In this document: in pieces, positions 1-59,351 of the stretch
Numbering within the stretch: the stretch's first letter is position 1
Layout: the number at the start of each line of letters is the position of its first letter
Assembly (NCBI GenBank): GCA_902492505.1
Contig: CABULU010000004.1
Location: 1 to 59,351 of the forward strand
DNA: 59,351 nucleotides
Source of the DNA: an uncultured Eubacteriales bacterium
GTDB lineage: Bacteria; Bacillota; Clostridia; Oscillospirales; QAKW01
Direction: 5' to 3'
Program-made: the position numbers and the translations under genes
The notes under the pieces: model-generated
Databases searched by the model: none
What the model was told of the DNA's origin: nothing
Seen by the model: the letters and a program-made list of their open reading frames with translations, nothing else

Positions 1-145
1 TGTATCCGACAATAACTTTCTGCTCCTCAAGACGCTTTATTGTAGCGTCAAGCTCGTCACGCGTACACTTCAGCGCTTTTGCAAGATGTTCCCTGTCTGC
101 AAACGCGTTCTTTTCAAGTGCGGCAAGCAATCTTTTTTCATTCAT
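1..145 (-). CDS. Lrp/AsnC-type HTH regulator, N-terminal part only (gene runs off the window)
   Basis: Reverse-strand ATG at 145-143 gives MNEKRLLAALEKNAFADREHLAKALKCTRDELDATIKRLEEQKVIVGY, an AsnC-type winged-HTH pattern. It is cut by the window edge, so it is absent from the ORF track. Confidence 0.5.
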   Translation of the reverse strand, partial: MNEKRLLAALEKNAFADREHLAKALKCTRDELDATIKRLEEQKVIVGY

Positions 146-237
146 CTGCACTGCATCTCCTTTTGATTTTCAAAAACAAATATATGTATCATATTTTAAC
201 ACATTTTAGAAAAGTTGCAACAAAAAATAAAAATATA

Positions 238-265
238 TTGATTTTTAATAAAATGGTGATAAAAT
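238..265 (+). promoter_or_regulatory. Candidate sigma-A promoter for the ACT/UPF0210 operon
   Basis: TTGATT (238-243), 16-nt spacer, extended -10 TGaTAAAAT (257-265). Confidence 0.35.
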
Positions 266-310
266 GTGTAACGTATAATACATATGAGAATCAAGAACAA
301 GGAGCAGATT

Positions 311-580
311 ATGAGATTAGTTATAACAGTTGTCGGAAAAGACCGTGTCGGCATCGTATCTGACATCGCATCTATTTGCAAGGAGTTGCACGTCAATATA
401 ATGGACATTACCCAAAAGGTCTTTGACGATATGTTCGCAATGGTCATGCTGGCGCAAATGACAGAAAGCAGCGCACCGTTTGAAGCCATTGCCGACAGGC
501 TGGAAAAGTGCGGCGATGATGCCGGACTGAAAATACACACCATGCACGAGGATATTTTCAACTCGATGCACAGAATATAA
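311..580 (+). CDS. ACT domain protein (UPF0237 family)
   Basis: [20 protein letters not shown]... is a typical ACT fold start. AAGGAG lies 6 nt upstream of the ATG at 311. It has the classic pairing with the downstream UPF0210 gene. Confidence 0.85.
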
Positions 581-591
581 GGGAGGCGCAC

Positions 592-1950
592 ATGCTGGAA
601 ATTAATGATATTCTTGAAACTATCAGCATGATAGACAAGCAGCACCTTGATATCCGCACCGTCACGATGGGTATTTCCCTGTTCGACTGCGTATCGGAGG
701 ACGCGGGACGGCTGTGCGACAACATTTATGATAAGATAACGCGGCTTGCCGGAAGCCTTGTACAGACAGGTGAGGATATTTCAAGGCAATACGGCATTCC
801 AATAATACACAAGCGCGTTGCAGTGACACCCGTCTCGCTGGTTGCGCGCGGCATGAGCCCGGACGATATGGTAAAAATCGCAAAAACTCTGGATCGTGCG
901 GCGGACAGCTGCGGAGTTAATTTTATAGGCGGATACAGTGCGCTTGTACATAAGGGAATGACCGCCGGCGAACAAAGTCTTATAGAATCGATCCCGCAGG
1001 CGCTGACAGAGACAACCAGCGTTTGCTCATCCGTAAACGTCGCCACAACAAAAGCCGGGATAAATCTTGATGCCGTCGGGCTTATGGGAAACATTATAAA
1101 AAAGACAGCATATCTTACGAGAGATGACGGTTCAATCGGCTGCGCCAAGCTTGTTGTATTTGCCAACGTACCGGAGGACAATCCATTTATGGCAGGTGCG
1201 TTTCACGGAGTGGGTGAAGGCGACTGCGTTATAAACGTAGGCGTTTCGGGACCGGGTGTTGTGAGTCATGCGCTCAAGAAAGCACCAGGCGCAAATATAA
1301 CGGAAATCGCAGATATAATAAAGAAAACCGCATTCAAAATAACAAGAATGGGACAGCTTGTGGCGGCGGAAGCTTCACGCAGACTGAATGTGCCGTTCGG
1401 AATTGTCGACCTCTCGCTCGCACCGACTCCCGCAATAGGAGACTCAGTTGCACATATACTTGAGGAAATAGGTCTTGAACGCTGCGGCACGCACGGTACA
1501 ACCGCGTGTCTTGCACTGCTTAATGACGCCGTTAAAAAGGGCGGGGCCATGGCGTCCTCGCACGTCGGCGGTCTGTCGGGCGCGTTTATCCCGGTGTCGG
1601 AGGACGCAGGTATGATAGACGCCGCAAAATGCGGTACGCTCACCCTTGACAAGTTAGAGGCGATGACGGCTGTATGCTCTGTCGGTCTTGATATGATAGC
1701 AGTTCCCGGAGACACATCTGCACGAACAATATCGGCTATTATCGCCGATGAAATCAGCATCGGCGTAATCAACAACAAAACTACCGCCGTACGTCTTATT
1801 CCGGCATACGGGAAAAAGGTCGGCGACGAGGTTTCGTTCGGAGGGCTGCTGGGCAGTGCGCCCGTCATGCCTGTCCACAGCGAAAGCTCTGAAAAATTCA
1901 TCTCACGCGGCGGCAGAATTCCCGCGCCGCAGAACGCATTGAGAAATTAG
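592..1950 (+). CDS. UPF0210/DUF711 (PFL-family) protein
   Basis: 452-aa ORF with [11 protein letters not shown] near the N-terminus. The length and the ACT-gene neighbour are typical of the family. Confidence 0.85.
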
Positions 1951-1960
1951 GTGAAAAGCA

Positions 1961-2272
1961 TTGGAAAAGATACTTAAAATTGCGCTTGACGCCGAGCAAA
2001 AGGCGCAGAATATCGTGGCACGGGCGCAAGCCGAAAAGGCACGCTGTGATAAAAGTATCGCCCAGTTGGGAAGAATACGCGACGAGTACATCGAAAAAGC
2101 CAAGGCATCGGTTTCGGAATTTGAAAATGCTGAACGTCAAAAGGCGCAGAATCTCTGCAATCAATGCGACTCAGAGCTTGCAAAAAGCATGAAAAAGCTC
2201 GAAAGTCTCTATGAATCCGACGGCGGGCAATGGGTGGACAAAATGTACCGTCAGATAACGAAAAAGCTATGA
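1961..2272 (+). CDS. V-type ATPase small coiled-coil subunit (G/H-like)
   Basis: 103-aa Ala/Glu/Lys-rich helical ORF. It is the first gene of the V-ATPase operon. Its stop overlaps the next start (ATGA). Confidence 0.5.
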   Translation: MEKILKIALDAEQKAQNIVARAQAEKARCDKSIAQLGRIRDEYIEKAKASVSEFENAERQKAQNLCNQCDSELAKSMKKLESLYESDGGQWVDKMYRQITKKL

Positions 2273-3324
2273 ACTGCGCTGTCATCACAAAGGCTAAAGC
2301 AATGTACGGCAAGCGGTTTACCAATGCGGACTATCTTCGGCTGAGCGCCTGCCGGACGGTGGAGGAGTGTGCCGTATTACTGAAATCGCATCCCGCGTAC
2401 GAGCATGCATTTGCAGGTGCCGACCTGAGAGGAATACGCCGTTCACGCATTGAAATGCTTTTAAAAAGAGAATATTGTCTTGAATTTGACCGTCTGATTA
2501 AAGGTCTGTCCGAAAAAGACAGCGAGCTCACACGCAAATTTATAGGAACCTATGAACTCGATTTCATAATGTGGGCACTGAGAAACGCAGGTTCGGACTT
2601 CCCCGAAAAAGCTTCATATGCGCTGCTGTACGAACCTTTAATTCGCAAGTACTCAAATACGAATTTCGATATGCTGATAAACGCACAGGATTTGCGCCAA
2701 ATTAGCAGAGCACTGCGCGGCAGTTACAAAACAACCGTCGAAAAAGCGGCAACAGGAGGAAAGTCAGACTACCTCTTTGTTGAAAATGAAATGTGGAAAT
2801 CATATTATCTTGAGCTGTCGCAACATATAAAAAAGCACTTCAAAAAAGACGATATCGAAACGCTTTTTGGATGCAGCATTGACCTGCACAATATCATGCG
2901 CATTTTCAGACTGCGGGTATATTTCGACTATAAGGCTGACGAAATAATTCCGTTTATAATACGTCCGTCTTACAGATTGACTGACAGCATGATTTCTGAG
3001 CTTTGCTCTTCAAACGGAATAAAAGAGTTTATGTCCCTGCTGAAAAATACGCCGTACAGACGGCTTGCAGCAGCAGATTCAGGCACTTCACTCGAAACAC
3101 TGTCTATGGAATTTTTAAGTGATAAAGCGGGCAAGGTTCTTCACTTTTCCAAAAGTGCGCCCGCCGTCATATACGCATATATGATTTATAAAAACTATGA
3201 AACTGACAAAATCAAAATAATAATTGAATCAATACGATACAATCTGAACAGGGAGATGATAGATAGCTATGTCGGTACAAAAGCTAAAGCTAATCAGTCT
3301 TATCGGTCCGGCAGAGAGATTTGA
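2269..3324 (+). CDS. V-type ATP synthase subunit C (V0 d-like)
   Basis: About 351 aa starting MNCAVITKAKAMYGKRF. Position and size within the operon fit. The start was chosen at the ATGA overlap with the previous gene. Confidence 0.75.
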   Translation: MNCAVITKAKAMYGKRFTNADYLRLSACRTVEECAVLLKSHPAYEHAFAGADLRGIRRSRIEMLLKREYCLEFDRLIKGLSEKDSELTRKFIGTYELDFIMWALRNAGSDFPEKASYALLYEPLIRKYSNTNFDMLINAQDLRQISRALRGSYKTTVEKAATGGKSDYLFVENEMWKSYYLELSQHIKKHFKKDDIETLFGCSIDLHNIMRIFRLRVYFDYKADEIIPFIIRPSYRLTDSMISELCSSNGIKEFMSLLKNTPYRRLAAADSGTSLETLSMEFLSDKAGKVLHFSKSAPAVIYAYMIYKNYETDKIKIIIESIRYNLNREMIDSYVGTKAKANQSYRSGREI

Positions 3325-5158
3325 CGACATTGCAAAATGCTGTCTTACCTCGGAATGCTTTCAGCCGATACGGGCGACAAAGCTGACCACCGGCGTCAAA
3401 AATCTGCTTCCGTTTGAAACGGGAAATCCGTACTCCGAGCTTTTGGAAGAAATAGTTTCGGTAATGGAGCTTGCGGGTATTCCGAAGGAGCAGGTGCAAA
3501 TTACAGATTACGACCCGGATATCGATAAGCAGTCTGCTCGGGTGGACGCTTTTTCCGCACGGCTGAGCGATATCACGGAAAAGATAGCTCAGACGGAAAA
3601 GGAAATTTCCGAAAACGAGTATACGATAAAACAACTGACGCCTCTTATTGAGCTGGATGTTGAGTTCGACAGACTGTTTTCAATGGAATATGTTGATGTA
3701 AGATTCGGGAAAATGCCGCTCACATCTTATAATAACATGATTTTCTTTGATTCAGACACGGCGCTGTCGTTTGTGCCTCTAAACCGTGATAAGGAATATG
3801 TCTGGGGAATCGCGCTGACGCCCGCAAGCCAAAAGGCAACTGCGGACGCAGTATTGTCTTCACTGTATTTTGAGCGCATTTACATTTCGGAAAAGATACA
3901 TCATACGCCGAGAGAATCGCTCGAGCAGTTAAAACAAAACAACGCGCAGCTCTGCACAGCACTCGATGAGCTGAAAAAGTCAAGGCAGGAAATGACAACG
4001 CTATATCAAAGTGATCTTGTCAAGGCTTATTCAAAATACAACTTTTTATCAAAGTGCCACGATCTTCGTCAGTACGCAATGCGAAGCAGCAGCGAATTTT
4101 ACCTCTCCGGCTGGATTCCCGAACGCGCACTGCCTAAATTCAAAAAGTACATTTCTGACGACTACGACGTCAATCTCATAATAGAAGATCCGAAAGAGGT
4201 TCGTTTTGAAACCCCGCCCACAAAAATTAAAAACCCGTGGGGCGTACGTTTTTTTGAAATGTTTACAGAAATGTACGGTCTGCCCGGATACAACGAGCTT
4301 GACCCGACACCTCTTGTCGCACTGACGTATACGATATTTTTCGGAATTATGTTCGGCGACCTCGGTCAGGGGATTGTGCTTATGCTCGGCGGAATTTTAG
4401 CATGGAAAATCAAGAAAATGAAGCTCGGACGCATAATTGCCGTTATCGGTGCATCCAGCGCCGTATGCGGGCTGTTCTACGGAAGCGTATTCGGCAACGA
4501 AGAAATTATTCCCGGATTTTCCGTCCTGCACGGTTCAAATACGCTGTTTATACTTCTGTTTGCGGCAGGCTTCGGAGTAGTCCTGATTGGCGTGGCAATG
4601 ATTTTGAATATTATTAACGGCATCCGCCAGCGCGACCCCAAAAAGTTTCTGTTTTCACCTAACGGCATTTGCGGATTTGTTTTCTTTTTCGGAAATGTAG
4701 CAGCCGCATTGCTGACATTATTAACGGAAATCAGGCTTTACAGCCCTATTTATATTGTACTGACAACGGCAGTGCCGCTCCTGATGATATTTCTCGGAAC
4801 ACCGCTTACAAAGCTTATACAACGTAAGGAAGGCGCTCTCAAACAAAAATGGGGCGAGTATATCACCGAAAATATATTTGAGCTTTTTGAGGTCATGCTC
4901 TCATTTCTGTCCAATGTTATATCCTATGTACGTATAGGTGCGTTCGCAGTCAGCCATGCAGGTATGATGCTTGTTGTCACCGCAATGGCTTCCATGCTCG
5001 GCGGCGCCGGTGAAATTGTCGTTTTGATATTCGGCAACATTTTTGTCATATGCCTTGAGGGGCTTATTGTTGGAATTCAGTGCTTAAGGCTGCAATTCTA
5101 CGAATTTTTCTCGCGATTTTATGCAGGCAACGGGCAGCCGTTCAAGCCTTTTGCTTAA
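3269..5158 (+). CDS. ntpI: V-type ATP synthase subunit I (membrane stator/a subunit)
   Basis: 629 aa with a soluble coiled-coil N-half and a multi-TM C-half that includes the VSYVRIGAFAVSHA motif region. Confidence 0.9.
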   Translation: MSVQKLKLISLIGPAERFDDIAKCCLTSECFQPIRATKLTTGVKNLLPFETGNPYSELLEEIVSVMELAGIPKEQVQITDYDPDIDKQSARVDAFSARLSDITEKIAQTEKEISENEYTIKQLTPLIELDVEFDRLFSMEYVDVRFGKMPLTSYNNMIFFDSDTALSFVPLNRDKEYVWGIALTPASQKATADAVLSSLYFERIYISEKIHHTPRESLEQLKQNNAQLCTALDELKKSRQEMTTLYQSDLVKAYSKYNFLSKCHDLRQYAMRSSSEFYLSGWIPERALPKFKKYISDDYDVNLIIEDPKEVRFETPPTKIKNPWGVRFFEMFTEMYGLPGYNELDPTPLVALTYTIFFGIMFGDLGQGIVLMLGGILAWKIKKMKLGRIIAVIGASSAVCGLFYGSVFGNEEIIPGFSVLHGSNTLFILLFAAGFGVVLIGVAMILNIINGIRQRDPKKFLFSPNGICGFVFFFGNVAAALLTLLTEIRLYSPIYIVLTTAVPLLMIFLGTPLTKLIQRKEGALKQKWGEYITENIFELFEVMLSFLSNVISYVRIGAFAVSHAGMMLVVTAMASMLGGAGEIVVLIFGNIFVICLEGLIVGIQCLRLQFYEFFSRFYAGNGQPFKPFA

Positions 5159-5183
5159 TTTAAACAGATAGGAGATAATTATC

Positions 5184-5621
5184 ATGATTTACGCTATAAT
5201 TGCAGTAACAGTTCTGTTTTTACTTGTTCTTTCACCTATGTTCTCGGTTTTTTCGGGGAAACTTACCGGAAAACGCGCCAAGCGCCGTCTGACATATAAT
5301 CTGTGCGGCTTCGGCGTTGTAATGCTCGCCGGGCTGTTTATGCCGGCTTTTGCTCTTGCAGCACCAGCCGAAACGGCAGATGCCGTGACAACAGCCGTAG
5401 GAATTACCGACGCCGCAATAAAAGCAATTGCCGCGGCAGCGGCGGTAGGCCTTGCGGGAATCGGCGGCGGACTTGCAGTCGGCCCGGCTGCTTCAGCAGC
5501 TATCGGAGCAATGGCGGAGGACTCCTCCACCTTCGGTAAATCGCTTATCTTTGTCGCTCTGGGTGAAGGTATAGCCATCTACGGACTGCTTGTATCGTTT
5601 CTCATCCTGTTTGTACTTTAA
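5184..5621 (+). CDS. ntpK: V-type ATP synthase subunit K (proteolipid c subunit); start uncertain
   Basis: The C-terminal Gly/Ala-rich hairpin carries the ion-binding Glu in FVALGEGIAIYGL. The N-terminal 60 aa do not look like proteolipid. Confidence 0.75.
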   Translation: MIYAIIAVTVLFLLVLSPMFSVFSGKLTGKRAKRRLTYNLCGFGVVMLAGLFMPAFALAAPAETADAVTTAVGITDAAIKAIAAAAAVGLAGIGGGLAVGPAASAAIGAMAEDSSTFGKSLIFVALGEGIAIYGLLVSFLILFVL

Positions 5622-5626
5622 TACTT

Positions 5627-5935
5627 ATGAAAATGTATGTTATTTCCGACAATATCGACACGCTCATCGGTCTTCGCATGACGGGTGCCGATGGAATTGT
5701 CGTACACAGCGAAGAAGAAGTAAAAAAAGCGCTCGACAGGGTTCTTGACCGCAAGGATATCGGAATACTGCTGATAAACGGCGCTTTAGCTTCGCTCTGC
5801 CGCGAACGCATTGACGACATAAAAACAAACAAGTCTCAGCCCCTGCTGGTGGAAATACCCGACAGGCACGGAAACGGAAGAGACGAAAATGCTATCGCGG
5901 AGTATATCCGTACTGCTGTGGGAATTAAAATTTAG
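5627..5935 (+). CDS. V-type ATP synthase subunit F
   Basis: 102 aa starting MKMYVISDNIDTLIGLRMTGADG. Size and position are typical of subunit F. Confidence 0.8.
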   Translation: MKMYVISDNIDTLIGLRMTGADGIVVHSEEEVKKALDRVLDRKDIGILLINGALASLCRERIDDIKTNKSQPLLVEIPDRHGNGRDENAIAEYIRTAVGIKI

Positions 5936-5945
5936 AGGTGTTTTT

Positions 5946-6563
5946 ATGCTTCAAAACGATATGAACAAAGCGTATCAGACGGCGCTTAACCTTGAACGCA
6001 CCGTTATTGACGACGCTGAAAAAAAAGCCGAAAGTATCATATTCAAGGCGCATGAGGAGGAAAAAGAGGCAATCTCAGCCGCTACCGAAAATGCAAAACA
6101 TGACGCCGAGCAGTATGAACAAAGGCAGCGCGCTGAAATACTTGCAAAATACAGCAATATGGTTACCGAGTATACTGCAAACTGCCGCACGCAGCTTTTA
6201 AAAAAGCGCACGGAAATTCAGGAAGCCGTGTTCGGCAGGCTGCGCGAAAGAATAGTAGAATTTACAGCCTCCGACGAATATGCGGAATTTTTGAAAAGCA
6301 CTCTTGTTTCTCTTAAAGACAAAGAGCTTTCGGACAAATCGGGCAGACTGGAAATTATCGCATCAAAAAATCCTGCCGATAAAACCACGGCTCTTGAAAT
6401 TTTTCCCGATGCCGAAATAACAATATCCGACGGTACCCGTCTGGGCGGCTTTATTGTAAAGGATATTGAGAACGGCGTAATGTACGACTTAACTCTGGAC
6501 AGCAGCCTTGAGCTTAAAAAATCGGACTTTCCCTCGATTTCCGGACTTAAAATTTCCGATTGA
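5946..6563 (+). CDS. V-type ATP synthase subunit E
   Basis: Long N-terminal charged helix (AEKKAESIIFKAHEEEKEAI) plus a globular C-terminus. The ATG at 5946 is preceded by a GAGGTG RBS. Confidence 0.75.
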   Translation: MLQNDMNKAYQTALNLERTVIDDAEKKAESIIFKAHEEEKEAISAATENAKHDAEQYEQRQRAEILAKYSNMVTEYTANCRTQLLKKRTEIQEAVFGRLRERIVEFTASDEYAEFLKSTLVSLKDKELSDKSGRLEIIASKNPADKTTALEIFPDAEITISDGTRLGGFIVKDIENGVMYDLTLDSSLELKKSDFPSISGLKISD

Positions 6564-6585
6564 GTCAGATTAAGGAGAAATATAA

Positions 6586-8343
6586 ATGGATGTAATTTAC
6601 AGTATAAACGGTCCCGTCGTCACCGTTAAAAATTCAAAGAGTTTTGCTATGCTCGAAATGGTGTACGTCGGAAACCTCCGCCTTATAGGAGAGGTTATCA
6701 TGCTGTCACAGCAGCAGACCACAATACAGGTATACGAGGACACGTCGGGCCTTTCGATCGGCGAGCCGGTGACGGGAAGCGGCGGTCCGCTTTGCGCTCT
6801 GCTCGGCCCCGGCATAATATCGAATATATTTGACGGTATAGAGCGTCCGCTGAAAGCACTCAATGAAAAATCAGGGGCGTTTTTGGACAGGGGCGTATCC
6901 TGCGACAACCTTGATACAGAACGCCTGTGGGACGTTAAAATTTCAGTAAGTGTCGGAGACAACGTAACGGAGGGACAAATATTTGCGCAGACGCCGGAAA
7001 ATGAAGGGATTATGCACAAGTCCATGATTCCTCCCGGTATCAGCGGCAGGGTGTTATCCGCCGTAAACGACGGCAGCTACAACATACTTACTCCGCTTAT
7101 CACTGTTGAAGACAAAAAAGGCATAAAGCATGAAATTTCCCTCGCTCAAAAATGGCCTATAAAATACGCGCGTCCGTCAAGCGCGCGCCTTTCGGCAAGT
7201 GAACCGCTTGTAACCGGTCAGCGCGTCATCGATACTCTCTTCCCGATAGCTAAGGGCGGTGCAGCGGCAGTGCCGGGAAGCTTCGGAACCGGTAAAACGA
7301 TGGTTCAGCACCAGATTGCAAAGTGGAGCGACGCGGACATTATCGTTTACATCGGCTGCGGCGAGCGCGGCAATGAAATGACACAGGTGCTTGAAGAATT
7401 TGCCGAGCTTCGCGATCCTAAAACAGGCAGGGCGCTTACCGAACGCACCGTTATGATCGCCAATACCTCTAATATGCCCGTTGCGGCACGCGAGGCTTCT
7501 ATTTACACCGGAGTGACACTTGCAGAATATTACCGTGATATGGGTTATCACGTAGCTATAATGGCTGACTCTACCTCGCGCTGGGCAGAGGCACTGCGTG
7601 AAATATCGGGCAGACTTGAGGAAATGCCGGCAGAAGAGGGCTTTCCCTCATACCTTCCCTCCAGACTGTCCCAATTTTATGAACGCGCAGGGTATGTGCA
7701 GACGCTTTCCGGACAAAAAGGCAGCGTCACGATTATAGGGGCCGTATCACCGCAGGGCGGTGATTTTTCCGAGCCTGTGACACAAAACACAAAGCGTTTT
7801 ATCCGCTGTTTTTGGGCACTGGACCGTGAGCTTGCATACTCGCGACATTATCCGGCAATCAACTGGATAACCAGCTATACGGAATACTTCGACGAGCTTC
7901 GAAAATGGTACGGGCAAAATGTCTGCGCAGACTTTGAAACGGTGCGGGGCAGGACAATCGGCATACTCCTTGAAGAAAACAGACTGATGGAAATTGTAAA
8001 GCTGATAGGCGAAGACGTACTGCCGGAGGATCAAAAGCTGATAATCGTCACAGCCAAAGCCATCCGTCAGGGGTTTTTGCAGCAAAATGCGATGCATGAC
8101 ATTGATACCTATGTTCCGATTGAAAAGCAGTATGATATGATGAAGCTAATTTTAGAGCTGTACGACAAAGCCGTTTTGCTTGTAAAACAAGGAATACCGC
8201 TGTCGCGCATAAATCAGACGGGAGTATTTGACGCCGTAATGCGTGTTAAGTTTGAAATCAAAAACGACGAGCTTGAAAAATTCGGACCACTTACCCGAGA
8301 GCTTTTAAACAAGCTCGAAAATCTCGAAGAAAGTTACAGGTGA
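6586..8343 (+). CDS. ntpA: V-type ATP synthase catalytic subunit A
   Basis: 585 aa with Walker A GSFGTGKT and strongly conserved A-subunit blocks. Confidence 0.97.
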
Positions 8344-9737
8344 GCAGAGTGAAAATTCAATATCTCGGCATAAAAGAAATAAACGGTCCGCTCATCGTTT
8401 TGGACGGCGTAAAAAACGCGCACTTCGATGAAATGGCGGATATTGTTTTGGACAACGGAGAAGTCCGTCACGGAAGAGTAATACGTCTGGACGGCGAAAA
8501 AGCGGTCATTCAGATGTTTGAGGGAACAAACGACATGTCGCTTACCGGCAGCCGCACATCATTTACAGGCAAACCTATGCAGCTAAATCTGTCGGATGAA
8601 ATACTCGGCCGTATTTTTGACGGCGCCGGCAGACCTATTGATGGTCTCGGCCCTGTTTACTGTGATAAAAAAGCAGATATTAACGGTGCCTCCATAAATC
8701 CCGTTGCACGCCGATACCCCAACGATTTTATCTGCACCGGCATTTCGTCCATAGACATGCTGATGACGCTTATACGCGGACAGAAGCTGCCGATTTTCAG
8801 CGGCTCGGGTATTCCGCATGACAGGCTTGCAGTGCAGATTGCAACAGGCGCCGGACTTAAAAGCGGAAGCAGCAATGATTTTGCGATAGTTTTTGCTGCA
8901 ATGGGTGTAAAAAATGATGTTGCGGACTTTTTCAGACGCGAATTCAAAGCTTCAGGCGCCGGTACTAATCTTGTTATGTTTTTGAACCTTGCAAACGACC
9001 CTATAATCGAGCGTATTGTCACGCCGCGATGCGCGCTTACCGCAGCGGAATATCTTGCCTTTGAAAAGGGCAAGCAGGTGCTTGTTATCATGACGGATAT
9101 CTCGGCGTATGCCGAAGCGCTTCGCGAGCTTTCGGCTTCAAAGGGAGAAATCCCGGCAAGAAAGGGCTTCCCCGGATATCTGTATTCAGATTTTGCCTCA
9201 CTCTATGAAAGAGCCGGTATGATAAAGGGCAAGGAAGGCTCGGTAACTCTTATTCCGATACTGACAATGCCAAACGACGATATCACCCATCCTATCCCGG
9301 ACCTCACGGGATACATTACTGAGGGGCAAATTGTTTTAGACAGAACACTGTCGCAAAACGGCATATACCCGCCGGTATCAGTGCTTCCGTCGCTCTCAAG
9401 ACTTATGAAAGACGGAATCGGAGAGGGGTTCACGCGGGAGGATCACGCGGCACTGTCCAACCAGCTGTTTGCAGCATATGCACGCGTGGCAGACGCCCGC
9501 TCGCTTGCATCCGTCATCGGAGAGGAAGAGCTTTCCGATACGGATAAGGCGTACATTGAATTCGGCCGGGAGTTTGAATCAAAATTTATTAATCAGCCTG
9601 TCGGAGAACGTCGTTCAATCGAACAGACCCTTGACCTCGGATGGCAGCTCTTGACACTGCTGCCGAAAGCGGAACTGTCACGAGTGAGTCAAGAACTCAT
9701 TGATAAATATCTGCCGAAAAAGGCCGGTGAACAATAA
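8340..9737 (+). CDS. ntpB: V-type ATP synthase subunit B
   Basis: 465 aa with conserved B-subunit blocks ([16 protein letters not shown]). The GTG start overlaps the stop of subunit A. Confidence 0.95.
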
Positions 9738-10348
9738 TGCTTAATCCAACAAAAGGAAATTTGTTAAAAGTAAAGAACTCCCTTGGACTTGCCACCGTTG
9801 GCTTTGACCTTATGGACAGAAAACGCAATATACTGATACGTGAAATGATGGGGCTTATCGACCGCGCAAAGGATATACAGACAAAGATAAACAGCACCTT
9901 TGCCAAAGCGTATGATGCGTTGATGCTTGCCAATGTCTTAGGAGCGGATGTGAGAAGTATCGCTTATGCCGTTCCCGTTGACGACTGTGTAACCATTCTT
10001 GAAAAAAGCGTCATGGGAGTGGAAATTCCCACAGTCAAATATACATCGCCTGCCGCAAAGCCGTATTACGGCATAAATGCCGGCGGATGTGCAATGGACA
10101 ACGCCTACGTGTGCTTTAGGCGGGTCAAAGAGCTTTGTGCGGAGCTTGCAGAGATTGAGAGCTCCATTTACAGACTGGCGGTCGCCATACAAAAGACGCA
10201 AAAGAGAGCAAACGCGCTGAAAAACATCGTTATTCCGGGTTACCGGCGTGATATCGCTTACATTACCGAATTTCTTGAGGAAAAGGAACGTGAAGAATTT
10301 ATCAGAATGAAAGTAATTAAAAAGCAGAAAGAAACAGCAAAGACATAA
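9737..10348 (+). CDS. ntpD: V-type ATP synthase subunit D
   Basis: 203 aa starting [16 protein letters not shown], typical of the subunit D N-terminus. Last gene of the operon. Confidence 0.9.
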   Translation: MLNPTKGNLLKVKNSLGLATVGFDLMDRKRNILIREMMGLIDRAKDIQTKINSTFAKAYDALMLANVLGADVRSIAYAVPVDDCVTILEKSVMGVEIPTVKYTSPAAKPYYGINAGGCAMDNAYVCFRRVKELCAELAEIESSIYRLAVAIQKTQKRANALKNIVIPGYRRDIAYITEFLEEKEREEFIRMKVIKKQKETAKT

Positions 10349-10442
10349 ATATTGATATTCAGATTAAAGTCAACGTTTCATAACAAAAAACCGTATGTGC
10401 ACAATTTAATTTAGTATTATAAAAAAGGTTGATTAAGCGATT

Positions 10443-11658
10443 ATGACAATAGGATTTTTTCGTATTTTTGCGATTCTTTGTACTGCAGTCATCTGCGGAA
10501 AACTGATATCAAAACTTAAGCTTCCTGCCATCCTCGGTTGGCTTATAACCGGTATTGTTTTCGGACCATATCTTGCCGAAATAGTAACTTTACAAATAAC
10601 AGATGCTTTGTGGTACAAAATATTTATAAAAATCTTTGAATGTTTTGCAGGTGTCATGATAGGTCGCGAAATCATTTTTAAAAAGATTGCAAGTTCCGGT
10701 AAGCAAATTATAGGAATTACATTTATTCAGTCCATAGGTACGTTTTTGTTTGTTACCGCCGCATTCTCTCTTGTATTTATCATTACAGATATCCCGATAT
10801 ATTTAGCGTTTATTTTCGGCGGCATCGCATTGGCAACAGCGCCTGCTCCCGCTTTATCTATCGTTAATGAATATCATACAAACGGTCCCGTTACCAAAAC
10901 ATTAATACCGCTTGCTGCAATTCTTTACGGTGATATCAGTAATAAGCGGAGTAAACGGCAGCGAATCTTTGTCCCCCATTGCAATTGTGGGAATCGTTTT
11001 ACTGCCGTTTATTATAGGTATTTTAACCGGAATTTGTGCTTCATTTCTAATAAAAAAATCAAAAAATAGCATTGTCGGATTTATATTATTACTGTTTTTT
11101 TTATGTATATCAACCGTATTCGGTTTGATTATTGATTATTATATATTTCATTCATTTAGTCTGAATTATCTTTTAATCGGTATGGCTTTCAGTGCAACTA
11201 TTGCAAATATTCTACCGGAAAAAGATCTTGAAAATGTTTTGAATTTATATAATCCGATATTAAATTTATCTCTTATAATTGTGATAGTAAATCTCGGCAT
11301 GCCTTTAGATTACCATTTAATAGCCGGAGCCGGAGTTTTTACAGCTATCTATATATTGTCAAGAGCAGTTGGTAAAATCGGAGGGGCATATATTGGCGGT
11401 AAGTTAACCAAAGCACCTTCTACTGTTACAAAATATCTTGGATTTACATTACTTCCACACTCCGGTGTGTCTTTGGTATTTACAGGTATCGCAGTAACAA
11501 CATTAACATCGATTGATGCCTCCCTTGCCTCTATTGTCTCGGGAACTATTGTTGCTGCCGCAATCATCAACGAAATTATCGCGGTTATCATTGCAAAATT
11601 TGCTTTCAAATGGGCCGGCGAAATAAATAACCAACAAAAATTAAACATTGAAAAATAA
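10443..11658 (+). pseudogene. Cation:proton antiporter (CPA-type Na+/H+ exchanger family), interrupted by one frameshift near 10915-10935
   Basis: ORFs 10443-11069 and 10912-11658 are both polytopic and together have the length of a single antiporter. The frame switches just after ...TLIPLAA. Confidence 0.7.
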
Positions 11659-11706
11659 AAGAGCCGTAATGAAAATCTATCAAGATTTTCATTACGGCTC
11701 TTTTTT
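11657..11706. terminator. Bidirectional rho-independent terminator
   Basis: Perfect 17-bp stem, gagccgtaatgaaaatc / gattttcattacggctc, flanked by an A-run and a T-run, between convergent genes. Confidence 0.85.
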
Positions 11707-11719
11707 CTTACTAAATCAT

Positions 11720-13462
11720 TTAACTTTTATTTACTATTAATATATCGGGATTAACAAACGTCACTCCGCTCACATCTACACCGACTGCTTTCAGCGTAAA
11801 TAAACCGGAGAGTCCTGACAGTACCGATAAATCCTTTATATCACATCCGGAAATATCAAGATAGTCAAGCTTTTGCGCGTTCTTTAACGGAGTGATATCC
11901 GTCACGTTTGTGTCAGCTATTCCGAGCGATTTAAGCTCTGTCATATCGGAAAGTTGCTCAATGGCGACAAGACCCGTGCCGTTTGCCGAAAAACTCACAA
12001 GCTTTAATCCGGCAATAGGTTTTGCACTCACAAACGAAGTATCGTCAACATTCAGCTGCGTGAGCTTTTTAAGCTCGCTCAAAAATTCAAAATTAGCTAT
12101 CTCATTACCCGAAATATCCAGCATATCAAGATTCTTAAGTGCAGAAAGATTTTTTGCATTTTTCACAAGATTATCTGAAATATCAAGCGCTGTAAGCGAT
12201 GTATAGCGATGCACGGTAGAGATATCCGATATATAGTTCGATCCGAGTAGAAGCGTATTGAGCGGTATTCCCTCGTCAAAGTCAGGGACAGCGGAAATAC
12301 GGTTATGTGTAGCATCAATCAGTGTTATACCCTTGGAGGCGGACAATGCGGAAATATCGTCAACACTGTTGTTTGCAAGATATACAAATTTAAGTGTTGT
12401 CACATTGGCCAGCATGCTTAATGATGTTATATTGTTATCTGACAAATCGAGCGTTTCAAGCGCTGCAAGGCTCCCCAACACGTTTATCTCCGCGCTGTCC
12501 AGCTCACAGCCCGAAAGAATAAGTGTTTTGAGCTTCGCCTTGCCCGAAAGCTGCGAAACCGACATCATCATATTTTCACCGTCAAGAATAAGCGACTGAA
12601 GATTGGGCATCATGTCAAGATCGGATAGTGTCTTTACATATCCGTCAATGCCATCGTTTGACAGCTCCGTCACCGCCTCAAGCTCCTTGACACGTATCAC
12701 CCCGCTGGGCTTTGACAGCGCACGGCGCACCATCTGCTCTATCTTTTTATCATCAAAGCTGACAGCCTGGTTTTCATTTGTTATATTATAAGTAACGCTG
12801 AGCAGCGGGGAAACAAGTCCGTCGGCATTTACGGCAATAGCCGTTACGGATGTTCTGCCGTTTCCTATATTAATCGGCTCAACATATACAGTCGAAAATT
12901 TAGTGGGATACGTCCCGTCCGTCGTATAGTAAACAGTGTGGCCTTCAGGCACGGTAATTGTCATTTTCTGCGTCTTGTCATAATCGCCCTGGGTCGGAGT
13001 ATAGCTCAGATCCGACGGGCGTATTTCCTGGATTTTTCTCAAAATATACTGATCGGAAATTCCATCGGTATAATTTACTGCCTCGATAAGCTGCCCTGCG
13101 GCAGAATAGATTTTAATACGCATCAGATAAAGCTGCTCCATATCCGTCTCGTCCGTGGTCAGCTTTTTCTCAATAGCCTCATCAAGCACAGCTCCTGCAT
13201 TTTCGTAATCCTCCTGCGCACCGTAAGCCTTTGCAAGAGATAAATATACCTGCTGCTTTTTCGGGTTCCAGCCCTTTGCGGTATTATAATACTTCACCGC
13301 CTGCGTGTAGTTGCCCGCAGCAAAGCTGCTGTCCCCCCGCGCCGTGTAAATTTTATAAAACATTCCTTTAAATACAACAAATACCAAAAGACTGACGACA
13401 AGAACCGTACCGGCAAATGCCGCGGCAAACACCGCCGCCTTTTTTTTGTTTATTTTTACCAT
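11720..13462 (-). CDS. Membrane-anchored TPR / Fn3-associated / leucine-rich-repeat surface protein
   Basis: N-terminal TM anchor, TPR-like AAGNYTQAVKYYNTA, a chitobiase/Fn3-assoc-like TVYYTTDGTYPT block, then regular LxxLxLxxNxI repeats of about 22 aa. Confidence 0.7.
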   Translation of the reverse strand: MVKINKKKAAVFAAAFAGTVLVVSLLVFVVFKGMFYKIYTARGDSSFAAGNYTQAVKYYNTAKGWNPKKQQVYLSLAKAYGAQEDYENAGAVLDEAIEKKLTTDETDMEQLYLMRIKIYSAAGQLIEAVNYTDGISDQYILRKIQEIRPSDLSYTPTQGDYDKTQKMTITVPEGHTVYYTTDGTYPTKFSTVYVEPINIGNGRTSVTAIAVNADGLVSPLLSVTYNITNENQAVSFDDKKIEQMVRRALSKPSGVIRVKELEAVTELSNDGIDGYVKTLSDLDMMPNLQSLILDGENMMMSVSQLSGKAKLKTLILSGCELDSAEINVLGSLAALETLDLSDNNITSLSMLANVTTLKFVYLANNSVDDISALSASKGITLIDATHNRISAVPDFDEGIPLNTLLLGSNYISDISTVHRYTSLTALDISDNLVKNAKNLSALKNLDMLDISGNEIANFEFLSELKKLTQLNVDDTSFVSAKPIAGLKLVSFSANGTGLVAIEQLSDMTELKSLGIADTNVTDITPLKNAQKLDYLDISGCDIKDLSVLSGLSGLFTLKAVGVDVSGVTFVNPDILIVNKS

Positions 13463-13624
13463 GATTTTACCTCCGCACAGATTGTTTTACGGATCTGTTT
13501 ATATATTATTATAACATATTCGCGTTTTCATTTCAATAATATAATACAGACTTGGATTATTTTGCATAAACTGTACATTTTCTGCCGATTATATAATAAA
13601 TAATTATGAGAGGAAGATACAAAT

Positions 13625-13810
13625 ATGAAACAATTAACTCAGACAATCGATTTAAGAGCCGAGCTGCTGTACCTGAAAAAACAGATTGAAATAATAGAAT
13701 CCAAAATCAGCTTTACAAATGATCCTAAGCTGCTTGATGCTTTGTCATATGAGTTACTCGGGCTGAAATCGCGCATGGGTTACCTGCTCGACAGTGCAAA
13801 AGCCATATAA
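13625..13810 (+). CDS. Small helical protein, possibly DUF2508/YaaL-like
   Basis: 61-aa ORF with RBS GAGAGGAAG. The pattern ...DPKLLDALSYELLGLKSRMGYLLDSAK resembles DUF2508 from memory only. Confidence 0.35.
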   Translation: MKQLTQTIDLRAELLYLKKQIEIIESKISFTNDPKLLDALSYELLGLKSRMGYLLDSAKAI

Positions 13811-13876
13811 TAACCGTTATTAATCACAAAATTTCACCTTGATTTTTATACAGTATTACTAATTTTGATATTACTC

Positions 13877-13905
13877 TTGCAAAGACAATTTGTATATGAT
13901 ATACT
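13877..13905 (+). promoter_or_regulatory. Candidate sigma-A promoter for the lipoprotein gene
   Basis: TTGCAA (13877-13882), 17-nt spacer, TGaTATACT (13897-13905). Confidence 0.4.
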
Positions 13906-13969
13906 TATCATACAGTTATAAGTGTATCTGCCTATAATAACAGCAGTTTCTTTGGGAGGTAATTGCGTA

Positions 13970-15925
13970 ATGAAGCATTTTAAGCTTAAAAACATCATTG
14001 CGGTTCTGCTTGTCTGTATTATGGTTTTTGCACTCGCGGGATGTAACTACATGAACAGACCCGACGGCGCTAAAAACAACAGTACCGACAATAATAACCG
14101 TCTTGCCAAGCTTTTGGAAAAGGACAGAGAAGTCACTGTTCCGAGCGATGATGATGACAATGATTATGACGATGATTATAACGAACCCGAGCCTGAGCCG
14201 GAACCCGAGCCTGAGCCGGAACCTGAGCCCGAGCCGGAACCCGAGCCTGAGCCGGAACCCGAGCCTGAGCCGGAACCCGAGCCTGATCTTTCCGAAACTC
14301 CTTTTGATGCTCCCGGTGATGTAATCACTAAAATAAATGAAATTCTCGGATCAATGTCAAATGATGTTGTAGATGCTACAAGCTCAACAGGCGTTAAAGA
14401 CGAGCTTATGACCAGCCGTACTGTAAACGCTTACCTGCCGTACAAATTGTTTGACGGACAGGAAAATGCCGTGGAAGCTATTGCCGGTAACCTCAACATG
14501 AACATCAACATGTCTGTTGTATCCGGTGATTATGTTTCAACTATGAAACGCTCTGTTCTTACCGGCGAAAAAGCCGACCTTATGTATGTAAATCAGGAGT
14601 CATGGGGATATACACAGCACTTTACTCAGGATATTACAAACTTTATAAACTTTGAAATTGCCGATAAACTCGGAACGTTTTCATCCAATTTGTCAGGCAA
14701 ATTCCAAATCTATAATAACATAACCGGAAATAAATACATGGTGGCATCGGGTATTGCTTCGCCCTATCTGCTTGCCTACAATAAAAATAATATCGTTATT
14801 CCGAACACTGTTATTGCCGCAAACGAAGAAACCGGAGCCAAGGAAGTCAAGGTGACCGATCCTATCGAAATGTTTAATAACGGAACATGGGGTATATCTT
14901 CGCTCACGGAGATTCTCAAGGCTTCTACCGTAAACGGACGCGTCGGTCTTGCAGCAATTATTGATGACGACAGAAATCTCGATATTTGGATGGGTATGGA
15001 AAATAACGCGTCTTTGGCAATTGATTATGATTCTCTTTTAGCTTTTGTAGACTCATCGGTTGTCAGCAGAGAGGCGCTTGATCAGGTCGGCAACAACATG
15101 GATCTTCTACAGTCTTGGTTCTGGAGCGAGATCGGTGCGGATGAATCCAATTATATTGCATCATGGACAGACGCCTCTGATTGGGATAATACTGTTTCAA
15201 AGCTGCTCGGTACATATACCGGGTCAGATCCCATAAATTCATTTTCATTCATGGGCGTTGACCTCAATCAGTATGTTGATATTAAAAACAAGGCAAACGC
15301 TGCCGGTGTAGAAATTGACTTTACCGCTATTCCCTATGGATATGCGACAGAGGAAATTATCAGAACAACCGAGCCTGAGGACGGCGTTATCTACGATGCG
15401 AACGGTATTCCCGTGAGCCCCTGGGCTGCTGGCTGGATAGGCGGCTTTTCCGTTCTCAAAAACTGTGAAAATCCCTCAGTTGCCCTTCGTGTAGCAGAAG
15501 AAATCACAACAGCATGGAAAGATAATTATGAAGCGCCTATTCTTTCTACCATGACAGAGGATCAGCAGGCAAGATATCTCAAGATGAAAGAAAACATCGG
15601 TATATCTTTCTACCGTTCCGTTGTTAAAAATGTTGAGTCCGTTTACAGTGTATACGGTTCCGATATGGCTAACAGATTCCCCAAAGAATCAAGAAACCTG
15701 TACACCTCTCTTCAGATGTTTTCTGATGCGCCCGGCTCACTCAATCAGCCCATGTACAGAAAGAACACATCACTTGGCTTATACGATGCGAATACATTTA
15801 ATACCTGGAGCGAATTCTTCTACGGCAAGGTAGATGAGAACGATTCTACAAATCAATTGTCCAAGAATATCCTTCCCATACTTTCAGCTGCGTATGTTCC
15901 GCCAACAATGCTATTTATTTACTGA
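13970..15925 (+). CDS. Lipoprotein with acidic/(EP)17 linker and large extracellular domain (possibly solute-binding-like)
   Basis: MKHFKLKNIIAVLLVCIMVFALAGC contains a lipobox. GGGAGG RBS lies upstream of the ATG at 13970. A DDDDNDYDDDYN plus EP-repeat linker follows. Confidence 0.7.
   Translation: MKHFKLKNIIAVLLVCIMVFALAGCNYMNRPDGAKNNSTDNNNRLAKLLEKDREVTVPSDDDDNDYDDDYNEPEPEPEPEPEPEPEPEPEPEPEPEPEPEPEPEPDLSETPFDAPGDVITKINEILGSMSNDVVDATSSTGVKDELMTSRTVNAYLPYKLFDGQENAVEAIAGNLNMNINMSVVSGDYVSTMKRSVLTGEKADLMYVNQESWGYTQHFTQDITNFINFEIADKLGTFSSNLSGKFQIYNNITGNKYMVASGIASPYLLAYNKNNIVIPNTVIAANEETGAKEVKVTDPIEMFNNGTWGISSLTEILKASTVNGRVGLAAIIDDDRNLDIWMGMENNASLAIDYDSLLAFVDSSVVSREALDQVGNNMDLLQSWFWSEIGADESNYIASWTDASDWDNTVSKLLGTYTGSDPINSFSFMGVDLNQYVDIKNKANAAGVEIDFTAIPYGYATEEIIRTTEPEDGVIYDANGIPVSPWAAGWIGGFSVLKNCENPSVALRVAEEITTAWKDNYEAPILSTMTEDQQARYLKMKENIGISFYRSVVKNVESVYSVYGSDMANRFPKESRNLYTSLQMFSDAPGSLNQPMYRKNTSLGLYDANTFNTWSEFFYGKVDENDSTNQLSKNILPILSAAYVPPTMLFIY
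14183..14284 (+). repeat. 18-bp tandem repeat (gaacccgagcctgagccg, about 5.7 copies) encoding (Glu-Pro)17
   Basis: Counted directly in the sequence. In frame within the lipoprotein gene. Confidence 0.95.
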
Positions 15926-15937
15926 TAACTCACAATC

Positions 15938-15975
15938 AAACAGAGGAGCGTAAAAATGCTCCTCTGTTTTTATTT
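15938..15975 (+). terminator. Rho-independent terminator
   Basis: 12-bp stem aaacagaggagc / gctcctctgttt followed by a T-run. Confidence 0.8.
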
Positions 15976-16084
15976 TAAAGTCACTTTTAAAGTTTCAGAT
16001 ATTTAATATGTTTTTTCTTTTAGGAAAAGCTAAGGTTAAGGCCTAAACACTTTGGAATTTACATTTATTATATGAATAAACATT

Positions 16085-16948
16085 ATGGCACATAAAAGAC
16101 ATCTTTATAAATCAAATAAAAGCAACGACATAAACACCGCTATTATCCAGGGTATATCGGTGTCAATCGTATTTGTAATTATTGTAGCGCTTATTATTGT
16201 AGCCATGTTTATGTTTAACACAAAGGGCGAATTTGTAAAAGCGCTGAACGGTGAAATAGAACTATCTCTTTCATTTTACATCGGAGCAATTACCGTTATT
16301 TTTGTCTCATCAATTCTTTTTACTCCGTTTTCATTTGGAATTTCCAATTTTTTTATAAATTCCAAATCAGGAACTGCGCATTTTTCGCAAATATTCTATC
16401 TTTTTAAAATGCCCCGATTGTTATTTAAAGCCATTTTTATGAACAGTTTAAAAAAACTGATAATTAATCTGTACCGCATTATAGTTTTTATAATCGCGGT
16501 GCTTGCCGAATGCGGAGTTTTTGTAATAAGCATTGCAATAAGCGGAGAAAATATATTTGACTATGAGCATAACTTTCTTGAAAGTGTTTCGCAATTTATC
16601 ACACATGATACTTTTTTTATCGCTTTGACAATAATTGAATGGTGCATAGTGCTGGCCGTTTTTATTGTTTTAAAAATGCGTTTTATACTCTGCAAATATG
16701 CGCTGATACGGTTCCCTGCCCTTACAATAATAGAGACAATACGTGTCAGTGAGTTCTCAATACGAGGCAGAATATTTAAAACCATGCTGTTTTATATAAA
16801 ATATGTTTCTATCTATATCTTTACTTTTCTCACCATGGGACTCTCAAAAGCAGTTATCCAAAACAAAAGCCGCGACAGCTTTTCAACCTATGCCGTACGT
16901 ATTGTAGAGATAGGAATTGAAGAGTATTACGCACACCGAAGTTATTAA
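16085..16948 (+). CDS. Polytopic membrane protein of unknown function
   Basis: 287-aa ORF with several long hydrophobic segments. No motif recognised with confidence. Confidence 0.5.
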   Translation: MAHKRHLYKSNKSNDINTAIIQGISVSIVFVIIVALIIVAMFMFNTKGEFVKALNGEIELSLSFYIGAITVIFVSSILFTPFSFGISNFFINSKSGTAHFSQIFYLFKMPRLLFKAIFMNSLKKLIINLYRIIVFIIAVLAECGVFVISIAISGENIFDYEHNFLESVSQFITHDTFFIALTIIEWCIVLAVFIVLKMRFILCKYALIRFPALTIIETIRVSEFSIRGRIFKTMLFYIKYVSIYIFTFLTMGLSKAVIQNKSRDSFSTYAVRIVEIGIEEYYAHRSY

Positions 16949-17086
16949 ATTTTTCATTTCTATTGAAAAAAGCACCGACTGTGGTATAATATTCTTGTGA
17001 TATTATAAGGTTTTCAAAACAAATCCACCGCATATGATATTCATAGAATTATACGTTTAAAACTACTATATAAATCGGAGTTTAAT

Positions 17087-19783
17087 ATGTTTAAAAAATT
17101 TCTTGCAAAACTTATACGTAAATACGAACGCCGAAAATCTGAAAAGGCAAAAATAATTTCCGAGCAGACAAAAGGCGAATCCACACAGCCCAAGACAGAT
17201 AAAACAATCGTAATGAACAGAGATTTGTTCTTTAAACAGATTGATGAGCGCAAAAGCGATCATGAAACAAAAACCGATTTACCTTTTGCCGACATACATC
17301 CGGGAAACACAAATGATATTCCGTTTGACTCAGACAATCCTGACATAACAAAAATAACAGACATAACAGATGTTGCAGGAACAACAAAAATAACAGAGCT
17401 TTCATCATTGGCTCAGGAACCGTCGCAAAACGAAGATAATAAAACAGAATTGAAAGATAGAAAAAATAAGGAAAAGAAAAAAAGTCCGCTTCGCCGCGGA
17501 GTATGGGCAGTCTGCCTTACAATGATACTGACAGGCGTTTTCACTATGTCAGTCTTTTTGTGGTATGTGTTTGTCTATGTTGACGGCGAATTCGATCTGT
17601 CCTATCTTGACAATTCGCTCAATTATACAACTGTTCTTTACGGAAAACAGGACGGCAAGGATGTTGAAATCGAGCAGCTTCACGGAATTGAAAACCGCAT
17701 TTGGGCAAATATAGACGAAATCCCCAAAAATATGCAGAATGCCGTTATAGCCATTGAGGATGAACGATTTTATAAGCACAACGGCGTCGACTTAAAGCGC
17801 ACTGCGCACGCCGTGCTCAATTTTTTCAACCCCGGCAGCACAAGTTCCTTCGGTGGTTCTACAATTACCCAGCAGCTTGTAAAAAACCTTACTGATGACG
17901 ATGATCATACTATAACGCGTAAAATACAGGAGATGCGCCGCGCATGGTATCTTGAAAGTCAATATAAAAAAGACCAGATACTTGAAGTCTATCTAAATAC
18001 TATTTATCTTTCACAGGGCTGCTACGGAGTTCAGACCGCCTCGAACAGATATTTCGGCAAAGACGTTAAAGATTTAACTCTTGCAGAATGTGCATGCCTT
18101 GCTTCAATCACAAAATCGCCTTCAACATATGACCCGATAACAAATATGGAAAAGAACAAGGAGCGGGCTGCCAATGTATTAAACAAAATGCTCGAGCTGG
18201 GATTTATTTCCCAAGAAGAGGCTGAAGCCGCAAAGAACGAACAGATAACCATATCCGACGGAAGCAATACAGGCACTAATTCCGCATCAGTCAAAAGCTA
18301 TTATGTTGACGCAGTTACCGAATCGGTAATAAACGACCTTATCAATATAAAAGGATACAGCGAAGTATACGCTGAAACCCTTGTTTATTCCGGTGGACTT
18401 CAAATTTTCACTCCCTACGAATCAGATATCCAAAAATGTGTTGACAGTGTATACAATGACCCTGATAATTTTCCCAAAATATCGGCAAAAGACAAGGACG
18501 GAAATACTGTAACTCCGCAGAGCGCTATGGCTGTCATAGACAACAGTACCGGCGGCGTTGTGGCGATTGCAGGCGGAATCGGTGAAAAGACAACGGCGCG
18601 CGGACAAAACCGCGCAACTATGACTTACCGTCAGCCGGGTTCCAGTATAAAACCGCTGTCCACATATGCACCGGGAATTGAATACGGCGTATCTGTGGAC
18701 GGAAATAATGCGCTTTCCCCTTCGTCTATGATACTCGACTGGTACATAGACGAAGCAAAGCAATATCCTAAGAACCAGTCAAGGTATGAATCAAATAAAA
18801 AGGTAACGCTTCAGGCAGGTGTTGCACAGTCTTTGAATACCGTTGCCGCACGCGTAAATGTGGCAGTGGGCTTTAAACGCTCAATCAATTTTATGATTGA
18901 TAACCTCGGCTTTACGTCTCTTGTCACATCCGACATGGATCGTGCTCATAACGATGAAAATGTAGCGGCACTCGGTCTGGGAGGTCTTACAAAAGGCGTC
19001 AATGTCGTGGAGATGGCGGCGGCCTACGCTTCCTTCCCTAACGACGGAACCTATACAAAGCCATATTTCTACACAAAGGTAGTAGATCAGAACGGAAGAG
19101 TCCTGCTTGAGAATAAGGTTGAATCACACACTGCAATGACTGCGGAAACAGCAAGAGTCATGAACTCGCTTTTAAGCTATGCAGCGTCAAGCGGTACAGG
19201 AACACCCGCAAACTTCGGCACAACCGAAGTTGCCGGTAAAACCGGAACAACCTCAGACGATTACGACCGCTGGTTTGCAGGCTATACCTCCTATTACACA
19301 GGCGTCGTATGGTACGGTTACGACTACAATAAAACCGTTTATTACAGCGGCGCAAACCCTGCCGCCACAACATGGAAAAAGGTAATGTCCAAAATACACA
19401 ACGGACTTGCATATAAAGCATTAACCAAACCCACAACACTTGTCAGCGCGGAATATTGTTTTGATACCGGTATGCTGCTTACGGAAAACTGCCCCAATAA
19501 AGCAACAGGAAGTTTTCTGCCCGACGGAGTACCGACAGAGCCGTGTACTCTGCACACAGCGCCCGCAGAGGAAGTTCCGTCAGAAACACCCGGAGACCAA
19601 ACGACAACGCCGGGAACAGACACTGAAAATCCGCCGGCTGACACAAACACTCCTGATAGCGAACAGCCAAGCGAAGGAAATGAAAATACGAATCCCGACA
19701 GCGGCAACAACACGGATACCGGACAAAATACCCCTCAGCCTCCGGAAAAAGAACCGGATCAGAACGCGACCAATCCATGGTAA
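17087..19783 (+). CDS. Class A penicillin-binding protein (PBP1A family transglycosylase/transpeptidase)
   Basis: GT51 motifs IAIEDERFYKHNGVD and GGSTITQQLVKN, plus a transpeptidase SxxK region (PGSSIKP). Low-complexity Pro/Thr/Asn tail. Confidence 0.92.
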   Translation: MFKKFLAKLIRKYERRKSEKAKIISEQTKGESTQPKTDKTIVMNRDLFFKQIDERKSDHETKTDLPFADIHPGNTNDIPFDSDNPDITKITDITDVAGTTKITELSSLAQEPSQNEDNKTELKDRKNKEKKKSPLRRGVWAVCLTMILTGVFTMSVFLWYVFVYVDGEFDLSYLDNSLNYTTVLYGKQDGKDVEIEQLHGIENRIWANIDEIPKNMQNAVIAIEDERFYKHNGVDLKRTAHAVLNFFNPGSTSSFGGSTITQQLVKNLTDDDDHTITRKIQEMRRAWYLESQYKKDQILEVYLNTIYLSQGCYGVQTASNRYFGKDVKDLTLAECACLASITKSPSTYDPITNMEKNKERAANVLNKMLELGFISQEEAEAAKNEQITISDGSNTGTNSASVKSYYVDAVTESVINDLINIKGYSEVYAETLVYSGGLQIFTPYESDIQKCVDSVYNDPDNFPKISAKDKDGNTVTPQSAMAVIDNSTGGVVAIAGGIGEKTTARGQNRATMTYRQPGSSIKPLSTYAPGIEYGVSVDGNNALSPSSMILDWYIDEAKQYPKNQSRYESNKKVTLQAGVAQSLNTVAARVNVAVGFKRSINFMIDNLGFTSLVTSDMDRAHNDENVAALGLGGLTKGVNVVEMAAAYASFPNDGTYTKPYFYTKVVDQNGRVLLENKVESHTAMTAETARVMNSLLSYAASSGTGTPANFGTTEVAGKTGTTSDDYDRWFAGYTSYYTGVVWYGYDYNKTVYYSGANPAATTWKKVMSKIHNGLAYKALTKPTTLVSAEYCFDTGMLLTENCPNKATGSFLPDGVPTEPCTLHTAPAEEVPSETPGDQTTTPGTDTENPPADTNTPDSEQPSEGNENTNPDSGNNTDTGQNTPQPPEKEPDQNATNPW

Positions 19784-19824
19784 GCGCACCGTATCGGTCT
19801 ATAAGTATTAATTAATATTTGTTA

Positions 19825-19860
19825 AGAGCCGTGAAATCGCACGCGGCTCTTTGATTTTCA
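19825..19860 (+). terminator. Probable rho-independent terminator
   Basis: Stem agagccgtg / cgcggctct with an 8-nt loop and a weak T-tract. Confidence 0.5.
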
Positions 19861-19881
19861 GCAAAGCAAAAGGATGGAAAG

Positions 19882-21738
19882 ATGAAAAAACTACCCGTTA
19901 AAAAGCTCAACTTTTTTCAAAGTGCAATATTTATCGCAGTCATTTGCATATTAACTGAACTGCTGTCTGTTTACATTCAGCCGGGTCTTTTCCGTAATTC
20001 ACTGAATGATATCATTACGCGACCTTTGCTAATTTTTCTAAACCTGTTTCCGGTCGCAGTTTTTACCGTTTTAGGTTATTATATAACAAAAAATGTTTTT
20101 TGGGGCGCAGCGCCCGTTGCACTCATTTTTCCGCTGCTGTCATACGTCAATCTGCTGAAAATCGAGGGACGCGAAGACGCATTTGTACCTGCCGACATAG
20201 GTCTCATACGTGAGGCTCTCCAATCGGCGTCAGGCTATTCTCTAAATCTGCACCTTTGGCTTATTGCAGTAATTGTATTGTATACGGCAACACTTATTTT
20301 TCTCGGTTTTGTTTTTAAGTCACCCGATATACGAATAATTACGCGTACATGTACAAGCGCCGCGATACTTGTTGTATTTTTACTGTCGCTTAAATTTATA
20401 TACGCAGACAAAAAACTGTTTGAAAGCTTTCCGGTCGAAGAAATGTACAACATACCGTTTGTTTTTAACACTCTCGGCTTTAACTACTGCTTTCTTCATA
20501 ACCTAAATCTCTACCCTGTTGATAAGCCCGACGGCTTTGACAAAAAGGAGGTCGAGCAGTGGATGAACCAATATCTCGGCGAAAAGTCAGACAGCGATAC
20601 ACGTCCAAACATTGTTATGGTTATGGGCGAAGCATTCAGCGATATTACAAACAATGAAGTTTTCAGCTATGATAACGAGGAAGAAAACCCGATTTACCGT
20701 TTCAATCAGCTTAAAGAAAGCGACCGCTCAATCTCAGGTCATATCGCAGTATCAAATTTCGGCGCAGGTACTGCAAACACCGAATTTGATATACTGACCG
20801 GCACACCGACCAATATGATAAGTGACGCCACAACTTCTTCGTTTCGCGTCGTACACAGCAAAACTCCGTCTCTTGCCAATCTTTTTGATAATTTAGGCTA
20901 TAACAATTATTTTATGCATCCCGGAAGCAGCTGGTTTTATAACAGAAGCAGTGTTTACGGCTATTTCGGAATTAACGACCAGGTTTTTGAGGACAGCTTT
21001 AACCTTGAAACAGATAAAAAAGGTAACCTGATTTCAGACGAAGCATTTTTAAGACAGTTGAAGCACGACATTGAAAAGCGCAGTGGAACACCGCAATTTA
21101 TGTACACAGTATCACTGCAAAATCATCTGACATACAACTATGCAAAATACGGCTTTGAGCCATCCATGTCAAAGCTTAAAACGGATATTTCGGACAGAGC
21201 GCGTGAATATCTTTCAGTATATTGTGAGGGCGTACGTGATACGTCGGATATGATTTATGAACTCGCGCAGTATCTTGATACTCTTACAGAACCGACCCTG
21301 CTTGTATTTTTCGGCGACCATCTTCCAAATCTCGGAGAGGATTTTCTGACTTATCGTGAGCTGGGAATGGATATAGGAAAAACCGATACCGCCGCTTCCC
21401 GCCTTGCAACATATACAACACCGTTTTTAATATATGCCAATACCGCATATTGCGATAAAGAGGATTTTGCCGCCAATGCGCAAAACTGTGGACTTGACGG
21501 AGCAACGATAAGCGACATTTACCTCGGTGCGGCAGTATGTGAGCTTGCAGGCTTTACCGGATACGACCCATACGTCGATTTTCTGAACGCGGCCAGACAA
21601 ATACTTCCCGTTCTTTGTCCTAAAGACGATGTTTTTATGCTTCCTGACGGAACGCTTGTATCGGACATAAGCGGAGAGCAAAGTGACATACTACGCAAAA
21701 TCGACTGGTGGCAATATTACAGACTTAAACATCAATAA
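19882..21738 (+). CDS. LTA synthase family protein (membrane-anchored sulfatase-fold phosphoglycerol transferase)
   Basis: N-terminal multi-TM region, then the sulfatase-fold motifs NIVMVMGEAFSD and GTANTEFDILTG. Confidence 0.82.
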   Translation: MKKLPVKKLNFFQSAIFIAVICILTELLSVYIQPGLFRNSLNDIITRPLLIFLNLFPVAVFTVLGYYITKNVFWGAAPVALIFPLLSYVNLLKIEGREDAFVPADIGLIREALQSASGYSLNLHLWLIAVIVLYTATLIFLGFVFKSPDIRIITRTCTSAAILVVFLLSLKFIYADKKLFESFPVEEMYNIPFVFNTLGFNYCFLHNLNLYPVDKPDGFDKKEVEQWMNQYLGEKSDSDTRPNIVMVMGEAFSDITNNEVFSYDNEEENPIYRFNQLKESDRSISGHIAVSNFGAGTANTEFDILTGTPTNMISDATTSSFRVVHSKTPSLANLFDNLGYNNYFMHPGSSWFYNRSSVYGYFGINDQVFEDSFNLETDKKGNLISDEAFLRQLKHDIEKRSGTPQFMYTVSLQNHLTYNYAKYGFEPSMSKLKTDISDRAREYLSVYCEGVRDTSDMIYELAQYLDTLTEPTLLVFFGDHLPNLGEDFLTYRELGMDIGKTDTAASRLATYTTPFLIYANTAYCDKEDFAANAQNCGLDGATISDIYLGAAVCELAGFTGYDPYVDFLNAARQILPVLCPKDDVFMLPDGTLVSDISGEQSDILRKIDWWQYYRLKHQ

Positions 21739-21741
21739 AAT

Positions 21742-21767
21742 AACACCGCTGAAATTTCAGCGGTGTT
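21742..21767 (+). terminator. Probable terminator hairpin
   Basis: Perfect palindrome aacaccgctgaaa / tttcagcggtgtt immediately after the stop codon. Confidence 0.55.
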
Positions 21768-21823
21768 ATTTGTATAAATTATACAAAAATTATAATTTAT
21801 AATACAAATTTTATAAAACCATA

Positions 21824-21852
21824 TTGACATATTTCAAATATTAACATATACT
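21824..21852 (+). promoter_or_regulatory. Candidate sigma-A promoter for the metalloprotease gene
   Basis: TTGACA (21824-21829), 17-nt spacer, TATACT (21847-21852). Confidence 0.45.
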
Positions 21853-21947
21853 GTAAGTACAGCTGATAGGAAGAAATTTCATATGAAACAAATCGGTATT
21901 TCGCGAAATGCTTCAACGTATTTTAAAAATACAACGAGGTAAAAATT

Positions 21948-22931
21948 ATGGAAAATAAAAGAGGTAAACGTTTTTTATCGGCAGTGCTCTCTTTCTTACT
22001 GATTTTAACCGCAATTCCTATACTGCCTATACTGCCTAAAGCTTTTGCTCAGCCATCAGAAGCGGCGGCGACAGAGCCTGCAAACGGACAAATCATCCCG
22101 TATTATGAAGTATGGCTTCGCTGGAATGATGTGAGCGACGAAGATCATTACATTATTAGTGTAAGGGATATTACAAACGGAGACAACAGTGACCCGAATA
22201 AGCTTCTGTATTCCAACGTTTGGGTAAATAAAAACAGCACTTATTTCGTTATACCGACAAGTAAGTTAAGCCGTGGCGGTTTGTATCGCTGGTCTCTTTG
22301 CAGTGTAGCTGCAGACGGCTCTAAGAACTATACTCCACCAAGAACGTTCAGGATAGAGCATTCGAATACTTATGGTATAGATTCACACCTTTTTAAAACA
22401 GGTTACTCAAGCGCAAGCCATATAGATTATTTCATACATGAACGTACATCAGGCTATGGTGCAATCTTAGAGCAAGGCGTCAACGCATGGAACGGTATCT
22501 CGTCAAAGGTATATCTGCACAGAGATTACAGTGATGTATCAAAGCAATTGGGAATTTATGAAGCTATACCTGATAATATATATGATTTTGGTGTAGCATA
22601 TCTTAACGGAGCAACTAATCCTTATTTAGATAATGAGCCTTTTAAATCTCATACTGTTCAGTACACAGAAATTTATATTTATAAACAAAATTTAGACAAC
22701 GATTCATACTATGGCTCAAATATGACCCGTCATAGGGCAAATATGTCTCATGAAGTAGGTCACGCGCTTTCTTTAGCCCACACAAACGGGGATAATCCTT
22801 TTTGTCACTATCCAATCGATTACTCAACAGAAGGTGTTTTAGTAAGACATATAATGAACAAAGGAAGTAACATAAGTGACTATATCACGACAACAGACCG
22901 TGATCATTTGAGAATTAAGTGGGGTGCATAA
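21948..22931 (+). CDS. Secreted zinc metalloprotease (HExxHxxxxxH, metzincin-like)
   Basis: Signal peptide ending AFA-QP. The zinc-binding motif is MSHEVGHALSLAHT, where the usual Gly of HExxHxxGxxH is Ser. Confidence 0.7.
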   Translation: MENKRGKRFLSAVLSFLLILTAIPILPILPKAFAQPSEAAATEPANGQIIPYYEVWLRWNDVSDEDHYIISVRDITNGDNSDPNKLLYSNVWVNKNSTYFVIPTSKLSRGGLYRWSLCSVAADGSKNYTPPRTFRIEHSNTYGIDSHLFKTGYSSASHIDYFIHERTSGYGAILEQGVNAWNGISSKVYLHRDYSDVSKQLGIYEAIPDNIYDFGVAYLNGATNPYLDNEPFKSHTVQYTEIYIYKQNLDNDSYYGSNMTRHRANMSHEVGHALSLAHTNGDNPFCHYPIDYSTEGVLVRHIMNKGSNISDYITTTDRDHLRIKWGA

Positions 22932-22932
22932 T

Positions 22933-23625
22933 ATGAAAAACAAAAAATCAGTTTTCTGCTTAGCTATTGTCTTTATTCTGATATTTACAAGTTCATGTTC
23001 AAAACAACAACCGGAACAAAAAAATGTCGATACCGATGAACTATACAACTATGAAGTAACCGAAGAACCATTTGAATCAATGCCTATTGTGAACAGTTAT
23101 GCAAATTATGTCACCTATGCCGATAGTGATGAAATGTTTGACAAAGCAGAAATTGTTCTTATAGGTATGCCAATTGAAACATTCACCGATGGAGAAGAAA
23201 GATATTTTGACTCCGAAAATAACGAAGTAGAAAAGGATTCGGGAGTTAAAATCTTTCACCGCTCAACAATACGAAATATCAAAGTTTTAAAAGTCATTAA
23301 AGGAGAATGGACAGAAGAAACAATAAAAGTTGCAGAAAAGGCTGTAACCGAAACAGACGAAAACGGAAATAAATATATTTCAGGATTGCCGGAAGGACAA
23401 TATATTGCCAAAAAAAATGTAAAATATATTTATTTTCTCACTAAAGCATTGACTAAAGATGCTGACTATTATTTTGCACATTTTGATCAAGGCAAAATTA
23501 ATATTGATGGGTTAGACGTTAACGGCCAATCCACAATATCGACCCAGCGTCTAAATGAAGTCAAATCACGTTTTTCCGCCGATTTTGCAAAGTATGATCG
23601 TTCAAACGAGCTTACTGCAAAATAA
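22933..23625 (+). CDS. Lipoprotein, paralog 1 of a tandem pair
   Basis: MKNKKSVFCLAIVFILIFTSSC contains a lipobox. It starts 2 nt after the protease stop. N- and C-termini are almost identical to 23743-24438. Confidence 0.65.
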   Translation: MKNKKSVFCLAIVFILIFTSSCSKQQPEQKNVDTDELYNYEVTEEPFESMPIVNSYANYVTYADSDEMFDKAEIVLIGMPIETFTDGEERYFDSENNEVEKDSGVKIFHRSTIRNIKVLKVIKGEWTEETIKVAEKAVTETDENGNKYISGLPEGQYIAKKNVKYIYFLTKALTKDADYYFAHFDQGKINIDGLDVNGQSTISTQRLNEVKSRFSADFAKYDRSNELTAK

Positions 23626-23633
23626 TTTTTAGG

Positions 23634-23667
23634 TCTTCTGCCGCAATAGCGGCAGAAGATTTTTTTA
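23634..23667 (+). terminator. Rho-independent terminator
   Basis: 11-bp stem tcttctgccgc / gcggcagaaga, 4-nt loop, T7 run. Confidence 0.85.
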
Positions 23668-23742
23668 ATTTTTTTCTAAAAGTGCAACTTTTTTGCCCGC
23701 TAATGTGTAATATAGTCAGAACACAGTAAGGAGGTAATTTAA

Positions 23743-24438
23743 ATGAAAACCAAAAAATCAGTTTTTTGCTTAGCTATTGTCTTTATTCTGATATTTACAA
23801 GTTCATGTTCAAAACCGCAACAAACAGACCAAGAGAGTTACGATACAGATGAACTATACAACTATGAAGTTACTGAAGAGCCGTTTGAAAGTATGCAAAT
23901 TTTAAAATCCTATGCGAATTATAAAACATATGATACAGAATCAGAGCTCTTTGAGACATCTGATATAATTTTCATTGGAATGCCTATTGAAACCTTCACT
24001 GATGGAGAAGAACATTATTATAATTTGAATGGTATTGAAATTTCTGAAAATAGTAGTGAAAAAATAGGCTCATATTGTACAGTAAGGAATATAAAAGTCT
24101 TGAAAATGATTAAAGGAGATGATAATTTAGATACTATAAAAATTGCCGAAAGTGCTGTATGTAAGACCTATGAAGACGGTACCGAAAGAATAATAGGATT
24201 ACCTAATAATTCTTTTATTACTAAGAAGAATTCAAAATATATCTATTATGCAAATAAAGCGGCACAAGATAATATGGATTTTTATGTTCCGCGTTCAGAT
24301 CAGGGAGTTGTAAATATCGACGGACTTGATACAAACAGCTTTAGTAAAATTTCAAGCCAGCGCCTAAGTGAAGTCAAGTCGCGTTTTTCCGCTGATTTTG
24401 CAAAATATGACCGTTCAAATGAGCTCGCTATAAAATAA
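23743..24438 (+). CDS. Lipoprotein, paralog 2 of a tandem pair
   Basis: MKTKKSVFCLAIVFILIFTSSC contains a lipobox. AGGAGG RBS. Shares the ...SQRL(N/S)EVKSRFSADFAKYDRSNEL tail with paralog 1. Confidence 0.65.
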   Translation: MKTKKSVFCLAIVFILIFTSSCSKPQQTDQESYDTDELYNYEVTEEPFESMQILKSYANYKTYDTESELFETSDIIFIGMPIETFTDGEEHYYNLNGIEISENSSEKIGSYCTVRNIKVLKMIKGDDNLDTIKIAESAVCKTYEDGTERIIGLPNNSFITKKNSKYIYYANKAAQDNMDFYVPRSDQGVVNIDGLDTNSFSKISSQRLSEVKSRFSADFAKYDRSNELAIK

Positions 24439-24529
24439 ATCAGTATTTTAAATTGACAACAACAAATAAATTAGATATAATTTTGGTATTATAAAATTTT
24501 ATATTATAGGGAATTTCATATATCCAATC

Positions 24530-25630
24530 ATGAAGTATATAATAACAAAAGAACGCGGTAAACCCGCATATTTGCAACTGTACAACCAACTAAGAAACGA
24601 TATTTTATCAGGAGTTCTACCACACGGAAGCAAGCTGCCGTCAAAAAGACTGATATCGGAGGAACTGGGCATAAGCGTAATTACGGCAGAACACGCTTAC
24701 GCCATGCTCTGTGATGAGGGCTATATTCTCTCAAAAGAACGAAGCGGATATTTTGTATGCAGCGACGGTCCTGTTTTTTTTTCCGCCGCTCCTACAACCT
24801 TTCAGCATAACATCCCTGAAAAACGAAAAACCTCCGATATTGCCGATGCAGCAGACTTTCCGTTTTCCGTATACGCAAAAACAATACGCCGTGTACTCAG
24901 TGACTACGGAGAAAAAATTATTATAAAAACACCCGGAAAAGGCTGCGCCGAATTACAAAATGCAATCCGGGATTATCTTGCAAGAGTGCGTGGAATAACG
25001 GTACAATCAGAACAAATTGTCATTGGCTCAGGTGCTGAGTATCTTTATTCACTTATAACGCAGCTTTTCGGCAGAGACAAAATTTACGGTATAGAAAGCC
25101 CTTCCTATGAAAAAATCGAACAGATATACCGCGCAAACGGCGTAAAGTATGAAAAGCTAAAACTCTCCGGCGACGGAATAACAAGCGCCGCACTGAAAAA
25201 CTCGAATGCCGAAATTTTGCATGTAACGCCATTTCACAGCTTCCCAAGCGGAATATCTGCTTCAGCCTCAAAGCGCGCCGAATATGTTGACTGGGCTTAT
25301 ACGCGCGGAGGATATATTATCGAAGACGATTATGAATCGGAATTTTCTGTATTTTCTAAACCAGCCGACACAATTTATTCAATCGCCCCAGAAGGACGAA
25401 TAATATATGTAAATACCTTTTCAAAAAGCCTGTCGGCGGCAATGAGAATAGGTTATATGGTTCTCCCTGAAAGTTTATTGGAAGTTTACGAGCAAAAGCT
25501 TGGTTTCTATTCCTGTACCGTGCCGTCGTTTGACCAGTACATACTTGCCGACTTTATCGACAGCGGCGAGCTTGAACGTCACATCAACAGAACCCGCAGG
25601 AAGTTCAGAAAACAAAAAGAAAAAGCCTGA
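24530..25630 (+). CDS. MocR/PdxR-type regulator (GntR wHTH fused to a PLP aminotransferase-like domain)
   Basis: N-terminal GntR HTH (LPSKRLISEELGISVITAEHAY) and an aminotransferase fold with FSKSL (PLP lysine). Rather short at 366 aa. Confidence 0.78.
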   Translation: MKYIITKERGKPAYLQLYNQLRNDILSGVLPHGSKLPSKRLISEELGISVITAEHAYAMLCDEGYILSKERSGYFVCSDGPVFFSAAPTTFQHNIPEKRKTSDIADAADFPFSVYAKTIRRVLSDYGEKIIIKTPGKGCAELQNAIRDYLARVRGITVQSEQIVIGSGAEYLYSLITQLFGRDKIYGIESPSYEKIEQIYRANGVKYEKLKLSGDGITSAALKNSNAEILHVTPFHSFPSGISASASKRAEYVDWAYTRGGYIIEDDYESEFSVFSKPADTIYSIAPEGRIIYVNTFSKSLSAAMRIGYMVLPESLLEVYEQKLGFYSCTVPSFDQYILADFIDSGELERHINRTRRKFRKQKEKA

Positions 25631-25647
25631 TTTCATCAGGCTTTTTT
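25621..25647 (+). terminator. Rho-independent terminator overlapping the stop codon
   Basis: Stem aaaagcctga / tcaggctttt plus a T-run. Confidence 0.75.
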
Positions 25648-25684
25648 AATACTATCATTAACAATGTTTCTAAAAGCAAACATC

Positions 25685-26260
25685 TTAGTCTAAAATAAAA
25701 CCAACAGCATCTCTGGGAAGTGCGACGGCATTTGCCTCGTCAGTATCTATATGCATTGCGGTTGCAAATTTCTTTGAAACTCTGAGTACAGTTTCATCAA
25801 AAACAAGACCGCGTTCACCGCCGATTTTGACAGATACTGTCTGCCCGTCCTTAAGATTCATTTTCTCCGCGTCCTCAGGAGTCATATGTATGTGACGCTT
25901 TGCAGCGATAACACCCTCTGTGAGAGTAACCTCACCGACAGGTCCTTTTATTGTAACGGCGCCAGAACCCTTTACGTCGCCGCTCATGCGTATAGGTGCC
26001 TCAACACCGAGCGTTCTCGCATCGGTAAGCGATACCTCCACCTGAGTTTCCGGACGAGTCGGTCCGAGAATGGACACATTTGCAATTGTTTTCTTTGGTC
26101 CTATCAGATCAACACGCTCCTCGCAAAGATATTGACCGGGCTGAGACAACTCGCGCTTGGGTGTGAGAGACGCACCCTTCCCAAACAAAGTTTCAAGGTC
26201 ACGCTCTGTCACATGCACATGTCTTGCCGACATTTCAACAATAATTTTTTTTTCACTCAT
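25685..26260 (-). CDS. pduL: Phosphate propanoyltransferase / phosphotransacylase PduL
   Basis: 191 aa with the duplicated RH(V/I)H motif (SARHVHVTERDL and AKRHIHMTPEDA) typical of PduL. Confidence 0.88.
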   Translation of the reverse strand: MSEKKIIVEMSARHVHVTERDLETLFGKGASLTPKRELSQPGQYLCEERVDLIGPKKTIANVSILGPTRPETQVEVSLTDARTLGVEAPIRMSGDVKGSGAVTIKGPVGEVTLTEGVIAAKRHIHMTPEDAEKMNLKDGQTVSVKIGGERGLVFDETVLRVSKKFATAMHIDTDEANAVALPRDAVGFILD

Positions 26261-26325
26261 TTTATTAATCTCCTTATTACATTTCTACAACTTATTATAT
26301 CTCCAAAATATGCATTTTTCAATAA

Positions 26326-26859
26326 CTATTTAAAAAACAGCCTTATAAGAACTCCGGCAGAGATAAACGCGGTTATATCTCCGATAAGAGCACAAGGTAT
26401 CGTATGTCTGGTTTTTTTTACGCCCGCCGCGCCGTAATAAACGCTGACTGTATACATCGTAGTTTCACTCGAACCGAGCATAACGGCAGACACTCGCCCC
26501 GCATAGCTGTCAACACCGAAGCTTTCAATGATTGTTTTAAAAAAGGCCATAGCGCCCGAACCGGATAAGGGTCGTAATATCATCAAAGGTATAGCAGCTT
26601 CCGGAATGCCTATCGTATTTGCAAACGGACTTAGCGCAAAGCTGAAAACGTCCGAAGCGCCGGAGGATGTAAACATCCCGATAAGGAAAAAAAGTGCGCA
26701 CAGAGTCGGTAAAATTGACGCAACAGTATGAATTCCCTCTTTAGCACCCTCTATAAAAGCATCAAAAATGTTGACGCGTTTTATTATTCCCGCTGTTACT
26801 ATCAAGGCGACGAGCACCGGCATTATGTAGCTTTGCAAATTTTCTCCCAAACCTTTCAC
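26326..26859 (-). CDS. spmB: Spore maturation protein B (nucleoside-recognition/Gate-domain membrane protein)
   Basis: 177-aa polytopic ORF downstream of spmA, containing FIEGAKEG near the N-terminus. Confidence 0.8.
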   Translation of the reverse strand: MKGLGENLQSYIMPVLVALIVTAGIIKRVNIFDAFIEGAKEGIHTVASILPTLCALFFLIGMFTSSGASDVFSFALSPFANTIGIPEAAIPLMILRPLSGSGAMAFFKTIIESFGVDSYAGRVSAVMLGSSETTMYTVSVYYGAAGVKKTRHTIPCALIGDITAFISAGVLIRLFFK

Positions 26860-27397
26860 AGATTTTACAGCTTATAACAGCCGCTAAAAGAGATAAAACC
26901 GAGCATATCCATATGCACGGAAGTATGTCAAACGGCGATGTGCTGCCTGCACTTTGTCGTACAGCTGCAAGTGTTGTCGGAAGCAGCTGCACAGACGAGG
27001 TATTTATTACCACAAACAGTATCATGGCATTTGTAGCCGTATCACCGCATGCCATTGACTTTATCGCACGGATTCCATACGGGGTGGCAGCGTTGCCCAG
27101 TCCCAAAAAATTGCAGGATATATTCATTGTAATATTAGTCATTGTCAAACTGTCAAGAGGACCGAAAAGCTTTGTAAGAACAGGCGTCAGAAATTTCGAC
27201 AAAAATTGACACAGCCCTGCTCTGTTTGCAATGTTCATAAGTCCGCTGTAAACTATGATTGCAGCTCCCATTGTAAGTGTAAAATCCACTGCTTTTTCTC
27301 CGCTTGAAAGCACTGCATCCGTAACTGCAGCGGCGTTTCCCTGCATAAGAGCTGTAACCACCGATATAATTATCAATATGCTGAATAGATGTCCCAT
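26762..27397 (-). CDS. spmA: Spore maturation protein A
   Basis: 211-aa polytopic ORF with the N-terminus ...ALMQGNAAAVTDAVLSSGEKAV typical of SpmA. Its 3' tail overlaps spmB by about 98 nt, so the true stop or start is uncertain. Confidence 0.78.
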   Translation of the reverse strand: MGHLFSILIIISVVTALMQGNAAAVTDAVLSSGEKAVDFTLTMGAAIIVYSGLMNIANRAGLCQFLSKFLTPVLTKLFGPLDSLTMTNITMNISCNFLGLGNAATPYGIRAIKSMACGDTATNAMILFVVINTSSVQLLPTTLAAVRQSAGSTSPFDILPCIWICSVLSLLAAVISCKICERFGRKFAKLHNAGARRLDSNSGNNKTRQHF

Positions 27398-27504
27398 AAA
27401 TTTTTATACCAAAATTTCCAAAAAGAGATAGACATTTGTCTTTTTATGTCGTATAATAGATACAAAGTATCGTTTTTTAAAATTTTGTGCAAAGGGGTAA
27501 TGAG

Positions 27505-27747
27505 ATGAAAGCCACTGGTGTCGTAAGAAAAATTGACGAACTCGGAAGAATCGTACTTCCGGTCGAGCTGAGAAGAACTCTTAACATAGGAGTTAAGGAC
27601 TCAATGGAGATATTCGTTGACGGCGACTGTATCGTTCTCAAGCAATACCGTCCCTGCTGTATTTTCTGCGGCGAGGGCACTGATATTATTACTTTTAAGG
27701 GTAAGAATGTCTGTGAGAACTGTATAAAGAAAATGAAAAACATATAA
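27505..27747 (+). CDS. AbrB/SpoVT-family transition-state regulator with a C-terminal Cys4 tail
   Basis: MKATGVVRKIDELGRIVLPVELRRTL is the swapped-hairpin AbrB domain. The C-terminus carries CCIFCG...CENC. Conserved abrB-metG-tatD synteny as in Bacillus. Confidence 0.85.
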   Translation: MKATGVVRKIDELGRIVLPVELRRTLNIGVKDSMEIFVDGDCIVLKQYRPCCIFCGEGTDIITFKGKNVCENCIKKMKNI

Positions 27748-27760
27748 GATAAGGCGCCTG

Positions 27761-27794
27761 AGAGCCCCCGAACCGGGGCTCTTTTTATTTTTTA
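27761..27794 (+). terminator. Rho-independent terminator
   Basis: GC-rich 8-bp stem agagcccc / ggggctct followed by a T-run. Confidence 0.75.
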
Positions 27795-27867
27795 ATAATA
27801 TTGATTTATCAGTCCTTTTAATATATACTATAAAGAAAAGGGAAAATTATGAAAGGAAAATTAAACG

Positions 27868-29790
27868 GTGAATAAAAAGTATTATATATCAACAGCCATA
27901 GCTTATACCTCCGGTAAGCCGCATATAGGCAACACATATGAAATCGTTCTGGCAGACAGTGTCGCACGTTTCAAGCGTATGCAGGGCTATGACGTTTATT
28001 TCCAGACAGGAACAGACGAGCACGGCGAGAAAATACAGCAAAAAGCGAAAGAGGCGGGCATAACACCGCAGCAATACGTAGACAATGTTGCAGGACAGAT
28101 AAAAAGCATATGGGATATTATGAATACTACCTATGACCGCTTTGTGAGAACAACCGATAAAGCCCATGAGGAAAAGATACAGAAGATATTTAACAAGCTG
28201 TACAATCAAGGAGATATTTATAAGGGCTCATACGAAGGTATGTACTGCACACCTTGCGAATCCTTTTTCACGGAAAGCCAGCTTGTTGACGGCAAGTGCC
28301 CCGACTGCGGACGGGATGTCCACAAGGCAAAGGAGGAGGCATACTTTTTCAAGCTGTCAAAGTATGCCGACAGGCTTGAAAAGTATATAAACGAACATCC
28401 GGACTTTATCCAGCCGCCCGCTCGCAAAAACGAGATGATAAATAATTTTATAAAGCCGGGACTTTCGGATCTGTGCGTAACACGCAGCTCTTTTAACTGG
28501 GGAATCCCGGTAACATTTGACCCTAAGCATGTCGTATATGTCTGGATAGACGCTCTTTCAAACTATATTACAAATATCGGCTACGACCCTGACGGAAACC
28601 ACTCAGAGGAGTATAAAAAATACTGGCCCTGCGACCTACATCTTATCGGCAAGGACATTGTCCGCTTTCACACTATATACTGGCCGATACTGCTTATGGC
28701 GCTGGGTGAGCCCCTGCCGAAACAGGTTTTCGGTCATCCGTGGCTTATTATGAGCGACGGCAAAATGAGTAAATCAAAGGGAAACGTAATTTACGCCGAT
28801 GACCTTGTCAAGCTGTTTGGCGTGGACGCCGTGCGTTACTTTGTTCTGCATGAAATCCCGTTTGCAAACGACGGCGTTATATCTTACGAGCTGATCATCG
28901 AGCGTATTAACTCGGAGCTTGCCAACATTCTCGGAAATCTTGTCAACCGCACTATAACCATGAGCCGCAAATACTTTGACGGCAGAGTTTCCCATGGCAA
29001 AGCCGCGGATATTGACATAGAGCTTTCAGAGCTTGCGCTCAAAACCCCGGGTCTTGTTGAAAAGCATATGAACGACATGCATATTGCCGATGCTATCGAC
29101 GATATCTTTTCCTTGCTGCGCCGTGCAAACAAATATATTGATGAAACAGAGCCGTGGATTTTAGGTCGTGAGGACGGCGACCACGAAAGGCTCAAAGAAG
29201 TGCTGTATAATCTTCTTGAAGCTATACGCTTTGCGGCAGTGCTACTCAAACCGTTTATGCCCGATACCTCTAAGGCCATTCATGACCAGCTTAACATTGA
29301 CGACGGCGGGCTTTGCTCGCTCAGTGAATTCGGATTCATTAAAGACGGTCATATACTGGGCGAAAACAAAATACTCTTTGCACGAATAGACGCTTCTAAA
29401 ATGCTTAAGGAAATAGAAGAAAAAAACGCTTCGCAAGCTCCTGCAAAGCCCAAAAAGCCGCAGGAGGAGCAAATCAAGATTGATGATTTTGCTAAAATTT
29501 CTCTCCGCGCCGCCAAGGTGCTGAGCTGCGAACCGCTGAAAAACAGCGACAAGCTGCTTGTGCTTAAGGTTGACAACGGATTTGAAACAAAGCAGATTCT
29601 TTCGGGAATAGCGCAATTTTACGACCCCAAGGAGCTTGTTGGAAAGACAGTTGCTCTCGTAGACAATCTGACGCCGGCAAAGTTGCGCGGTGAGACGTCG
29701 GAGGGTATGCTGCTTGCCGCAGATACTAAAGACGGTGTAAAAGTTTTATTCCTTGACGACGGCATTCCCGCAGGTTCTAAAATAAGATGA
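27868..29790 (+). CDS. metG: Methionine--tRNA ligase with a C-terminal tRNA-binding (Trbp111/EMAP-like) domain
   Basis: HIGN and KMSKS motifs, the zinc knuckle CTPCE...CPDCG, and a C-terminal OB domain (SEGMLLAA). GTG start. Confidence 0.97.
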   Translation: MNKKYYISTAIAYTSGKPHIGNTYEIVLADSVARFKRMQGYDVYFQTGTDEHGEKIQQKAKEAGITPQQYVDNVAGQIKSIWDIMNTTYDRFVRTTDKAHEEKIQKIFNKLYNQGDIYKGSYEGMYCTPCESFFTESQLVDGKCPDCGRDVHKAKEEAYFFKLSKYADRLEKYINEHPDFIQPPARKNEMINNFIKPGLSDLCVTRSSFNWGIPVTFDPKHVVYVWIDALSNYITNIGYDPDGNHSEEYKKYWPCDLHLIGKDIVRFHTIYWPILLMALGEPLPKQVFGHPWLIMSDGKMSKSKGNVIYADDLVKLFGVDAVRYFVLHEIPFANDGVISYELIIERINSELANILGNLVNRTITMSRKYFDGRVSHGKAADIDIELSELALKTPGLVEKHMNDMHIADAIDDIFSLLRRANKYIDETEPWILGREDGDHERLKEVLYNLLEAIRFAAVLLKPFMPDTSKAIHDQLNIDDGGLCSLSEFGFIKDGHILGENKILFARIDASKMLKEIEEKNASQAPAKPKKPQEEQIKIDDFAKISLRAAKVLSCEPLKNSDKLLVLKVDNGFETKQILSGIAQFYDPKELVGKTVALVDNLTPAKLRGETSEGMLLAADTKDGVKVLFLDDGIPAGSKIR

Positions 29791-30611
29791 ACGATAATGT
29801 TTTAGGCTCTCAATTCGGTCTGCCCGGCACCGACAACACAGCTTCAGCTACCGGAATTATTGACACACACTGCCATCTGTACGAACCGGATTACGACGGG
29901 ATAAGGGATGAACTAATTAAAGAACTTCCGAAAAACGGGATTGAAAAGCTTATCTGCGTCGGATGCAATATAAAAACCACAAAACAGTCAATAGAGCTTG
30001 CCCAAAAGTATGATTTCATATACGCACAGGCAGGTTTTCATCCATGCGACACCTCCGATATAACCGATGAAATGTGGGCACAGATGCAGGAGCTTGCATC
30101 GCACCCCAAGGTTGTGGCAATAGGTGAAATCGGACTTGACTATCATTGGGACAGTTCTCCGAGAGATAGACAGCAATACTGGTTTGCAAAACAGATTGAA
30201 TTTGCCGGAAGCGTTAATTTACCCGTTGTGATACACTCGCGAGACGCAACGGCGGACACACTGAAAATACTTAAGGAGCATCAGCCCGAATGCGGAGTTT
30301 TCCATTGCTTTTCCGGCTCTGTCGAAACGCTTAAAGAGGTGCTTAAGCTGGGTCTTTCCATCTCTTTGGGCGGCGTTGTCACCTTTAAAAATGCAAAAAA
30401 CGCAGTCGAATGTGCAAAGTCCGTACCGCTTGACCGCCTTATGCTTGAAACCGACTGTCCGTATCTTGCTCCCGAACCGTTTCGAGGCAAGCTCAACCGC
30501 CCCGATTATACTGTATACATTGCGCAGAAAATAGCACAGCTGCGCGGCATGAATGTTCGGGATGTAATAGACATAACACGCAAAAATGCCGAAATCATGT
30601 TCAAAATATGA
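29787..30611 (+). CDS. TatD-family metal-dependent hydrolase/DNase
   Basis: IDTHCHL, GEIGLDYHW, VIHSRDA and ETDCPYL motifs. Overlaps the metG stop. Confidence 0.92.
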   Translation: MNDNVLGSQFGLPGTDNTASATGIIDTHCHLYEPDYDGIRDELIKELPKNGIEKLICVGCNIKTTKQSIELAQKYDFIYAQAGFHPCDTSDITDEMWAQMQELASHPKVVAIGEIGLDYHWDSSPRDRQQYWFAKQIEFAGSVNLPVVIHSRDATADTLKILKEHQPECGVFHCFSGSVETLKEVLKLGLSISLGGVVTFKNAKNAVECAKSVPLDRLMLETDCPYLAPEPFRGKLNRPDYTVYIAQKIAQLRGMNVRDVIDITRKNAEIMFKI

Positions 30612-30620
30612 GGTGATTAA

Positions 30621-31601
30621 ATGCCGGTTTTACAGAATATGCCAAAAAGCGTGTTTTCAGGCGTCTACAAAAGCGGAAGTCACGTTCAGGGTATTGCAAC
30701 AGACGGAGAATTCATGTATTTTTCTTTTACTACCTTCCTGCTGAAAACAGATATGAAAGGTAATCCTGTAGGCTCAGTCAACGGTCTTTTAGGACATCTC
30801 GGCTGCATTGCATATGACAGCGGTTATATTTACGGTTCTCTTGAATATAAAAACGACAGTATCGGCAGAGGAATACTCAAAAATCTTAACACCGCCGCCG
30901 AATTTTCGGACGCATTTTACATAGCGTGCTTTAATATTTCAAAAATAAATAAAATGAATATGGACGCCGAACGGGACGGAGTTTTGCGGGTCGTCCGTTT
31001 AAAAGACGTCTGCGAAGATTACAAAGCAAACGGACACCGCTTCGGCTGCAGCGGTATTGACGGCATAACCTGCTGCGGCTATACGGCAGATGAACGCTCG
31101 TTGTTTGTAGCCTACGGCATTTACGGGGATACCCAAAGAGATGATAACGACAACCAGATATTACTGCGCCTGACTATTGACAAAGTGCAGAAAAACCTTA
31201 GCCCGCTGTGCCAAAACACCGTTAAAGACATTGCCGGTATCATTGCAGATGAAAAAATTTTCATCTTAACCGGCAACACAACCTTCGGCATACAAAATCT
31301 CGAATACGATCCGTATCTCAATAAAATGATTGCCGCCGTTTATCGCGGAAAAAAACCTCAGTTTAATAATTACAGTATGTTTTTAATAGACCTTGAAAAA
31401 GAACATACCGTCACAGACCGCGAACGTCATTACGGCGCAGAGTGCGCAAAAGGACTTGATTTTGAGTACGGAGCTACGGGAATTGCCGCACTCGGAAACG
31501 GATACTATTATTTTTCACAGGACGGAAAGAATGAGCGCGGGTATTTCACAAATGTTCAAATGTACCGCTATGATAAAAGTCTCGGATTTATTAATATATA
31601 A
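30621..31601 (+). CDS. Hypothetical protein
   Basis: 326-aa ORF with normal backbone-like codon usage. No motif recognised. Confidence 0.5.
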   Translation: MPVLQNMPKSVFSGVYKSGSHVQGIATDGEFMYFSFTTFLLKTDMKGNPVGSVNGLLGHLGCIAYDSGYIYGSLEYKNDSIGRGILKNLNTAAEFSDAFYIACFNISKINKMNMDAERDGVLRVVRLKDVCEDYKANGHRFGCSGIDGITCCGYTADERSLFVAYGIYGDTQRDDNDNQILLRLTIDKVQKNLSPLCQNTVKDIAGIIADEKIFILTGNTTFGIQNLEYDPYLNKMIAAVYRGKKPQFNNYSMFLIDLEKEHTVTDRERHYGAECAKGLDFEYGATGIAALGNGYYYFSQDGKNERGYFTNVQMYRYDKSLGFINI

Positions 31602-31634
31602 AACAGGTGAGGGTCAAATCCCCTCACCTGTTTT
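31601..31634. terminator. Bidirectional rho-independent terminator
   Basis: 13-bp stem aaacaggtgaggg / ccctcacctgttt between convergent genes, with A- and T-runs on either side. Confidence 0.85.
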
Positions 31635-31637
31635 ATA

Positions 31638-32319
31638 TTAAAAGACAATATGGATACTCAGTATATTTTTATCATAATCTGCATATATTTTGCCGCCGCA
31701 CTGCTCGGTCAGGATTTTCGCAATAGAAAGACCCAAACCGGTTGATTTTGCGCCGTCTTGGAGCGTGAAAAAACGGTCAAACAGCCTGCCGACCACAACG
31801 GCGTTCATCGCCCCTGCATTGTTGGAAAAAATAATTTCACCGCTATCTTTAAGTACTATTTTCAAATCTCCGTCACTGTATTTAACGGCGTTTGAGAGCA
31901 CATTTTCAAAAATCCGCAAAAGCGCCGTGCGGCTGAGAGTGCGTATTACTGCAGTATCCGACATTTCAATTTTCGGCGTTATACCTCGCTTTTTAAATAC
32001 CGCATACAGCAGTCAGAGGCGTACGCAGGTCGTGAGAAATATTGGCAACCGCATCTTTCAGCTCTGCATCGCCGTGCATAAGCCGCCTACGCTCACGTCT
32101 AAGCATCTTAAGCTGTATATTTATGCTCTGTGCAAGTTGACACAAACACGAATCATATGGTGATACCGAAATAAGGGTATTTGTATCATTGCCCGGCTCC
32201 AATCTCTCGGAAAACTGCAAGCAAACGCTTGTTACCTCCCTGCGTATAAGTATAAGCTTACACGCGAAAAAAACGGAAGTAATTGCAAATATGGCACAAA
32301 GCAATGAAAGCCAGAGCAT
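31638..32319 (-). pseudogene. Sensor histidine kinase, disrupted (stop/frameshift and apparent internal deletion between HisKA and HATPase)
   Basis: ORF 31993-32319 has a TM plus the H-box NISHDLRTPLTAV and then a stop. ORF 31638-31964 has the N/G boxes (LSNAVKYS, STGLGLSIAK). The combined length is shorter than an intact kinase. Confidence 0.65.
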
Positions 32320-32343
32320 AAATTATCACCCCTTAATAATTTT

Positions 32344-32601
32344 CTATTTGATATCTTTTCTATAAAATACCGCTGCACCGCAAACGGCAAATATGAGCGT
32401 AACAATAAACGAAAACAGCGACAGTCTCAAAGGGTTCGACATCTCCGCCATGCCTGAAATCTGCGACGCCTGACCTGTCGGAAGGAAATCAAAAACCGTC
32501 TCATATACTGCTCTGATTTTGCCGCTTATATAGCGCGGATTATCTATCCGCTCACTCTCCATAAGTCCGCCATCGGTACTGTATACTTTCCTATGCCGCA
32601 C
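32344..32601 (-). pseudogene. Probable 3' fragment of an ABC-2-type permease gene, truncated at the element junction
   Basis: The 85-aa ORF ends in one TM helix and sits immediately upstream of the kinase, as in peptide-sensing ABC/TCS modules. No plausible N-terminal part exists. Confidence 0.35.
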
Positions 32602-32720
32602 ATTTTACAAGCACTTATTTAACCTCACAAAACCCTTGAAAAGCCCTTATTTCAAGCGGTTTTACCAGATTGTCTTCCCCATATTATAATCTATCATCAC
32701 TCACAATAATTTATTATTTT

Positions 32721-32750
32721 TTAGATTTTGGGGTACAAAATGGGTACAAG
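32721..32750 (+). repeat. Left copy of the terminal direct repeat (TTAGATTTTGGGGTACAAAATGGGTACAAG)
   Basis: Matches 59222-59251 at 27 of 30 positions in the same orientation. Confidence 0.8.
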
Positions 32751-32876
32751 CGTTTCGGGATAAATTTACCCGTATTCTTCTATGAGTGATAATAAGTGAA
32801 TCGAAATTATAGAGCGTTGTCTTAGGTAGACGGAAGTGCAACGCTCTCATCTTAAACAAAGATTGGAGAACCAACA

Positions 32877-33605
32877 TTGAGTAAAATTATATCAATTATA
32901 TCATGCAAAGGCGGTGTTGGCAAAACCACATCTGCCGTCAATATTAGCTCATACATTCATACTCAAGGCAAGCGAGTTCTTTCCGTAGATTTGGATTATC
33001 AACATAATCTTTCGAAACATTTTGGCATTTTTCCTGGACATCTTAAAGACAAGCCCACTGTATATGATTTGTTCAATGCAGCAATAGATGATTGTCCTGA
33101 CGATGAAATGAATGAATTCGTACATAATGCTATTGTAACATCAACTACCGTTGATGTTCTCCCCTCAACAGCGAAACTATCTCTGCTCGATAAGGTGCTC
33201 CCCACTGCAACCTGCAGAGAGTTCATATTAAAAGGCATCTTGAAGCATATCGAAAACGAGTATGATTATATCTTCATTGATTGCCATCCCGGATGCGACT
33301 TATTGGCAATTAATGCATTAGCGGTATCCGATAGTGTGATTATCCCTGTAGAAGCGCATCCGCTGGGGCTTGAAGGTCTTGATCAAGTTGAGAAGCTTAT
33401 TGTAACAGTTCAGCGACACCTTAACCCCGACTTAAAGGTTGATGGAATCTTGCTTACCAAGTTCCAAAACAATACCAACTGCTGCCGCAATATCCGCGAT
33501 GTTGTAAAAGACGGATACGGAAATCGAATGCATATATTTGATGAACATATCAAATATTCCATCGGCGTTGCAGAGGCACCGGAGTTTGGTCTTTCCAATG
33601 GATGA
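32877..33605 (+). CDS. parA: ParA-family partition ATPase (C-terminus replaced at a deletion junction)
   Basis: Deviant Walker A SCKGGVGKTT. TTG start. Homology seems to end near 33590, where a T4CP-like frame takes over. Confidence 0.78.
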   Translation: MSKIISIISCKGGVGKTTSAVNISSYIHTQGKRVLSVDLDYQHNLSKHFGIFPGHLKDKPTVYDLFNAAIDDCPDDEMNEFVHNAIVTSTTVDVLPSTAKLSLLDKVLPTATCREFILKGILKHIENEYDYIFIDCHPGCDLLAINALAVSDSVIIPVEAHPLGLEGLDQVEKLIVTVQRHLNPDLKVDGILLTKFQNNTNCCRNIRDVVKDGYGNRMHIFDEHIKYSIGVAEAPEFGLSNG

Positions 33606-34299
33606 GTTCTGTAATATCAGCCTATTAGACAACAAAAAGATATTCTCGGTAGCACGTTCCCGTAACATCAATATTCAAGCAGCCATACAGAGTATCGCAC
33701 AGATCGCCAACAGATACCCCAAAAACGAATGGCAGGAAATCATCGGCGACTGCGACTATCAGTTATTCCTCGGTTGCAACGACATGATGACCGCTGAACA
33801 TATCAGCGACCAATGCGGTGAGATTACAGTTCGTATAAACAATTCAATGGTGCCTATGACACCTTTGTTTTCTCCCGTTCTGCACACTACACGGCCGTAC
33901 ACCCATAATAAGACCAGCACAGGCAGACCTTTAATGATGCCTGATGAAGTGCGGCGCTTACCCAAAGACCAAGCAATACTTTTAATACGCGGTTCCAAAC
34001 CACTTAAACTCAGCAAGATTACACCGGAAGAGCATCCGTCCTTTGAAAAGCTGAAACCCTGCAAGGCAATTGACTATGAACCCCTATGGCAAAAACAAGA
34101 GAAACAGAAGCCTAAAAGTGCAACGGGTGCACAAAGTCATAAGGTGCCTGAATATCAGGTGAAGATACCCATTGAACCTGAAGACGATACTGCAGATGAA
34201 GTTCAGCTTGACGAACAGGACAAAGCACCGGACAAAAAGATTTCTTATCAAAACGCTGAAAATTATAACTACAAAAAAGAAACACCTAAAAATATTTAG
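33589..34299 (+). pseudogene. C-terminal fragment of a VirD4/TraG-type type IV coupling protein
   Basis: Begins at the Walker-B-like VFPMDEF, then ...SRNINIQAAIQSIAQIANRYP..WQEIIGDCDYQLFLGCND. The N-terminal TM and Walker A part are absent. Confidence 0.65.
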
Positions 34300-34330
34300 A
34301 ACAAAATTTGAAAGAAATGGATAATCAAAA

Positions 34331-35479
34331 ATGATAGAACGAACATATCGTGTGAGTGATGTTGTCAATGAAGAATTTTTGCGTTTTCCATTAACGTTGC
34401 TCGCCAACCCTAAGTATCGAGAAATGTCCCTTGAAGCAAAGTTTATCTATTCGCTTCTACTAAACAGATTAACGCTGTCGCGAAAAAATAATTGGATCAA
34501 TGAAGACAACGAGGTATATCTCATATACACAAGAGAGGATGCTGCCAATACACTCAACATTACATACCGCAAAGCCATCTCCGCTTTTAAGGAGTTGATA
34601 GAGGTTGGACTGTTATATGAGCAACGTCAAGGCAGAGGATTTCCTAACCTTCTGTATGTGCTGAAGGCAGAACTTGCCGATGAAGATGCCCTCGAATTCG
34701 GAGAACAGTTTGACAAATCTGATGATGAAAACAACGAAAAAGAGCCCGCAAACCCAGTAAATATGCAGACATGCAGTTTTCGCATATCAAGAACTGCAGA
34801 ATCTGCATATCAAGAACTGCAAAATCCGCATATCAAGAACTGCAATAATGGCATATCAAGAACTGCGGGATCTGCACATCAAGATATGCCGAATTTGCAC
34901 CCAAAAAAGATTGATAATAAAAAGACTGAAAATATTTATATTGAGAATAGTCAGTCTGTCAATCAGTCTCATGGAAACTTTAGTGGTATAGGTGTGCCGA
35001 AAATGACGGACGGACAGACCGACGATGAAGAAATAATACAACAAATTCTTGATAATTGTGAGCTTCATTTGTTCAGCGATAACGTTCGTCAGATGTTGAC
35101 ACATGCAGTCGAGCGCTTGTATTATTCCGAAAGTCTTAAAATCGGCAACGCAAGATTACCGCAGACAAAGGTGCGAAGTTATCTGAATTTACTTGATTGC
35201 GATACGCTTATGACAACGGTTGAGTCGATGAAAGCCAACGAAGGTCGCATTGTCAATCCGATGGCGTACATAATGTCAACCATCATCAATACCATTTGCG
35301 AAAAAGAAAGCGATTTGATACTTAGCCTACCGGCTCAATACGTGAGCCAAGAAGAACTGTATGCACCTGCTGATTACAGCACTTATGCAGAGAAAGGAGA
35401 CGATGAAGATGGTAACTTTTACGAGAGTGGACCAACAGGTGATTTTGGATTTACTAAATCTGTTCGGAGCAGTACGTGA
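34331..35479 (+). CDS. Replication initiator protein, RepA_N family
   Basis: FLRFPLTLLANPKYREMSLEAKFIYSLLLNRLTLSRKNNWINEDNEVYLIYTRED...GLLYEQRQGRGFPNLLYV is the characteristic RepA_N N-terminal domain. Confidence 0.78.
   Translation: MIERTYRVSDVVNEEFLRFPLTLLANPKYREMSLEAKFIYSLLLNRLTLSRKNNWINEDNEVYLIYTREDAANTLNITYRKAISAFKELIEVGLLYEQRQGRGFPNLLYVLKAELADEDALEFGEQFDKSDDENNEKEPANPVNMQTCSFRISRTAESAYQELQNPHIKNCNNGISRTAGSAHQDMPNLHPKKIDNKKTENIYIENSQSVNQSHGNFSGIGVPKMTDGQTDDEEIIQQILDNCELHLFSDNVRQMLTHAVERLYYSESLKIGNARLPQTKVRSYLNLLDCDTLMTTVESMKANEGRIVNPMAYIMSTIINTICEKESDLILSLPAQYVSQEELYAPADYSTYAEKGDDEDGNFYESGPTGDFGFTKSVRSST
34782..34890 (+). repeat. Five tandem 23-bp iteron-like repeats (core GCATATCAAGAACTGCA) inside the rep gene
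   Basis: Copies start at 34782, 34805, 34828, 34851 and 34874 (the last is degenerate). The period of 23 bp is not a multiple of 3. Confidence 0.85.
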
Positions 35480-35942
35480 AGACCAGGCTGAAGCGATCCT
35501 CAAAATGAAATATCCGAACGCTACCTTAGAGCGAACGATATACCCACTCATAACCGGCAGAAAGATTAAGAGAAGCAACGGGTATCTCTTTTCTCGCAGC
35601 GGCAAGCTGGATGAAAAGATTATTGAGGCTATCGACATAATGCTGCTGCTCGGACCGGACATAACACAGCCCTTGCAAAGAAACAAAGAAATCTTTGCTT
35701 TGACCTTTTACAAAAATCGGGAGGAAAAACTTTGGCGGTATGATATTTGCCCTGTGGCATACGGAACTGAAGCAGTTGTATCCGGCCAGCTTGAAGGCGA
35801 AAACGCCAAATACCGTATGTTTGTTTTTGTGCCCGAAAAAGAAGAACAAATGCAAGGCATTCGAGTGGCCTGCGAACACTGTTATGTTCTCAAGAACAAC
35901 GGTGAATACGAATTTTATCTTTACTCGAAGGAAGGAGAATAA
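35403..35942 (+). CDS. Hypothetical element-associated protein
   Basis: AAAGGAGA RBS before the ATG at 35403. Co-directional with rep. Confidence 0.5.
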   Translation: MKMVTFTRVDQQVILDLLNLFGAVREDQAEAILKMKYPNATLERTIYPLITGRKIKRSNGYLFSRSGKLDEKIIEAIDIMLLLGPDITQPLQRNKEIFALTFYKNREEKLWRYDICPVAYGTEAVVSGQLEGENAKYRMFVFVPEKEEQMQGIRVACEHCYVLKNNGEYEFYLYSKEGE

Positions 35943-35944
35943 AA

Positions 35945-36820
35945 ATGGATTTCAGAGATCTTGACTTAACTGAGCTTGACAAGGATTTATCCGAAGAACA
36001 GCAAAAGGAATGGAATGCGATATATGCATCCTGGCGTGCAGGCTCTATACTTACGGGAAGAGTGGTCGGTGTGGATACCACTACCATAACACTTCCCAAC
36101 AAAGAAACCGGAAAACCTGAGCGTGTTGCCATCAACTGTCTTGTTGTTATCAGCTATCGTGTAAAGGTTCTTATTCCCGAACAGCAAGTATGGTTTGATG
36201 AAAATACAACTCGCCCTGAACACGTTCTTCGTTCTATGACCGGCGCTATGATTGATTATGTCATTACCGGCATAGACCGTGAAAGTGATTGTTGTACCGC
36301 ATCCCGCCGTAGCGCAATGTATGTCCGCCGAAAAGGGTTTACAAAGCTTACCCCAAGAGTCGGTAAAAAAGTACCCGTAAATGTGCTTGCGGTTGGCTCA
36401 TCCCATCTTCTTGCAACCTGCGGCGGTTACGATATGACACTCTCCCAAAGAGATTTGTCCTACGGTATGCTCGGTGATCTACGCGGCAAGTATCATCCCG
36501 GCGAAACGCTTACCGCTATTCTCAAGGTATATGACGAAGAAAATCAAGCGATTCAGGTTTCTGTAAAAGAAGCAGAGCCGCATCCCTTTAATGGTGTTGA
36601 GATACGCTATCCGCTGAACTGCCGACGTGCATCTGTTATATCCGGCAAATACAAAGGCGGCGTGTTCTGTAAGCTGGAGGAAAACCTTGACTGCCTGTGC
36701 ACTTATTCAATGTATCAAAATGACGAGGATTTTGATGTTGGCGACCAGGTGATCGTGGTAATCACAAAGTACGACTATGAGCGTAAACTAGTGTACGGAA
36801 AAATCGTAGCGAAGTGGTAA
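35945..36820 (+). CDS. S1 RNA-binding-domain-like protein
   Basis: Two OB/S1-like segments (GSILTGRVVGV..., VISGKYKGGVFCKLEENLDCLC...VGDQVIVVITKYD). Confidence 0.55.
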   Translation: MDFRDLDLTELDKDLSEEQQKEWNAIYASWRAGSILTGRVVGVDTTTITLPNKETGKPERVAINCLVVISYRVKVLIPEQQVWFDENTTRPEHVLRSMTGAMIDYVITGIDRESDCCTASRRSAMYVRRKGFTKLTPRVGKKVPVNVLAVGSSHLLATCGGYDMTLSQRDLSYGMLGDLRGKYHPGETLTAILKVYDEENQAIQVSVKEAEPHPFNGVEIRYPLNCRRASVISGKYKGGVFCKLEENLDCLCTYSMYQNDEDFDVGDQVIVVITKYDYERKLVYGKIVAKW

Positions 36821-37368
36821 GAAATATGAAATATAAGTGAGCGTATAATTGCATATATAGATCATTTTGTGGTGCTATTTTATCTAAATTGTAAAAAACT
36901 ATTCTCTAACTTCACTGAATTATTTTGAGTATATGGTAAAATGGTATTTATTAAATTTAATAAGCATTAAAGAATACACAGATTAATTTATAGATGATAA
37001 CAACTAGAAAGTATAAAGAAACTACCCCCATTTAAGCTATCTAAAAAAAGCTATTAGCAGATTATGTCAGTGCTCATTTAGGAGTAGTTTCTATACTTTG
37101 CTATTTTATAACTTCTAAAACTTCTAATTCAACCGTGGGGTATGGTTATAGAAAAATTCATAGATAAACATAAATAAAATTCCCCTCAACATAGTAAATA
37201 ATAAAAAACAAAAGCAAATTATAAAAAGAATTTATGATGAAATAAACAATAAGATTTCGTAACAAAGTTCCCAAAAGATAAATTGTATCTTCCATTTTTG
37301 ATGATGTGCGGTTGCTAAACGAAATTAATACGAAGATTTCAGTTAATTATAGTTAATAAATGCAGAAC

Positions 37369-39177
37369 TTAATCTGTATAATATGCTGCTTGTGCACTCC
37401 ACAACTCACTATATTTACCATTGATGTCTCCAAGGAGTTTGCTATGGTTTCCTCTTTGAATAAGTTGTCCATTGTCAAAAACTAGAATATCATCGCAAAA
37501 ACGGCATGACGATAGGCGATGACTGATATAGATGGCTGTCTTATCTTTTACTATCGCATTAAAATTAGTGTATACATCATATTCTGCAATAGGATCGAGG
37601 GCGGATGTTGGTTCATCAAGAATAATGAATGGTGAATTTTTGTAAATTGCACGAGCTAATGCGATTTTTTGGGCTTCACCTCCTGAAACTTCTACACCAG
37701 CTACATCAAAGTCTTTATACAAATAAGTTTTCAGACCATTAGGCATTTTCGAAAGACGCTCTGTAAATCCTGATTGTTCAAGTGCATTTGAAACCTTGTC
37801 TACATCATAATCTGCATCAGCAGCAATATTTTCCCCTAGTGAAAACGAGAAAAGTTTGAAGTCTTGAAATACAACCGAGAAAAGAGACAAATATTCATAG
37901 TAGTTATATTCCTTTATATTTAGTCCGTTGAGCAAAATCTCCCCTTCTGTGGGATCGTATAAACGACACAACAGTTTAATAAATGTCGTTTTTCCAGAAC
38001 CATTTATGCCCACAATCGCAAGGCGTTTACCAGTTCTAAACTTTATATTAATATTATGCAAAGCATAATTTTTTGCCCCGGGATATTTAAACGAAACATT
38101 TTTGAATTCTATGTCATACTCTGTCATATTATTTTTTATAGAAATCGATCCTTGACACATTTTCTGTGGAATATCAAAATATGCGAGATAATCCTTAATA
38201 AATGGAGTGTTATACTTTATATCTGCAAACACATTAAAATAACTTGTAATACATCCAATTAAAGTCTCCACAAATCCCACATATTTTATAATGCTTCCTA
38301 TACCAAACACACCGATTATAGCATAAGTGCAAACGAAAATGTAAACAACCGCTTGCAAAAATATACCTGTAATTAACAGAGGAATATTGATAACATAATT
38401 TTTAGTAGCCATCATACGAAAAGCCTTTTTATGAAGATCAAAATTCTTATATTTGATTTTCATAATCAGCCTATCTTGATGATATAAACGGATATCTTTA
38501 CCCATGTTGTAGCAATCGATAGCCTCGTCTATACGGTTTTCATCTATCATAGTTTGAGAAACCTGTTGTGATAATGCTCCTATTTTCTTTTTAGTTTTAA
38601 ACGAATAAAAAACAGAAAAAATAATAAGGCTTACGATTAAGCACATAAATAATGCAATAAAATTTTTCTTCCCTGATGCAAATATTAATATAAACATTTC
38701 AACTCCGAGAATAAGTGCTAATACAGAGCTAATCGTAATATTTATTAACCTTTCAACTGATATTAATAATAATTTTTTTCCATGATTATTAATCTTTGCT
38801 GATTCGTTTATTTTTCTACGAAGTTGGCGAACTTTGGTGTTTTCAAGGTCTTCATAATCGAGCGTCAATGTTTTCTTGTTATAATAAGCCGCTTCGCGTT
38901 GGTTAAGTAGAACTTTTTTGTGTTCAAAAACACGCTTAAGAATACCGCTGATAATGGCAATAATAAAGTTTCCAAGTACTGTTATTAGTACAAGAATTAC
39001 CAGGTTATCTTTATTCCTTGTTTTGACGATTTCATTTATTATTTCGGCAGATAGATAAAGATTGAAATAAGGAGATACCTTTTCAAAAAATGATTTTAAA
39101 ATCAAAAATAAAAAATAAGACGGACAGAAGGAGTGAAGCAATTTTAAAGCTCGGATATTAGGATTGTTTTTACACAT
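37369..39177 (-). CDS. ABC exporter half-transporter (TMD-NBD), partner 2
   Basis: Walker A GINGSGKTT, signature VSGGEAQK, Walker B FIILDEPTS. The start at 39177 overlaps the upstream stop by 8 nt. Confidence 0.85.
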   Translation of the reverse strand: MCKNNPNIRALKLLHSFCPSYFLFLILKSFFEKVSPYFNLYLSAEIINEIVKTRNKDNLVILVLITVLGNFIIAIISGILKRVFEHKKVLLNQREAAYYNKKTLTLDYEDLENTKVRQLRRKINESAKINNHGKKLLLISVERLINITISSVLALILGVEMFILIFASGKKNFIALFMCLIVSLIIFSVFYSFKTKKKIGALSQQVSQTMIDENRIDEAIDCYNMGKDIRLYHQDRLIMKIKYKNFDLHKKAFRMMATKNYVINIPLLITGIFLQAVVYIFVCTYAIIGVFGIGSIIKYVGFVETLIGCITSYFNVFADIKYNTPFIKDYLAYFDIPQKMCQGSISIKNNMTEYDIEFKNVSFKYPGAKNYALHNINIKFRTGKRLAIVGINGSGKTTFIKLLCRLYDPTEGEILLNGLNIKEYNYYEYLSLFSVVFQDFKLFSFSLGENIAADADYDVDKVSNALEQSGFTERLSKMPNGLKTYLYKDFDVAGVEVSGGEAQKIALARAIYKNSPFIILDEPTSALDPIAEYDVYTNFNAIVKDKTAIYISHRLSSCRFCDDILVFDNGQLIQRGNHSKLLGDINGKYSELWSAQAAYYTD

Positions 39178-40975
39178 TTTTTGTCTTTTCCTTATAGTAA
39201 CGACTTTGCAGTTCAAACATATGAAAATACTTTCCACCTTGTTTCATTAGTTCATTGTGAGAACCACATTCTACAATTTCACCGTTTTCCATATATACAA
39301 TTCTATCACAAAAACGTGTAGAAGCAAGTCGGTGAGAAATATAAATTGAAGTTTTATCTTTTGTAAGTTCGTTGTATTTCATATAAAGCTGATTCTCTGC
39401 TATCGGATCGAGTGACGCAGTTGGTTCATCAAGTACAAAAACCGGTGCATCTTTATAAAGTGCGCGGGCAAGCATCAATTTTTGAGTTTCTCCGCCTGAC
39501 ATTTCGATGGAATCATCAAAAACCCCCTTCATAAGTCTTGAGTCAATACCATTTGGTAAGGCTTTCACTTTATCCAATAGTCCAGCCTGTCGAAGCGCTC
39601 TCATCACCTTATCCAGGTCAATTTGCTTTTCAGATGACGAAACAAATTCTGCTATTGTGACAGGAAGCAGATAGATATCTTGAAATACAACAGAAAAAAG
39701 AGAGTAATACTCTTCAATGTTATAGTCAACGATAGGGTGTCTGTTTAATTTGATTTCACCATCAGACGGATAATACAAACCACATATTAATTTCACGAGG
39801 GTTGTTTTCCCAGCACCGTTTTCGCCGACTATGGCGAGTTTTTCTCCTTTATTTATTGATAAATTAATATTTTTTAGTGCATACTTTTCCCCATCATTCG
39901 TATAATATTTAAAAGATATATTATTTAGTTCAATATCTACAGGAAGTTCTTGGATTGTTGGAAGAGAACAACCTTTTCCATGATTGTATTTCTCTTTGAT
40001 TTCAAAATATTCTCTGTAATAGTTTATTTTGATGCTCTTGTGAACGATATCATTCACTCTATTCCCAATACCATTCAACCAAGAGGAAAATCCAGTTACT
40101 ACTCCAAAATAGAACACAAAATCACCAGCGCTAATCTCGTTATTAAATATCATTGAAATTAGTACCGCATATGCTACTCCGTTTCGTATCAACGTCAAGA
40201 ATGCATTCATACAGGTTCCTATGAGAGTATGTGCACTAACTTTTTTTGTCCACTCAAAACGTTCATTTTGAAATTCTGTTAACATATTTGAAAACCAATC
40301 AATCATATTGAAAACACGAATATCTTTTGCATGATTGAATTTCTGAGAAAAGCCCTGCAAATATCTAATCTTGCGGTCTATTGATACCCAATTATCCTTG
40401 TTTTTCTCAATATAATTTCTCTGCCACTGAGTAATTAAATAAGAAACAAAAGCTGATAAAAAAAGCAACATCAAAATCCAATGCGAAATGAATGTGATAA
40501 TTAATCCATATGTAAGGATACCAAATAAACTGATAAAAAGTTCTAATAACGATTGCCAAATAAACTCCGGGGCACATTGTCCCGAACAAGCGTCATTAAT
40601 TGCATGTTGATATTTTATAAGTAATGCTGGATTATCAACATTTGAAAAATCTGTGCGCATATATTTTTCGTTAATCGCATTTTGGTAAAGAATCGAAAGT
40701 GAGTATCGTCTCATTTGCAGTCTATTATTGCAGAAACTATTAGCCAAAGTAACTATTAAAAGTGCACCAAAATAAATACTATTGATTAGCACAATATTCT
40801 CAATGCTCTGTTTCGATTCAATAGAATCAATTAGTAATTTAGGATAATAGGTATTTGCTATGGGCATAAGTACCGCAAGGAGAATTGTAGGAATAAAAAA
40901 TAGGTAAAATGTTTTATCCCATTTCCAAATATTTTTTAAAGCATACCCTATGTTTTTAATAACATTCTTTTTCAT
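39170..40975 (-). CDS. ABC exporter half-transporter (TMD-NBD), partner 1
   Basis: Walker A GENGAGKTT, signature MSGGETQK, Walker B VFVLDEPTA. There is no N-terminal C39 peptidase domain. Confidence 0.85.
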   Translation of the reverse strand: MKKNVIKNIGYALKNIWKWDKTFYLFFIPTILLAVLMPIANTYYPKLLIDSIESKQSIENIVLINSIYFGALLIVTLANSFCNNRLQMRRYSLSILYQNAINEKYMRTDFSNVDNPALLIKYQHAINDACSGQCAPEFIWQSLLELFISLFGILTYGLIITFISHWILMLLFLSAFVSYLITQWQRNYIEKNKDNWVSIDRKIRYLQGFSQKFNHAKDIRVFNMIDWFSNMLTEFQNERFEWTKKVSAHTLIGTCMNAFLTLIRNGVAYAVLISMIFNNEISAGDFVFYFGVVTGFSSWLNGIGNRVNDIVHKSIKINYYREYFEIKEKYNHGKGCSLPTIQELPVDIELNNISFKYYTNDGEKYALKNINLSINKGEKLAIVGENGAGKTTLVKLICGLYYPSDGEIKLNRHPIVDYNIEEYYSLFSVVFQDIYLLPVTIAEFVSSSEKQIDLDKVMRALRQAGLLDKVKALPNGIDSRLMKGVFDDSIEMSGGETQKLMLARALYKDAPVFVLDEPTASLDPIAENQLYMKYNELTKDKTSIYISHRLASTRFCDRIVYMENGEIVECGSHNELMKQGGKYFHMFELQSRYYKEKTKNV

Positions 40976-40998
40976 TTTTCATTTAATTCCCATAAGAG

Positions 40999-42819
40999 TT
41001 AACTAAAATATTTAATAATCTGTAAATAAAGATTTTCCATATCATCCGAATCACCCAAAATATAAACCGGCCGCTTATATAATTTTGTGAATTCACTCTT
41101 TCCCCAATTTTTTCTATCATTATCAATAGGTAATAAAACATTAGAACTATATTTTTCATCATGATCCATAGGAAAAACCGCAAGTGCTATCACATCACAG
41201 TCAGCACAGGATTCAATATATTTGATTGTTCTTTCTATGTACTCATTTTCATCAAATATATTTACACACAAAACTACTGCATCTGGCTGTATAGAAAGTA
41301 GAAATTCTGTTTGCGAAAAAGTATAGTTGTAAATGTTGCCAAAATCATAGGTAACAGTCCCAGATTGACAACCAGCAAGAATAATATCGGTATTCTTGCT
41401 AGAAATATCGTTTATAAGCGTATTCATATAGCTTATGGTGTTTTGTCGAAATATATTTGTTTTTGAATGATAACCAAAATGAAAGCAACCATCCATTCCA
41501 AATAGCCAAGCAGATGGTTCCGAACCAATCTGCCCTAGTTTATAATTATCCCTGAGGAATTTTTCTCTTAAAGTAAGCTGCAAAGTGAACTTTCCTTGCT
41601 TTGATGTCGTTCCAAAAATCCCTAGCATTGGAACCCATGGCCTGTAAAGAAGTCCAAATGGAATAGGAAAAACATCATCCAAATGAGATTTGGGATAATA
41701 TACCTTTTCCGGCGATAAGTTATGAATCTGAATGTATTCACCAATATCATCAAAACTATATATGTATTTCCCATTATTATACGCTTGTAAAATCAAATTT
41801 TCAACAAAGTGGCTGTCATTCAATAATCGGACAAGTTCATCTGTATGTCCCAAGATGAGCGTGTCAAACGAGTCCCAATCAATACATTCGATATTTTTAA
41901 TTATGAAATCCAAATTGTTGTTATCAATATTAAGTAGATTGTTAACCGAAGCATTAACTTTTGCACTATATTTGACATCATATACATCAACAATATTTAC
42001 ATGCAGTAATCGATGAAATCGAATTAAGCTGTGCATTTCTTTATTAAAGGGAAATATTGCCGCTTTATTATATTTCTCTAACGGAGGATTAGAACTAGAA
42101 CCCTTTAGACACCGAAAATAATGTCTCTTTTTTGCTAAGCTTGATAAATAGTCCATAGCGCTAACCATATTAATTTCTAATCCTGTATTAAGATAATGAG
42201 ACAGAATTCCAGATACATGAGCACAAGCGTAACTATTCCCTTGAGTAAATATGAAATTTGAATCTGTCCAATGAATTCGTTGTAAACCGCCTTTTGCGCA
42301 TACATTTACAATAGGATGGTTGGTTGTTTCAATATCCGTCTTTCTAATACAATCTGTACCTGATACAACACCAATAACATCTTCAAGCGCAGCTGGATAA
42401 GATACAGATTCTAGGTTATCAAAAGCTGAAACAATTACACACCCTCGCTCATTTAACTTTTTACAAATTAAATTCATTTGATTGTATCGTGTAGATATAT
42501 TAATCCCCAAACTCACATTAATTAACTTGCAATTAATATTGTTATAAATATAATCTAGGGCAAATAATAGCAATGACTCATCAATACTAAGGTTTTGTGT
42601 ATCGAATAACTTAATAAAATAAACGTCTGTGGTTTTATTATGAGAACGTATAATATTATAAATAGCTGTTCCATGCCCCACATCATCTTGAATATTATTA
42701 TTTACATAAATATTTCCATCAGATTTTGTAAACAAATGAATCCCGTTATATTTTTCATTTTTAGATGACACTATTCCGGAATCGATTATTACAATATCAC
42801 AACTGATTTTTTTTGGCAT
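40999..42819 (-). CDS. Fusion protein: subtilisin-like S8 peptidase domain + peptide-maturation-system domain with a deviant P-loop
   Basis: S8 triad motifs IIDSGI, GHGTA and GNSYACAHVSG. The C-terminal half carries FGTTSKQGKFTLQL...GQIGSEPS. GGGGGA RBS before the ATG at 42819. Confidence 0.75.
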   Translation of the reverse strand: MPKKISCDIVIIDSGIVSSKNEKYNGIHLFTKSDGNIYVNNNIQDDVGHGTAIYNIIRSHNKTTDVYFIKLFDTQNLSIDESLLLFALDYIYNNINCKLINVSLGINISTRYNQMNLICKKLNERGCVIVSAFDNLESVSYPAALEDVIGVVSGTDCIRKTDIETTNHPIVNVCAKGGLQRIHWTDSNFIFTQGNSYACAHVSGILSHYLNTGLEINMVSAMDYLSSLAKKRHYFRCLKGSSSNPPLEKYNKAAIFPFNKEMHSLIRFHRLLHVNIVDVYDVKYSAKVNASVNNLLNIDNNNLDFIIKNIECIDWDSFDTLILGHTDELVRLLNDSHFVENLILQAYNNGKYIYSFDDIGEYIQIHNLSPEKVYYPKSHLDDVFPIPFGLLYRPWVPMLGIFGTTSKQGKFTLQLTLREKFLRDNYKLGQIGSEPSAWLFGMDGCFHFGYHSKTNIFRQNTISYMNTLINDISSKNTDIILAGCQSGTVTYDFGNIYNYTFSQTEFLLSIQPDAVVLCVNIFDENEYIERTIKYIESCADCDVIALAVFPMDHDEKYSSNVLLPIDNDRKNWGKSEFTKLYKRPVYILGDSDDMENLYLQIIKYFS

Positions 42820-42888
42820 AACATCCCCCACAATATCATAAATGCACGTCACATTCGCAATGTTTTTTATTTTATAAATCTGTACTAC

Positions 42889-43044
42889 TTAGCACTTTTC
42901 TTTATCGTCGTTACATACATCATATGTACCACTGCAAGTTCCAAAAGTTCCTCCGCACTCACCAAAGGTGCCTAATAACTGGAAAGATTGCAATTGTACA
43001 GTTGAATACTTTATAGTTTTTTTTGTTGGTTTTTTTAATATCAT
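42889..43044 (-). CDS. RiPP precursor peptide A2 (51 aa)
   Basis: MILKKPTKKTIKYSTVQLQSFQLLGTFGECGGTFGTCSGTYDVCNDDKEKC. GAGGT RBS 8 nt upstream. Starts 13 nt after the A1 stop. Confidence 0.72.
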   Translation of the reverse strand: MILKKPTKKTIKYSTVQLQSFQLLGTFGECGGTFGTCSGTYDVCNDDKEKC

Positions 43045-43057
43045 AATTACTACCTCA

Positions 43058-43216
43058 CTAACATCTTGTGAAATTACCAGGGCAATTGACAAAATCGCCC
43101 GTGCAATGAAAATATTTGCCTGTGCACTCACCAAATACTCCCAGAAGATTAAAAGACATCATAGAAAGTTTTCCATATTTATCTACCTTCTTGAGAGGTT
43201 TTTTTAATTTAGGCAT
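43058..43216 (-). CDS. RiPP precursor peptide A1 (52 aa)
   Basis: MPKLKKPLKKVDKYGKLSMMSFNLLGVFGECTGKYFHCTGDFVNCPGNFTRC. AGGAG RBS. Leader and Cys spacing are shared with A2. Confidence 0.72.
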   Translation of the reverse strand: MPKLKKPLKKVDKYGKLSMMSFNLLGVFGECTGKYFHCTGDFVNCPGNFTRC

Positions 43217-43259
43217 GCTAACACTCCTTTCTGCGAATGTGAACATACATTTACTTCAA

Positions 43260-43511
43260 TCACTTTGTTTCATTCACCAATGAATCTATAAGGTGGACGA
43301 ACCCATTAAAAGAATTTAAAACTTCTATACGAAGATATTCATCTGGTATTTCAATATTTAATCGCCCTTCAATCGATACAATTAAAGAGATAAAAGTAAT
43401 GGAATCAATCCCAATATTTAAAAGATCAATATCTTCTGCGGTGGCATCAATAATCACTCCGAGATTTTCCATTTCTTCAATTAATATATTCCTAATATTT
43501 AATTCTTTCAT
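43260..43511 (-). CDS. Acyl-carrier-protein-like protein of the peptide maturation system
   Basis: 83 aa, acidic four-helix pattern with an ACP-type serine motif NIGIDSITFISL. Overlaps the rSAM stop by 20 nt. Confidence 0.72.
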   Translation of the reverse strand: MKELNIRNILIEEMENLGVIIDATAEDIDLLNIGIDSITFISLIVSIEGRLNIEIPDEYLRIEVLNSFNGFVHLIDSLVNETK

Positions 43512-44838
43512 TTGGATTCTCCTCTCTTTGTATAATAGCTTTTTTATACAGCAAAAGTAATTTTTCCATATAAATCGGTTTGGGACACGATCTTATGCCA
43601 TTATGCAAAATGTTTTTTTTAGGACATGCACCTTGAAAACACAAAACACTGAATGGACAAACCTCACATTTTTCACTATTCTTTTGATATGCTAGTAGCC
43701 ATTTTGACTCCTTTTCTTTATCAATATGCCATCCTGAATCATCTAAACGGCCAATGGCGGTCTCGGCACATGCAGTATCGCACTTTGATATAATTCCATC
43801 AGTGCTAATTGTATATTTGTACTTTCTTACAGCATTACACGTCAAACCACCGAAATATAAAGATACAAAATTATGTAACGAAAATGCAGTTGGATGTGAA
43901 AAAAGTGTATCATAAATTTTTTCCATTGCCGGTGGTGTCAATAATTCTGTACGAATCGTTTCAACTCTATCTCCTCCCCAATCATCTGCAAGACGTAAAA
44001 ACAAAGAAAAACGCGGATCTTTTCCAAATTCTTTTTCATAAAAAGAGAGATACTTAGTCAGGTTATCGAGAATAGATTTTGTGAGATTAGTTCTTATACA
44101 TACGTTTAAGTGGCGAAATTTTACTTTATGCCTTAAATATCTTAGGTTTTCGATTATTATATCAAATGTTGGTTCCCCATCCGCAAGTATGCGTTGATTG
44201 TCATGAGTATTGCTTAGGCCGTCGAGTGTTATATAATAACTATACACCTTTAATTTAAGCAAATCTTGTATGTTTTCGGGGGTTAAATAATATCCGTTCG
44301 TTGTAATCCCTGCCATATATGTCTTTCTTGCTCGTTTACATATTTCAATAATTTCCTGCGACATATGGGTTATAACATCCATGCCCATTAGTGGTTCTCC
44401 TCCAAACCAACTAATATATATACCAGAATATTTGTGGATAGTGTTGCGTATAAACTCGATAACTCCATTTTGTGTCGTCAAGCTCATTTTTTGTGTTTTA
44501 AAATCAAGAAAACAGTATTTACATCTAAAATTGCAATCGTTAGTTACATGAATAACTAATTGTAATTTATTACTGTAAATATAGTCTAATTGCAATAAGG
44601 AACGTTCTTTTTGTTCATCATATTCATATGGTATCAAAAAGCCTTTTTCAATCAGCGATTTGATAATAGGTGTGTGATCAACATCTTCAACACTAGACGC
44701 ATTTAGCAGCAACTTCACTTCATCTACATCACTCCCTGAAACAATATGAAAAGATTTAATGCCAAGCTTAAAATTAACAAGCAACAAATCTTGATTGTCA
44801 TTGGTGTAAAAATTAAATATTGACGGTTTATAACGCAT
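43492..44838 (-). CDS. Radical SAM / SPASM-domain peptide maturase
   Basis: CNFRCKYC (CxxxCxxC), SPASM-type CNAVRKYKYTISTDGIISKC (C-x14-G-x4-C) and CEVCPFSVLCFQGAC. The roughly 90-aa N-terminal extension is a candidate RRE. Confidence 0.9.
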   Translation of the reverse strand: MRYKPSIFNFYTNDNQDLLLVNFKLGIKSFHIVSGSDVDEVKLLLNASSVEDVDHTPIIKSLIEKGFLIPYEYDEQKERSLLQLDYIYSNKLQLVIHVTNDCNFRCKYCFLDFKTQKMSLTTQNGVIEFIRNTIHKYSGIYISWFGGEPLMGMDVITHMSQEIIEICKRARKTYMAGITTNGYYLTPENIQDLLKLKVYSYYITLDGLSNTHDNQRILADGEPTFDIIIENLRYLRHKVKFRHLNVCIRTNLTKSILDNLTKYLSFYEKEFGKDPRFSLFLRLADDWGGDRVETIRTELLTPPAMEKIYDTLFSHPTAFSLHNFVSLYFGGLTCNAVRKYKYTISTDGIISKCDTACAETAIGRLDDSGWHIDKEKESKWLLAYQKNSEKCEVCPFSVLCFQGACPKKNILHNGIRSCPKPIYMEKLLLLYKKAIIQREENPNERIKY

Positions 44839-44913
44839 TTATATCATCCTTTCGTTAAACATCACACTTTAATTTATTATGATACCCAAATGTGTTCGTA
44901 TATGGTCATTTTG

Positions 44914-44942
44914 ATTTTATTATTAAACTGTAAGTTGTTCAA
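44914..44942 (-). promoter_or_regulatory. Candidate sigma-A promoter for the RiPP operon
   Basis: On the minus strand: TTGAAC (44942-44937), 17-nt spacer, TAAAAT (44919-44914), about 75 nt upstream of the rSAM start. Confidence 0.3.
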
Positions 44943-45383
44943 TATCATGAATATATTCGTTGGTTTTTTCTACCTAATCGTTTAAAGATAGTCACACTTT
45001 ACACTATACAAGCATCTGCCTAATATGTTTAAAACAGTTTTTAATCAATTTGCGATATATCTTTTAAAACTAGATCACAAAATAGTTATCATCATAAGTA
45101 TATTTTGTAATTAACACCTTTTCTCTTATCAATAAAATCCTCAACTGTAGTACATATGATGCAACTTTCGAATATTGGTTTGTTCCAAGTATTTATAAAC
45201 AGAGTTTCAAAATACATTGAACATAATCAAATATCATAACATATGATTCAAAAATCACTGATAAGTTTTTATCAATGATTTCCAATGATAGAAATTCTTA
45301 ATAAACATACTATTCTGGCTGAATAAAGAGTTGGAATTGAGACGGGTATTTTTATGTAGATGGCTATGCTTTGGTAAAATAAT

Positions 45384-45412
45384 TTGACAAAATATTTAAT
45401 CTTGTGTAGAAT
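45384..45412 (+). promoter_or_regulatory. Candidate sigma-A promoter for the LytTR regulator/kinase genes
   Basis: TTGACA (45384-45389), 17-nt spacer, TAGAAT (45407-45412). Confidence 0.4.
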
Positions 45413-45440
45413 TAAAAAAGAATATGTAAAAGGAGTTTCC

Positions 45441-46148
45441 ATGAAAATTGCAGTTTGTGATGACTCATTTGAATTTCGCAAAGAGTTATTGGATAGAATA
45501 CAACAATCAATACCTATGTCAGAAGAAATTACTTTTTATGAGTTTTCATCATCAGAAGAACTTCTTGAATCTTATGATGATGAAATTCGATATGATATTA
45601 TTTTTTTAGATGTTGAAATGGCTGAAACTAGTGGTTTAGATGCAGGTATAAAAATTAGAACAATTGATAAAAAAGTAATTATTATTTTTGTTTCGAATTA
45701 TTCCAAATATGCAATCCCAGCATATGATTGTGAAGCATTTTATTTTGTTGTAAAACCCGTTGTGCAGAAAAAGTTTGAAAATGTTTTATCCAAAGCAATA
45801 GAAAAGTATAAATTAATTCATCAATATTATATTATAAAAAATAAATCTGGTATTCAAAAAATACCTGTAAAAGATATATTATTTATAGAAATTTATCGTA
45901 AGCATTTAATCTTTCATATGATTAACGGTAGATATGAAACGATCGGCAAGATTAGAGATGCTCTATGTCAGCTTTGTCAATACGGATTCTGTCAAGTTCA
46001 TCAGGGATATTTGGTCAATATGAATCATATTAAAGCTTTCGCAGGATACGACATAATTCTCGATAATGGGGAAAAGGTTATGATGAGTGTTAGAAAAAAA
46101 TCAGATGTACTAAGAATTTATGCTGATTATTTAGAAAGGACATTTTAA
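45441..46148 (+). CDS. agrA: LytTR-family response regulator (AgrA-like)
   Basis: Receiver domain (MKIAVCDD...IFLDVEM) plus a C-terminal LytTR domain (IPVKDILFIE...HQGYLVNMNHI). AAGGAG RBS. Confidence 0.85.
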   Translation: MKIAVCDDSFEFRKELLDRIQQSIPMSEEITFYEFSSSEELLESYDDEIRYDIIFLDVEMAETSGLDAGIKIRTIDKKVIIIFVSNYSKYAIPAYDCEAFYFVVKPVVQKKFENVLSKAIEKYKLIHQYYIIKNKSGIQKIPVKDILFIEIYRKHLIFHMINGRYETIGKIRDALCQLCQYGFCQVHQGYLVNMNHIKAFAGYDIILDNGEKVMMSVRKKSDVLRIYADYLERTF

Positions 46149-47446
46149 TGAATTTAAACCACATTGTTTTTTCAATATTTAACGGATTGTTATCTATATA
46201 TATAATTTGCTTTTTCTTTGGAACGTTTGTACCCAAAAAAGATTTTAAAAACAGAAATATACTGTTAATGCTCTTATCATTTGCTTTTGTGATTTCACTA
46301 ATTATTAATGCAAGTAAAGTGGTTAACTTTGTCATATTGTCATCATTAATATTGATTTTATCTTTCTTTTATGATACAAAGTGGCATAATCGGTTTTTTT
46401 TGAGCATCGCTAGTGTTCTTTTGTCTTCATTTTCAGAGTTAGTAGTTGCCATATTAAGTAGTTACATTTTAAAAGTTGATTTTCCAACATTAAAAACCGG
46501 GTATTATTTTCTCATAGGAATGTTATTATCTAAACTAGTAACATTTATTACAATTGCCATAATTAGATTAGGAAACCATTCTTTGCCTTTTAAAAAATTA
46601 GAAGGTGTATGGGCCTATATTATCTTATTACCTTTAACATCAATAATTTTTGTGTTTATGATTTCAGATTATATGTATACAATTGTTGATGATAAGGTCA
46701 AACAAACATTAACCATCGCCAGTGTTTTTTTGATTATAATAACAAACATACTTTTATTCTATGTTATTGATAAAATACGTGACTATTTTGTTTCTCAAAG
46801 TAATTTAGCTATAGCTAACGAACTTATTGAAAAACAAAAAATTACATATAAAAATTTATTTGATTCGCAAACTGAGATTAAGAAAATAAAACATGATTTA
46901 AAAAATGTCATGTATGGCATATTACATGAAATTGATACCAATAACATAGAAAAAGCCAAAAATTATATAAAACACAACTGTAATCTACTAGCCCCATCAA
47001 CTGTATCGTTTATTTCTGGAAATAGCATAATCGACACACTTATTTCTGCTAAAAACCAAGTGGCTAATGATTTAAATATTACATTGGATGTCGAAACAGA
47101 ACTGTCAACCCCAATATATTTGAATAGTATTGATTTTTCTGTTTTGTTTGGAAATGCAATTGATAATGCTATTGAAGCAACTCAGTCAGTAAAAACACAT
47201 GATAAAGTAATCAATATTACAATAATTACTAAAAATTCAAATTTACTTATTATTGTAAAGAATCCAGTGGACGCGAAAATTGATACACAGAATTTAGTGA
47301 CGACTAAAAAAGAGTTTGAACTACATGGTTTTGGAGTTTTACAAATGACGAATTTAGTTAAAAAATATGGTGGAGATATATTCTTCAAATGTGATGATAA
47401 ACAGTTTAAAACAACTATAATTCTTAACAACAAGGCAAACGAATAG
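46148..47446 (+). CDS. agrC: AgrC-like GHKL sensor histidine kinase
   Basis: About 6 N-terminal TM helices, H-box IKHDLKN, N-box FGNAIDNAIEA, G-box HGFGV. The start overlaps the regulator stop (TAATG). Confidence 0.8.
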   Translation: MNLNHIVFSIFNGLLSIYIICFFFGTFVPKKDFKNRNILLMLLSFAFVISLIINASKVVNFVILSSLILILSFFYDTKWHNRFFLSIASVLLSSFSELVVAILSSYILKVDFPTLKTGYYFLIGMLLSKLVTFITIAIIRLGNHSLPFKKLEGVWAYIILLPLTSIIFVFMISDYMYTIVDDKVKQTLTIASVFLIIITNILLFYVIDKIRDYFVSQSNLAIANELIEKQKITYKNLFDSQTEIKKIKHDLKNVMYGILHEIDTNNIEKAKNYIKHNCNLLAPSTVSFISGNSIIDTLISAKNQVANDLNITLDVETELSTPIYLNSIDFSVLFGNAIDNAIEATQSVKTHDKVINITIITKNSNLLIIVKNPVDAKIDTQNLVTTKKEFELHGFGVLQMTNLVKKYGGDIFFKCDDKQFKTTIILNNKANE

Positions 47447-47502
47447 GTCTTTAATTATTACACATAAGCATTTTATGTTGACATTTTCACTAAAAAATAT
47501 TA

Positions 47503-47536
47503 AAAAGGAGATACAATAATTTGTATCTCCTTTTTT
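47503..47536 (+). terminator. Strong hairpin plus T-run between the kinase gene and agrB (terminator or attenuator)
   Basis: Perfect 14-bp stem aaaaggagatacaa / ttgtatctcctttt, 4-nt loop, T-run, ending 10 nt before the agrB start. Confidence 0.65.
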
Positions 47537-47546
47537 GGTGAGTGTT

Positions 47547-48134
47547 ATGTATGAATTTTTGGCAAAAAATATAACAAAATTTTTTATTGATAAAAAAATC
47601 ATAGATAAATCAAAACATGAAATATACGAATATGGTTTTGAATTAATATTTTCTCAGACTGTTTATATTTTAATTATGATTTTTATATCAGTTTTACTTA
47701 ATTGTATTATTGAGTCAATCGTTTTTTTTCTTGGTTTTTATTTTTACAGAAAATTCTCGGGTGGATATCATGCCAAAACATATATTGGTTGTCATTTACT
47801 TTTTAGTATAAATCAATTGATTTTTATCTTAATTGAAAATATAGTCCTAGTTGAATATAGATATCTAATATCCATTTTAACTTTACTTTTCACTGCTATA
47901 ATTACTTACACCTGCTCCCCCATAGATCATCCCAATAAGCTTTTTACTGAAAAAGAATATTTTAGATATAAAAAATTAAGTAGGGCTTTTATTATTGTAC
48001 AGTTTCCGATTTCATTGTTGTTTTTACTACTCGATAAAAATAACATTCTTTACTTTTGTTTTTGTTTTGGCATATTTTCTGCAAGTATGTCATTATTATA
48101 TGCTTTCATAGAGAGGAGGTTAAAAAATGGATAA
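47547..48134 (+). CDS. agrB: AgrB-family autoinducer-processing membrane peptidase
   Basis: FYRKFSGGYHAKTYIGCHLLF has His and Cys 7 residues apart, as in the catalytic H77/C84 of S. aureus AgrB. Polytopic, about 195 aa. Confidence 0.85.
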   Translation: MYEFLAKNITKFFIDKKIIDKSKHEIYEYGFELIFSQTVYILIMIFISVLLNCIIESIVFFLGFYFYRKFSGGYHAKTYIGCHLLFSINQLIFILIENIVLVEYRYLISILTLLFTAIITYTCSPIDHPNKLFTEKEYFRYKKLSRAFIIVQFPISLLFLLLDKNNILYFCFCFGIFSASMSLLYAFIERRLKNG

Positions 48135-48276
48135 ACTCAAGAAGTTTTTAATTAAATACGGTACAGCTCTTTCTGCTTTTGCCCTTTTCATTGCCGGTTC
48201 ATCAATGGATTCTGCTTGCTTTATTTTCTATCATCAACCCAAAGTACCTACTGCAATGGATAGTTTCAAAAGATAA
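48127..48276 (+). CDS. agrD: AgrD-like autoinducing peptide precursor (49 aa; absent from the ORF track)
   Basis: MDKLKKFLIKYGTALSAFALFIAGSSMDSACFIFYHQPKVPTAMDSFKR. The ATG overlaps the agrB stop. The SAC-x4-HQP.VP layout resembles clostridial AgrD. Confidence 0.7.
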   Translation: MDKLKKFLIKYGTALSAFALFIAGSSMDSACFIFYHQPKVPTAMDSFKR

Positions 48277-48316
48277 AAGATAAAGAGGTCCCATTCAGGG
48301 CACCTCTTTATCTTTT
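48276..48316. terminator. Bidirectional terminator hairpin after agrD
   Basis: Perfect 14-bp stem aaagataaagaggt / acctctttatcttt. The right arm overlaps the 3' end of the convergent XRE gene. Confidence 0.6.
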
Positions 48317-48666
48317 ATCTTTTGGTAGATATTTTGTTTGATTGAATTAATATTTCTATATGTTACTAATTTATTTTCCTCACCAGTAAGATTGAAAATA
48401 AGCTTTCTTTCTTTTGCTTGCTCATCTAGTTCAGATAAAAAAGACATCTTTTTTATTGTACTATTAGAAATCGATTCAATATTACAAAACAAATCATTAA
48501 TAGGTATATCCATCAATTTACAATATAATATTTTGATTTCTGTGGGAATTATCAACCTGTTATTCTCATATCCCATATATGTGTATACGCTTGTATTTAA
48601 TAATTTGGATAATGTTTTTTTTGATATACGTGCTTTTGAACGAAAAAAACAAAGATTATTGTCCAT
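48295..48666 (-). CDS. XRE-family HTH protein (start ambiguous: 48666 or TTG at 48678)
   Basis: ISKKTLSKLLNTSVYTYMGYENNRLIIP is an HTH_3-type pattern. Confidence 0.65.
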   Translation of the reverse strand: MDNNLCFFRSKARISKKTLSKLLNTSVYTYMGYENNRLIIPTEIKILYCKLMDIPINDLFCNIESISNSTIKKMSFLSELDEQAKERKLIFNLTGEENKLVTYRNINSIKQNIYQKIKDKEVP

Positions 48667-48805
48667 TCTCCACCCCAAATAATTATTAAAATAAATTTTA
48701 TTCTACTCCAACTCATACAAATTGTCAAGTTTAGTACAGATGTATCTGTTAAAACTTTTGTACGAGTTTATACTAATTGTATAACTCATATAAGGGGCAC
48801 TAAAA

Positions 48806-49126
48806 ATGACATCAAGAATAGGAAAAATAATTAAAACATATAGGAAGGAAAAAGGATATACGCAATTTCAAATGGCAGAAAAAATTGGTGTCAGTGAATT
48901 CTATATTTCGGCTTTAGAAACCGGTAATAGAAAACCAGGTCGAAATACGTTAATAAAATTATCAAACGAAATGAATATGCCTATAGAAGCTTTATTAGAA
49001 TTGGAGACAAACCAAAGTATAAAGTATGAGGCTGAAGAAATATATAACAAAATTAATTCTTTATCCCCGGAATTACAAAAGAAAATTATTAATATAATTG
49101 ATTTTATTATTGATGAATTGAAATGA
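48806..49126 (+). CDS. XRE-family HTH transcriptional regulator
   Basis: IIKTYRKEKGYTQFQMAEKIGVSEFYISALETGNRKP is a canonical Cro/C1-type HTH. Confidence 0.78.
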   Translation: MTSRIGKIIKTYRKEKGYTQFQMAEKIGVSEFYISALETGNRKPGRNTLIKLSNEMNMPIEALLELETNQSIKYEAEEIYNKINSLSPELQKKIINIIDFIIDELK

Positions 49127-49130
49127 TATA

Positions 49131-49559
49131 TTAATGAGTTTCCTTTATGCTAATTTTATCGGATGCATGATCTTCTTCCAATTGGTTTCTGATGTATTCT
49201 TCAATAATTCTTTTGTTTTTTCCCTATCGTATCTACATAATATCCTCTACACCAGAAGTTTCTACTTCCATACTTGTATTTCAAATTTGCATGTCGATCA
49301 AAGATCGTTAGCGAACTTTTTTCCTTGAGAAATCCCATATATTGTGCTACACTTAAATACGGTGGTATCGTTACAAGCATGTGTATATGATCTATACATG
49401 TTTCTGCTTCAATAATTTCCACACCTTTTGTTCGCACAATTTTCTTAATATTTCTCCTGTGTCTTTTCGCAATCGTCCATATATTTCTTTTCTCCGATAT
49501 TTCGGTGCAAATACTATATGATATTGGCATCGGTAATTTGAATGGGCTATGCGTTTCAT
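49131..49559 (-). pseudogene. tnpA: IS200/IS605-family Y1 (HUH) transposase tnpA, with two frameshifts
   Basis: Three frame segments: MKRIAHSNYRCQYHIVFAPKYRRKEIYGRLRKD..., then GVEIIEAETCIDHIHMLVTIPP...FWCRGYYVDTIG, then EYIRNQLEEDHASDKISIKETH. The shifts lie in A-runs near 49425 and 49205. Confidence 0.78.
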
Positions 49560-49574
49560 TTGTTTAAAACCTCC

Positions 49575-50615
49575 ATGATTTTCTTCGCAGAAAATTTAAA
49601 TTTTGAGGCGGTAGACTTTTTTGATGTAAAATATCTTGGTAACGTCGGAAAAGAACTAACTGAATTTGGAATAAAAAACAAAATCAGCACAAAAACTATT
49701 AAAAATTTTGATAATATAAATTGGAATGATGATTTTGACACTTTTATTTTAGGTCATATCAAAAAAATTGAATTCATGCTACCACAATTGCATAATTACA
49801 CAAATAGAATTATAAGTAAATGTTTAAAATATAAAAAAAATCTATTTTTATTTGAAAAAGATTTTATTACACCTGAAATAGAACGTGAATTTGAGAAGAA
49901 TAATGTATGTTTATATTATCCTGAGATAACTCAAGCAAACATACCTATAGATACAGTAGGCAAACTATATATGTCATGTATACCTTCTATTGCAGTATTT
50001 GGTACAAGTTCAAAGCAAGGTAAATTTACATTACAACTAAATTTACGCAAAGAATTTATAAAAAATAATTATAAAGTGGGTCAAATTGGAACTGAACCTT
50101 CATCGCTACTTTTTGGTTTTGATTACGTATATCCACTTGGATATAATTCTCATAATTCATTAACTGGACATGATTCTATATTGGCACTAAATAACTTTTT
50201 AATGAAAATTGAAACCGAAAAAGAACCAGACATTATTATAATAGGTTCACAATCTCATACAGTACCTATAAACATAAATAACATTTCCAATATTCCTATT
50301 TATCAACAGGATATTTTATATGCTATAAAACCAGATATATGTTTACTTTGTGTAAATATATCTGATGAAATAGAATATATAGAAAAAAATATAATGTTTT
50401 TAGAATCAATAGCCAATAGTAAGGTTTTGGCTTTAATAATCTCACCAATAAAAAACATATATCGATGGACTACGATTGGAAATGAAATAATTTCAAATTC
50501 AAAAGAAAGTATAAGAAAATTCAAAAGAAAGTGTTCGAATTTGAAAATACCAATATATGAGATTAATGAATGCCATGATTTATTTGAACACATAATAAAT
50601 TATTTAAGTGAGTGA
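49575..50615 (+). CDS. Free-standing paralog of the peptide-maturation-system domain (no S8 domain); 5' end abuts the IS200 remnant
   Basis: VFGTSSKQGKFTLQLNLRKEFIKNNYKVGQIGTEPS and flanking blocks align with residues from about 280 onward of the 40999-42819 fusion. The true start is unclear (49542 or 49575). Confidence 0.6.
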   Translation: MIFFAENLNFEAVDFFDVKYLGNVGKELTEFGIKNKISTKTIKNFDNINWNDDFDTFILGHIKKIEFMLPQLHNYTNRIISKCLKYKKNLFLFEKDFITPEIEREFEKNNVCLYYPEITQANIPIDTVGKLYMSCIPSIAVFGTSSKQGKFTLQLNLRKEFIKNNYKVGQIGTEPSSLLFGFDYVYPLGYNSHNSLTGHDSILALNNFLMKIETEKEPDIIIIGSQSHTVPININNISNIPIYQQDILYAIKPDICLLCVNISDEIEYIEKNIMFLESIANSKVLALIISPIKNIYRWTTIGNEIISNSKESIRKFKRKCSNLKIPIYEINECHDLFEHIINYLSE

Positions 50616-50619
50616 TTTT

Positions 50620-52404
50620 ATGAAAAATGCATTTAAAAACAACTTTAAACTTTTAAAGTATTTATGGGATTTTACGCCTAGTTTAATTATTTGGAAAATA
50701 GCGCTAATGCTTTCCAATGTATTTATTAATGTGATCTTTAATGTGATTTTTATTCAATATTTAGTTGAATCTATGGAGCGTGCCACAGATTTTAAACATG
50801 TTATACTAGTCATTTTATTCATCGCTATTCTAATGCTTATCAGTTCAATTTTAGATAGTTTTTTTGAGCGTTATGTTGAACCGATAGCTAAAAAAAAGAT
50901 ACATAAGGGAATGCATAGCATTATATTTAATAAAGTTGTACAAATAGACCTAGAACAATACGATAATGCTGATTTTTACAATGACTATATATGGGCTTTA
51001 AATGAAATTGACAACAAAACTATTAAATCTTTTTATATACTTATAGATTTTGTCAAAGCATTACTAACAGCATTTTCAATGATGGTTATTGCTACAACAC
51101 TAGATAGATTCATGTTAATATTTGTGATCATACCGATAATGTCAAGCGTTATTTCAAGTACATTAATAAATAAAGTGAATTACAAATACTCAGAAGAATC
51201 AAATTCAATAAATAGGAAAAAATCCTATTCGAAAAGAGTATTTTACTTGCAACAATATGCCAAGGAATTAAGAACGTCAAAAATCAAAAAACTTATTTTC
51301 AACAATTTTAATGACTCTGTAGAAAAAGATGTGACAATATGGAAAAAATATTGGAAAAAACTCATGGGACTTTCTATCATACAGAAGAATTCACAAACAT
51401 TATTTGGTTTTATTCTAATGTCAATATATTTATCTTTTAGAATAATTGTACAAAAAGCTTTTGCAGCTAGTACGTTTATAGCTTTATTTAATGCAGTTAA
51501 TAACTTGATTCATTCTATTAGTTCAATGTTTTCTGTTGTTCCTAAGATATATCAAAATGGTTTATATGCCGAAAAAATATTTAATATAATTGATTATAAT
51601 AGTAATATTGAAGTTGATTCTGGAGAAAAAGCAGGTGATTTTAAATATATTGAATTTAAAAACGTGGATTTTAAATATCCAAAGTCCAAAGACAATGTAT
51701 TAAACAATATAAACTTTTCAATACACAAAGGCGAAAAAGTTGCATTTGTTGGAATAAATGGTGTCGGTAAAACAACGTTAGTTAATCTTATTATGGGATT
51801 ATATAAAGTGAAATCTGGAGAAATATTGTACAATGGCAAAACAATTGACCAATTAAACATATATGACTATAGAGATAAATTCGCTACAATTTTTCAGGAT
51901 TTTCAAATATATGCATTGACACTTGGCGAAAACATTTTGATGAAAAAAACAACAAGTGAATCCGACGAAATAATATCAGAAGTTTTGTCAGAAAGTTATT
52001 TACCTGAATTAAAAGATAAAATACACAGAAATTTAACCAAGGAATTTGATAATGATGGATTGATTTTATCTGGTGGTCAAAAACAAAAAGTTGCTATTGC
52101 AAGGGCACTAATTAAAAAATCGAAAATAATAATTATGGATGAGCCCTCAAGTTCATTAGATCCAATTTCAGAAAATTCAATAATGAATACAATAATATCA
52201 AATTATAATAATGAAACGATTATACTTATTTCTCATAGATTATCTAATATAAAAAATGTAGATCGTATTTATTTTTTACATAATGGATCCATAACAGAAG
52301 AAGGGAGCCACGAACAATTAATGCAAAAGAAAGGGCGATACTATAAGATGTATAATATTCAAGCGCAAAAATATAGTGAAGGAGATAAATATAATGAAGA
52401 ATAA
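50620..52404 (+). CDS. ABC exporter half-transporter (TMD-NBD), third copy
   Basis: Walker A GINGVGKTT, signature LSGGQKQK, Walker B IIIMDEPSS. Confidence 0.85.
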   Translation: MKNAFKNNFKLLKYLWDFTPSLIIWKIALMLSNVFINVIFNVIFIQYLVESMERATDFKHVILVILFIAILMLISSILDSFFERYVEPIAKKKIHKGMHSIIFNKVVQIDLEQYDNADFYNDYIWALNEIDNKTIKSFYILIDFVKALLTAFSMMVIATTLDRFMLIFVIIPIMSSVISSTLINKVNYKYSEESNSINRKKSYSKRVFYLQQYAKELRTSKIKKLIFNNFNDSVEKDVTIWKKYWKKLMGLSIIQKNSQTLFGFILMSIYLSFRIIVQKAFAASTFIALFNAVNNLIHSISSMFSVVPKIYQNGLYAEKIFNIIDYNSNIEVDSGEKAGDFKYIEFKNVDFKYPKSKDNVLNNINFSIHKGEKVAFVGINGVGKTTLVNLIMGLYKVKSGEILYNGKTIDQLNIYDYRDKFATIFQDFQIYALTLGENILMKKTTSESDEIISEVLSESYLPELKDKIHRNLTKEFDNDGLILSGGQKQKVAIARALIKKSKIIIMDEPSSSLDPISENSIMNTIISNYNNETIILISHRLSNIKNVDRIYFLHNGSITEEGSHEQLMQKKGRYYKMYNIQAQKYSEGDKYNEE

Positions 52405-52879
52405 TGTAAAAATTATGGGATCAGGTGAAATAGTTGATTACGAATATTCACAAATTTTAGTTCATGGTAATTTGAAAGTAAAATCAAATATAATCTTCGA
52501 TCAGTTATATGTTTTTGGCTTTCTTAACAGTAATAGTATACTCGAAGGAGATGATGTTAAAATAACCGGTTCAATAAAAGGAAATTCCGTTTTACAAACG
52601 ACCAATTTTAAATGTGAATTTAGTTCCAATAGTAGTTGCAAATCAATTGTATCAAATGATATTTCAATTTTTCCTCAAAAAAGCATTTTTAAAAAAAATA
52701 TATTCTTTAAGTGTGATTCCATTATCGGGAAAAATATTTCTTTATCAAATATTATCTCCAAAACTATATCAGGAGAAAATGTATATATAAAAGGTAAATC
52801 GCATATTCAAGAGTTAAAATACTCTAAAACATATAAAATCTCGGATTCTTGTTTAGTAGATAAAATAGAAAAGATTTAG
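52394..52879 (+). CDS. Hypothetical protein with a repetitive beta-helix/bactofilin-like pattern
   Basis: GAAGGAG RBS. The sequence has repeated hydrophobic-x-G/N-x-hydrophobic stretches (ILVHGNLKV, VKITGSIKGNSVL). Assignment is weak. Confidence 0.4.
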   Translation: MKNNVKIMGSGEIVDYEYSQILVHGNLKVKSNIIFDQLYVFGFLNSNSILEGDDVKITGSIKGNSVLQTTNFKCEFSSNSSCKSIVSNDISIFPQKSIFKKNIFFKCDSIIGKNISLSNIISKTISGENVYIKGKSHIQELKYSKTYKISDSCLVDKIEKI

Positions 52880-53027
52880 CTTCCCAATAATATAAGAAGT
52901 CACTATTGTAATTTTTAACTATAATAATTTTTATGTAATTAAATATTATTTAATTTGATATTCCTTCTTATATTTGAATTATTAATTTTATGTATTTGTA
53001 TACATAACTAATATCGGAGAATTTTAC

Positions 53028-54068
53028 ATGAATACCAAGTTTAAAGAGATCATTTTACCTATTGAAAAAAAACCTGCCATCGTTTCTAAAAACATACATG
53101 CAATACGTTTAAGTATAATCCAAAAATGTGATGAGCAAGGTATAAACTATGTATATAACAATTATATACAACTTTTTTTTAAAATTGAAAAAAAAGGACA
53201 AGCCACTTTTGATTATGTATTTCCAAAATATAAAGATCTTTCTACTTTTCGAACTTGCAGTGTAGATAAACCTACTTTTACAATTAACAGTATCAACATT
53301 AAGAATTTTATTATAAGAGGGTTACTTTGTAAGAAATATATTATTACAAGTGTAGATGAATATTATATTCCCAATAGACCAGCCTATAATAAGTTTAATT
53401 TTGGTCATGATGTGCTACTTTATGGATACGATTCTCAAAATAATATATTTCACATTATAGGTTATACAGATAGTGGCTATTACCAGCCGTCAACCATAAA
53501 CTGTGACGAGTTTGTAATTGCTTATCTCAATTCATATGGTAACAAATCAATTGAGCTTGTTGAAACAGTATCATACTATCACCATAGAATAGAAAAAGAT
53601 TTAATTATAGCTTCACTTGAAGATTACATTAACTCAGGTAATAAATCTAGATTATTTGATAAATCCAAATGGTTAGAAGATGGCGAAACTTACGGTATAG
53701 AAACACTTGATAAAGTCAAAACTTATTTAAACGATGTTGCTAATAGTCAAATTAATAGTGATAAACGGATATTATATACTTTAATGGAGCACAAAAAAAT
53801 CATGTTAGATCGATATAAACATTTACTTGACTATAAAATTATACATGAAAATAAAGAAATCGAAAAGATGCTATGTGAAATCTATGATAAATCACGTATT
53901 AGTTTCAACTTGTTTTTAAAATACCTTATTTCCGAAGATATTTCCATACTATCACGGATTGGAAAAATTATAGATTGCATAAAAAGCATTGAAATCAAGG
54001 TCATTCCTCAATTCATTAATATCATTAAACGAGGTGTGGAAGATGAAAGTACTGAATATTCCATATGA
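53028..54068 (+). CDS. Hypothetical protein, possibly BtrH_N-like (papain-fold) domain
   Basis: VDEYYIPNRPAYNKFNFGHDVLLYGYDSQNNIFHI resembles, from memory, the BtrH_N/C39-like His-containing block. No search was possible. Confidence 0.35.
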   Translation: MNTKFKEIILPIEKKPAIVSKNIHAIRLSIIQKCDEQGINYVYNNYIQLFFKIEKKGQATFDYVFPKYKDLSTFRTCSVDKPTFTINSINIKNFIIRGLLCKKYIITSVDEYYIPNRPAYNKFNFGHDVLLYGYDSQNNIFHIIGYTDSGYYQPSTINCDEFVIAYLNSYGNKSIELVETVSYYHHRIEKDLIIASLEDYINSGNKSRLFDKSKWLEDGETYGIETLDKVKTYLNDVANSQINSDKRILYTLMEHKKIMLDRYKHLLDYKIIHENKEIEKMLCEIYDKSRISFNLFLKYLISEDISILSRIGKIIDCIKSIEIKVIPQFINIIKRGVEDESTEYSI

Positions 54069-54672
54069 ATCAAATCTAATTTGCAAACAAATCCAAACCT
54101 ATATCAATACATATAAATTCACAGAAGAATCCACAGGCCCTAATGTCGATATATATTCATGTCATGATTCTGAAAAATTAAAATTTAAATTCACTATTCA
54201 CGAGCCAATATGTGAAGTGAAGAATTTTCATCCGAATTTTCCAGAAGAGATAAATAAAGATTCAACTGTTGGAATTATCCTTCAACCATATTTACCGGAT
54301 CCCAGAAATATGATACTTAGAATAAATGCTGCAGGTGCATATTTTATGTCATTTGGTCAGTGGTATTGGAACCGAGCAAATTGTACTTTTGAAAGAAATG
54401 ATTTTATTAAAATAACAAATAATTATGATCAACTAATTTTAAAGCATTCACCATTTTGGGAAATATCTGTTGAAATATCATTACCGTTATTGTTTAGATT
54501 TATAAATCTAACTGATTGGAAATATACTCATGGTATGAGTATGAGAGGGAATTTTTTAAAAATTAAAAAAACTCCTAGTGACAATAGCCATTTTGGAATG
54601 TGGAATGAAGTTGAACGCAATACTTTTGATTGCTATAAGTCAACTAATTTAGGTGAATTTATTTTAGAGTAA
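54043..54672 (+). CDS. Hypothetical protein, possibly carbohydrate-binding family 9-like fold
   Basis: GAGGTG RBS and a 26-nt overlap with the upstream gene. The C-terminal ...HFGMWNEV...LGEFILE weakly resembles CBM9-like proteins. Confidence 0.3.
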   Translation: MKVLNIPYESNLICKQIQTYINTYKFTEESTGPNVDIYSCHDSEKLKFKFTIHEPICEVKNFHPNFPEEINKDSTVGIILQPYLPDPRNMILRINAAGAYFMSFGQWYWNRANCTFERNDFIKITNNYDQLILKHSPFWEISVEISLPLLFRFINLTDWKYTHGMSMRGNFLKIKKTPSDNSHFGMWNEVERNTFDCYKSTNLGEFILE

Positions 54673-54688
54673 AATCGGAGGAAATAAA

Positions 54689-57307
54689 ATGTTTAAAGTT
54701 AGTGTTGTTATTCCTATCTGGAATGTTGAAGATTATTTGGCTGATGCTATAGATAGTGTCATAAATCAGACTTGTGGCTTTGAAGAAAACATTGAGTTGA
54801 TACTCGTTAATGACGGTAGCCCTGACAACTGTGATGTGTTCTGCCGTGATTATTTGAGAAAATATCCCGATAACATCATATATATCAATCAAGAAAATCA
54901 GGGACTTAGTGCTGCGAGAAATTCCGCATTGGAAGTTGCAACTTGTGATTACATTGCGTTTTTAGATAGTGATGATAAGTTTGCAGAGAATTATATTGAA
55001 TGCGGTTTGCATTTTTTCGAAAAATATGGAGATGCTGTTGATTTTGTTTCCTTTCCTCTTTATCTCTTTGAAAATGTCACAAGTCATGATCACATACTAA
55101 ATAGAAAATTTACAGAAACAAGAATCATTGACATCGATGAAGAACACAAATCAATTCAGGTACATATAGCAAGTACTTTAATAAAGCGCGATGCAATAAT
55201 AAACAAAAGATTCAATACGAAGCTTACATATGCAGAAGATGGAGAAATGCTCCATCGTATATTATTAGATAAACGCAAGTATGGTGTCTGCGTAGAAAGT
55301 CGCCTTTATTATCGAAAAAGATGGAAAGGCAATTCTGCAATTCAGGTGTGTAATAAAAAGGTTGGATGGTATGAAAAATTACTTGTATTACCTAAGCTTT
55401 TAATTGAGCAAGATTTAAATAAATACGGACAAGTTACAAAGTACACACAGTTTCAAATTATTTACGATACACAGTGGTACAAGCTTGACAGTATTCCAAA
55501 TTCAATAAAAGAGCAAATCGATCTTAATTCTTTGTACGATGAATTAGAATGGATTATGCAATACATTGATGTTGATATAATCAAGGCTGCAACACATATA
55601 AATTTTTGGCACAAATATTACTTGCGTAAAGTTAAGCATAAAATGGATGCCACATTAAAAGTCGGCTCCGATGGTGTTCCTGCATTTTATTTTGAAGAAG
55701 ATTTTTTTCAAAATATTCGTCCTGGCATTTGGATATCGCTTATTGAAGAATGTAACGGAAGCATCAATATCGGTGGTTATTATACTTTTTCATCATATGA
55801 AGGTTTGTCGCTTGTTGCCAAGTATCGCGATGAAACATATATCGCTGAGACTTTCCACCAAAGACAAAGGGATATATTCTTTTTAGGTAGACCAGTACTT
55901 GAATCTAAATCATTTATTTTGAACATCCCATATGCCAGTGAGGGTGAGATTGAATTTCTAATTCACTCAGAAGAATATGGAGATTTTCCCACAAAACTTG
56001 AAACTTGTTATTCATCAAGACTTAGAAAACAAGAAGGTGCTTTTGTTCTTGGTGACAATTCAATAATCAGAAGAACTGATTCTAAAAATATTTTGTCAGT
56101 AGCACCTCTTTCGTTTGAATTATTAAAAGAATGTCTAAATAAGTTTGTGAAATCAAATTTTGTACATCCATATTTCGAAGAAGAAATATCGCTGCTTGCT
56201 GATTACATAAAACTATATCCCACCATGTCCGAAAAAAACATTTGGCTTTATATGGATCGTCATGATAAAGCGGATGATAATGCCGAGCACTTATTCAGAT
56301 ATAGTGCCGATATAAATGACGAAGTAGAAAGATATTTTGTTGTCGGCAAAAATTCTCCCGATAAGAAACGTTTGAAAAAATATGGTAATGTTGTTGATTA
56401 TGGCTCACGTGAGCATAAACTTCTGGCTCTTTTCGCAAAAAAATACATCACATCAAACTTTGACTTTTTACGTCAATATCCTTTTGGAGAAAAAGATAAA
56501 ATCGAAATGTTCCAGGGCCTTGTTAAAAGTCAGTTTATATTCTTACAACACGGCATTACAAAAGATGATATGTCACAATATTTTGATCGACTTATTAAAA
56601 ACTTCAAACTACTTATAACAGCAAATTCTATGGAATATAATTCGATAATAAATACCGAAAGTTATGGTTACACTGAAGAGCAAGTTAAGCTTACCGGTTT
56701 TGCGAGATATGATAATTTGTATGATTCGCGCAAAAAACAGATAGTGTTTATGCCGACATGGCGTAATACACTTTTGTCAACAAGTGAACTCAATTATCAA
56801 TACAACGAGGCTTTTAAATATACTGATTATTTTAAAGTTCTTTCAGAATTTATTAACGATACAAAACTTATTGAAGCTACAAAAGAACATGGTTATGAGT
56901 TAGTGTTTAGACCTCACCCAAACGTGTATGCACAGGTGGAAGATTTTAAACTCGACGATAGTATCATGTTGTCTGCATTTGAAACATCTTACCAGAAAAT
57001 CTTTGCGGACGCTTCTTTGATAATTACGGATTACTCATCAGCGATATTTGACTATGCTTATTTGAAAAAACCTGTATTGTATTATCATTTCGATGAAGGT
57101 CAGTACGAAAAAGGATATTTTGATTATGAAACAATGGGATTTGGTGAAATTGCAAAAACCAAAGACGAGTTGGTATCATTAGTAATTGAGTATATGAAAT
57201 CATCTTGTAAAATGAAAGAAAAGTATATAAATAGAGTTGATAAGTTCTTTACGTACAAGGACGCAAACAACTGTAAAAGAATTCATGATGAAATAAGTAA
57301 GTTATGA
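54689..57307 (+). CDS. Bifunctional GT2 glycosyltransferase / CDP-glycerol glycerophosphotransferase (TagF/TarF-like)
   Basis: N-terminal GT2 motifs (VSVVIPIWNVEDYL, LVNDGSPDN, FLDSDD). C-terminal TagF-type motifs (FMPTWRN, FRPHPNV, ITDYSSAIFDYAYLKKPVLYY). Confidence 0.85.
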   Translation: MFKVSVVIPIWNVEDYLADAIDSVINQTCGFEENIELILVNDGSPDNCDVFCRDYLRKYPDNIIYINQENQGLSAARNSALEVATCDYIAFLDSDDKFAENYIECGLHFFEKYGDAVDFVSFPLYLFENVTSHDHILNRKFTETRIIDIDEEHKSIQVHIASTLIKRDAIINKRFNTKLTYAEDGEMLHRILLDKRKYGVCVESRLYYRKRWKGNSAIQVCNKKVGWYEKLLVLPKLLIEQDLNKYGQVTKYTQFQIIYDTQWYKLDSIPNSIKEQIDLNSLYDELEWIMQYIDVDIIKAATHINFWHKYYLRKVKHKMDATLKVGSDGVPAFYFEEDFFQNIRPGIWISLIEECNGSINIGGYYTFSSYEGLSLVAKYRDETYIAETFHQRQRDIFFLGRPVLESKSFILNIPYASEGEIEFLIHSEEYGDFPTKLETCYSSRLRKQEGAFVLGDNSIIRRTDSKNILSVAPLSFELLKECLNKFVKSNFVHPYFEEEISLLADYIKLYPTMSEKNIWLYMDRHDKADDNAEHLFRYSADINDEVERYFVVGKNSPDKKRLKKYGNVVDYGSREHKLLALFAKKYITSNFDFLRQYPFGEKDKIEMFQGLVKSQFIFLQHGITKDDMSQYFDRLIKNFKLLITANSMEYNSIINTESYGYTEEQVKLTGFARYDNLYDSRKKQIVFMPTWRNTLLSTSELNYQYNEAFKYTDYFKVLSEFINDTKLIEATKEHGYELVFRPHPNVYAQVEDFKLDDSIMLSAFETSYQKIFADASLIITDYSSAIFDYAYLKKPVLYYHFDEGQYEKGYFDYETMGFGEIAKTKDELVSLVIEYMKSSCKMKEKYINRVDKFFTYKDANNCKRIHDEISKL

Positions 57308-57319
57308 TTAATAGTCAAA

Positions 57320-57356
57320 AACAGCGACATCTCACGGTGCCGCTGTTCTTTTGTTT
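57320..57356. terminator. Probable bidirectional terminator at the right edge of the AT-rich island
   Basis: Stem aacagcg / cgctgtt with a 14-nt loop and a T-rich tail, between convergent genes. Confidence 0.45.
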
Positions 57357-57530
57357 TTATGCTACTTTTGCTTTAAAAGATTGTACTACAAGGTCATTTT
57401 CATTCAGAATATGCTCTTGGTTGTAATATTGTTACTCTACGATATATTTTGCTTCTTCTTTATTAATCGCTTTGACTTGTACTTTCCTTTGCAAAACCTC
57501 GGTTACGGTAACGGTATAGTCTTTTTCCAT
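57357..57530 (-). pseudogene. DpnD/PcfM-like small conjugative-element protein with an in-frame TAA at codon 33
   Basis: MEKDYTVTVTEVLQRKVQVKAINKEEAKYIVE*QYYNQEHILNENDLVVQSFKAKVA. GAGGTG RBS. The family call is from memory. Confidence 0.5.
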
Positions 57531-57543
57531 TATCACACCTCGC

Positions 57544-58517
57544 TTATGCAGCAAGTTTAATTTGGGCTTGTCCCTTTACATTACGGACCGCCAGTTCATG
57601 TCCTTGCATCTGAAGCATCGCATAATCACTGTTAAGATCATCGAGCTGACGCTGAAGGATTTCCTCATATGTCTTCTTTTTCATCTGCAGGGCATTGATT
57701 TTCTGTAACCAGCGCTGAATGACCGCCTGCGATTCACAACCGCTGTCAATAAAGTGCTGAATACGGTCTTGGTAAAACTCAATATCCTTTTTATAGTTGG
57801 CGTAAAATTCGCCGGTCATCTTCTGACGTTGTCTTTCATCATCAACTACAAACATACTGTTACTATGTACCATACTGTTGCTTAGGTTTTCTTTGCTTAT
57901 GGCTTCAATATAGTCTTCTAACAGATTGAGCAGAGATAAATACTGCTTGGGAATAAAGAATAAATTACCCTTAATGCTGATATCGTTCGCCTGCATACGC
58001 TGGAGGATGTCGTCAATAACCGAATCTACCTGATCAGCAGTGTAACAGTTGCAGAATCGCTCATATAGCTCCTGCGCCTGTAAACAGTATTTGCGAACGT
58101 CAATATCGGCATCAAAAATCTCGTTTTCGACAAAGATAACTTCGTTTTCTCTGTCAAAGCAGATGTTGGCAAGTTCTTATACTCGTTTGTTTTTGAGTTT
58201 GGTGTTTCCTTGACAAGTTCTCGTGTTATGACCTTGGCATTCTCTTTTTTATTGTCCCTGCAGTAAATACGGTAAACCATAGAGGTACCGTCGTGCTCTT
58301 TTACTGTAACACGATCTTTTACCGCTGTTGTGGCACAACGATAAGCACTGGCTTTAGACTCTTTAGCGGGTTTAAACTTAGGTAAACCGTAAGCCCTGCC
58401 AATTTCGATGAACTTTAGCTTCGGAATTAAGATACTTGAGGTTGAATAGTAAAAAAACTTTCCAATTATACCTTCTGTCTCTTGGTTAACTGCCATAAGG
58501 CTCTCCATATTTTTCAT
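57544..58517 (-). pseudogene. Element-associated hypothetical gene split by one frameshift near 58166-58175
   Basis: ORFs 58026-58517 and 57544-57996 are joined by a continuous alternative frame (...NICFDRENEVIFVENEIFDADIDVRKYCLQAQELYERF...RMQANDISIKG). Confidence 0.55.
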
Positions 58518-59225
58518 TTAGGCGAAGCGTTCGCATTGGATTGGAAAAGAGATATTGATCTTGAAAAGAAAACTTTATCAGTGAACTATCAAATTCAATG
58601 GTTAGACGGATACTGGGAGTTTACTAACCCTAAATATGACTCTTTTAGAACAATTCTATTGGATGATTATATGGTTAGCACGCTGAAACGAGCAAAGGAG
58701 CTGCAAGACCGAGCAAAAATATTCTATGATGAATTTTATGTTCACCTGTATGTAAACGGAAATAAGCAGCTTGTTACAGAAAAAACAGAAGATTGTATTG
58801 AAGTACATATGCTTAATGTTCGTGAGGATGGTACTTATATCCAACCCAGAGTTATGCAACACTGTGGTCGAGTTGTTCATTACGAACTTGGTTATATGAA
58901 ATTTGATTACCATTCTCTTCGTCATACCCACGCAACAATGCTTATTGAAAATGGTGCACCGATAAAAGATGTTCAGCATAGGCTCGGGCATAAAAGTGTT
59001 CAGGTAACTTTAGATATCTATTCTCATGTCACTCAGAAAATGCAAATGCAAACGGTAGATATTCTTAACTGCACTCCAATTGATGTTTCTGTAACAGAAA
59101 CATCAGAGAATGCGGAGACATCGGCCTATCTTAATACAGGAGTTGATTATCAAGAGGGAATCGAAAATTCCAGTGCTAGATGGCACAAAAACAGCTCTTG
59201 GGGTACAAGCTTGTACCCTCGTTAG
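58518..59225 (+). pseudogene. int: Tyrosine recombinase/integrase, 5'-truncated (catalytic C-terminal domain only)
   Basis: LGEAFALDWKRDIDLEKKTLSV... HSLRHTHATMLIENG...LGHKSVQVTLDIYSHV covers the H-x-x-R, H and Y catalytic boxes. The core-binding domain and first Arg region are missing. The fragment starts directly next to a divergent gene start. Confidence 0.75.
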
Positions 59226-59251
59226 AGTTTGGGGTACAAATGGGGTACAAG
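59222..59251 (+). repeat. Right copy of the terminal direct repeat (TTAGAGTTTGGGGTACAAATGGGGTACAAG), overlapping the integrase stop codon
   Basis: 27 of 30 positions identical to 32721-32750. It is embedded in a cluster of GGGTACAA motifs at 59200-59258. Confidence 0.8.
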
Positions 59252-59351
59252 TACCCCAAATTCATCCCAAATATAAAAAATTAAAGAGAGTTGCCAAATG
59301 CTAACGCCACATAAGGCAGTAATTTAAAACAACATTGAAATATACTTTACG

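What the first reader, a model, noticed from the sequence alone, without database searches (positions are those of the whole stretch)
42889..43216. Two tandem precursor peptides with a strict C-x6-C-x6-C-x6-C heptad core ending in a C-terminal Cys
The two peptides are A1 = MPKLKKPLKKVDKYGKLSMMSFNLLGVFGECTGKYFHCTGDFVNCPGNFTRC and A2 = MILKKPTKKTIKYSTVQLQSFQLLGTFGECGGTFGTCSGTYDVCNDDKEKC. Both share a basic leader (LKKP-KK---KY------SF-LLG-FGEC). Both have exactly four Cys spaced by six residues, with the last Cys as the C-terminal residue. Most heptads follow C-x-G-x-(F/Y)-x-x, and the segment before the first Cys (G[T/V]FGE) has the same register, so the core reads as about four 7-residue repeats. 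Such regularity suggests an iterative enzyme installing one crosslink per heptad (Cys sulfur to a fixed-offset acceptor, sactionine- or ranthionine-like), giving a ladder of equal-sized rings. The long ORF-track versions (81 and 62 aa) overlap each other. The internal ATGs chosen here have good RBSs and leave a 13-nt gap.
Basis: seen in the sequence. Interest (0 to 1): 0.82.

Follow-up and report, generated by a model that had tools for sequence, protein, structure and literature searches.

The report
Paired cysteine-ladder RiPP precursor peptide genes
Two small neighbouring genes in an uncultured gut Clostridia genome encode precursors of a rare, unnamed family of ribosomal peptides with a repeated aromatic-x-x-cysteine unit, which the radical SAM enzyme next to them most likely staples into a row of small sulfur-bridged rings. 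It is a good natural-product lead rather than a new principle.

Summary
A1 (43058-43216, minus strand, 52 aa) and A2 (42889-43044, minus strand, 51 aa) are real and conserved. Both carry C-x6-C-x6-C-x6-C ending in a C-terminal Cys, have good ribosome-binding sites and are separated by 13 nt.

They sit in a conserved cassette: a CteB-like radical SAM/SPASM enzyme, an acyl-carrier-like protein, A1, A2, a subtilase fused to a DUF1611/DgcN-like domain, and two ABC exporters. An agr-type quorum-sensing module lies beside it.

I recovered 47 distinct homologous cores in two conserved types, of which A1 is type 1 and A2 is type 2. No curated family matches them. Of 146 Cys-Cys gaps, 136 are six residues long. 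In all 10 longer gaps the aromatic residue stays at -3 of the downstream Cys. The true unit is therefore [F/Y]-x-x-C, the same register as NxxcA.

The most likely mechanism is one rSAM-made thioether per unit. The chemistry is inferred, not shown. More distant cassettes share the KLxKP leader but have other Cys spacings.

The nearest described system is the CcpM/TIGR04066/TIGR04069 cassette, known only from sequence analysis, but no membership cut-off is met. Verdict: a new variant of a known kind (Cys-rich rSAM RiPPs); interest is moderate.

The parts
43058..43216 (-). Precursor A1 (type 1), 52 aa. Leader MPKLKKPLKKVDKYGKLSMMSFNLLG; core VFGEC-TGKYFHC-TGDFVNC-PGNFTRC, i.e. four [F/Y]-x-x-C units with a C-terminal Cys.
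   Evidence: RBS AAAGGAG. The exact 52-aa product is called in a public assembly. The core shows 11 synonymous versus 1 non-synonymous codon differences against L081.
42889..43044 (-). Precursor A2 (type 2), 51 aa. Core TFGEC-GGTFGTC-SGTYDVC-NDDKEKC. The last unit is the conserved CNDDKxxC motif of type 2.
   Evidence: RBS GAGGT; 13 nt after the A1 stop. The exact 51-aa product is in public gene calls. There are 23 distinct type-2 cores. The order type 1 then type 2 is kept in 4 of 6 lineages.
43492..44838 (-). Radical SAM/SPASM peptide maturase, 448 aa. N-terminal RRE-like domain, CxxxCxxC at C102/C106/C109, and seven invariant SPASM Cys (C334, C353, C391, C394, C400, C405, C418).
   Evidence: Pfam PF04055. 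Best NCBIfam hits are TIGR04463 (155 bits) and Clo7bot (153 bits), both far below their cut-offs. Invariant Cys come from alignment A1. The AF2 model has pLDDT 88, and its closest fold is CteB 5WHY/5WGG at TM 0.67-0.71.
43260..43511 (-). Acyl-carrier-like protein, 83 aa, with the phosphopantetheine-site motif GIDS (Ser37).
   Evidence: PF00550 at E = 8.7e-8. ACP models in NCBIfam hit below their cut-offs. The DS motif is kept in 21 of 22 homologues from related cassettes. Co-occurrence is shown.
40999..42852 (-). Fusion protein. N-terminal subtilase (S8, QhpE-like; the Asp, His and Ser motifs DSG, HGT and GNSYA are present), the presumed leader peptidase. C-terminal TIGR04066/DUF1611-like two-domain module with a deviant P-loop, GTTSKQGK. 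The likely true start is the ATG at 42819 (606 aa).
   Evidence: NCBIfam QhpE 106.6 bits, TIGR04066 82.5 bits. Pfam S8 and DUF1611. The AF2 model of residues 256-617 has pLDDT 91. Foldseek top hits are the DUF1611 proteins 2G0T and 2OBN and the N-acetyltransferase DgcN 7XRJ. A 606-aa form is in public calls. More than 800 homologues were found, mostly the same fusion.
39170..40975 (-). ABC half-transporter (TMD-NBD, no C39 peptidase domain detected), a presumed exporter subunit.
   Evidence: Conserved downstream in L083, L085, L087 and L090.
37369..39237 (-). Second ABC half-transporter, presumed partner of the first. The start is probably the internal ATG near 39177.
   Evidence: Paired ABC genes are seen in homologous loci.
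45384..48276 (+). Divergently oriented agr-type quorum-sensing module: LytTR response regulator (45384-46148), GHKL histidine kinase (46148-47446), AgrB (47535-48134) and an AgrD-like 49-aa peptide (48127-48276, ...DSACFIFYHQPKVP...). It is a probable regulator of the cassette.
   Evidence: Pfam LytTR/Response_reg, HATPase_c_5 and AgrB. The same module lies beside the cassette in L083/L084, and AgrB hits occur in several related loci. The regulatory link itself is an inference.

Best explanation
**What it is.** A1 and A2 are the two structural genes of a quorum-sensing-linked RiPP cassette in an uncultured Clostridia bacterium with 38% GC.

**Proposed pathway.**
1. Each precursor has a basic leader (M-x-K-L-K-K-P-x-K-K ... 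L-L-G), which the N-terminal RRE-like domain of the adjacent CteB-like radical SAM/SPASM enzyme presumably binds.
2. The core is a row of [F/Y]-x-x-C units.
3. The enzyme most likely acts iteratively, one SAM cleavage per unit. It abstracts a hydrogen atom from an acceptor residue and joins that carbon to the Cys sulfur held on an auxiliary Fe-S cluster.
4. My preferred acceptor is the aromatic residue three positions upstream of each Cys, the register of N-x-x-C in NxxcA. This would give four consecutive small rings in A1 and three or four in A2.
5. The subtilase domain then removes the leader, and the two ABC half-transporters export the products. Because type 1 and type 2 are kept as a pair, they may act together.
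6. The co-conserved carrier protein and the DUF1611/DgcN-like domain fused to the protease add a further step. This is possibly a phosphopantetheine-dependent acyl transfer or carboxylate activation. Its nature is unknown.

**Shown:** the genes, their conservation, the cassette, the folds and the motif register.

**Inferred:** thioether chemistry, the acceptor position, the order of steps, agr control and biological activity.
For: **Real coding genes**
- RBS, spacing and public gene calls.
- Purifying selection on the A1 core, 11 synonymous versus 1 non-synonymous.
- 47 distinct homologous cores.

**Link to the rSAM**
- The order rSAM, ACP, peptide(s), S8-DUF1611, ABC, ABC is conserved in all loci with flank.

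**Thioether-type enzyme**
- Full SPASM Cys set.
- Nearest sequence and structure matches are CteB.
- The best family hits are all Cys-peptide maturases: TIGR04463, Clo7bot, CefB, PapB, geopeptide and CcpM.
- Across the wider clade, Cys is the one feature common to all the otherwise very different cores, apart from an aromatic-plus-Glu motif near the leader-core junction.

**Register**
- An aromatic residue sits at -3 of the first Cys in 47 of 47 cores, and at -3 of 126 of the 146 later Cys. The other 20 are the invariant Lys of type 2.
- All 10 gaps of 7 or 8 residues keep the aromatic at -3 of the downstream Cys.
- F or Y is found at only 9 of 744 other inter-Cys positions.
- 41 of 47 cores end in Cys. 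This fits upstream acceptors and would leave a downstream-acceptor model without a partner for the last Cys.

**Precedents**
- NxxcA Cys23-Asn20 beta-thioether and freyrasin's six repeated Cys-Asp thioethers (PMC8326336, PMC9389541).

**Leader protease and export**
- The S8 domain is closest to QhpE, the leader protease of the QhpD thioether system.
Against: - No chemistry is observable here. rSAM/SPASM enzymes with the same fold also make C-C, C-O and cyclophane links or epimerise (hits to SuiB, ChlB and EpeE).
- Scores to every named thioether family are far below the cut-offs.
- No thioether to a Phe or Tyr side chain at -3 is known to me.
- The first aromatic residue may simply be part of a leader-core junction motif (aromatic plus Glu) that the wider clade shares at varying distance from the first Cys.
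- A2's last unit has Lys rather than an aromatic residue, and two relatives lack the last Cys. The ladder is therefore not uniform.
- Gly at +2 is also well conserved (85 of the 121 positions counted) and could be the acceptor.
- The roles of the ACP and the DUF1611 domain are unexplained by a simple thioether model.
Confidence: 0.6

Rival explanations
1. The enzyme makes thioethers but in the opposite register. Each Cys donates to a residue downstream of it: a sactionine to the conserved Gly at +2, or a link to the residue at +3 or +4. This is how the first reader framed C-x-G-x-[F/Y]. The aromatic residues would then serve only as recognition or packing elements.
For: - Gly at +2 is found in 85 of 121 units.
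- Cys-to-Gly sactionines, and downstream acceptors in general (sactipeptides; PapB with CX3D), are the commoner precedent (PMC8326336, PMC10288494).
Against: - 41 of 47 cores end in Cys, which would have no acceptor.
- Type-2 peptides replace Gly(+2) by His or Asp.
- In all 10 longer gaps the aromatic residue moves with the downstream Cys, so +4 is not conserved.
- The aromatic residue before the first Cys would have no role.
Confidence: 0.15
2. The rSAM does not use the Cys sulfur. It builds carbon-carbon or cyclophane links at the aromatic residues, as in the triceptide-like aromatic-x-x units, or makes another modification. The Cys residues would later form disulfides or bind metal.
For: - The invariant residue of each unit, apart from Cys, is aromatic.
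- Repeated three-residue aromatic motifs are the substrates of cyclophane-forming rSAM/SPASM enzymes. The YhhB family scores 61 bits.
- An even number of Cys (4 or 6 in most members) would allow full disulfide pairing.
Against: - The best-scoring families and the closest structure are Cys-directed maturases.
- Distant cassettes with the same enzyme set have cores with Cys but no aromatic repeat, for example ENNCNCW, GVHCC and SGTGSC repeats.
- One member has 5 Cys (P0313) and two have 3 (P0189, P0193).
Confidence: 0.12
3. The peptides are plain disulfide-rich bacteriocins or signals. The rSAM, ACP and DUF1611 proteins act on another substrate, such as a carrier-bound small molecule, and the co-location is a matter of shared regulation only.
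For: - The conserved phosphopantetheine Ser on the ACP and the DgcN-like fold suggest small-molecule or acyl chemistry.
- No direct evidence ties the rSAM to the peptides.
Against: - The N-terminal RRE-like domain aligns with CteB's peptide-binding domain.
- The peptide genes sit inside the operon, between the ACP and the protease, in every lineage.
- Leader conservation tracks the enzyme set across very different cores.
Confidence: 0.07
4. These are chance ORFs or untranslated sequence.
For: None beyond their small size.
Against: - Expected chance count is 0.09.
- Orthologues are conserved, with a synonymous-biased substitution pattern.
- Ribosome-binding sites are present.
Confidence: 0.01

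Closest known systems
CcpM-type 'Cys-rich peptide' maturation cassette (NCBIfam/TIGRFAM TIGR04068 rSAM, TIGR04066, TIGR04069 ACP-related protein, subtilase, ABC). Reported in silico in Roseburia intestinalis (PMC4573289) and in the Paenibacillus polymyxa SacP23 locus (PMC10731318).
   Same: It has the same parts list: an rSAM/SPASM enzyme, a small ACP-like protein, a TIGR04066-like protein, an S8 protease, an ABC exporter and Cys-rich precursor(s). The chemistry is unsolved there as well.
   Different: - The rSAM scores 96.5 bits against a 500-bit cut-off.
- The TIGR04066 region scores 82.5 bits (fusion) and 91.8 bits (second copy) against a 200-bit cut-off.
- No TIGR04069 or precursor-model hit.
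- Here TIGR04066 is fused to the protease.
- The precursors form a separate family with a KLKKP leader and [F/Y]-x-x-C units.
NxxcA/NxxcB (Streptococcus orisratti ranthipeptide)
   Same: The acceptor lies three residues upstream of the donor Cys (N-x-x-C; Cys23-Asn20 beta-thioether), made by an rSAM/SPASM enzyme (PMC8326336, PMC9389541). The register I infer here is the same.
   Different: - NxxcA has a single unit with an Asn acceptor, under Rgg/SHP control, with no ACP or DUF1611.
- Here there are 4 to 6 units with Phe, Tyr or Lys at -3.
Freyrasin/PapB (ranthipeptide with six CX3D repeats)
   Same: One enzyme installs one thioether per short repeated motif, giving a row of equal small rings. 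This is the 'ladder' idea (PMC8326336, PMC9413430).
   Different: - The acceptor is Asp at +4, downstream of Cys.
- The PapB family scores 106.9 bits against a 340-bit cut-off.
- The accessory genes differ.
CteB/thermocellin (SCIFF ranthipeptide maturase, PDB 5WGG/5WHY)
   Same: It is the closest solved structure by sequence (73.7 bits) and by fold (TM 0.67-0.71 over the full length). The RRE + rSAM + SPASM architecture is the same.
   Different: - Only about 18% identity.
- The SCIFF maturase model TIGR03974 scores 74.6 bits against a 425-bit cut-off.
- The precursors are unrelated to SCIFF.
QhpD/QhpE/QhpF maturation of the quinohemoprotein amine dehydrogenase gamma subunit
   Same: An rSAM that makes Cys-Asp/Glu thioethers is paired with a subtilisin-like leader protease. 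From my own knowledge, an ABC exporter also belongs to it. The S8 domain's best family hit is QhpE.
   Different: - All scores are below the cut-offs (QhpE 106.6 against 165; QhpD 82.4 against 453).
- There are no dehydrogenase subunits.
- The product here is a free peptide.
TIGR04463, Clo7bot (TIGR04334) and Cys-every-fifth (CefB, NF038107) rSAM families
   Same: These are the best-scoring curated families. They are rSAM/SPASM maturases defined in silico, next to short Cys-rich and often periodically spaced peptides.
   Different: Scores of 155.5, 153.3 and 125.6 bits fall far short of cut-offs of 525, 600 and 600. Eight relatives also fail every cut-off. None of these families has published chemistry that I could find.

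Membership tests
rSAM-dependent thioether RiPPs (sactipeptides/ranthipeptides) | Ribosomal precursor with a leader and a Cys-bearing core, encoded beside the maturase | tested here: met
rSAM-dependent thioether RiPPs (sactipeptides/ranthipeptides) | rSAM enzyme with CxxxCxxC, a SPASM domain with auxiliary-cluster Cys, and an N-terminal RRE | tested here: met
   Invariant C102/C106/C109 plus seven SPASM Cys. Full-length fold match to CteB, including the N-terminal domain.
rSAM-dependent thioether RiPPs (sactipeptides/ranthipeptides) | Cys sulfur-to-carbon cross-links in the mature peptide (alpha carbon = sacti-, beta/gamma carbon = ranthi-) | not testable with these tools
   Needs MS/NMR of the modified peptide
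SCIFF ranthipeptides (TIGR03973/TIGR03974) | Maturase reaches the TIGR03974 cut-off; precursor matches the SCIFF model | tested here: not met
   74.6 bits against 425. The precursors hit no NCBIfam model even at E <= 10.
CcpM system (TIGR04068 with TIGR04066, TIGR04069 and TIGR04065) | rSAM reaches the TIGR04068 cut-off | tested here: not met
   96.5 bits against 500
CcpM system (TIGR04068 with TIGR04066, TIGR04069 and TIGR04065) | TIGR04066-family protein present | tested here: inconclusive
   Full-length homology (profile positions 1-359 of 361) but 82.5 bits (fusion) and 91.8 bits (second copy) against a 200-bit cut-off
CcpM system (TIGR04068 with TIGR04066, TIGR04069 and TIGR04065) | ACP-related protein of family TIGR04069 and a precursor of the matching peptide family | tested here: not met
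   The ACP-like protein hits only generic ACP models. The precursors have no hits.
CcpM system (TIGR04068 with TIGR04066, TIGR04069 and TIGR04065) | Gene set: rSAM + ACP-like + TIGR04066-like + subtilase + ABC | tested here: met
   compared with PMC4573289 and PMC10731318
TIGR04463 / Clo7bot TIGR04334 / CefB NF038107 / PapB NF047865 | Curated whole-protein score cut-off | tested here: not met
   155.5 against 525; 153.3 against 600; 125.6 against 600; 106.9 against 340. Eight relatives also fail.
QHNDH maturation (QhpD/QhpE) | QhpD and QhpE cut-offs reached; dehydrogenase subunit genes nearby | tested here: not met
   82.4 against 453 and 106.6 against 165. No such subunits appear among the window ORFs.
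DUF1611 / DgcN-like proteins | Two-domain DUF1611 fold with the GTxxxxGK P-loop | tested here: met
   AF2 pLDDT 91. Foldseek hits 2G0T, 2OBN and 7XRJ at E = 7e-13 to 6e-10, TM 0.55-0.68. Invariant G159, T160, S162, Q164, G165 and K166. The Pfam hit is below the gathering score.
Acyl carrier proteins | PP-binding domain with a conserved Asp-Ser attachment motif | tested here: met
   PF00550 32.7 bits against a 20.8-bit cut-off. DS kept in 21 of 22 homologues. Actual phosphopantetheinylation is not testable here.
agr-type quorum sensing | AgrB, an AgrD-like peptide, a GHKL kinase and a LytTR regulator together | tested here: met
   AgrD is assigned by position, size and the C-F-I-F-Y...QPKVP motif only (my own knowledge).

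The most novel reading that the evidence does not exclude
This cassette may make a peptide type not yet described. It would have a run of four-residue rings in which Cys sulfur is joined to the (benzylic) carbon of a Phe or Tyr three residues upstream. It would then be further processed by a carrier-protein-dependent step. The DgcN-like domain fused to the leader protease would catalyse that step, for example N-acylation of the newly exposed N-terminus or activation of the C-terminal Cys carboxylate. Such a step would be a new use of a lone ACP and of the DUF1611 fold in RiPP biosynthesis. It would extend to the 800 or more homologues of the DUF1611-like domain recovered, most of which are the same S8 fusion, and to the uncharacterised CcpM-type cassettes.
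Probability: 0.2. Interest if true: 0.8.

Novelty: new variant of a known kind. Interest (0 to 1): 0.55.

Why it matters
- **A defined but unmodelled family.**
  - An exhaustive profile search of 1.84 billion representative proteins found only 23 representatives, and I collected 47 distinct cores in all.
  - No Pfam or NCBIfam model covers the precursors or reaches its cut-off for the enzyme. The family would therefore be easy to miss in model-based annotation.
- **A directly testable structural prediction.** The comparative data give an aromatic-x-x-Cys unit and a -3 register, preserved through indels. If right, this adds aromatic residues to the acceptors used by thioether-forming rSAM enzymes.
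- **An unsolved accessory pair.**
  - The ACP and the DUF1611-like domain are shared with the long-known but chemically unsolved CcpM-type cassettes of gut Firmicutes.
  - Solving one member would explain a large group of gut-microbiome gene clusters.
- **A likely ecological role.** The conserved type-1/type-2 pair and the adjacent agr module suggest a density-controlled two-peptide antimicrobial or signal in gut Clostridia.

Tried and rejected
- **Curated precursor families.** Pfam and NCBIfam gave nothing, even at E <= 10. The only hits were meaningless ones to TigB and FEA1.
- **Filing the rSAM or eight relatives under a named NCBIfam family.** All fall far below the cut-offs.
- **Literature.**
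  - 'Clo7bot' returned no papers.
  - OhkG/FlmE/CefB and DgcN returned only irrelevant acronym hits.
  - 'DUF1611' returned two unrelated papers.
  - Hudson 2019 and Haft & Basu 2011 are not held.
  - The supplement of PMC10288494 listing predicted precursors is not held. I therefore cannot exclude that this family appears in that dataset.
- **Metagenome contig scan.** It added only four close loci. Most relatives came from protein searches instead.
- **LytTR-type direct repeats in the 545-bp rSAM upstream region.** I found only one weak 30-nt pair (70% identity, 43-nt spacing) and two weak inverted repeats. This is not convincing, so agr control remains an inference from adjacency.
- **Terminator or attenuator between A2 and the protease gene.** None was predicted.
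- **The upstream-anchored heptad reading (C-x-G-x-F/Y).** Considered and rejected as the conserved unit because of the indel evidence.
- **Six weaker profile hits (E = 3.7e-7 to 3.2e-4).** Five were retrieved and are long translations of simple tandem repeats (CPGPWGE, CNNSFTV, CTDQYRQ and the like). They have no leader and are not family members.
Full report
**1. The observation**

The minus strand of 42889-43216 encodes the two peptides exactly as quoted.
- A1 occupies 43058-43216 (52 aa).
- A2 occupies 42889-43044 (51 aa; its ATG is at 43044).
- The A1 stop and the A2 ATG are 13 nt apart.
- Both starts have Shine-Dalgarno sequences at proper distance: AAAGGAG, 7 nt, ATG and GTGAGGT, 7 nt, ATG.
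- The longer ORF-track versions (62 aa; 81 aa from a TTG) exist and overlap. Public gene calls contain the exact 52-aa and 51-aa products and not the long ones.
- Each peptide has four Cys separated by six residues and ends in Cys.

About 0.09 such strings are expected in the six-frame translation of the whole window. Here two lie head to tail with homologous leaders.

Against the orthologous pair in a locus whose rSAM is 79% identical (L081), the A1 core differs at 11 synonymous and 1 non-synonymous codons. The leader differs at 4 and 8. These are translated genes, and the core is under stronger constraint than the leader.

**2. Context**

The peptides sit inside a minus-strand operon:
- an rSAM/SPASM enzyme (43492-44838);
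- an 83-aa acyl-carrier-like protein (43260-43511);
- A1 and A2;
- a 606/617-aa fusion of an S8 subtilase with a TIGR04066/DUF1611-like module (40999-42852);
- two ABC half-transporters (39170-40975 and 37369-39237).

Divergently upstream lies a complete agr-type module: a LytTR regulator, a GHKL kinase, AgrB and an AgrD-like peptide (45384-48276).

The host is an uncultured Clostridia bacterium. The window has 38% GC, and a housekeeping protein cluster carries that name.

**3. Relatives**

The rSAM has 659 homologues at E <= 1e-20, almost all unnamed metagenome proteins.

Six distinct lineages with 56-79% identity and enough flank keep the same gene order. One of them also has the agr module beside it. 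All carry the same kind of peptide.

A profile of the peptides found 38 database entries. An exhaustive HMMER search of 1.84 billion representative proteins found 23 family representatives and nothing else credible. Five of the six weaker hits were retrieved and are translations of simple tandem repeats.

In all I have 47 distinct cores. They fall into two types:
- Type 1 (24 cores, like A1) is (x-G-x-[Y/F]-x-x-C) repeated.
- Type 2 (23 cores, like A2) ends in a nearly invariant C-N-D-D-K-x-x-C.

The order type 1 then type 2 is kept in 4 of the 6 lineages. This suggests a two-peptide product.

**4. The repeat unit**
- Of 146 Cys-Cys gaps, 136 are six residues, 6 are seven and 4 are eight.
- 41 of 47 cores end in Cys.
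- The residue at -3 of the first Cys is Phe or Tyr in 47 of 47 cores.
- At -3 of the later Cys it is Phe or Tyr 126 times and Lys 20 times. All the Lys cases are the last unit of type 2.
- In all ten longer gaps the aromatic residue keeps its -3 distance to the downstream Cys and loses the +4 distance to the upstream Cys.
- Phe or Tyr occurs at only 9 of 744 other positions between Cys residues.

The conserved unit is therefore [F/Y]-x-x-C. The heptad is its usual, but not obligatory, period.

One caveat applies. More distant cassettes also carry an aromatic residue plus Glu near the leader-core junction, at varying distance from the first Cys. The first aromatic residue may therefore belong to a junction motif.

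**5. The enzymes**

*The rSAM.*
- It has the CxxxCxxC motif and seven invariant SPASM Cys.
- Its only significant solved relative by sequence is CteB.
- An AlphaFold model (pLDDT 88) matches CteB over its full length, including the N-terminal peptide-binding domain (TM 0.67-0.71). The next matches are anSME, SuiB, ChlB and SkfB.
- Its best curated-family hits are all maturases of Cys-containing peptides: TIGR04463, Clo7bot, CefB, PapB, geopeptide and CcpM.
- Every score is far below the curated cut-off, for this protein and for eight relatives.

*The carrier-like protein.* It passes the Pfam PP-binding threshold and keeps the Asp-Ser attachment motif in 21 of 22 homologues.

*The C-terminal module of the protease fusion.*
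- Its model has pLDDT 91.
- It matches the DUF1611 structures 2G0T and 2OBN and the N-acetyltransferase DgcN 7XRJ.
- It has an invariant GTxSxQGK loop.
- More than 800 homologues exist, mostly the same S8 fusion.

*The S8 part.* It has the catalytic motifs and is closest to QhpE, the leader protease of the QhpD thioether system.

**6. The wider clade**

Cassettes whose rSAM is 30-45% identical keep the ACP, the S8-DUF1611 fusion and the ABC genes. They come from Lachnospiraceae, Oscillospiraceae, a termite-gut spirochaete and a Paludibacteraceae MAG.

Their peptides share the M-K-K-L-x-K-P-x-K leader. Their cores range from two Cys (...SAENNCNCW...GVHCC) to eight, and include a C-x7-C repeat (SNSGTGSC).

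The heptad is thus specific to one clade. Cys is the one feature the cores share, apart from an aromatic-plus-Glu motif near the leader-core junction. This argues that the conserved chemistry is centred on Cys.

**7. Mechanism**

I commit to the following.
1. The rSAM binds the leader and works along the core. It makes one thioether per unit, from the Cys sulfur to a carbon of the residue at -3.
2. The S8 domain removes the leader.
3. The ABC pair exports the two products.
4. The agr module controls expression.

My probabilities are:
- genuine RiPP precursors of this cassette, about 0.9;
- Cys thioether chemistry, about 0.55;
- the -3 acceptor, about 0.3.

The precedents are NxxcA (Cys23-Asn20, the same register) and freyrasin (six repeated Cys-Asp rings) (PMC8326336, PMC9389541).

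The ACP/DUF1611 step is unexplained. The fold relation to an acetyl-CoA-dependent N-acetyltransferase and the conserved phosphopantetheine Ser make carrier-dependent acyl transfer or carboxylate activation the natural guess. That is inference only.

The rivals are downstream acceptors (for example Gly at +2), aromatic C-C or cyclophane chemistry with Cys left for disulfides, and an rSAM acting on something else. They are listed with their tests in the rival explanations.

**8. Comparison and novelty**

The parts list equals that of the CcpM-type cassette, which is known only in silico in Roseburia and in the Paenibacillus SacP23 locus (PMC4573289, PMC10731318). No membership threshold is met, however, and the precursors are a separate family with no model.

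It works like a ranthipeptide or sactipeptide system, but membership cannot be decided without chemistry.

I rate it a new variant of a known kind, and a solid genome-mining lead with a specific, testable structural prediction. It is not a new principle. I found no description of this family in the held literature. Two key papers and one supplementary dataset could not be read.

Noticed in passing
window 49542-52404 (+), with 49201-49559 (-): A second, stand-alone TIGR04066/DUF1611-like gene (357 aa, no S8 domain; 91.8 bits) is followed directly by a third ABC transporter. It lies next to a broken IS200-like Y1 transposase, which is split into two overlapping ORFs. No rSAM, ACP or leader-type peptide is nearby. 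It looks like a remnant or satellite of a second cassette.
   Followed up: partly
window 48127-48276 (+): An AgrD-like 49-aa ORF overlaps the end of agrB. It has a C-F-I-F-Y segment followed by QPKVP, as in clostridial autoinducer precursors. It has no Pfam hit.
   Followed up: partly
window 42819-42852 (-): The mechanical ORF for the S8 fusion starts at a GTG with no ribosome-binding site. The ATG at 42819 has a GGGGGA site, and a 606-aa form is what public gene calls hold. Similarly, the second ABC gene probably starts near 39177 rather than at the GTG at 39237.
   Followed up: partly
L004 7645-9910 (Spirochaetaceae MAG, termite gut): Seven tandem precursor genes share the leader (M-x-K-x-K-L-x-K-P-Q-S) but have very different Cys-rich cores. 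They lie next to a homologous rSAM/ACP/S8-DUF1611 cassette, which makes this a diversified precursor array.
   Followed up: no
L007 7701-7883 and L042 7698-7880 (Lachnospiraceae): The precursor has four C-x7-C repeats of S-N-S-G-T-G-S-C. This is a different period, without aromatic residues, in a cassette with the same accessory genes and an AgrB hit.
   Followed up: no
L092 2821-5758 and L095 49-296: These are minimal cores in the same superfamily: ...SAENNCNCW in three copies and ...KGVHCC in two copies. They would be the simplest substrates for working out the chemistry shared by the clade.
   Followed up: no
L081 9018-10843 versus L087: In L081 the S8-DUF1611 gene is called as two pieces (161 + 434 aa), and its S8 part scores lower than in the near-identical L087. 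This is a possible frameshift, pseudogene or assembly error in that contig.
   Followed up: no
P0189 and P0193 (type-2 relatives): Two type-2 peptides end at C-N-D-D-K-L or C-N-D-D-K-P and lack the final Cys. P0179, P0183, P0188 and P0320 carry one or more residues after the last Cys. The C-terminal Cys is therefore usual but not universal.
   Followed up: partly

Follow-up and report, generated by a model that had tools for sequence, protein, structure and literature searches.

Predicted AgrA-box control of signal genes and a neighbouring RiPP operon by a split-design agr module of an uncultured gut Clostridia bacterium

Introduction

Does an agr-type quorum-sensing cassette that lies back to back with a RiPP operon signal at all, and does it govern its neighbour? 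The question arises in a stretch of 59,351 nucleotides from an uncultured gut Clostridia bacterium (the window), for which a preliminary description had recognised a complete agr cassette, including an agrD gene absent from the list of open reading frames, and had proposed from adjacency alone that the divergent RiPP operon is under density control. Gene identities, conservation, and cis-element architecture with its statistics have now been established for this locus. We put at roughly 70% the probability that it is a functional agr module of split design, with predicted AgrA-box control of agrBD and of the RiPP operon. If so, the wiring of density control can be read from sequence, as predicted boxes before the module's own signal genes and before the neighbouring radical-SAM operon.

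Results

The agr cassette is complete and conserved

Every element of the cassette (agrA, agrC, hairpin, agrB, and agrD) was found intact in the window, and all four agr proteins passed curated family models, which together with conservation in relatives bears out both the complete cassette and the unlisted agrD gene. The agrA gene (45441–46148, + strand) encodes 235 aa with receiver and LytTR DNA-binding domains, both above Pfam cut-offs (Response_reg, 50 bits; LytTR, 57.6 bits). Its ATG at 45441 is preceded by the ribosome-binding site AAAGGAG, whereas the TTG at 45384 that had been taken for the start belongs to the −35 hexamer of a sigma-70 promoter for agrAC (45384–45412, +; TTGACA-17-TAGAAT, 11/12 consensus match), which has no AgrA boxes upstream. 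The AgrA LytTR domain gave no sequence-based match to the S. aureus AgrA structure and is too divergent from it, so DNA specificity is not transferable from S. aureus; a search of solved structures with AgrA matched through the receiver domain only. The agrC gene (46148–47446, +) encodes a 432-aa membrane histidine kinase with six hydrophobic segments in residues 1–207 by hydropathy, the H-box His249, and a GHKL ATPase domain (HATPase_c_5, 80 bits); H249, N336, N340, G394, and G396 are invariant among relatives. About 55 AgrC relatives with 43–58% identity were found among 5.8 billion protein clusters, and the contigs retrieved for them are all metagenome assemblies or MAGs.

The agrB gene (47547–48134, +) encodes a 195-aa membrane cysteine peptidase/cyclase (Pfam AgrB, 120 bits) whose catalytic His75 and Cys82 are invariant in relatives and lie seven residues apart, as had been noted. 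Its identity to annotated plasmid and phage AgrB proteins does not exceed 36%, and it had no detectable match among solved structures. The agrD ATG overlaps the agrB stop codon (AAAAATGGATAA), with a ribosome-binding site GAGGAGG upstream. This 49-codon frame (48127–48276, +) reads exactly as first described, and its product, a 49-aa autoinducing-peptide precursor, scores 40.7 bits against the NCBIfam model TIGR04223 'AgrD family cyclic lactone autoinducer peptide' (cut-off 19). The search of 5.8 billion protein clusters returned only three AgrD relatives. In seven of seven distinct relatives agrD has 49 codons, and S26, S29, A30, C31, F34, H36, Q37, P38, K39, V40, and P41 are invariant, each written with 1–4 codons across loci and with at least two in every case except H36. 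Judged from these alignments, agrD is under protein-level purifying selection, beyond what a chance frame would show.

The A-C-B-D order, the 49-codon agrD, the hairpin, and the AgrD motif SAC-xxF[YF]-HQPKVP are all kept in ten related loci. Ring positions 32, 33, and 35 vary (CFIFY, CYIFF, CYIFY, CYVFY, CLVFY, CFAFY), the pattern to be expected of residues that determine specificity. The family alignment agrees with the core CFIFY proposed earlier (residues 31–35, before the follower HQPKVPTAMDSFKR); ring size and chemistry are less certain, so that this five-residue ring is a prediction to which a six-residue ring, CFIFYH, may be the alternative. A thiolactone as final product is uncertain because tail-less clostridial AIPs rearrange to homodetic cyclopeptides (PMC8251862). 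A bidirectional terminator (48270–48321; −31.9 kcal/mol, z = −7.7) is common to agrD and a convergent XRE-like gene. The cassette is an ordinary kind of agr system, and its split architecture a variant within the agr family.

The agrBD promoter joins predicted AgrA boxes to the agrAC terminator

The hairpin between AC and BD, like the gene order, is real and kept in all relatives examined, and its role can be refined: it forms part of a conserved promoter of agrBD with predicted AgrA boxes, and agrAC is served by a separate near-consensus promoter that lacks boxes. The predicted box pair (47439–47468, +) consists of ACGAATAGG (47439–47447), which overlaps the agrC stop codon, a 12-nt spacer, and ACACATAAG (47460–47468). 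The promoter P_BD (47478–47506, +) follows, with −35 TTGACA (47478–47483), 17 nt, and −10 TAAAAA (47501–47506). The predicted LytTR-type composite thus reads ACRNATARG, 12 nt, ACRNATARG, 9 nt, −35, 17 nt, −10. R1-12-R2-9-TTGAYN-17-TAAAAR stands 5' of agrB in eight distinct loci, and TTGAY-N17-TAAAAR is kept at the agrBD promoter of every relative. In locus L018 the composite lies far from any stop codon, with a 113-aa frame and a separate terminator set between it and agrC. The predicted box is similar to that of S. aureus AgrA, [TA][AC][CA]GTTN[AG][TG], whose repeats likewise lie 12–13 bp apart upstream of −35 (PMC5600425).

The A-tract/stem/T-tract hairpin (47502–47535) is a predicted intrinsic terminator for agrAC transcripts. 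The region around it folds at −30.7 kcal/mol (z = −5.6 versus shuffles), and nine of its 15 pairs show compensatory changes among seven sequences. The P_BD −10 abuts its 5' arm, inside which the predicted transcription start (~47512–47514) falls, and the hairpin cannot form in transcripts starting at P_BD.

A composite of the same geometry faces the RiPP operon

Between agrA and the divergent RiPP operon lie 602 bp of intergenic DNA (44839–45440), given before as ~600 bp. The predicted target operon (37369–44838) encodes, all on the − strand, a radical SAM/SPASM maturase (43492–44838), an ACP-like protein (43260–43511), two Cys-rich precursors (43058–43216 and 42889–43044), an S8 protease fused to a TIGR04066-like domain (40999–42852), and two ABC transporters (39170–40975 and 37369–39237). 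It most likely yields a modified peptide for secretion, probably one resembling a bacteriocin. Facing this operon is a predicted AgrA box pair (44952–44981, −) made up of ACGATTAGG (44981–44973), a 12-nt spacer, and ACGAATATA (44960–44952). The promoter P_RiPP (44914–44942, −; −35 TTGAAC at 44942–44937, 17 nt, −10 TAAAAT at 44919–44914) lies exactly 9 nt downstream, the geometry of the agrBD promoter, with a predicted start at ~44907, ~70 nt upstream of the radical-SAM ATG. The box pairs before agrBD and the RiPP operon are new in the present analysis.

The box PWM was trained on P_BD sites drawn from the very loci to which the scan was applied, the cargo sites being outside the training set. 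Besides P_BD, the window holds exactly one composite, that facing the RiPP operon, and no further AgrA boxes even at a very low threshold. Dinucleotide shuffles of the 59-kb window contained the full composite, with its exact 9-nt offset, a mean of 0.005 times each, and the composite is therefore no chance match. Density control of the RiPP operon, previously argued from adjacency, thereby gains cis-element support in the form of predicted sites, and as a prediction is well supported in silico.

Alternatively, the agr system may work while the site at 44952–44981 goes unused, its adjacency to the RiPP operon a by-product of cargo shuffling and the operon served by other regulators, for example the two XRE proteins or one encoded elsewhere. 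Of the accepted sites, the one facing the RiPP operon scores lowest (14.2 in the PWM dimer scan versus 25.5 for P_BD), and its second repeat, ACGAATATA, is off consensus at the last two positions. Close homologues of the radical-SAM operon exist away from any agr, radical-SAM homologues of 79% and 45% identity have no agr within reach, and co-localisation of agrD with a BGC is, as the authors of one study warn, no proof of regulatory control (PMC12180512). What this alternative leaves unexplained is the rarity of the composite in shuffled windows and its placement in the only intergenic region, and in the only orientation, that would be relevant. Among homologous radical-SAM operons the composite occurs only beside an agr of the present family (the window and L016) and is absent from L100, L102, and L104; the box tracks the agr family, not the RiPP family.

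A 3.7-kb module stands beside different cargo

The module comprises agrACBD and two XRE genes (45381–49122, 3.7 kb). The first encodes a 123-aa XRE-like protein (48295–48666, −) with an N-terminal HTH but no Pfam match, and keeps its position in all relatives; divergent from it, the last module gene encodes a 106-aa XRE-family HTH regulator (48806–49126, +; HTH_19 and HTH_3 matches). Locus L012 shares 96.5% DNA identity across the module, with homology from 45381 to ~49122, yet has a different cluster at the place of the RiPP operon; the link to the present operon is therefore not ancestral to the module. That exchange of upstream operons favours cargo shuffling, as do the T4SS genes found upstream, in place of any RiPP operon, in L008 and L011, and the two XRE regulators could be the real cargo controllers.

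Across relatives the module neighbours four kinds of radical-SAM/NRPS-like clusters, an RHS toxin, or T4SS genes, and most non-T4SS cargo is preceded by the composite. Nine composites outside the training set face cargo operons: singly in L001 (1815), L008 (10550), and L016 (3989), and in pairs in L012 (12554 and 8286(−)), L013 (13044 and 9182(−)), and L018 (13939 and 9182(−)). A tenth, weaker site (L017, 13040) lies 5' of the RHS toxin, and its −10 falls short. Recurrence of the composite at different cargo in L012, L013, L016, and L018 speaks against an idle site, and we regard cargo shuffling with an unused site as unlikely. We propose instead that the 3.7-kb unit serves a group of uncultured gut Clostridia as a conserved hub of regulation, beside which cargo operons are exchanged.

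The module often sits on mobile-element DNA, and its main job could be control of the carrier's transfer or maintenance through density-dependent conjugation, with antagonism cargo incidental; a parallel would then exist with plasmids and ICEs under peptide or AHL control. The module directly follows TrbL, PrgI, VirB4-like, and TraG genes in L008 and L011; TraG fragments, ParA, RepA_N, and PemK lie near it in the window and in L014; and cyclic-lactone-autoinducer clusters are the BGC class most often horizontally transferred in the gut (PMC12806405). No AgrA-box composite points toward the T4SS genes of L008 or L011, however, and these genes run co-directionally toward agrA. In L017 the module lies between chromosomal metabolic genes and the RHS toxin, and no transfer genes appear around it; the window keeps the module intact without an intact transfer apparatus. 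Such a role is thus highly improbable.

The surrounding mobile element is decayed

The module lies inside a decayed mobile element, so its regulation could be vestigial: open genes might no longer signal, for instance if the protease that processes the leader, or the relevant targets, had been lost. In the window TraG/VirD4 is truncated, the IS200 transposase is a pseudogene split into two frames, and the TIGR04066 gene has lost its N-terminal part. The DUF6744 gene, which in L001 is intact and encodes 324 aa, is split, and only a fragment of the integrase is left; the downstream AgrA-box promoter of L001 and L012 is replaced by 49130–53048. Decay stops short of the cassette itself, in which four frames, ribosome-binding sites, two promoters, two terminators, and catalytic residues are intact. 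Copies of it at 98.8–100% identity occur in six independent metagenome assemblies (100% in four of the six), and it is therefore in circulation and not a one-off wreck. With the purifying selection indicated for AgrD across the family, an inactive remnant seems quite improbable.

A proposed circuit

We propose that a functional module would operate as follows. agrA and agrC would be transcribed from the box-less promoter, with the transcript ending at the hairpin (47502–47535). The agrBD promoter, with two 9-bp direct repeats 12 bp apart and 9 bp upstream of TTGACA and with the weak −10 TAAAAA, would be AgrA-dependent; its transcripts would lack the terminator 5' arm because the −10 abuts it, and would read through into agrBD. 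AgrB (His75/Cys82) would cut the follower HQPKVP... off AgrD and cyclise the core through Cys31, giving cyclo-CFIFY, at first a thiolactone and, if released without an N-terminal tail, probably a homodetic lactam in the end. At high cell density the peptide would activate AgrC and yield AgrA~P, which would stimulate agrBD in positive feedback and the promoter of identical architecture at 44981–44914 (−), driving the radical-SAM/ACP/Cys-rich-precursor/S8/ABC operon. Throughout, AgrA binding, transcription starts, peptide structure, induction, and RiPP activity are predicted from the DNA.

Discussion

The module shares with S. aureus agrBDCA/RNAIII the same four protein families, the seven-residue AgrB His/Cys spacing, an AgrD core of Cys and four more ring residues before a follower with conserved Pro, and, here as predictions, a LytTR regulator on 9-bp direct repeats 12–13 bp apart upstream of −35 (PMC5600425) and positive feedback on signal synthesis. 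The P2 and P3 spacers of S. aureus measure 18–20 nt (PMC4227749), whereas the promoters predicted to be activated here have optimal 17-nt spacers and weak hexamers. In place of a single P2 operon, genes in the order A-C-B-D are divided between two predicted transcription units, and the receptor genes lie on a box-less promoter, so that only agrBD is predicted to be autoinduced. RNAIII is absent (an Rfam search gave no match), and the second AgrA-box target is instead a structural operon, the RiPP cluster.

The AgrD arrangement ...SAC-xxxx-HQP..P is one that the locus has in common with C. perfringens and C. difficile. A non-staphylococcal gene complement and order is shared with clostridial agr systems (C. 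perfringens, C. difficile, C. acetobutylicum, and Ruminiclostridium cellulolyticum Rc-AIP1), although the sequences here are distant. Those systems control toxins, sporulation, or granulose; here the link is to a neighbouring RiPP operon. The AIP here is likely tail-less, and AIPs of this kind rearrange by an S-to-N acyl shift in R. cellulolyticum and other Clostridia, giving a homodetic cyclopeptide (PMC8251862). The Rc-AIP1 ring has six residues, hence our caution over five.

Control of antimicrobial secondary metabolites, RiPPs included, by an agr-type signal is known from Paenibacillus polymyxa Pp-AIP, and association of agrD with BGCs is recognised as widespread (PMC12180512). That work describes global regulation with undefined cis-elements and per-genome co-occurrence, mainly in Bacillaceae and Paenibacillaceae (PMC12180512). 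Here, in contrast, we find physical adjacency, a defined box-promoter composite, and interchangeable cargo, in gut Clostridia.

In streptococcal and lactobacillal three-component bacteriocin loci (blp, sil, pln), a LytTR regulator and an HPK10 kinase respond to a linear peptide pheromone. Several of their operons are preceded by direct repeats with ~12-bp spacing, autoinduction acts on the pheromone gene, and a conserved regulatory core flanks highly variable bacteriocin-immunity cargo. The sil locus is often on horizontally acquired DNA (PMC2766830). The present locus shares this logic and the pairing of an AgrC-family kinase with a LytTR regulator, but its pheromone would be cyclised by AgrB, whereas theirs is a double-glycine leader peptide that an ABC transporter exports. 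Where those loci carry class II bacteriocins, the cargo of the present module is radical-SAM RiPP/NRPS-like clusters and an RHS toxin. Clostridium phage phiCDHM1 likewise carries agrB, agrC, and agrD on mobile DNA of gut Firmicutes, with an AgrB 31% identical to that described here. Here, by contrast, the carrier has a conjugative-element-type backbone (TraG, T4SS, RepA_N, ParA), and the module includes a response regulator and defined, if predicted, target promoters.

A distant agr-family cassette

The plus strand of the window encodes a 235-aa response regulator, AgrA, from an ATG at 45441 preceded by the ribosome-binding site AAAGGAG; a 432-aa kinase, AgrC, whose ATG at 46148 overlaps the agrA stop; and, beyond a gap of 100 bp in which a hairpin lies, AgrB, of 195 aa, from an ATG at 47547 (all from the ORF list and raw sequence). 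A preliminary description, made from the sequence alone, had listed these elements together with a small agrD ORF, and the ORFs, Pfam and the NCBIfam model TIGR04223 establish that all of them are present. AgrB matches PF04647 with 120.4 bits (gathering cut-off 23) over profile positions 1–179 of 185. Its His75, within GGYHA, and Cys82 lie 7 residues apart, as had been noted, and are invariant across three AgrBs that share only 45–52% identity. AgrC matches HATPase_c_5 with 80 bits, above the Pfam gathering score, and combines six hydrophobic segments within residues 1–207, as in a polytopic sensor, with invariant His249 of the H-box, Asn336, Asn340, Gly394 and Gly396. AgrA matches Response_reg (50.1 bits) and LytTR (57.6 bits), both above the Pfam gathering scores, and its sequence displays an acidic pocket of Asp7 and Asp8 plus Asp56. 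By every protein-level criterion these are agr proteins, and since no annotated plasmid or phage AgrB exceeds 36% identity to this one, the cassette is a distant member of the agr family.

A sequence search of the PDB returned no match for AgrB. The AgrA match was confined to the receiver domain, so that DNA-contact residues are not transferable from the S. aureus AgrA structure. Pattern scans based on the AgrC alignment found zero relatives in GTDB representative genomes, JGI metagenomes and IMG/VR; relatives, whose contigs bear L numbers below, were reached through a protein-cluster search and exact-protein look-ups. Copies of 100% identity are carried by samples such as ERR912032 and ERR11473650.

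agrD is under selection and predicts a five-residue ring

agrD (48127–48276, plus strand) is a 49-codon ORF whose ATG overlaps the agrB stop and is preceded by GAGGAGG. Its product passes TIGR04223 (AgrD family cyclic lactone autoinducer peptide) with 40.7 bits against a cut-off of 19, and a Pfam search matched nothing. Close homologues number only three among 5.8 billion protein clusters. In contexts retrieved via AgrD and AgrC relatives, the ORF occupies the same place in ten loci, all of which share the pattern S-x-[DN]-S-A-C-x-x-F-[YF]-H-Q-P-K-V-P, and in 7 loci it always has 49 codons, overlaps the agrB stop and keeps an AGGAGG ribosome-binding site. The layout is that of an AgrD: an amphipathic leader, a short hydrophobic core that begins with Cys, and a charged follower with a conserved Pro. 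Near the Cys and within the follower, eleven residues never vary, among them Cys31 and the follower HQPKVP, and each is specified by 2–4 different codons except His36 (one codon). Ring positions 32, 33 and 35 vary, giving CFIFY, CYIFF, CYIFY, CYVFY, CLVFY and CFAFY. Because invariant residues are maintained through differing codons, ring positions vary and the ribosome-binding site is conserved, we regard agrD as a real, selected gene; the conservation pattern bears the signature of a translated gene whose core is a specificity determinant.

The CFIFY core proposed in the preliminary description fits the family alignment, but the thiolactone form given there is uncertain, as the product may instead be a lactam: in several Clostridia, a tail-less AIP was found to rearrange to a homodetic lactam (PMC8251862). 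By analogy with Rc-AIP1, whose ring has six residues, a ring of that size may be an alternative. The predicted inducer, cyclo-CFIFY, has a mass of 673.29 Da.

The predicted agrBD promoter is nested in the agrAC terminator

The left coordinate of the cassette in the preliminary description, a TTG at 45384, is no start codon and belongs to the -35 element of a sigma-70 promoter, TTGACA-17-TAGAAT, that matches 11 of 12 consensus positions. Homology between the window and L012, the relative whose AgrC is 96% identical, starts just 3 nt ahead of this -35. No copy of the repeat described next was found at this agrAC promoter.

Alignment of the agrC–agrB gaps yielded the arrangement ACRNATARG-12-ACRNATARG-9-TTGAYN-17-TAAAAR at agrBD in 8 loci. 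The window's plus-strand box pair lies at 47439–47447, overlapping the agrC stop, and 47460–47468, followed by a predicted promoter (PBD) with its -35 at 47478–47483 and its -10 at 47501–47506. Conservation of the repeats is, on the evidence of the aligned loci, not a coding artefact, since the first box of L011 (R1) overlaps the stop codon by a single base and the unit of L018 lies about 700 bp from agrC. At 11373–12172 of L018/L019, agrC and agrB stand apart, with a 113-aa ORF and a separate terminator inserted; both boxes and the promoter of agrBD persist there, but the overlapping hairpin is absent.

The window's hairpin, at 47502–47535, is more stable than shuffled sequences (z = -5.6), as is the terminator 3' of agrD at 48270–48321 (z = -7.7), and compensatory changes affect 9 of the 15 pairs of the hairpin stem. 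In six loci, nothing separates the -10 of PBD from the 5' arm of the hairpin. A transcription start 6–8 nt further on would fall within that arm, and transcripts from PBD would hence lack the agrAC terminator. The A-C-B-D order split by a hairpin is as first described, with the refinement that the agrBD promoter is embedded in the hairpin. An Rfam search of 42800–49600 with E up to 1 found no RNAIII-like RNA and no other family; the only match, to tsr26 over the agrD terminator, was rejected, its 29 bits lying below the gathering score of 141.

The roughly 400 bp at 44982–45383, between the boxes that face the RiPP operon and the agrA promoter, contain no convincing ORF and show no homology to the corresponding part of L012. 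Two palindromes lie there (45181–45223 with 20-nt arms and 45252–45281 with 13-nt arms), and a 24-nt segment is duplicated at 44969–44992 and 45015–45038; the second copy includes a box-like half-site, ACATATTAG (45028–45020, minus strand), that is out of phase with the pair. Direct repeats spaced 43–46 nt, reported in the intergenic region by a generic repeat finder, are not the regulatory repeats, and one copy of repeat D2 merely includes the reverse complement of box R1.

Predicted AgrA sites face the RiPP operon and other cargo

We built a position weight matrix from 14 PBD half-sites and scanned the window and its relatives. Besides PBD, the window contains a single site of full geometry, on the minus strand: ACGATTAGG-12-ACGAATATA (44981–44952), followed after 9 nt by TTGAAC (44942–44937), 17 nt and TAAAAT (44919–44914). 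About 70 nt separate this composite, which we call PRiPP, from the radical-SAM start downstream of it; its box pair scores 14.2. Across 200 dinucleotide shuffles of the 59-kb window, a composite arose at a mean of 0.005 and never at a score of 14 or above. The relatives contributed nine further composites outside the training set, each preceding a cargo operon. They stand downstream of the HTH gene in L001, L008, L012, L013, L016 and L018, and divergent from agrA in L012, L013 and L018. A weaker site before the RHS toxin of L017 (13040–13069) narrowly fails on its -10 element.

The reciprocal comparison used homologues of the radical-SAM operon, among them those on contigs L100, L102 and L104. 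A box occurs only where this agr family adjoins, that is, in the window and L016; it is absent at the homologues of L100, L102 and L104. The possibility that this RiPP operon family is always agr-linked was rejected, as L102 is adjoined by a different agr set and L100/L101 and L104/L105 have none within reach. Taken together, the ACRNATARG pairs are predicted to be AgrA target sites at agrBD, the RiPP operon and the cargo promoters of relatives.

Boxes were also sought upstream of agrA and of the precursor genes, in the XRE intergenic region, downstream of the IS200 remnant and ahead of the gene for a 346-aa protein; even a threshold of 7 yielded none. A box-like pair in the first codons of an XRE gene, AAGAATAGG-13-ACATATAGG (48814–48844, plus strand, score 18.2), is probably due to chance, because no promoter follows it and its nucleotides are unconserved in relatives though the protein is conserved. 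We also considered control of conjugation by the module, and found no box directed at the T4SS genes of either L008 or L011.

The downstream promoter has been lost from the window, where 49130–53048, containing an IS200 remnant, a truncated TIGR04066 gene and an ABC transporter, replaces 800 bp that carry the promoter in L001. An operon at 53028–57307 of the window encodes 346-aa, 227-aa and 872-aa proteins, the last a GT2/CDP-glycerol glycerophosphotransferase; the corresponding operon is preceded by an AgrA-box promoter in L001 (1815–1844) and L012 (12554–12583), and this is the promoter missing from the window. A quorum-controlled transferase of the teichoic-acid type could serve self-protection or surface modification.

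Components of the RiPP operon

The maturase scores 155.5 bits against TIGR04463 (cut-off 525) and 153 against Clo7bot (cut-off 600), and lower against the other radical SAM/SPASM families examined (CefB, PapB, CcpM and SCIFF), in each case below the equivalog cut-off. From these scores it is a relative of the thioether-forming TIGR04463/Clo7bot-type enzymes that falls outside every named family. TIGR04066, the 'peptide maturation system protein' of clostridial Cys-rich peptide systems, has a cut-off of 200 bits; the C-terminal half of the S8 fusion (82.5 bits) and a 357-aa ORF (91.8 bits) score below it and are distant relatives only.

Two precursor genes lie on the minus strand at 43058–43216 (52 aa) and 42889–43044 (51 aa). 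Both products share a lysine-rich leader, MxKLKKPxKK...LLGxFGE, and a core of four Cys at an exact 7-residue spacing, in which C-x-G-x4 occurs three times before a terminal Cys (for example, ECTGKYFHCTGDFVNCPGNFTRC). The core is near-identical in L100 and related in L102. Neither precursor matched the NCBIfam precursor models, and by their Cys pattern the two look like members of an unnamed 'Cys-every-seventh' thioether-type family.

The 357-aa TIGR04066-like ORF, within 49542–52404, is without the S8 domain of about 220 aa found in the fusions of the window (40999–42852) and L014 (14911–16662). It begins right at the IS200 remnant, is N-terminally truncated and is followed by the ABC transporter. 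Hence 49542–52404 looks like the truncated tail of a second, L014-like RiPP cluster that once stood behind the downstream AgrA-box promoter. At 17473–21094 of L102, a 57%-identical copy of the RiPP operon is followed on the opposite strand by a different agr set, with an HATPase_c_5 kinase, a LytTR regulator and AgrB; small ORFs, uncalled or unannotated, lie close by. In this contig the RiPP family is thus associated independently with agr-type signalling.

A recurrent module with variable neighbours

The left 32 kb of the window are chromosomal (V-type ATPase, PBP1, MetRS and TatD), and MetRS is 88% identical to that of an uncultured Clostridia MAG and about 65% to those of Faecousia/Oscillospiraceae, which makes the host an uncultured species of gut Clostridia that GTDB does not represent. 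In this part, at 10443–11658, a Na+/H+ exchanger homologue seems to be split, possibly by a frameshift or an assembly error: a 208-aa ORF covers only profile positions 3–140 of 375, and no match was obtained for a 248-aa ORF that overlaps it in a different frame. From about 32.9 kb on, the gene content looks like a decayed mobile element. Its remnants, at 32877–36820, 49201–49559 and 57544–59225, comprise ParA, only the C-terminal 253 aa of TraG/VirD4, and RepA_N and, further right, two overlapping ORFs into which an IS200 Y1 transposase is divided, a DUF6744 gene broken into ORFs of 150 and 163 aa that in L001 is whole (324 aa), and an integrase fragment that extends to the window end. The intact set of coupling protein, VirB4-type ATPase, mating-pore proteins, relaxase and integrase expected of an ICE or conjugative plasmid is not present in the window. 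In L008 and L011, T4SS genes (TrbL, PrgI, VirB4-like and TraG) adjoin the module on its upstream side.

The window and L012 are 96.5% identical in DNA over 45381–49122 and unrelated on both sides. This module consists of agrA, agrC, agrB, agrD, a convergent gene for a 123-aa XRE-like protein and a divergent XRE HTH gene, and it recurs in every relative; the comparison covers 9 genomic contexts out of roughly 55 AgrC relatives. The two XRE-type regulators (48295–49126), divergent from each other in a CI/Cro-like layout, are the 123-aa protein, with no Pfam match and an obvious HTH-like N-terminus, and a 106-aa HTH_3 protein.

The module's neighbours vary. L012 has a divergent nitroreductase/AMP-binding/PP-binding/radical-SAM/ABC operon; L013, L018 and L019 a two-radical-SAM/ScmC-like/ABC cluster downstream; L014 and L015 a radical-SAM/S8-DUF1611/radical-SAM-SPASM/ABC cluster downstream; L016 a homologue of the window's radical-SAM and ACP genes downstream of the HTH gene; and L017 a 2334-aa RHS toxin with an immunity-sized ORF. 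The toxin region of L017 (13143–21314) encodes the RHS/YD-repeat protein, then the 131-aa ORF and a second RHS fragment with Ntox44. Overall, radical-SAM or NRPS-like peptide clusters of at least four types, a peptidoglycan amidase cluster and the RHS polymorphic toxin are seen as cargo. Because neighbours differ among relatives, the link to this particular RiPP operon, which the preliminary description had noted, is not ancestral; a link of the module to some secreted-weapon cargo is, judging from the gene content of the relatives, recurrent. With this, the revised agrA start, the embedded promoter and the uncertain form of the peptide as refinements, the interpretation in the preliminary description is supported.

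Proposed circuit and its relation to known agr systems

In the circuit we propose, the receptor genes agrAC would be expressed constitutively, and phosphorylated AgrA would drive agrBD, so that positive feedback acts on the signal only and not on the receptor. AgrB would cut AgrD before HQPKVP and cyclise it via Cys31 to cyclo-CFIFY, probably tail-less and, by analogy with Clostridia (PMC8251862), then rearranged to a homodetic lactam. Phosphorylated AgrA would also fire PRiPP and with it the radical-SAM/SPASM maturase, an ACP-like protein, the two precursors with four Cys 7 residues apart, the S8 protease fused to a TIGR04066-like domain, and two ABC exporters. Here we infer AgrA binding, transcription start sites, peptide structure, induction and RiPP activity. 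More broadly, with a probability that we place slightly under one half, the module may be a portable quorum-sensing 'socket' on conjugative-element DNA, with unrelated weapon cassettes swapped on either side, each bringing or acquiring an AgrA-box promoter, and with insulation provided by nesting the autoinduced PBD in the terminator of the constitutive receptor operon. If so, one synthetic pentapeptide family (C-x-x-F-Y/F) would activate many otherwise silent gut-microbiome clusters.

In uncultured gut Clostridia, radical-SAM RiPP clusters are as a rule silent or hard to access, and what regulates them is guessed from the neighbouring genes. The circuit at this locus is concrete and testable, with a predicted inducer, its cognate receptor pair and a 30-bp predicted operator at both the signal genes and the RiPP operon. 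The circuit is unusually readable and could serve to switch on silent clusters of the gut microbiome; heterologous activation with synthetic peptide appears feasible for this cluster and likewise for the different clusters of its relatives. As an agr layout, the locus is one in which autoinduction is predicted for signal synthesis alone and not for the receptor. The reuse of one agr module as the regulator of exchangeable antagonism cargo on mobile DNA is also relevant to the spread of competition traits in the gut. Cyclic-lactone-autoinducer clusters dominate the horizontally transferred biosynthetic gene clusters (BGCs) of the gut (PMC12806405), antibiotic clusters of Paenibacillus polymyxa have been shown to be controlled by agr, and co-occurrence of agrD with BGCs at the genome level has been called widespread (PMC12180512).

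What appears new from the sequence comparisons is the defined operator, the split autoinduction with a promoter nested in a terminator, and the reuse of the module with interchangeable cargo. Nothing here is mechanistically unexpected, and the known principles of agr operation are unchanged. Clostridia include variant agr architectures. Staphylococcal agr consists of a single autoinduced agrBDCA operon (P2) and a divergent RNAIII (P3), an arrangement that is not a family-wide requirement; here, in contrast, the genes run A-C-B-D as two units, agrAC has a box-less promoter, and Rfam found no RNAIII. The catalytic His77 and Cys84 of S. aureus AgrB are separated by the same 7 residues as His75 and Cys82. 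The repeats, too, have a parallel in S. aureus: ACRNATARG-N12-ACRNATARG, which ends 9 nt before the -35, is similar to the AgrA site [TA][AC][CA]GTTN[AG][TG], whose copies are spaced 12–13 bp and also precede the -35 (PMC5600425). In function, the nearest analogues are the LytTR-regulated bacteriocin loci of streptococci and lactobacilli, which likewise join a conserved regulatory core to variable cargo.
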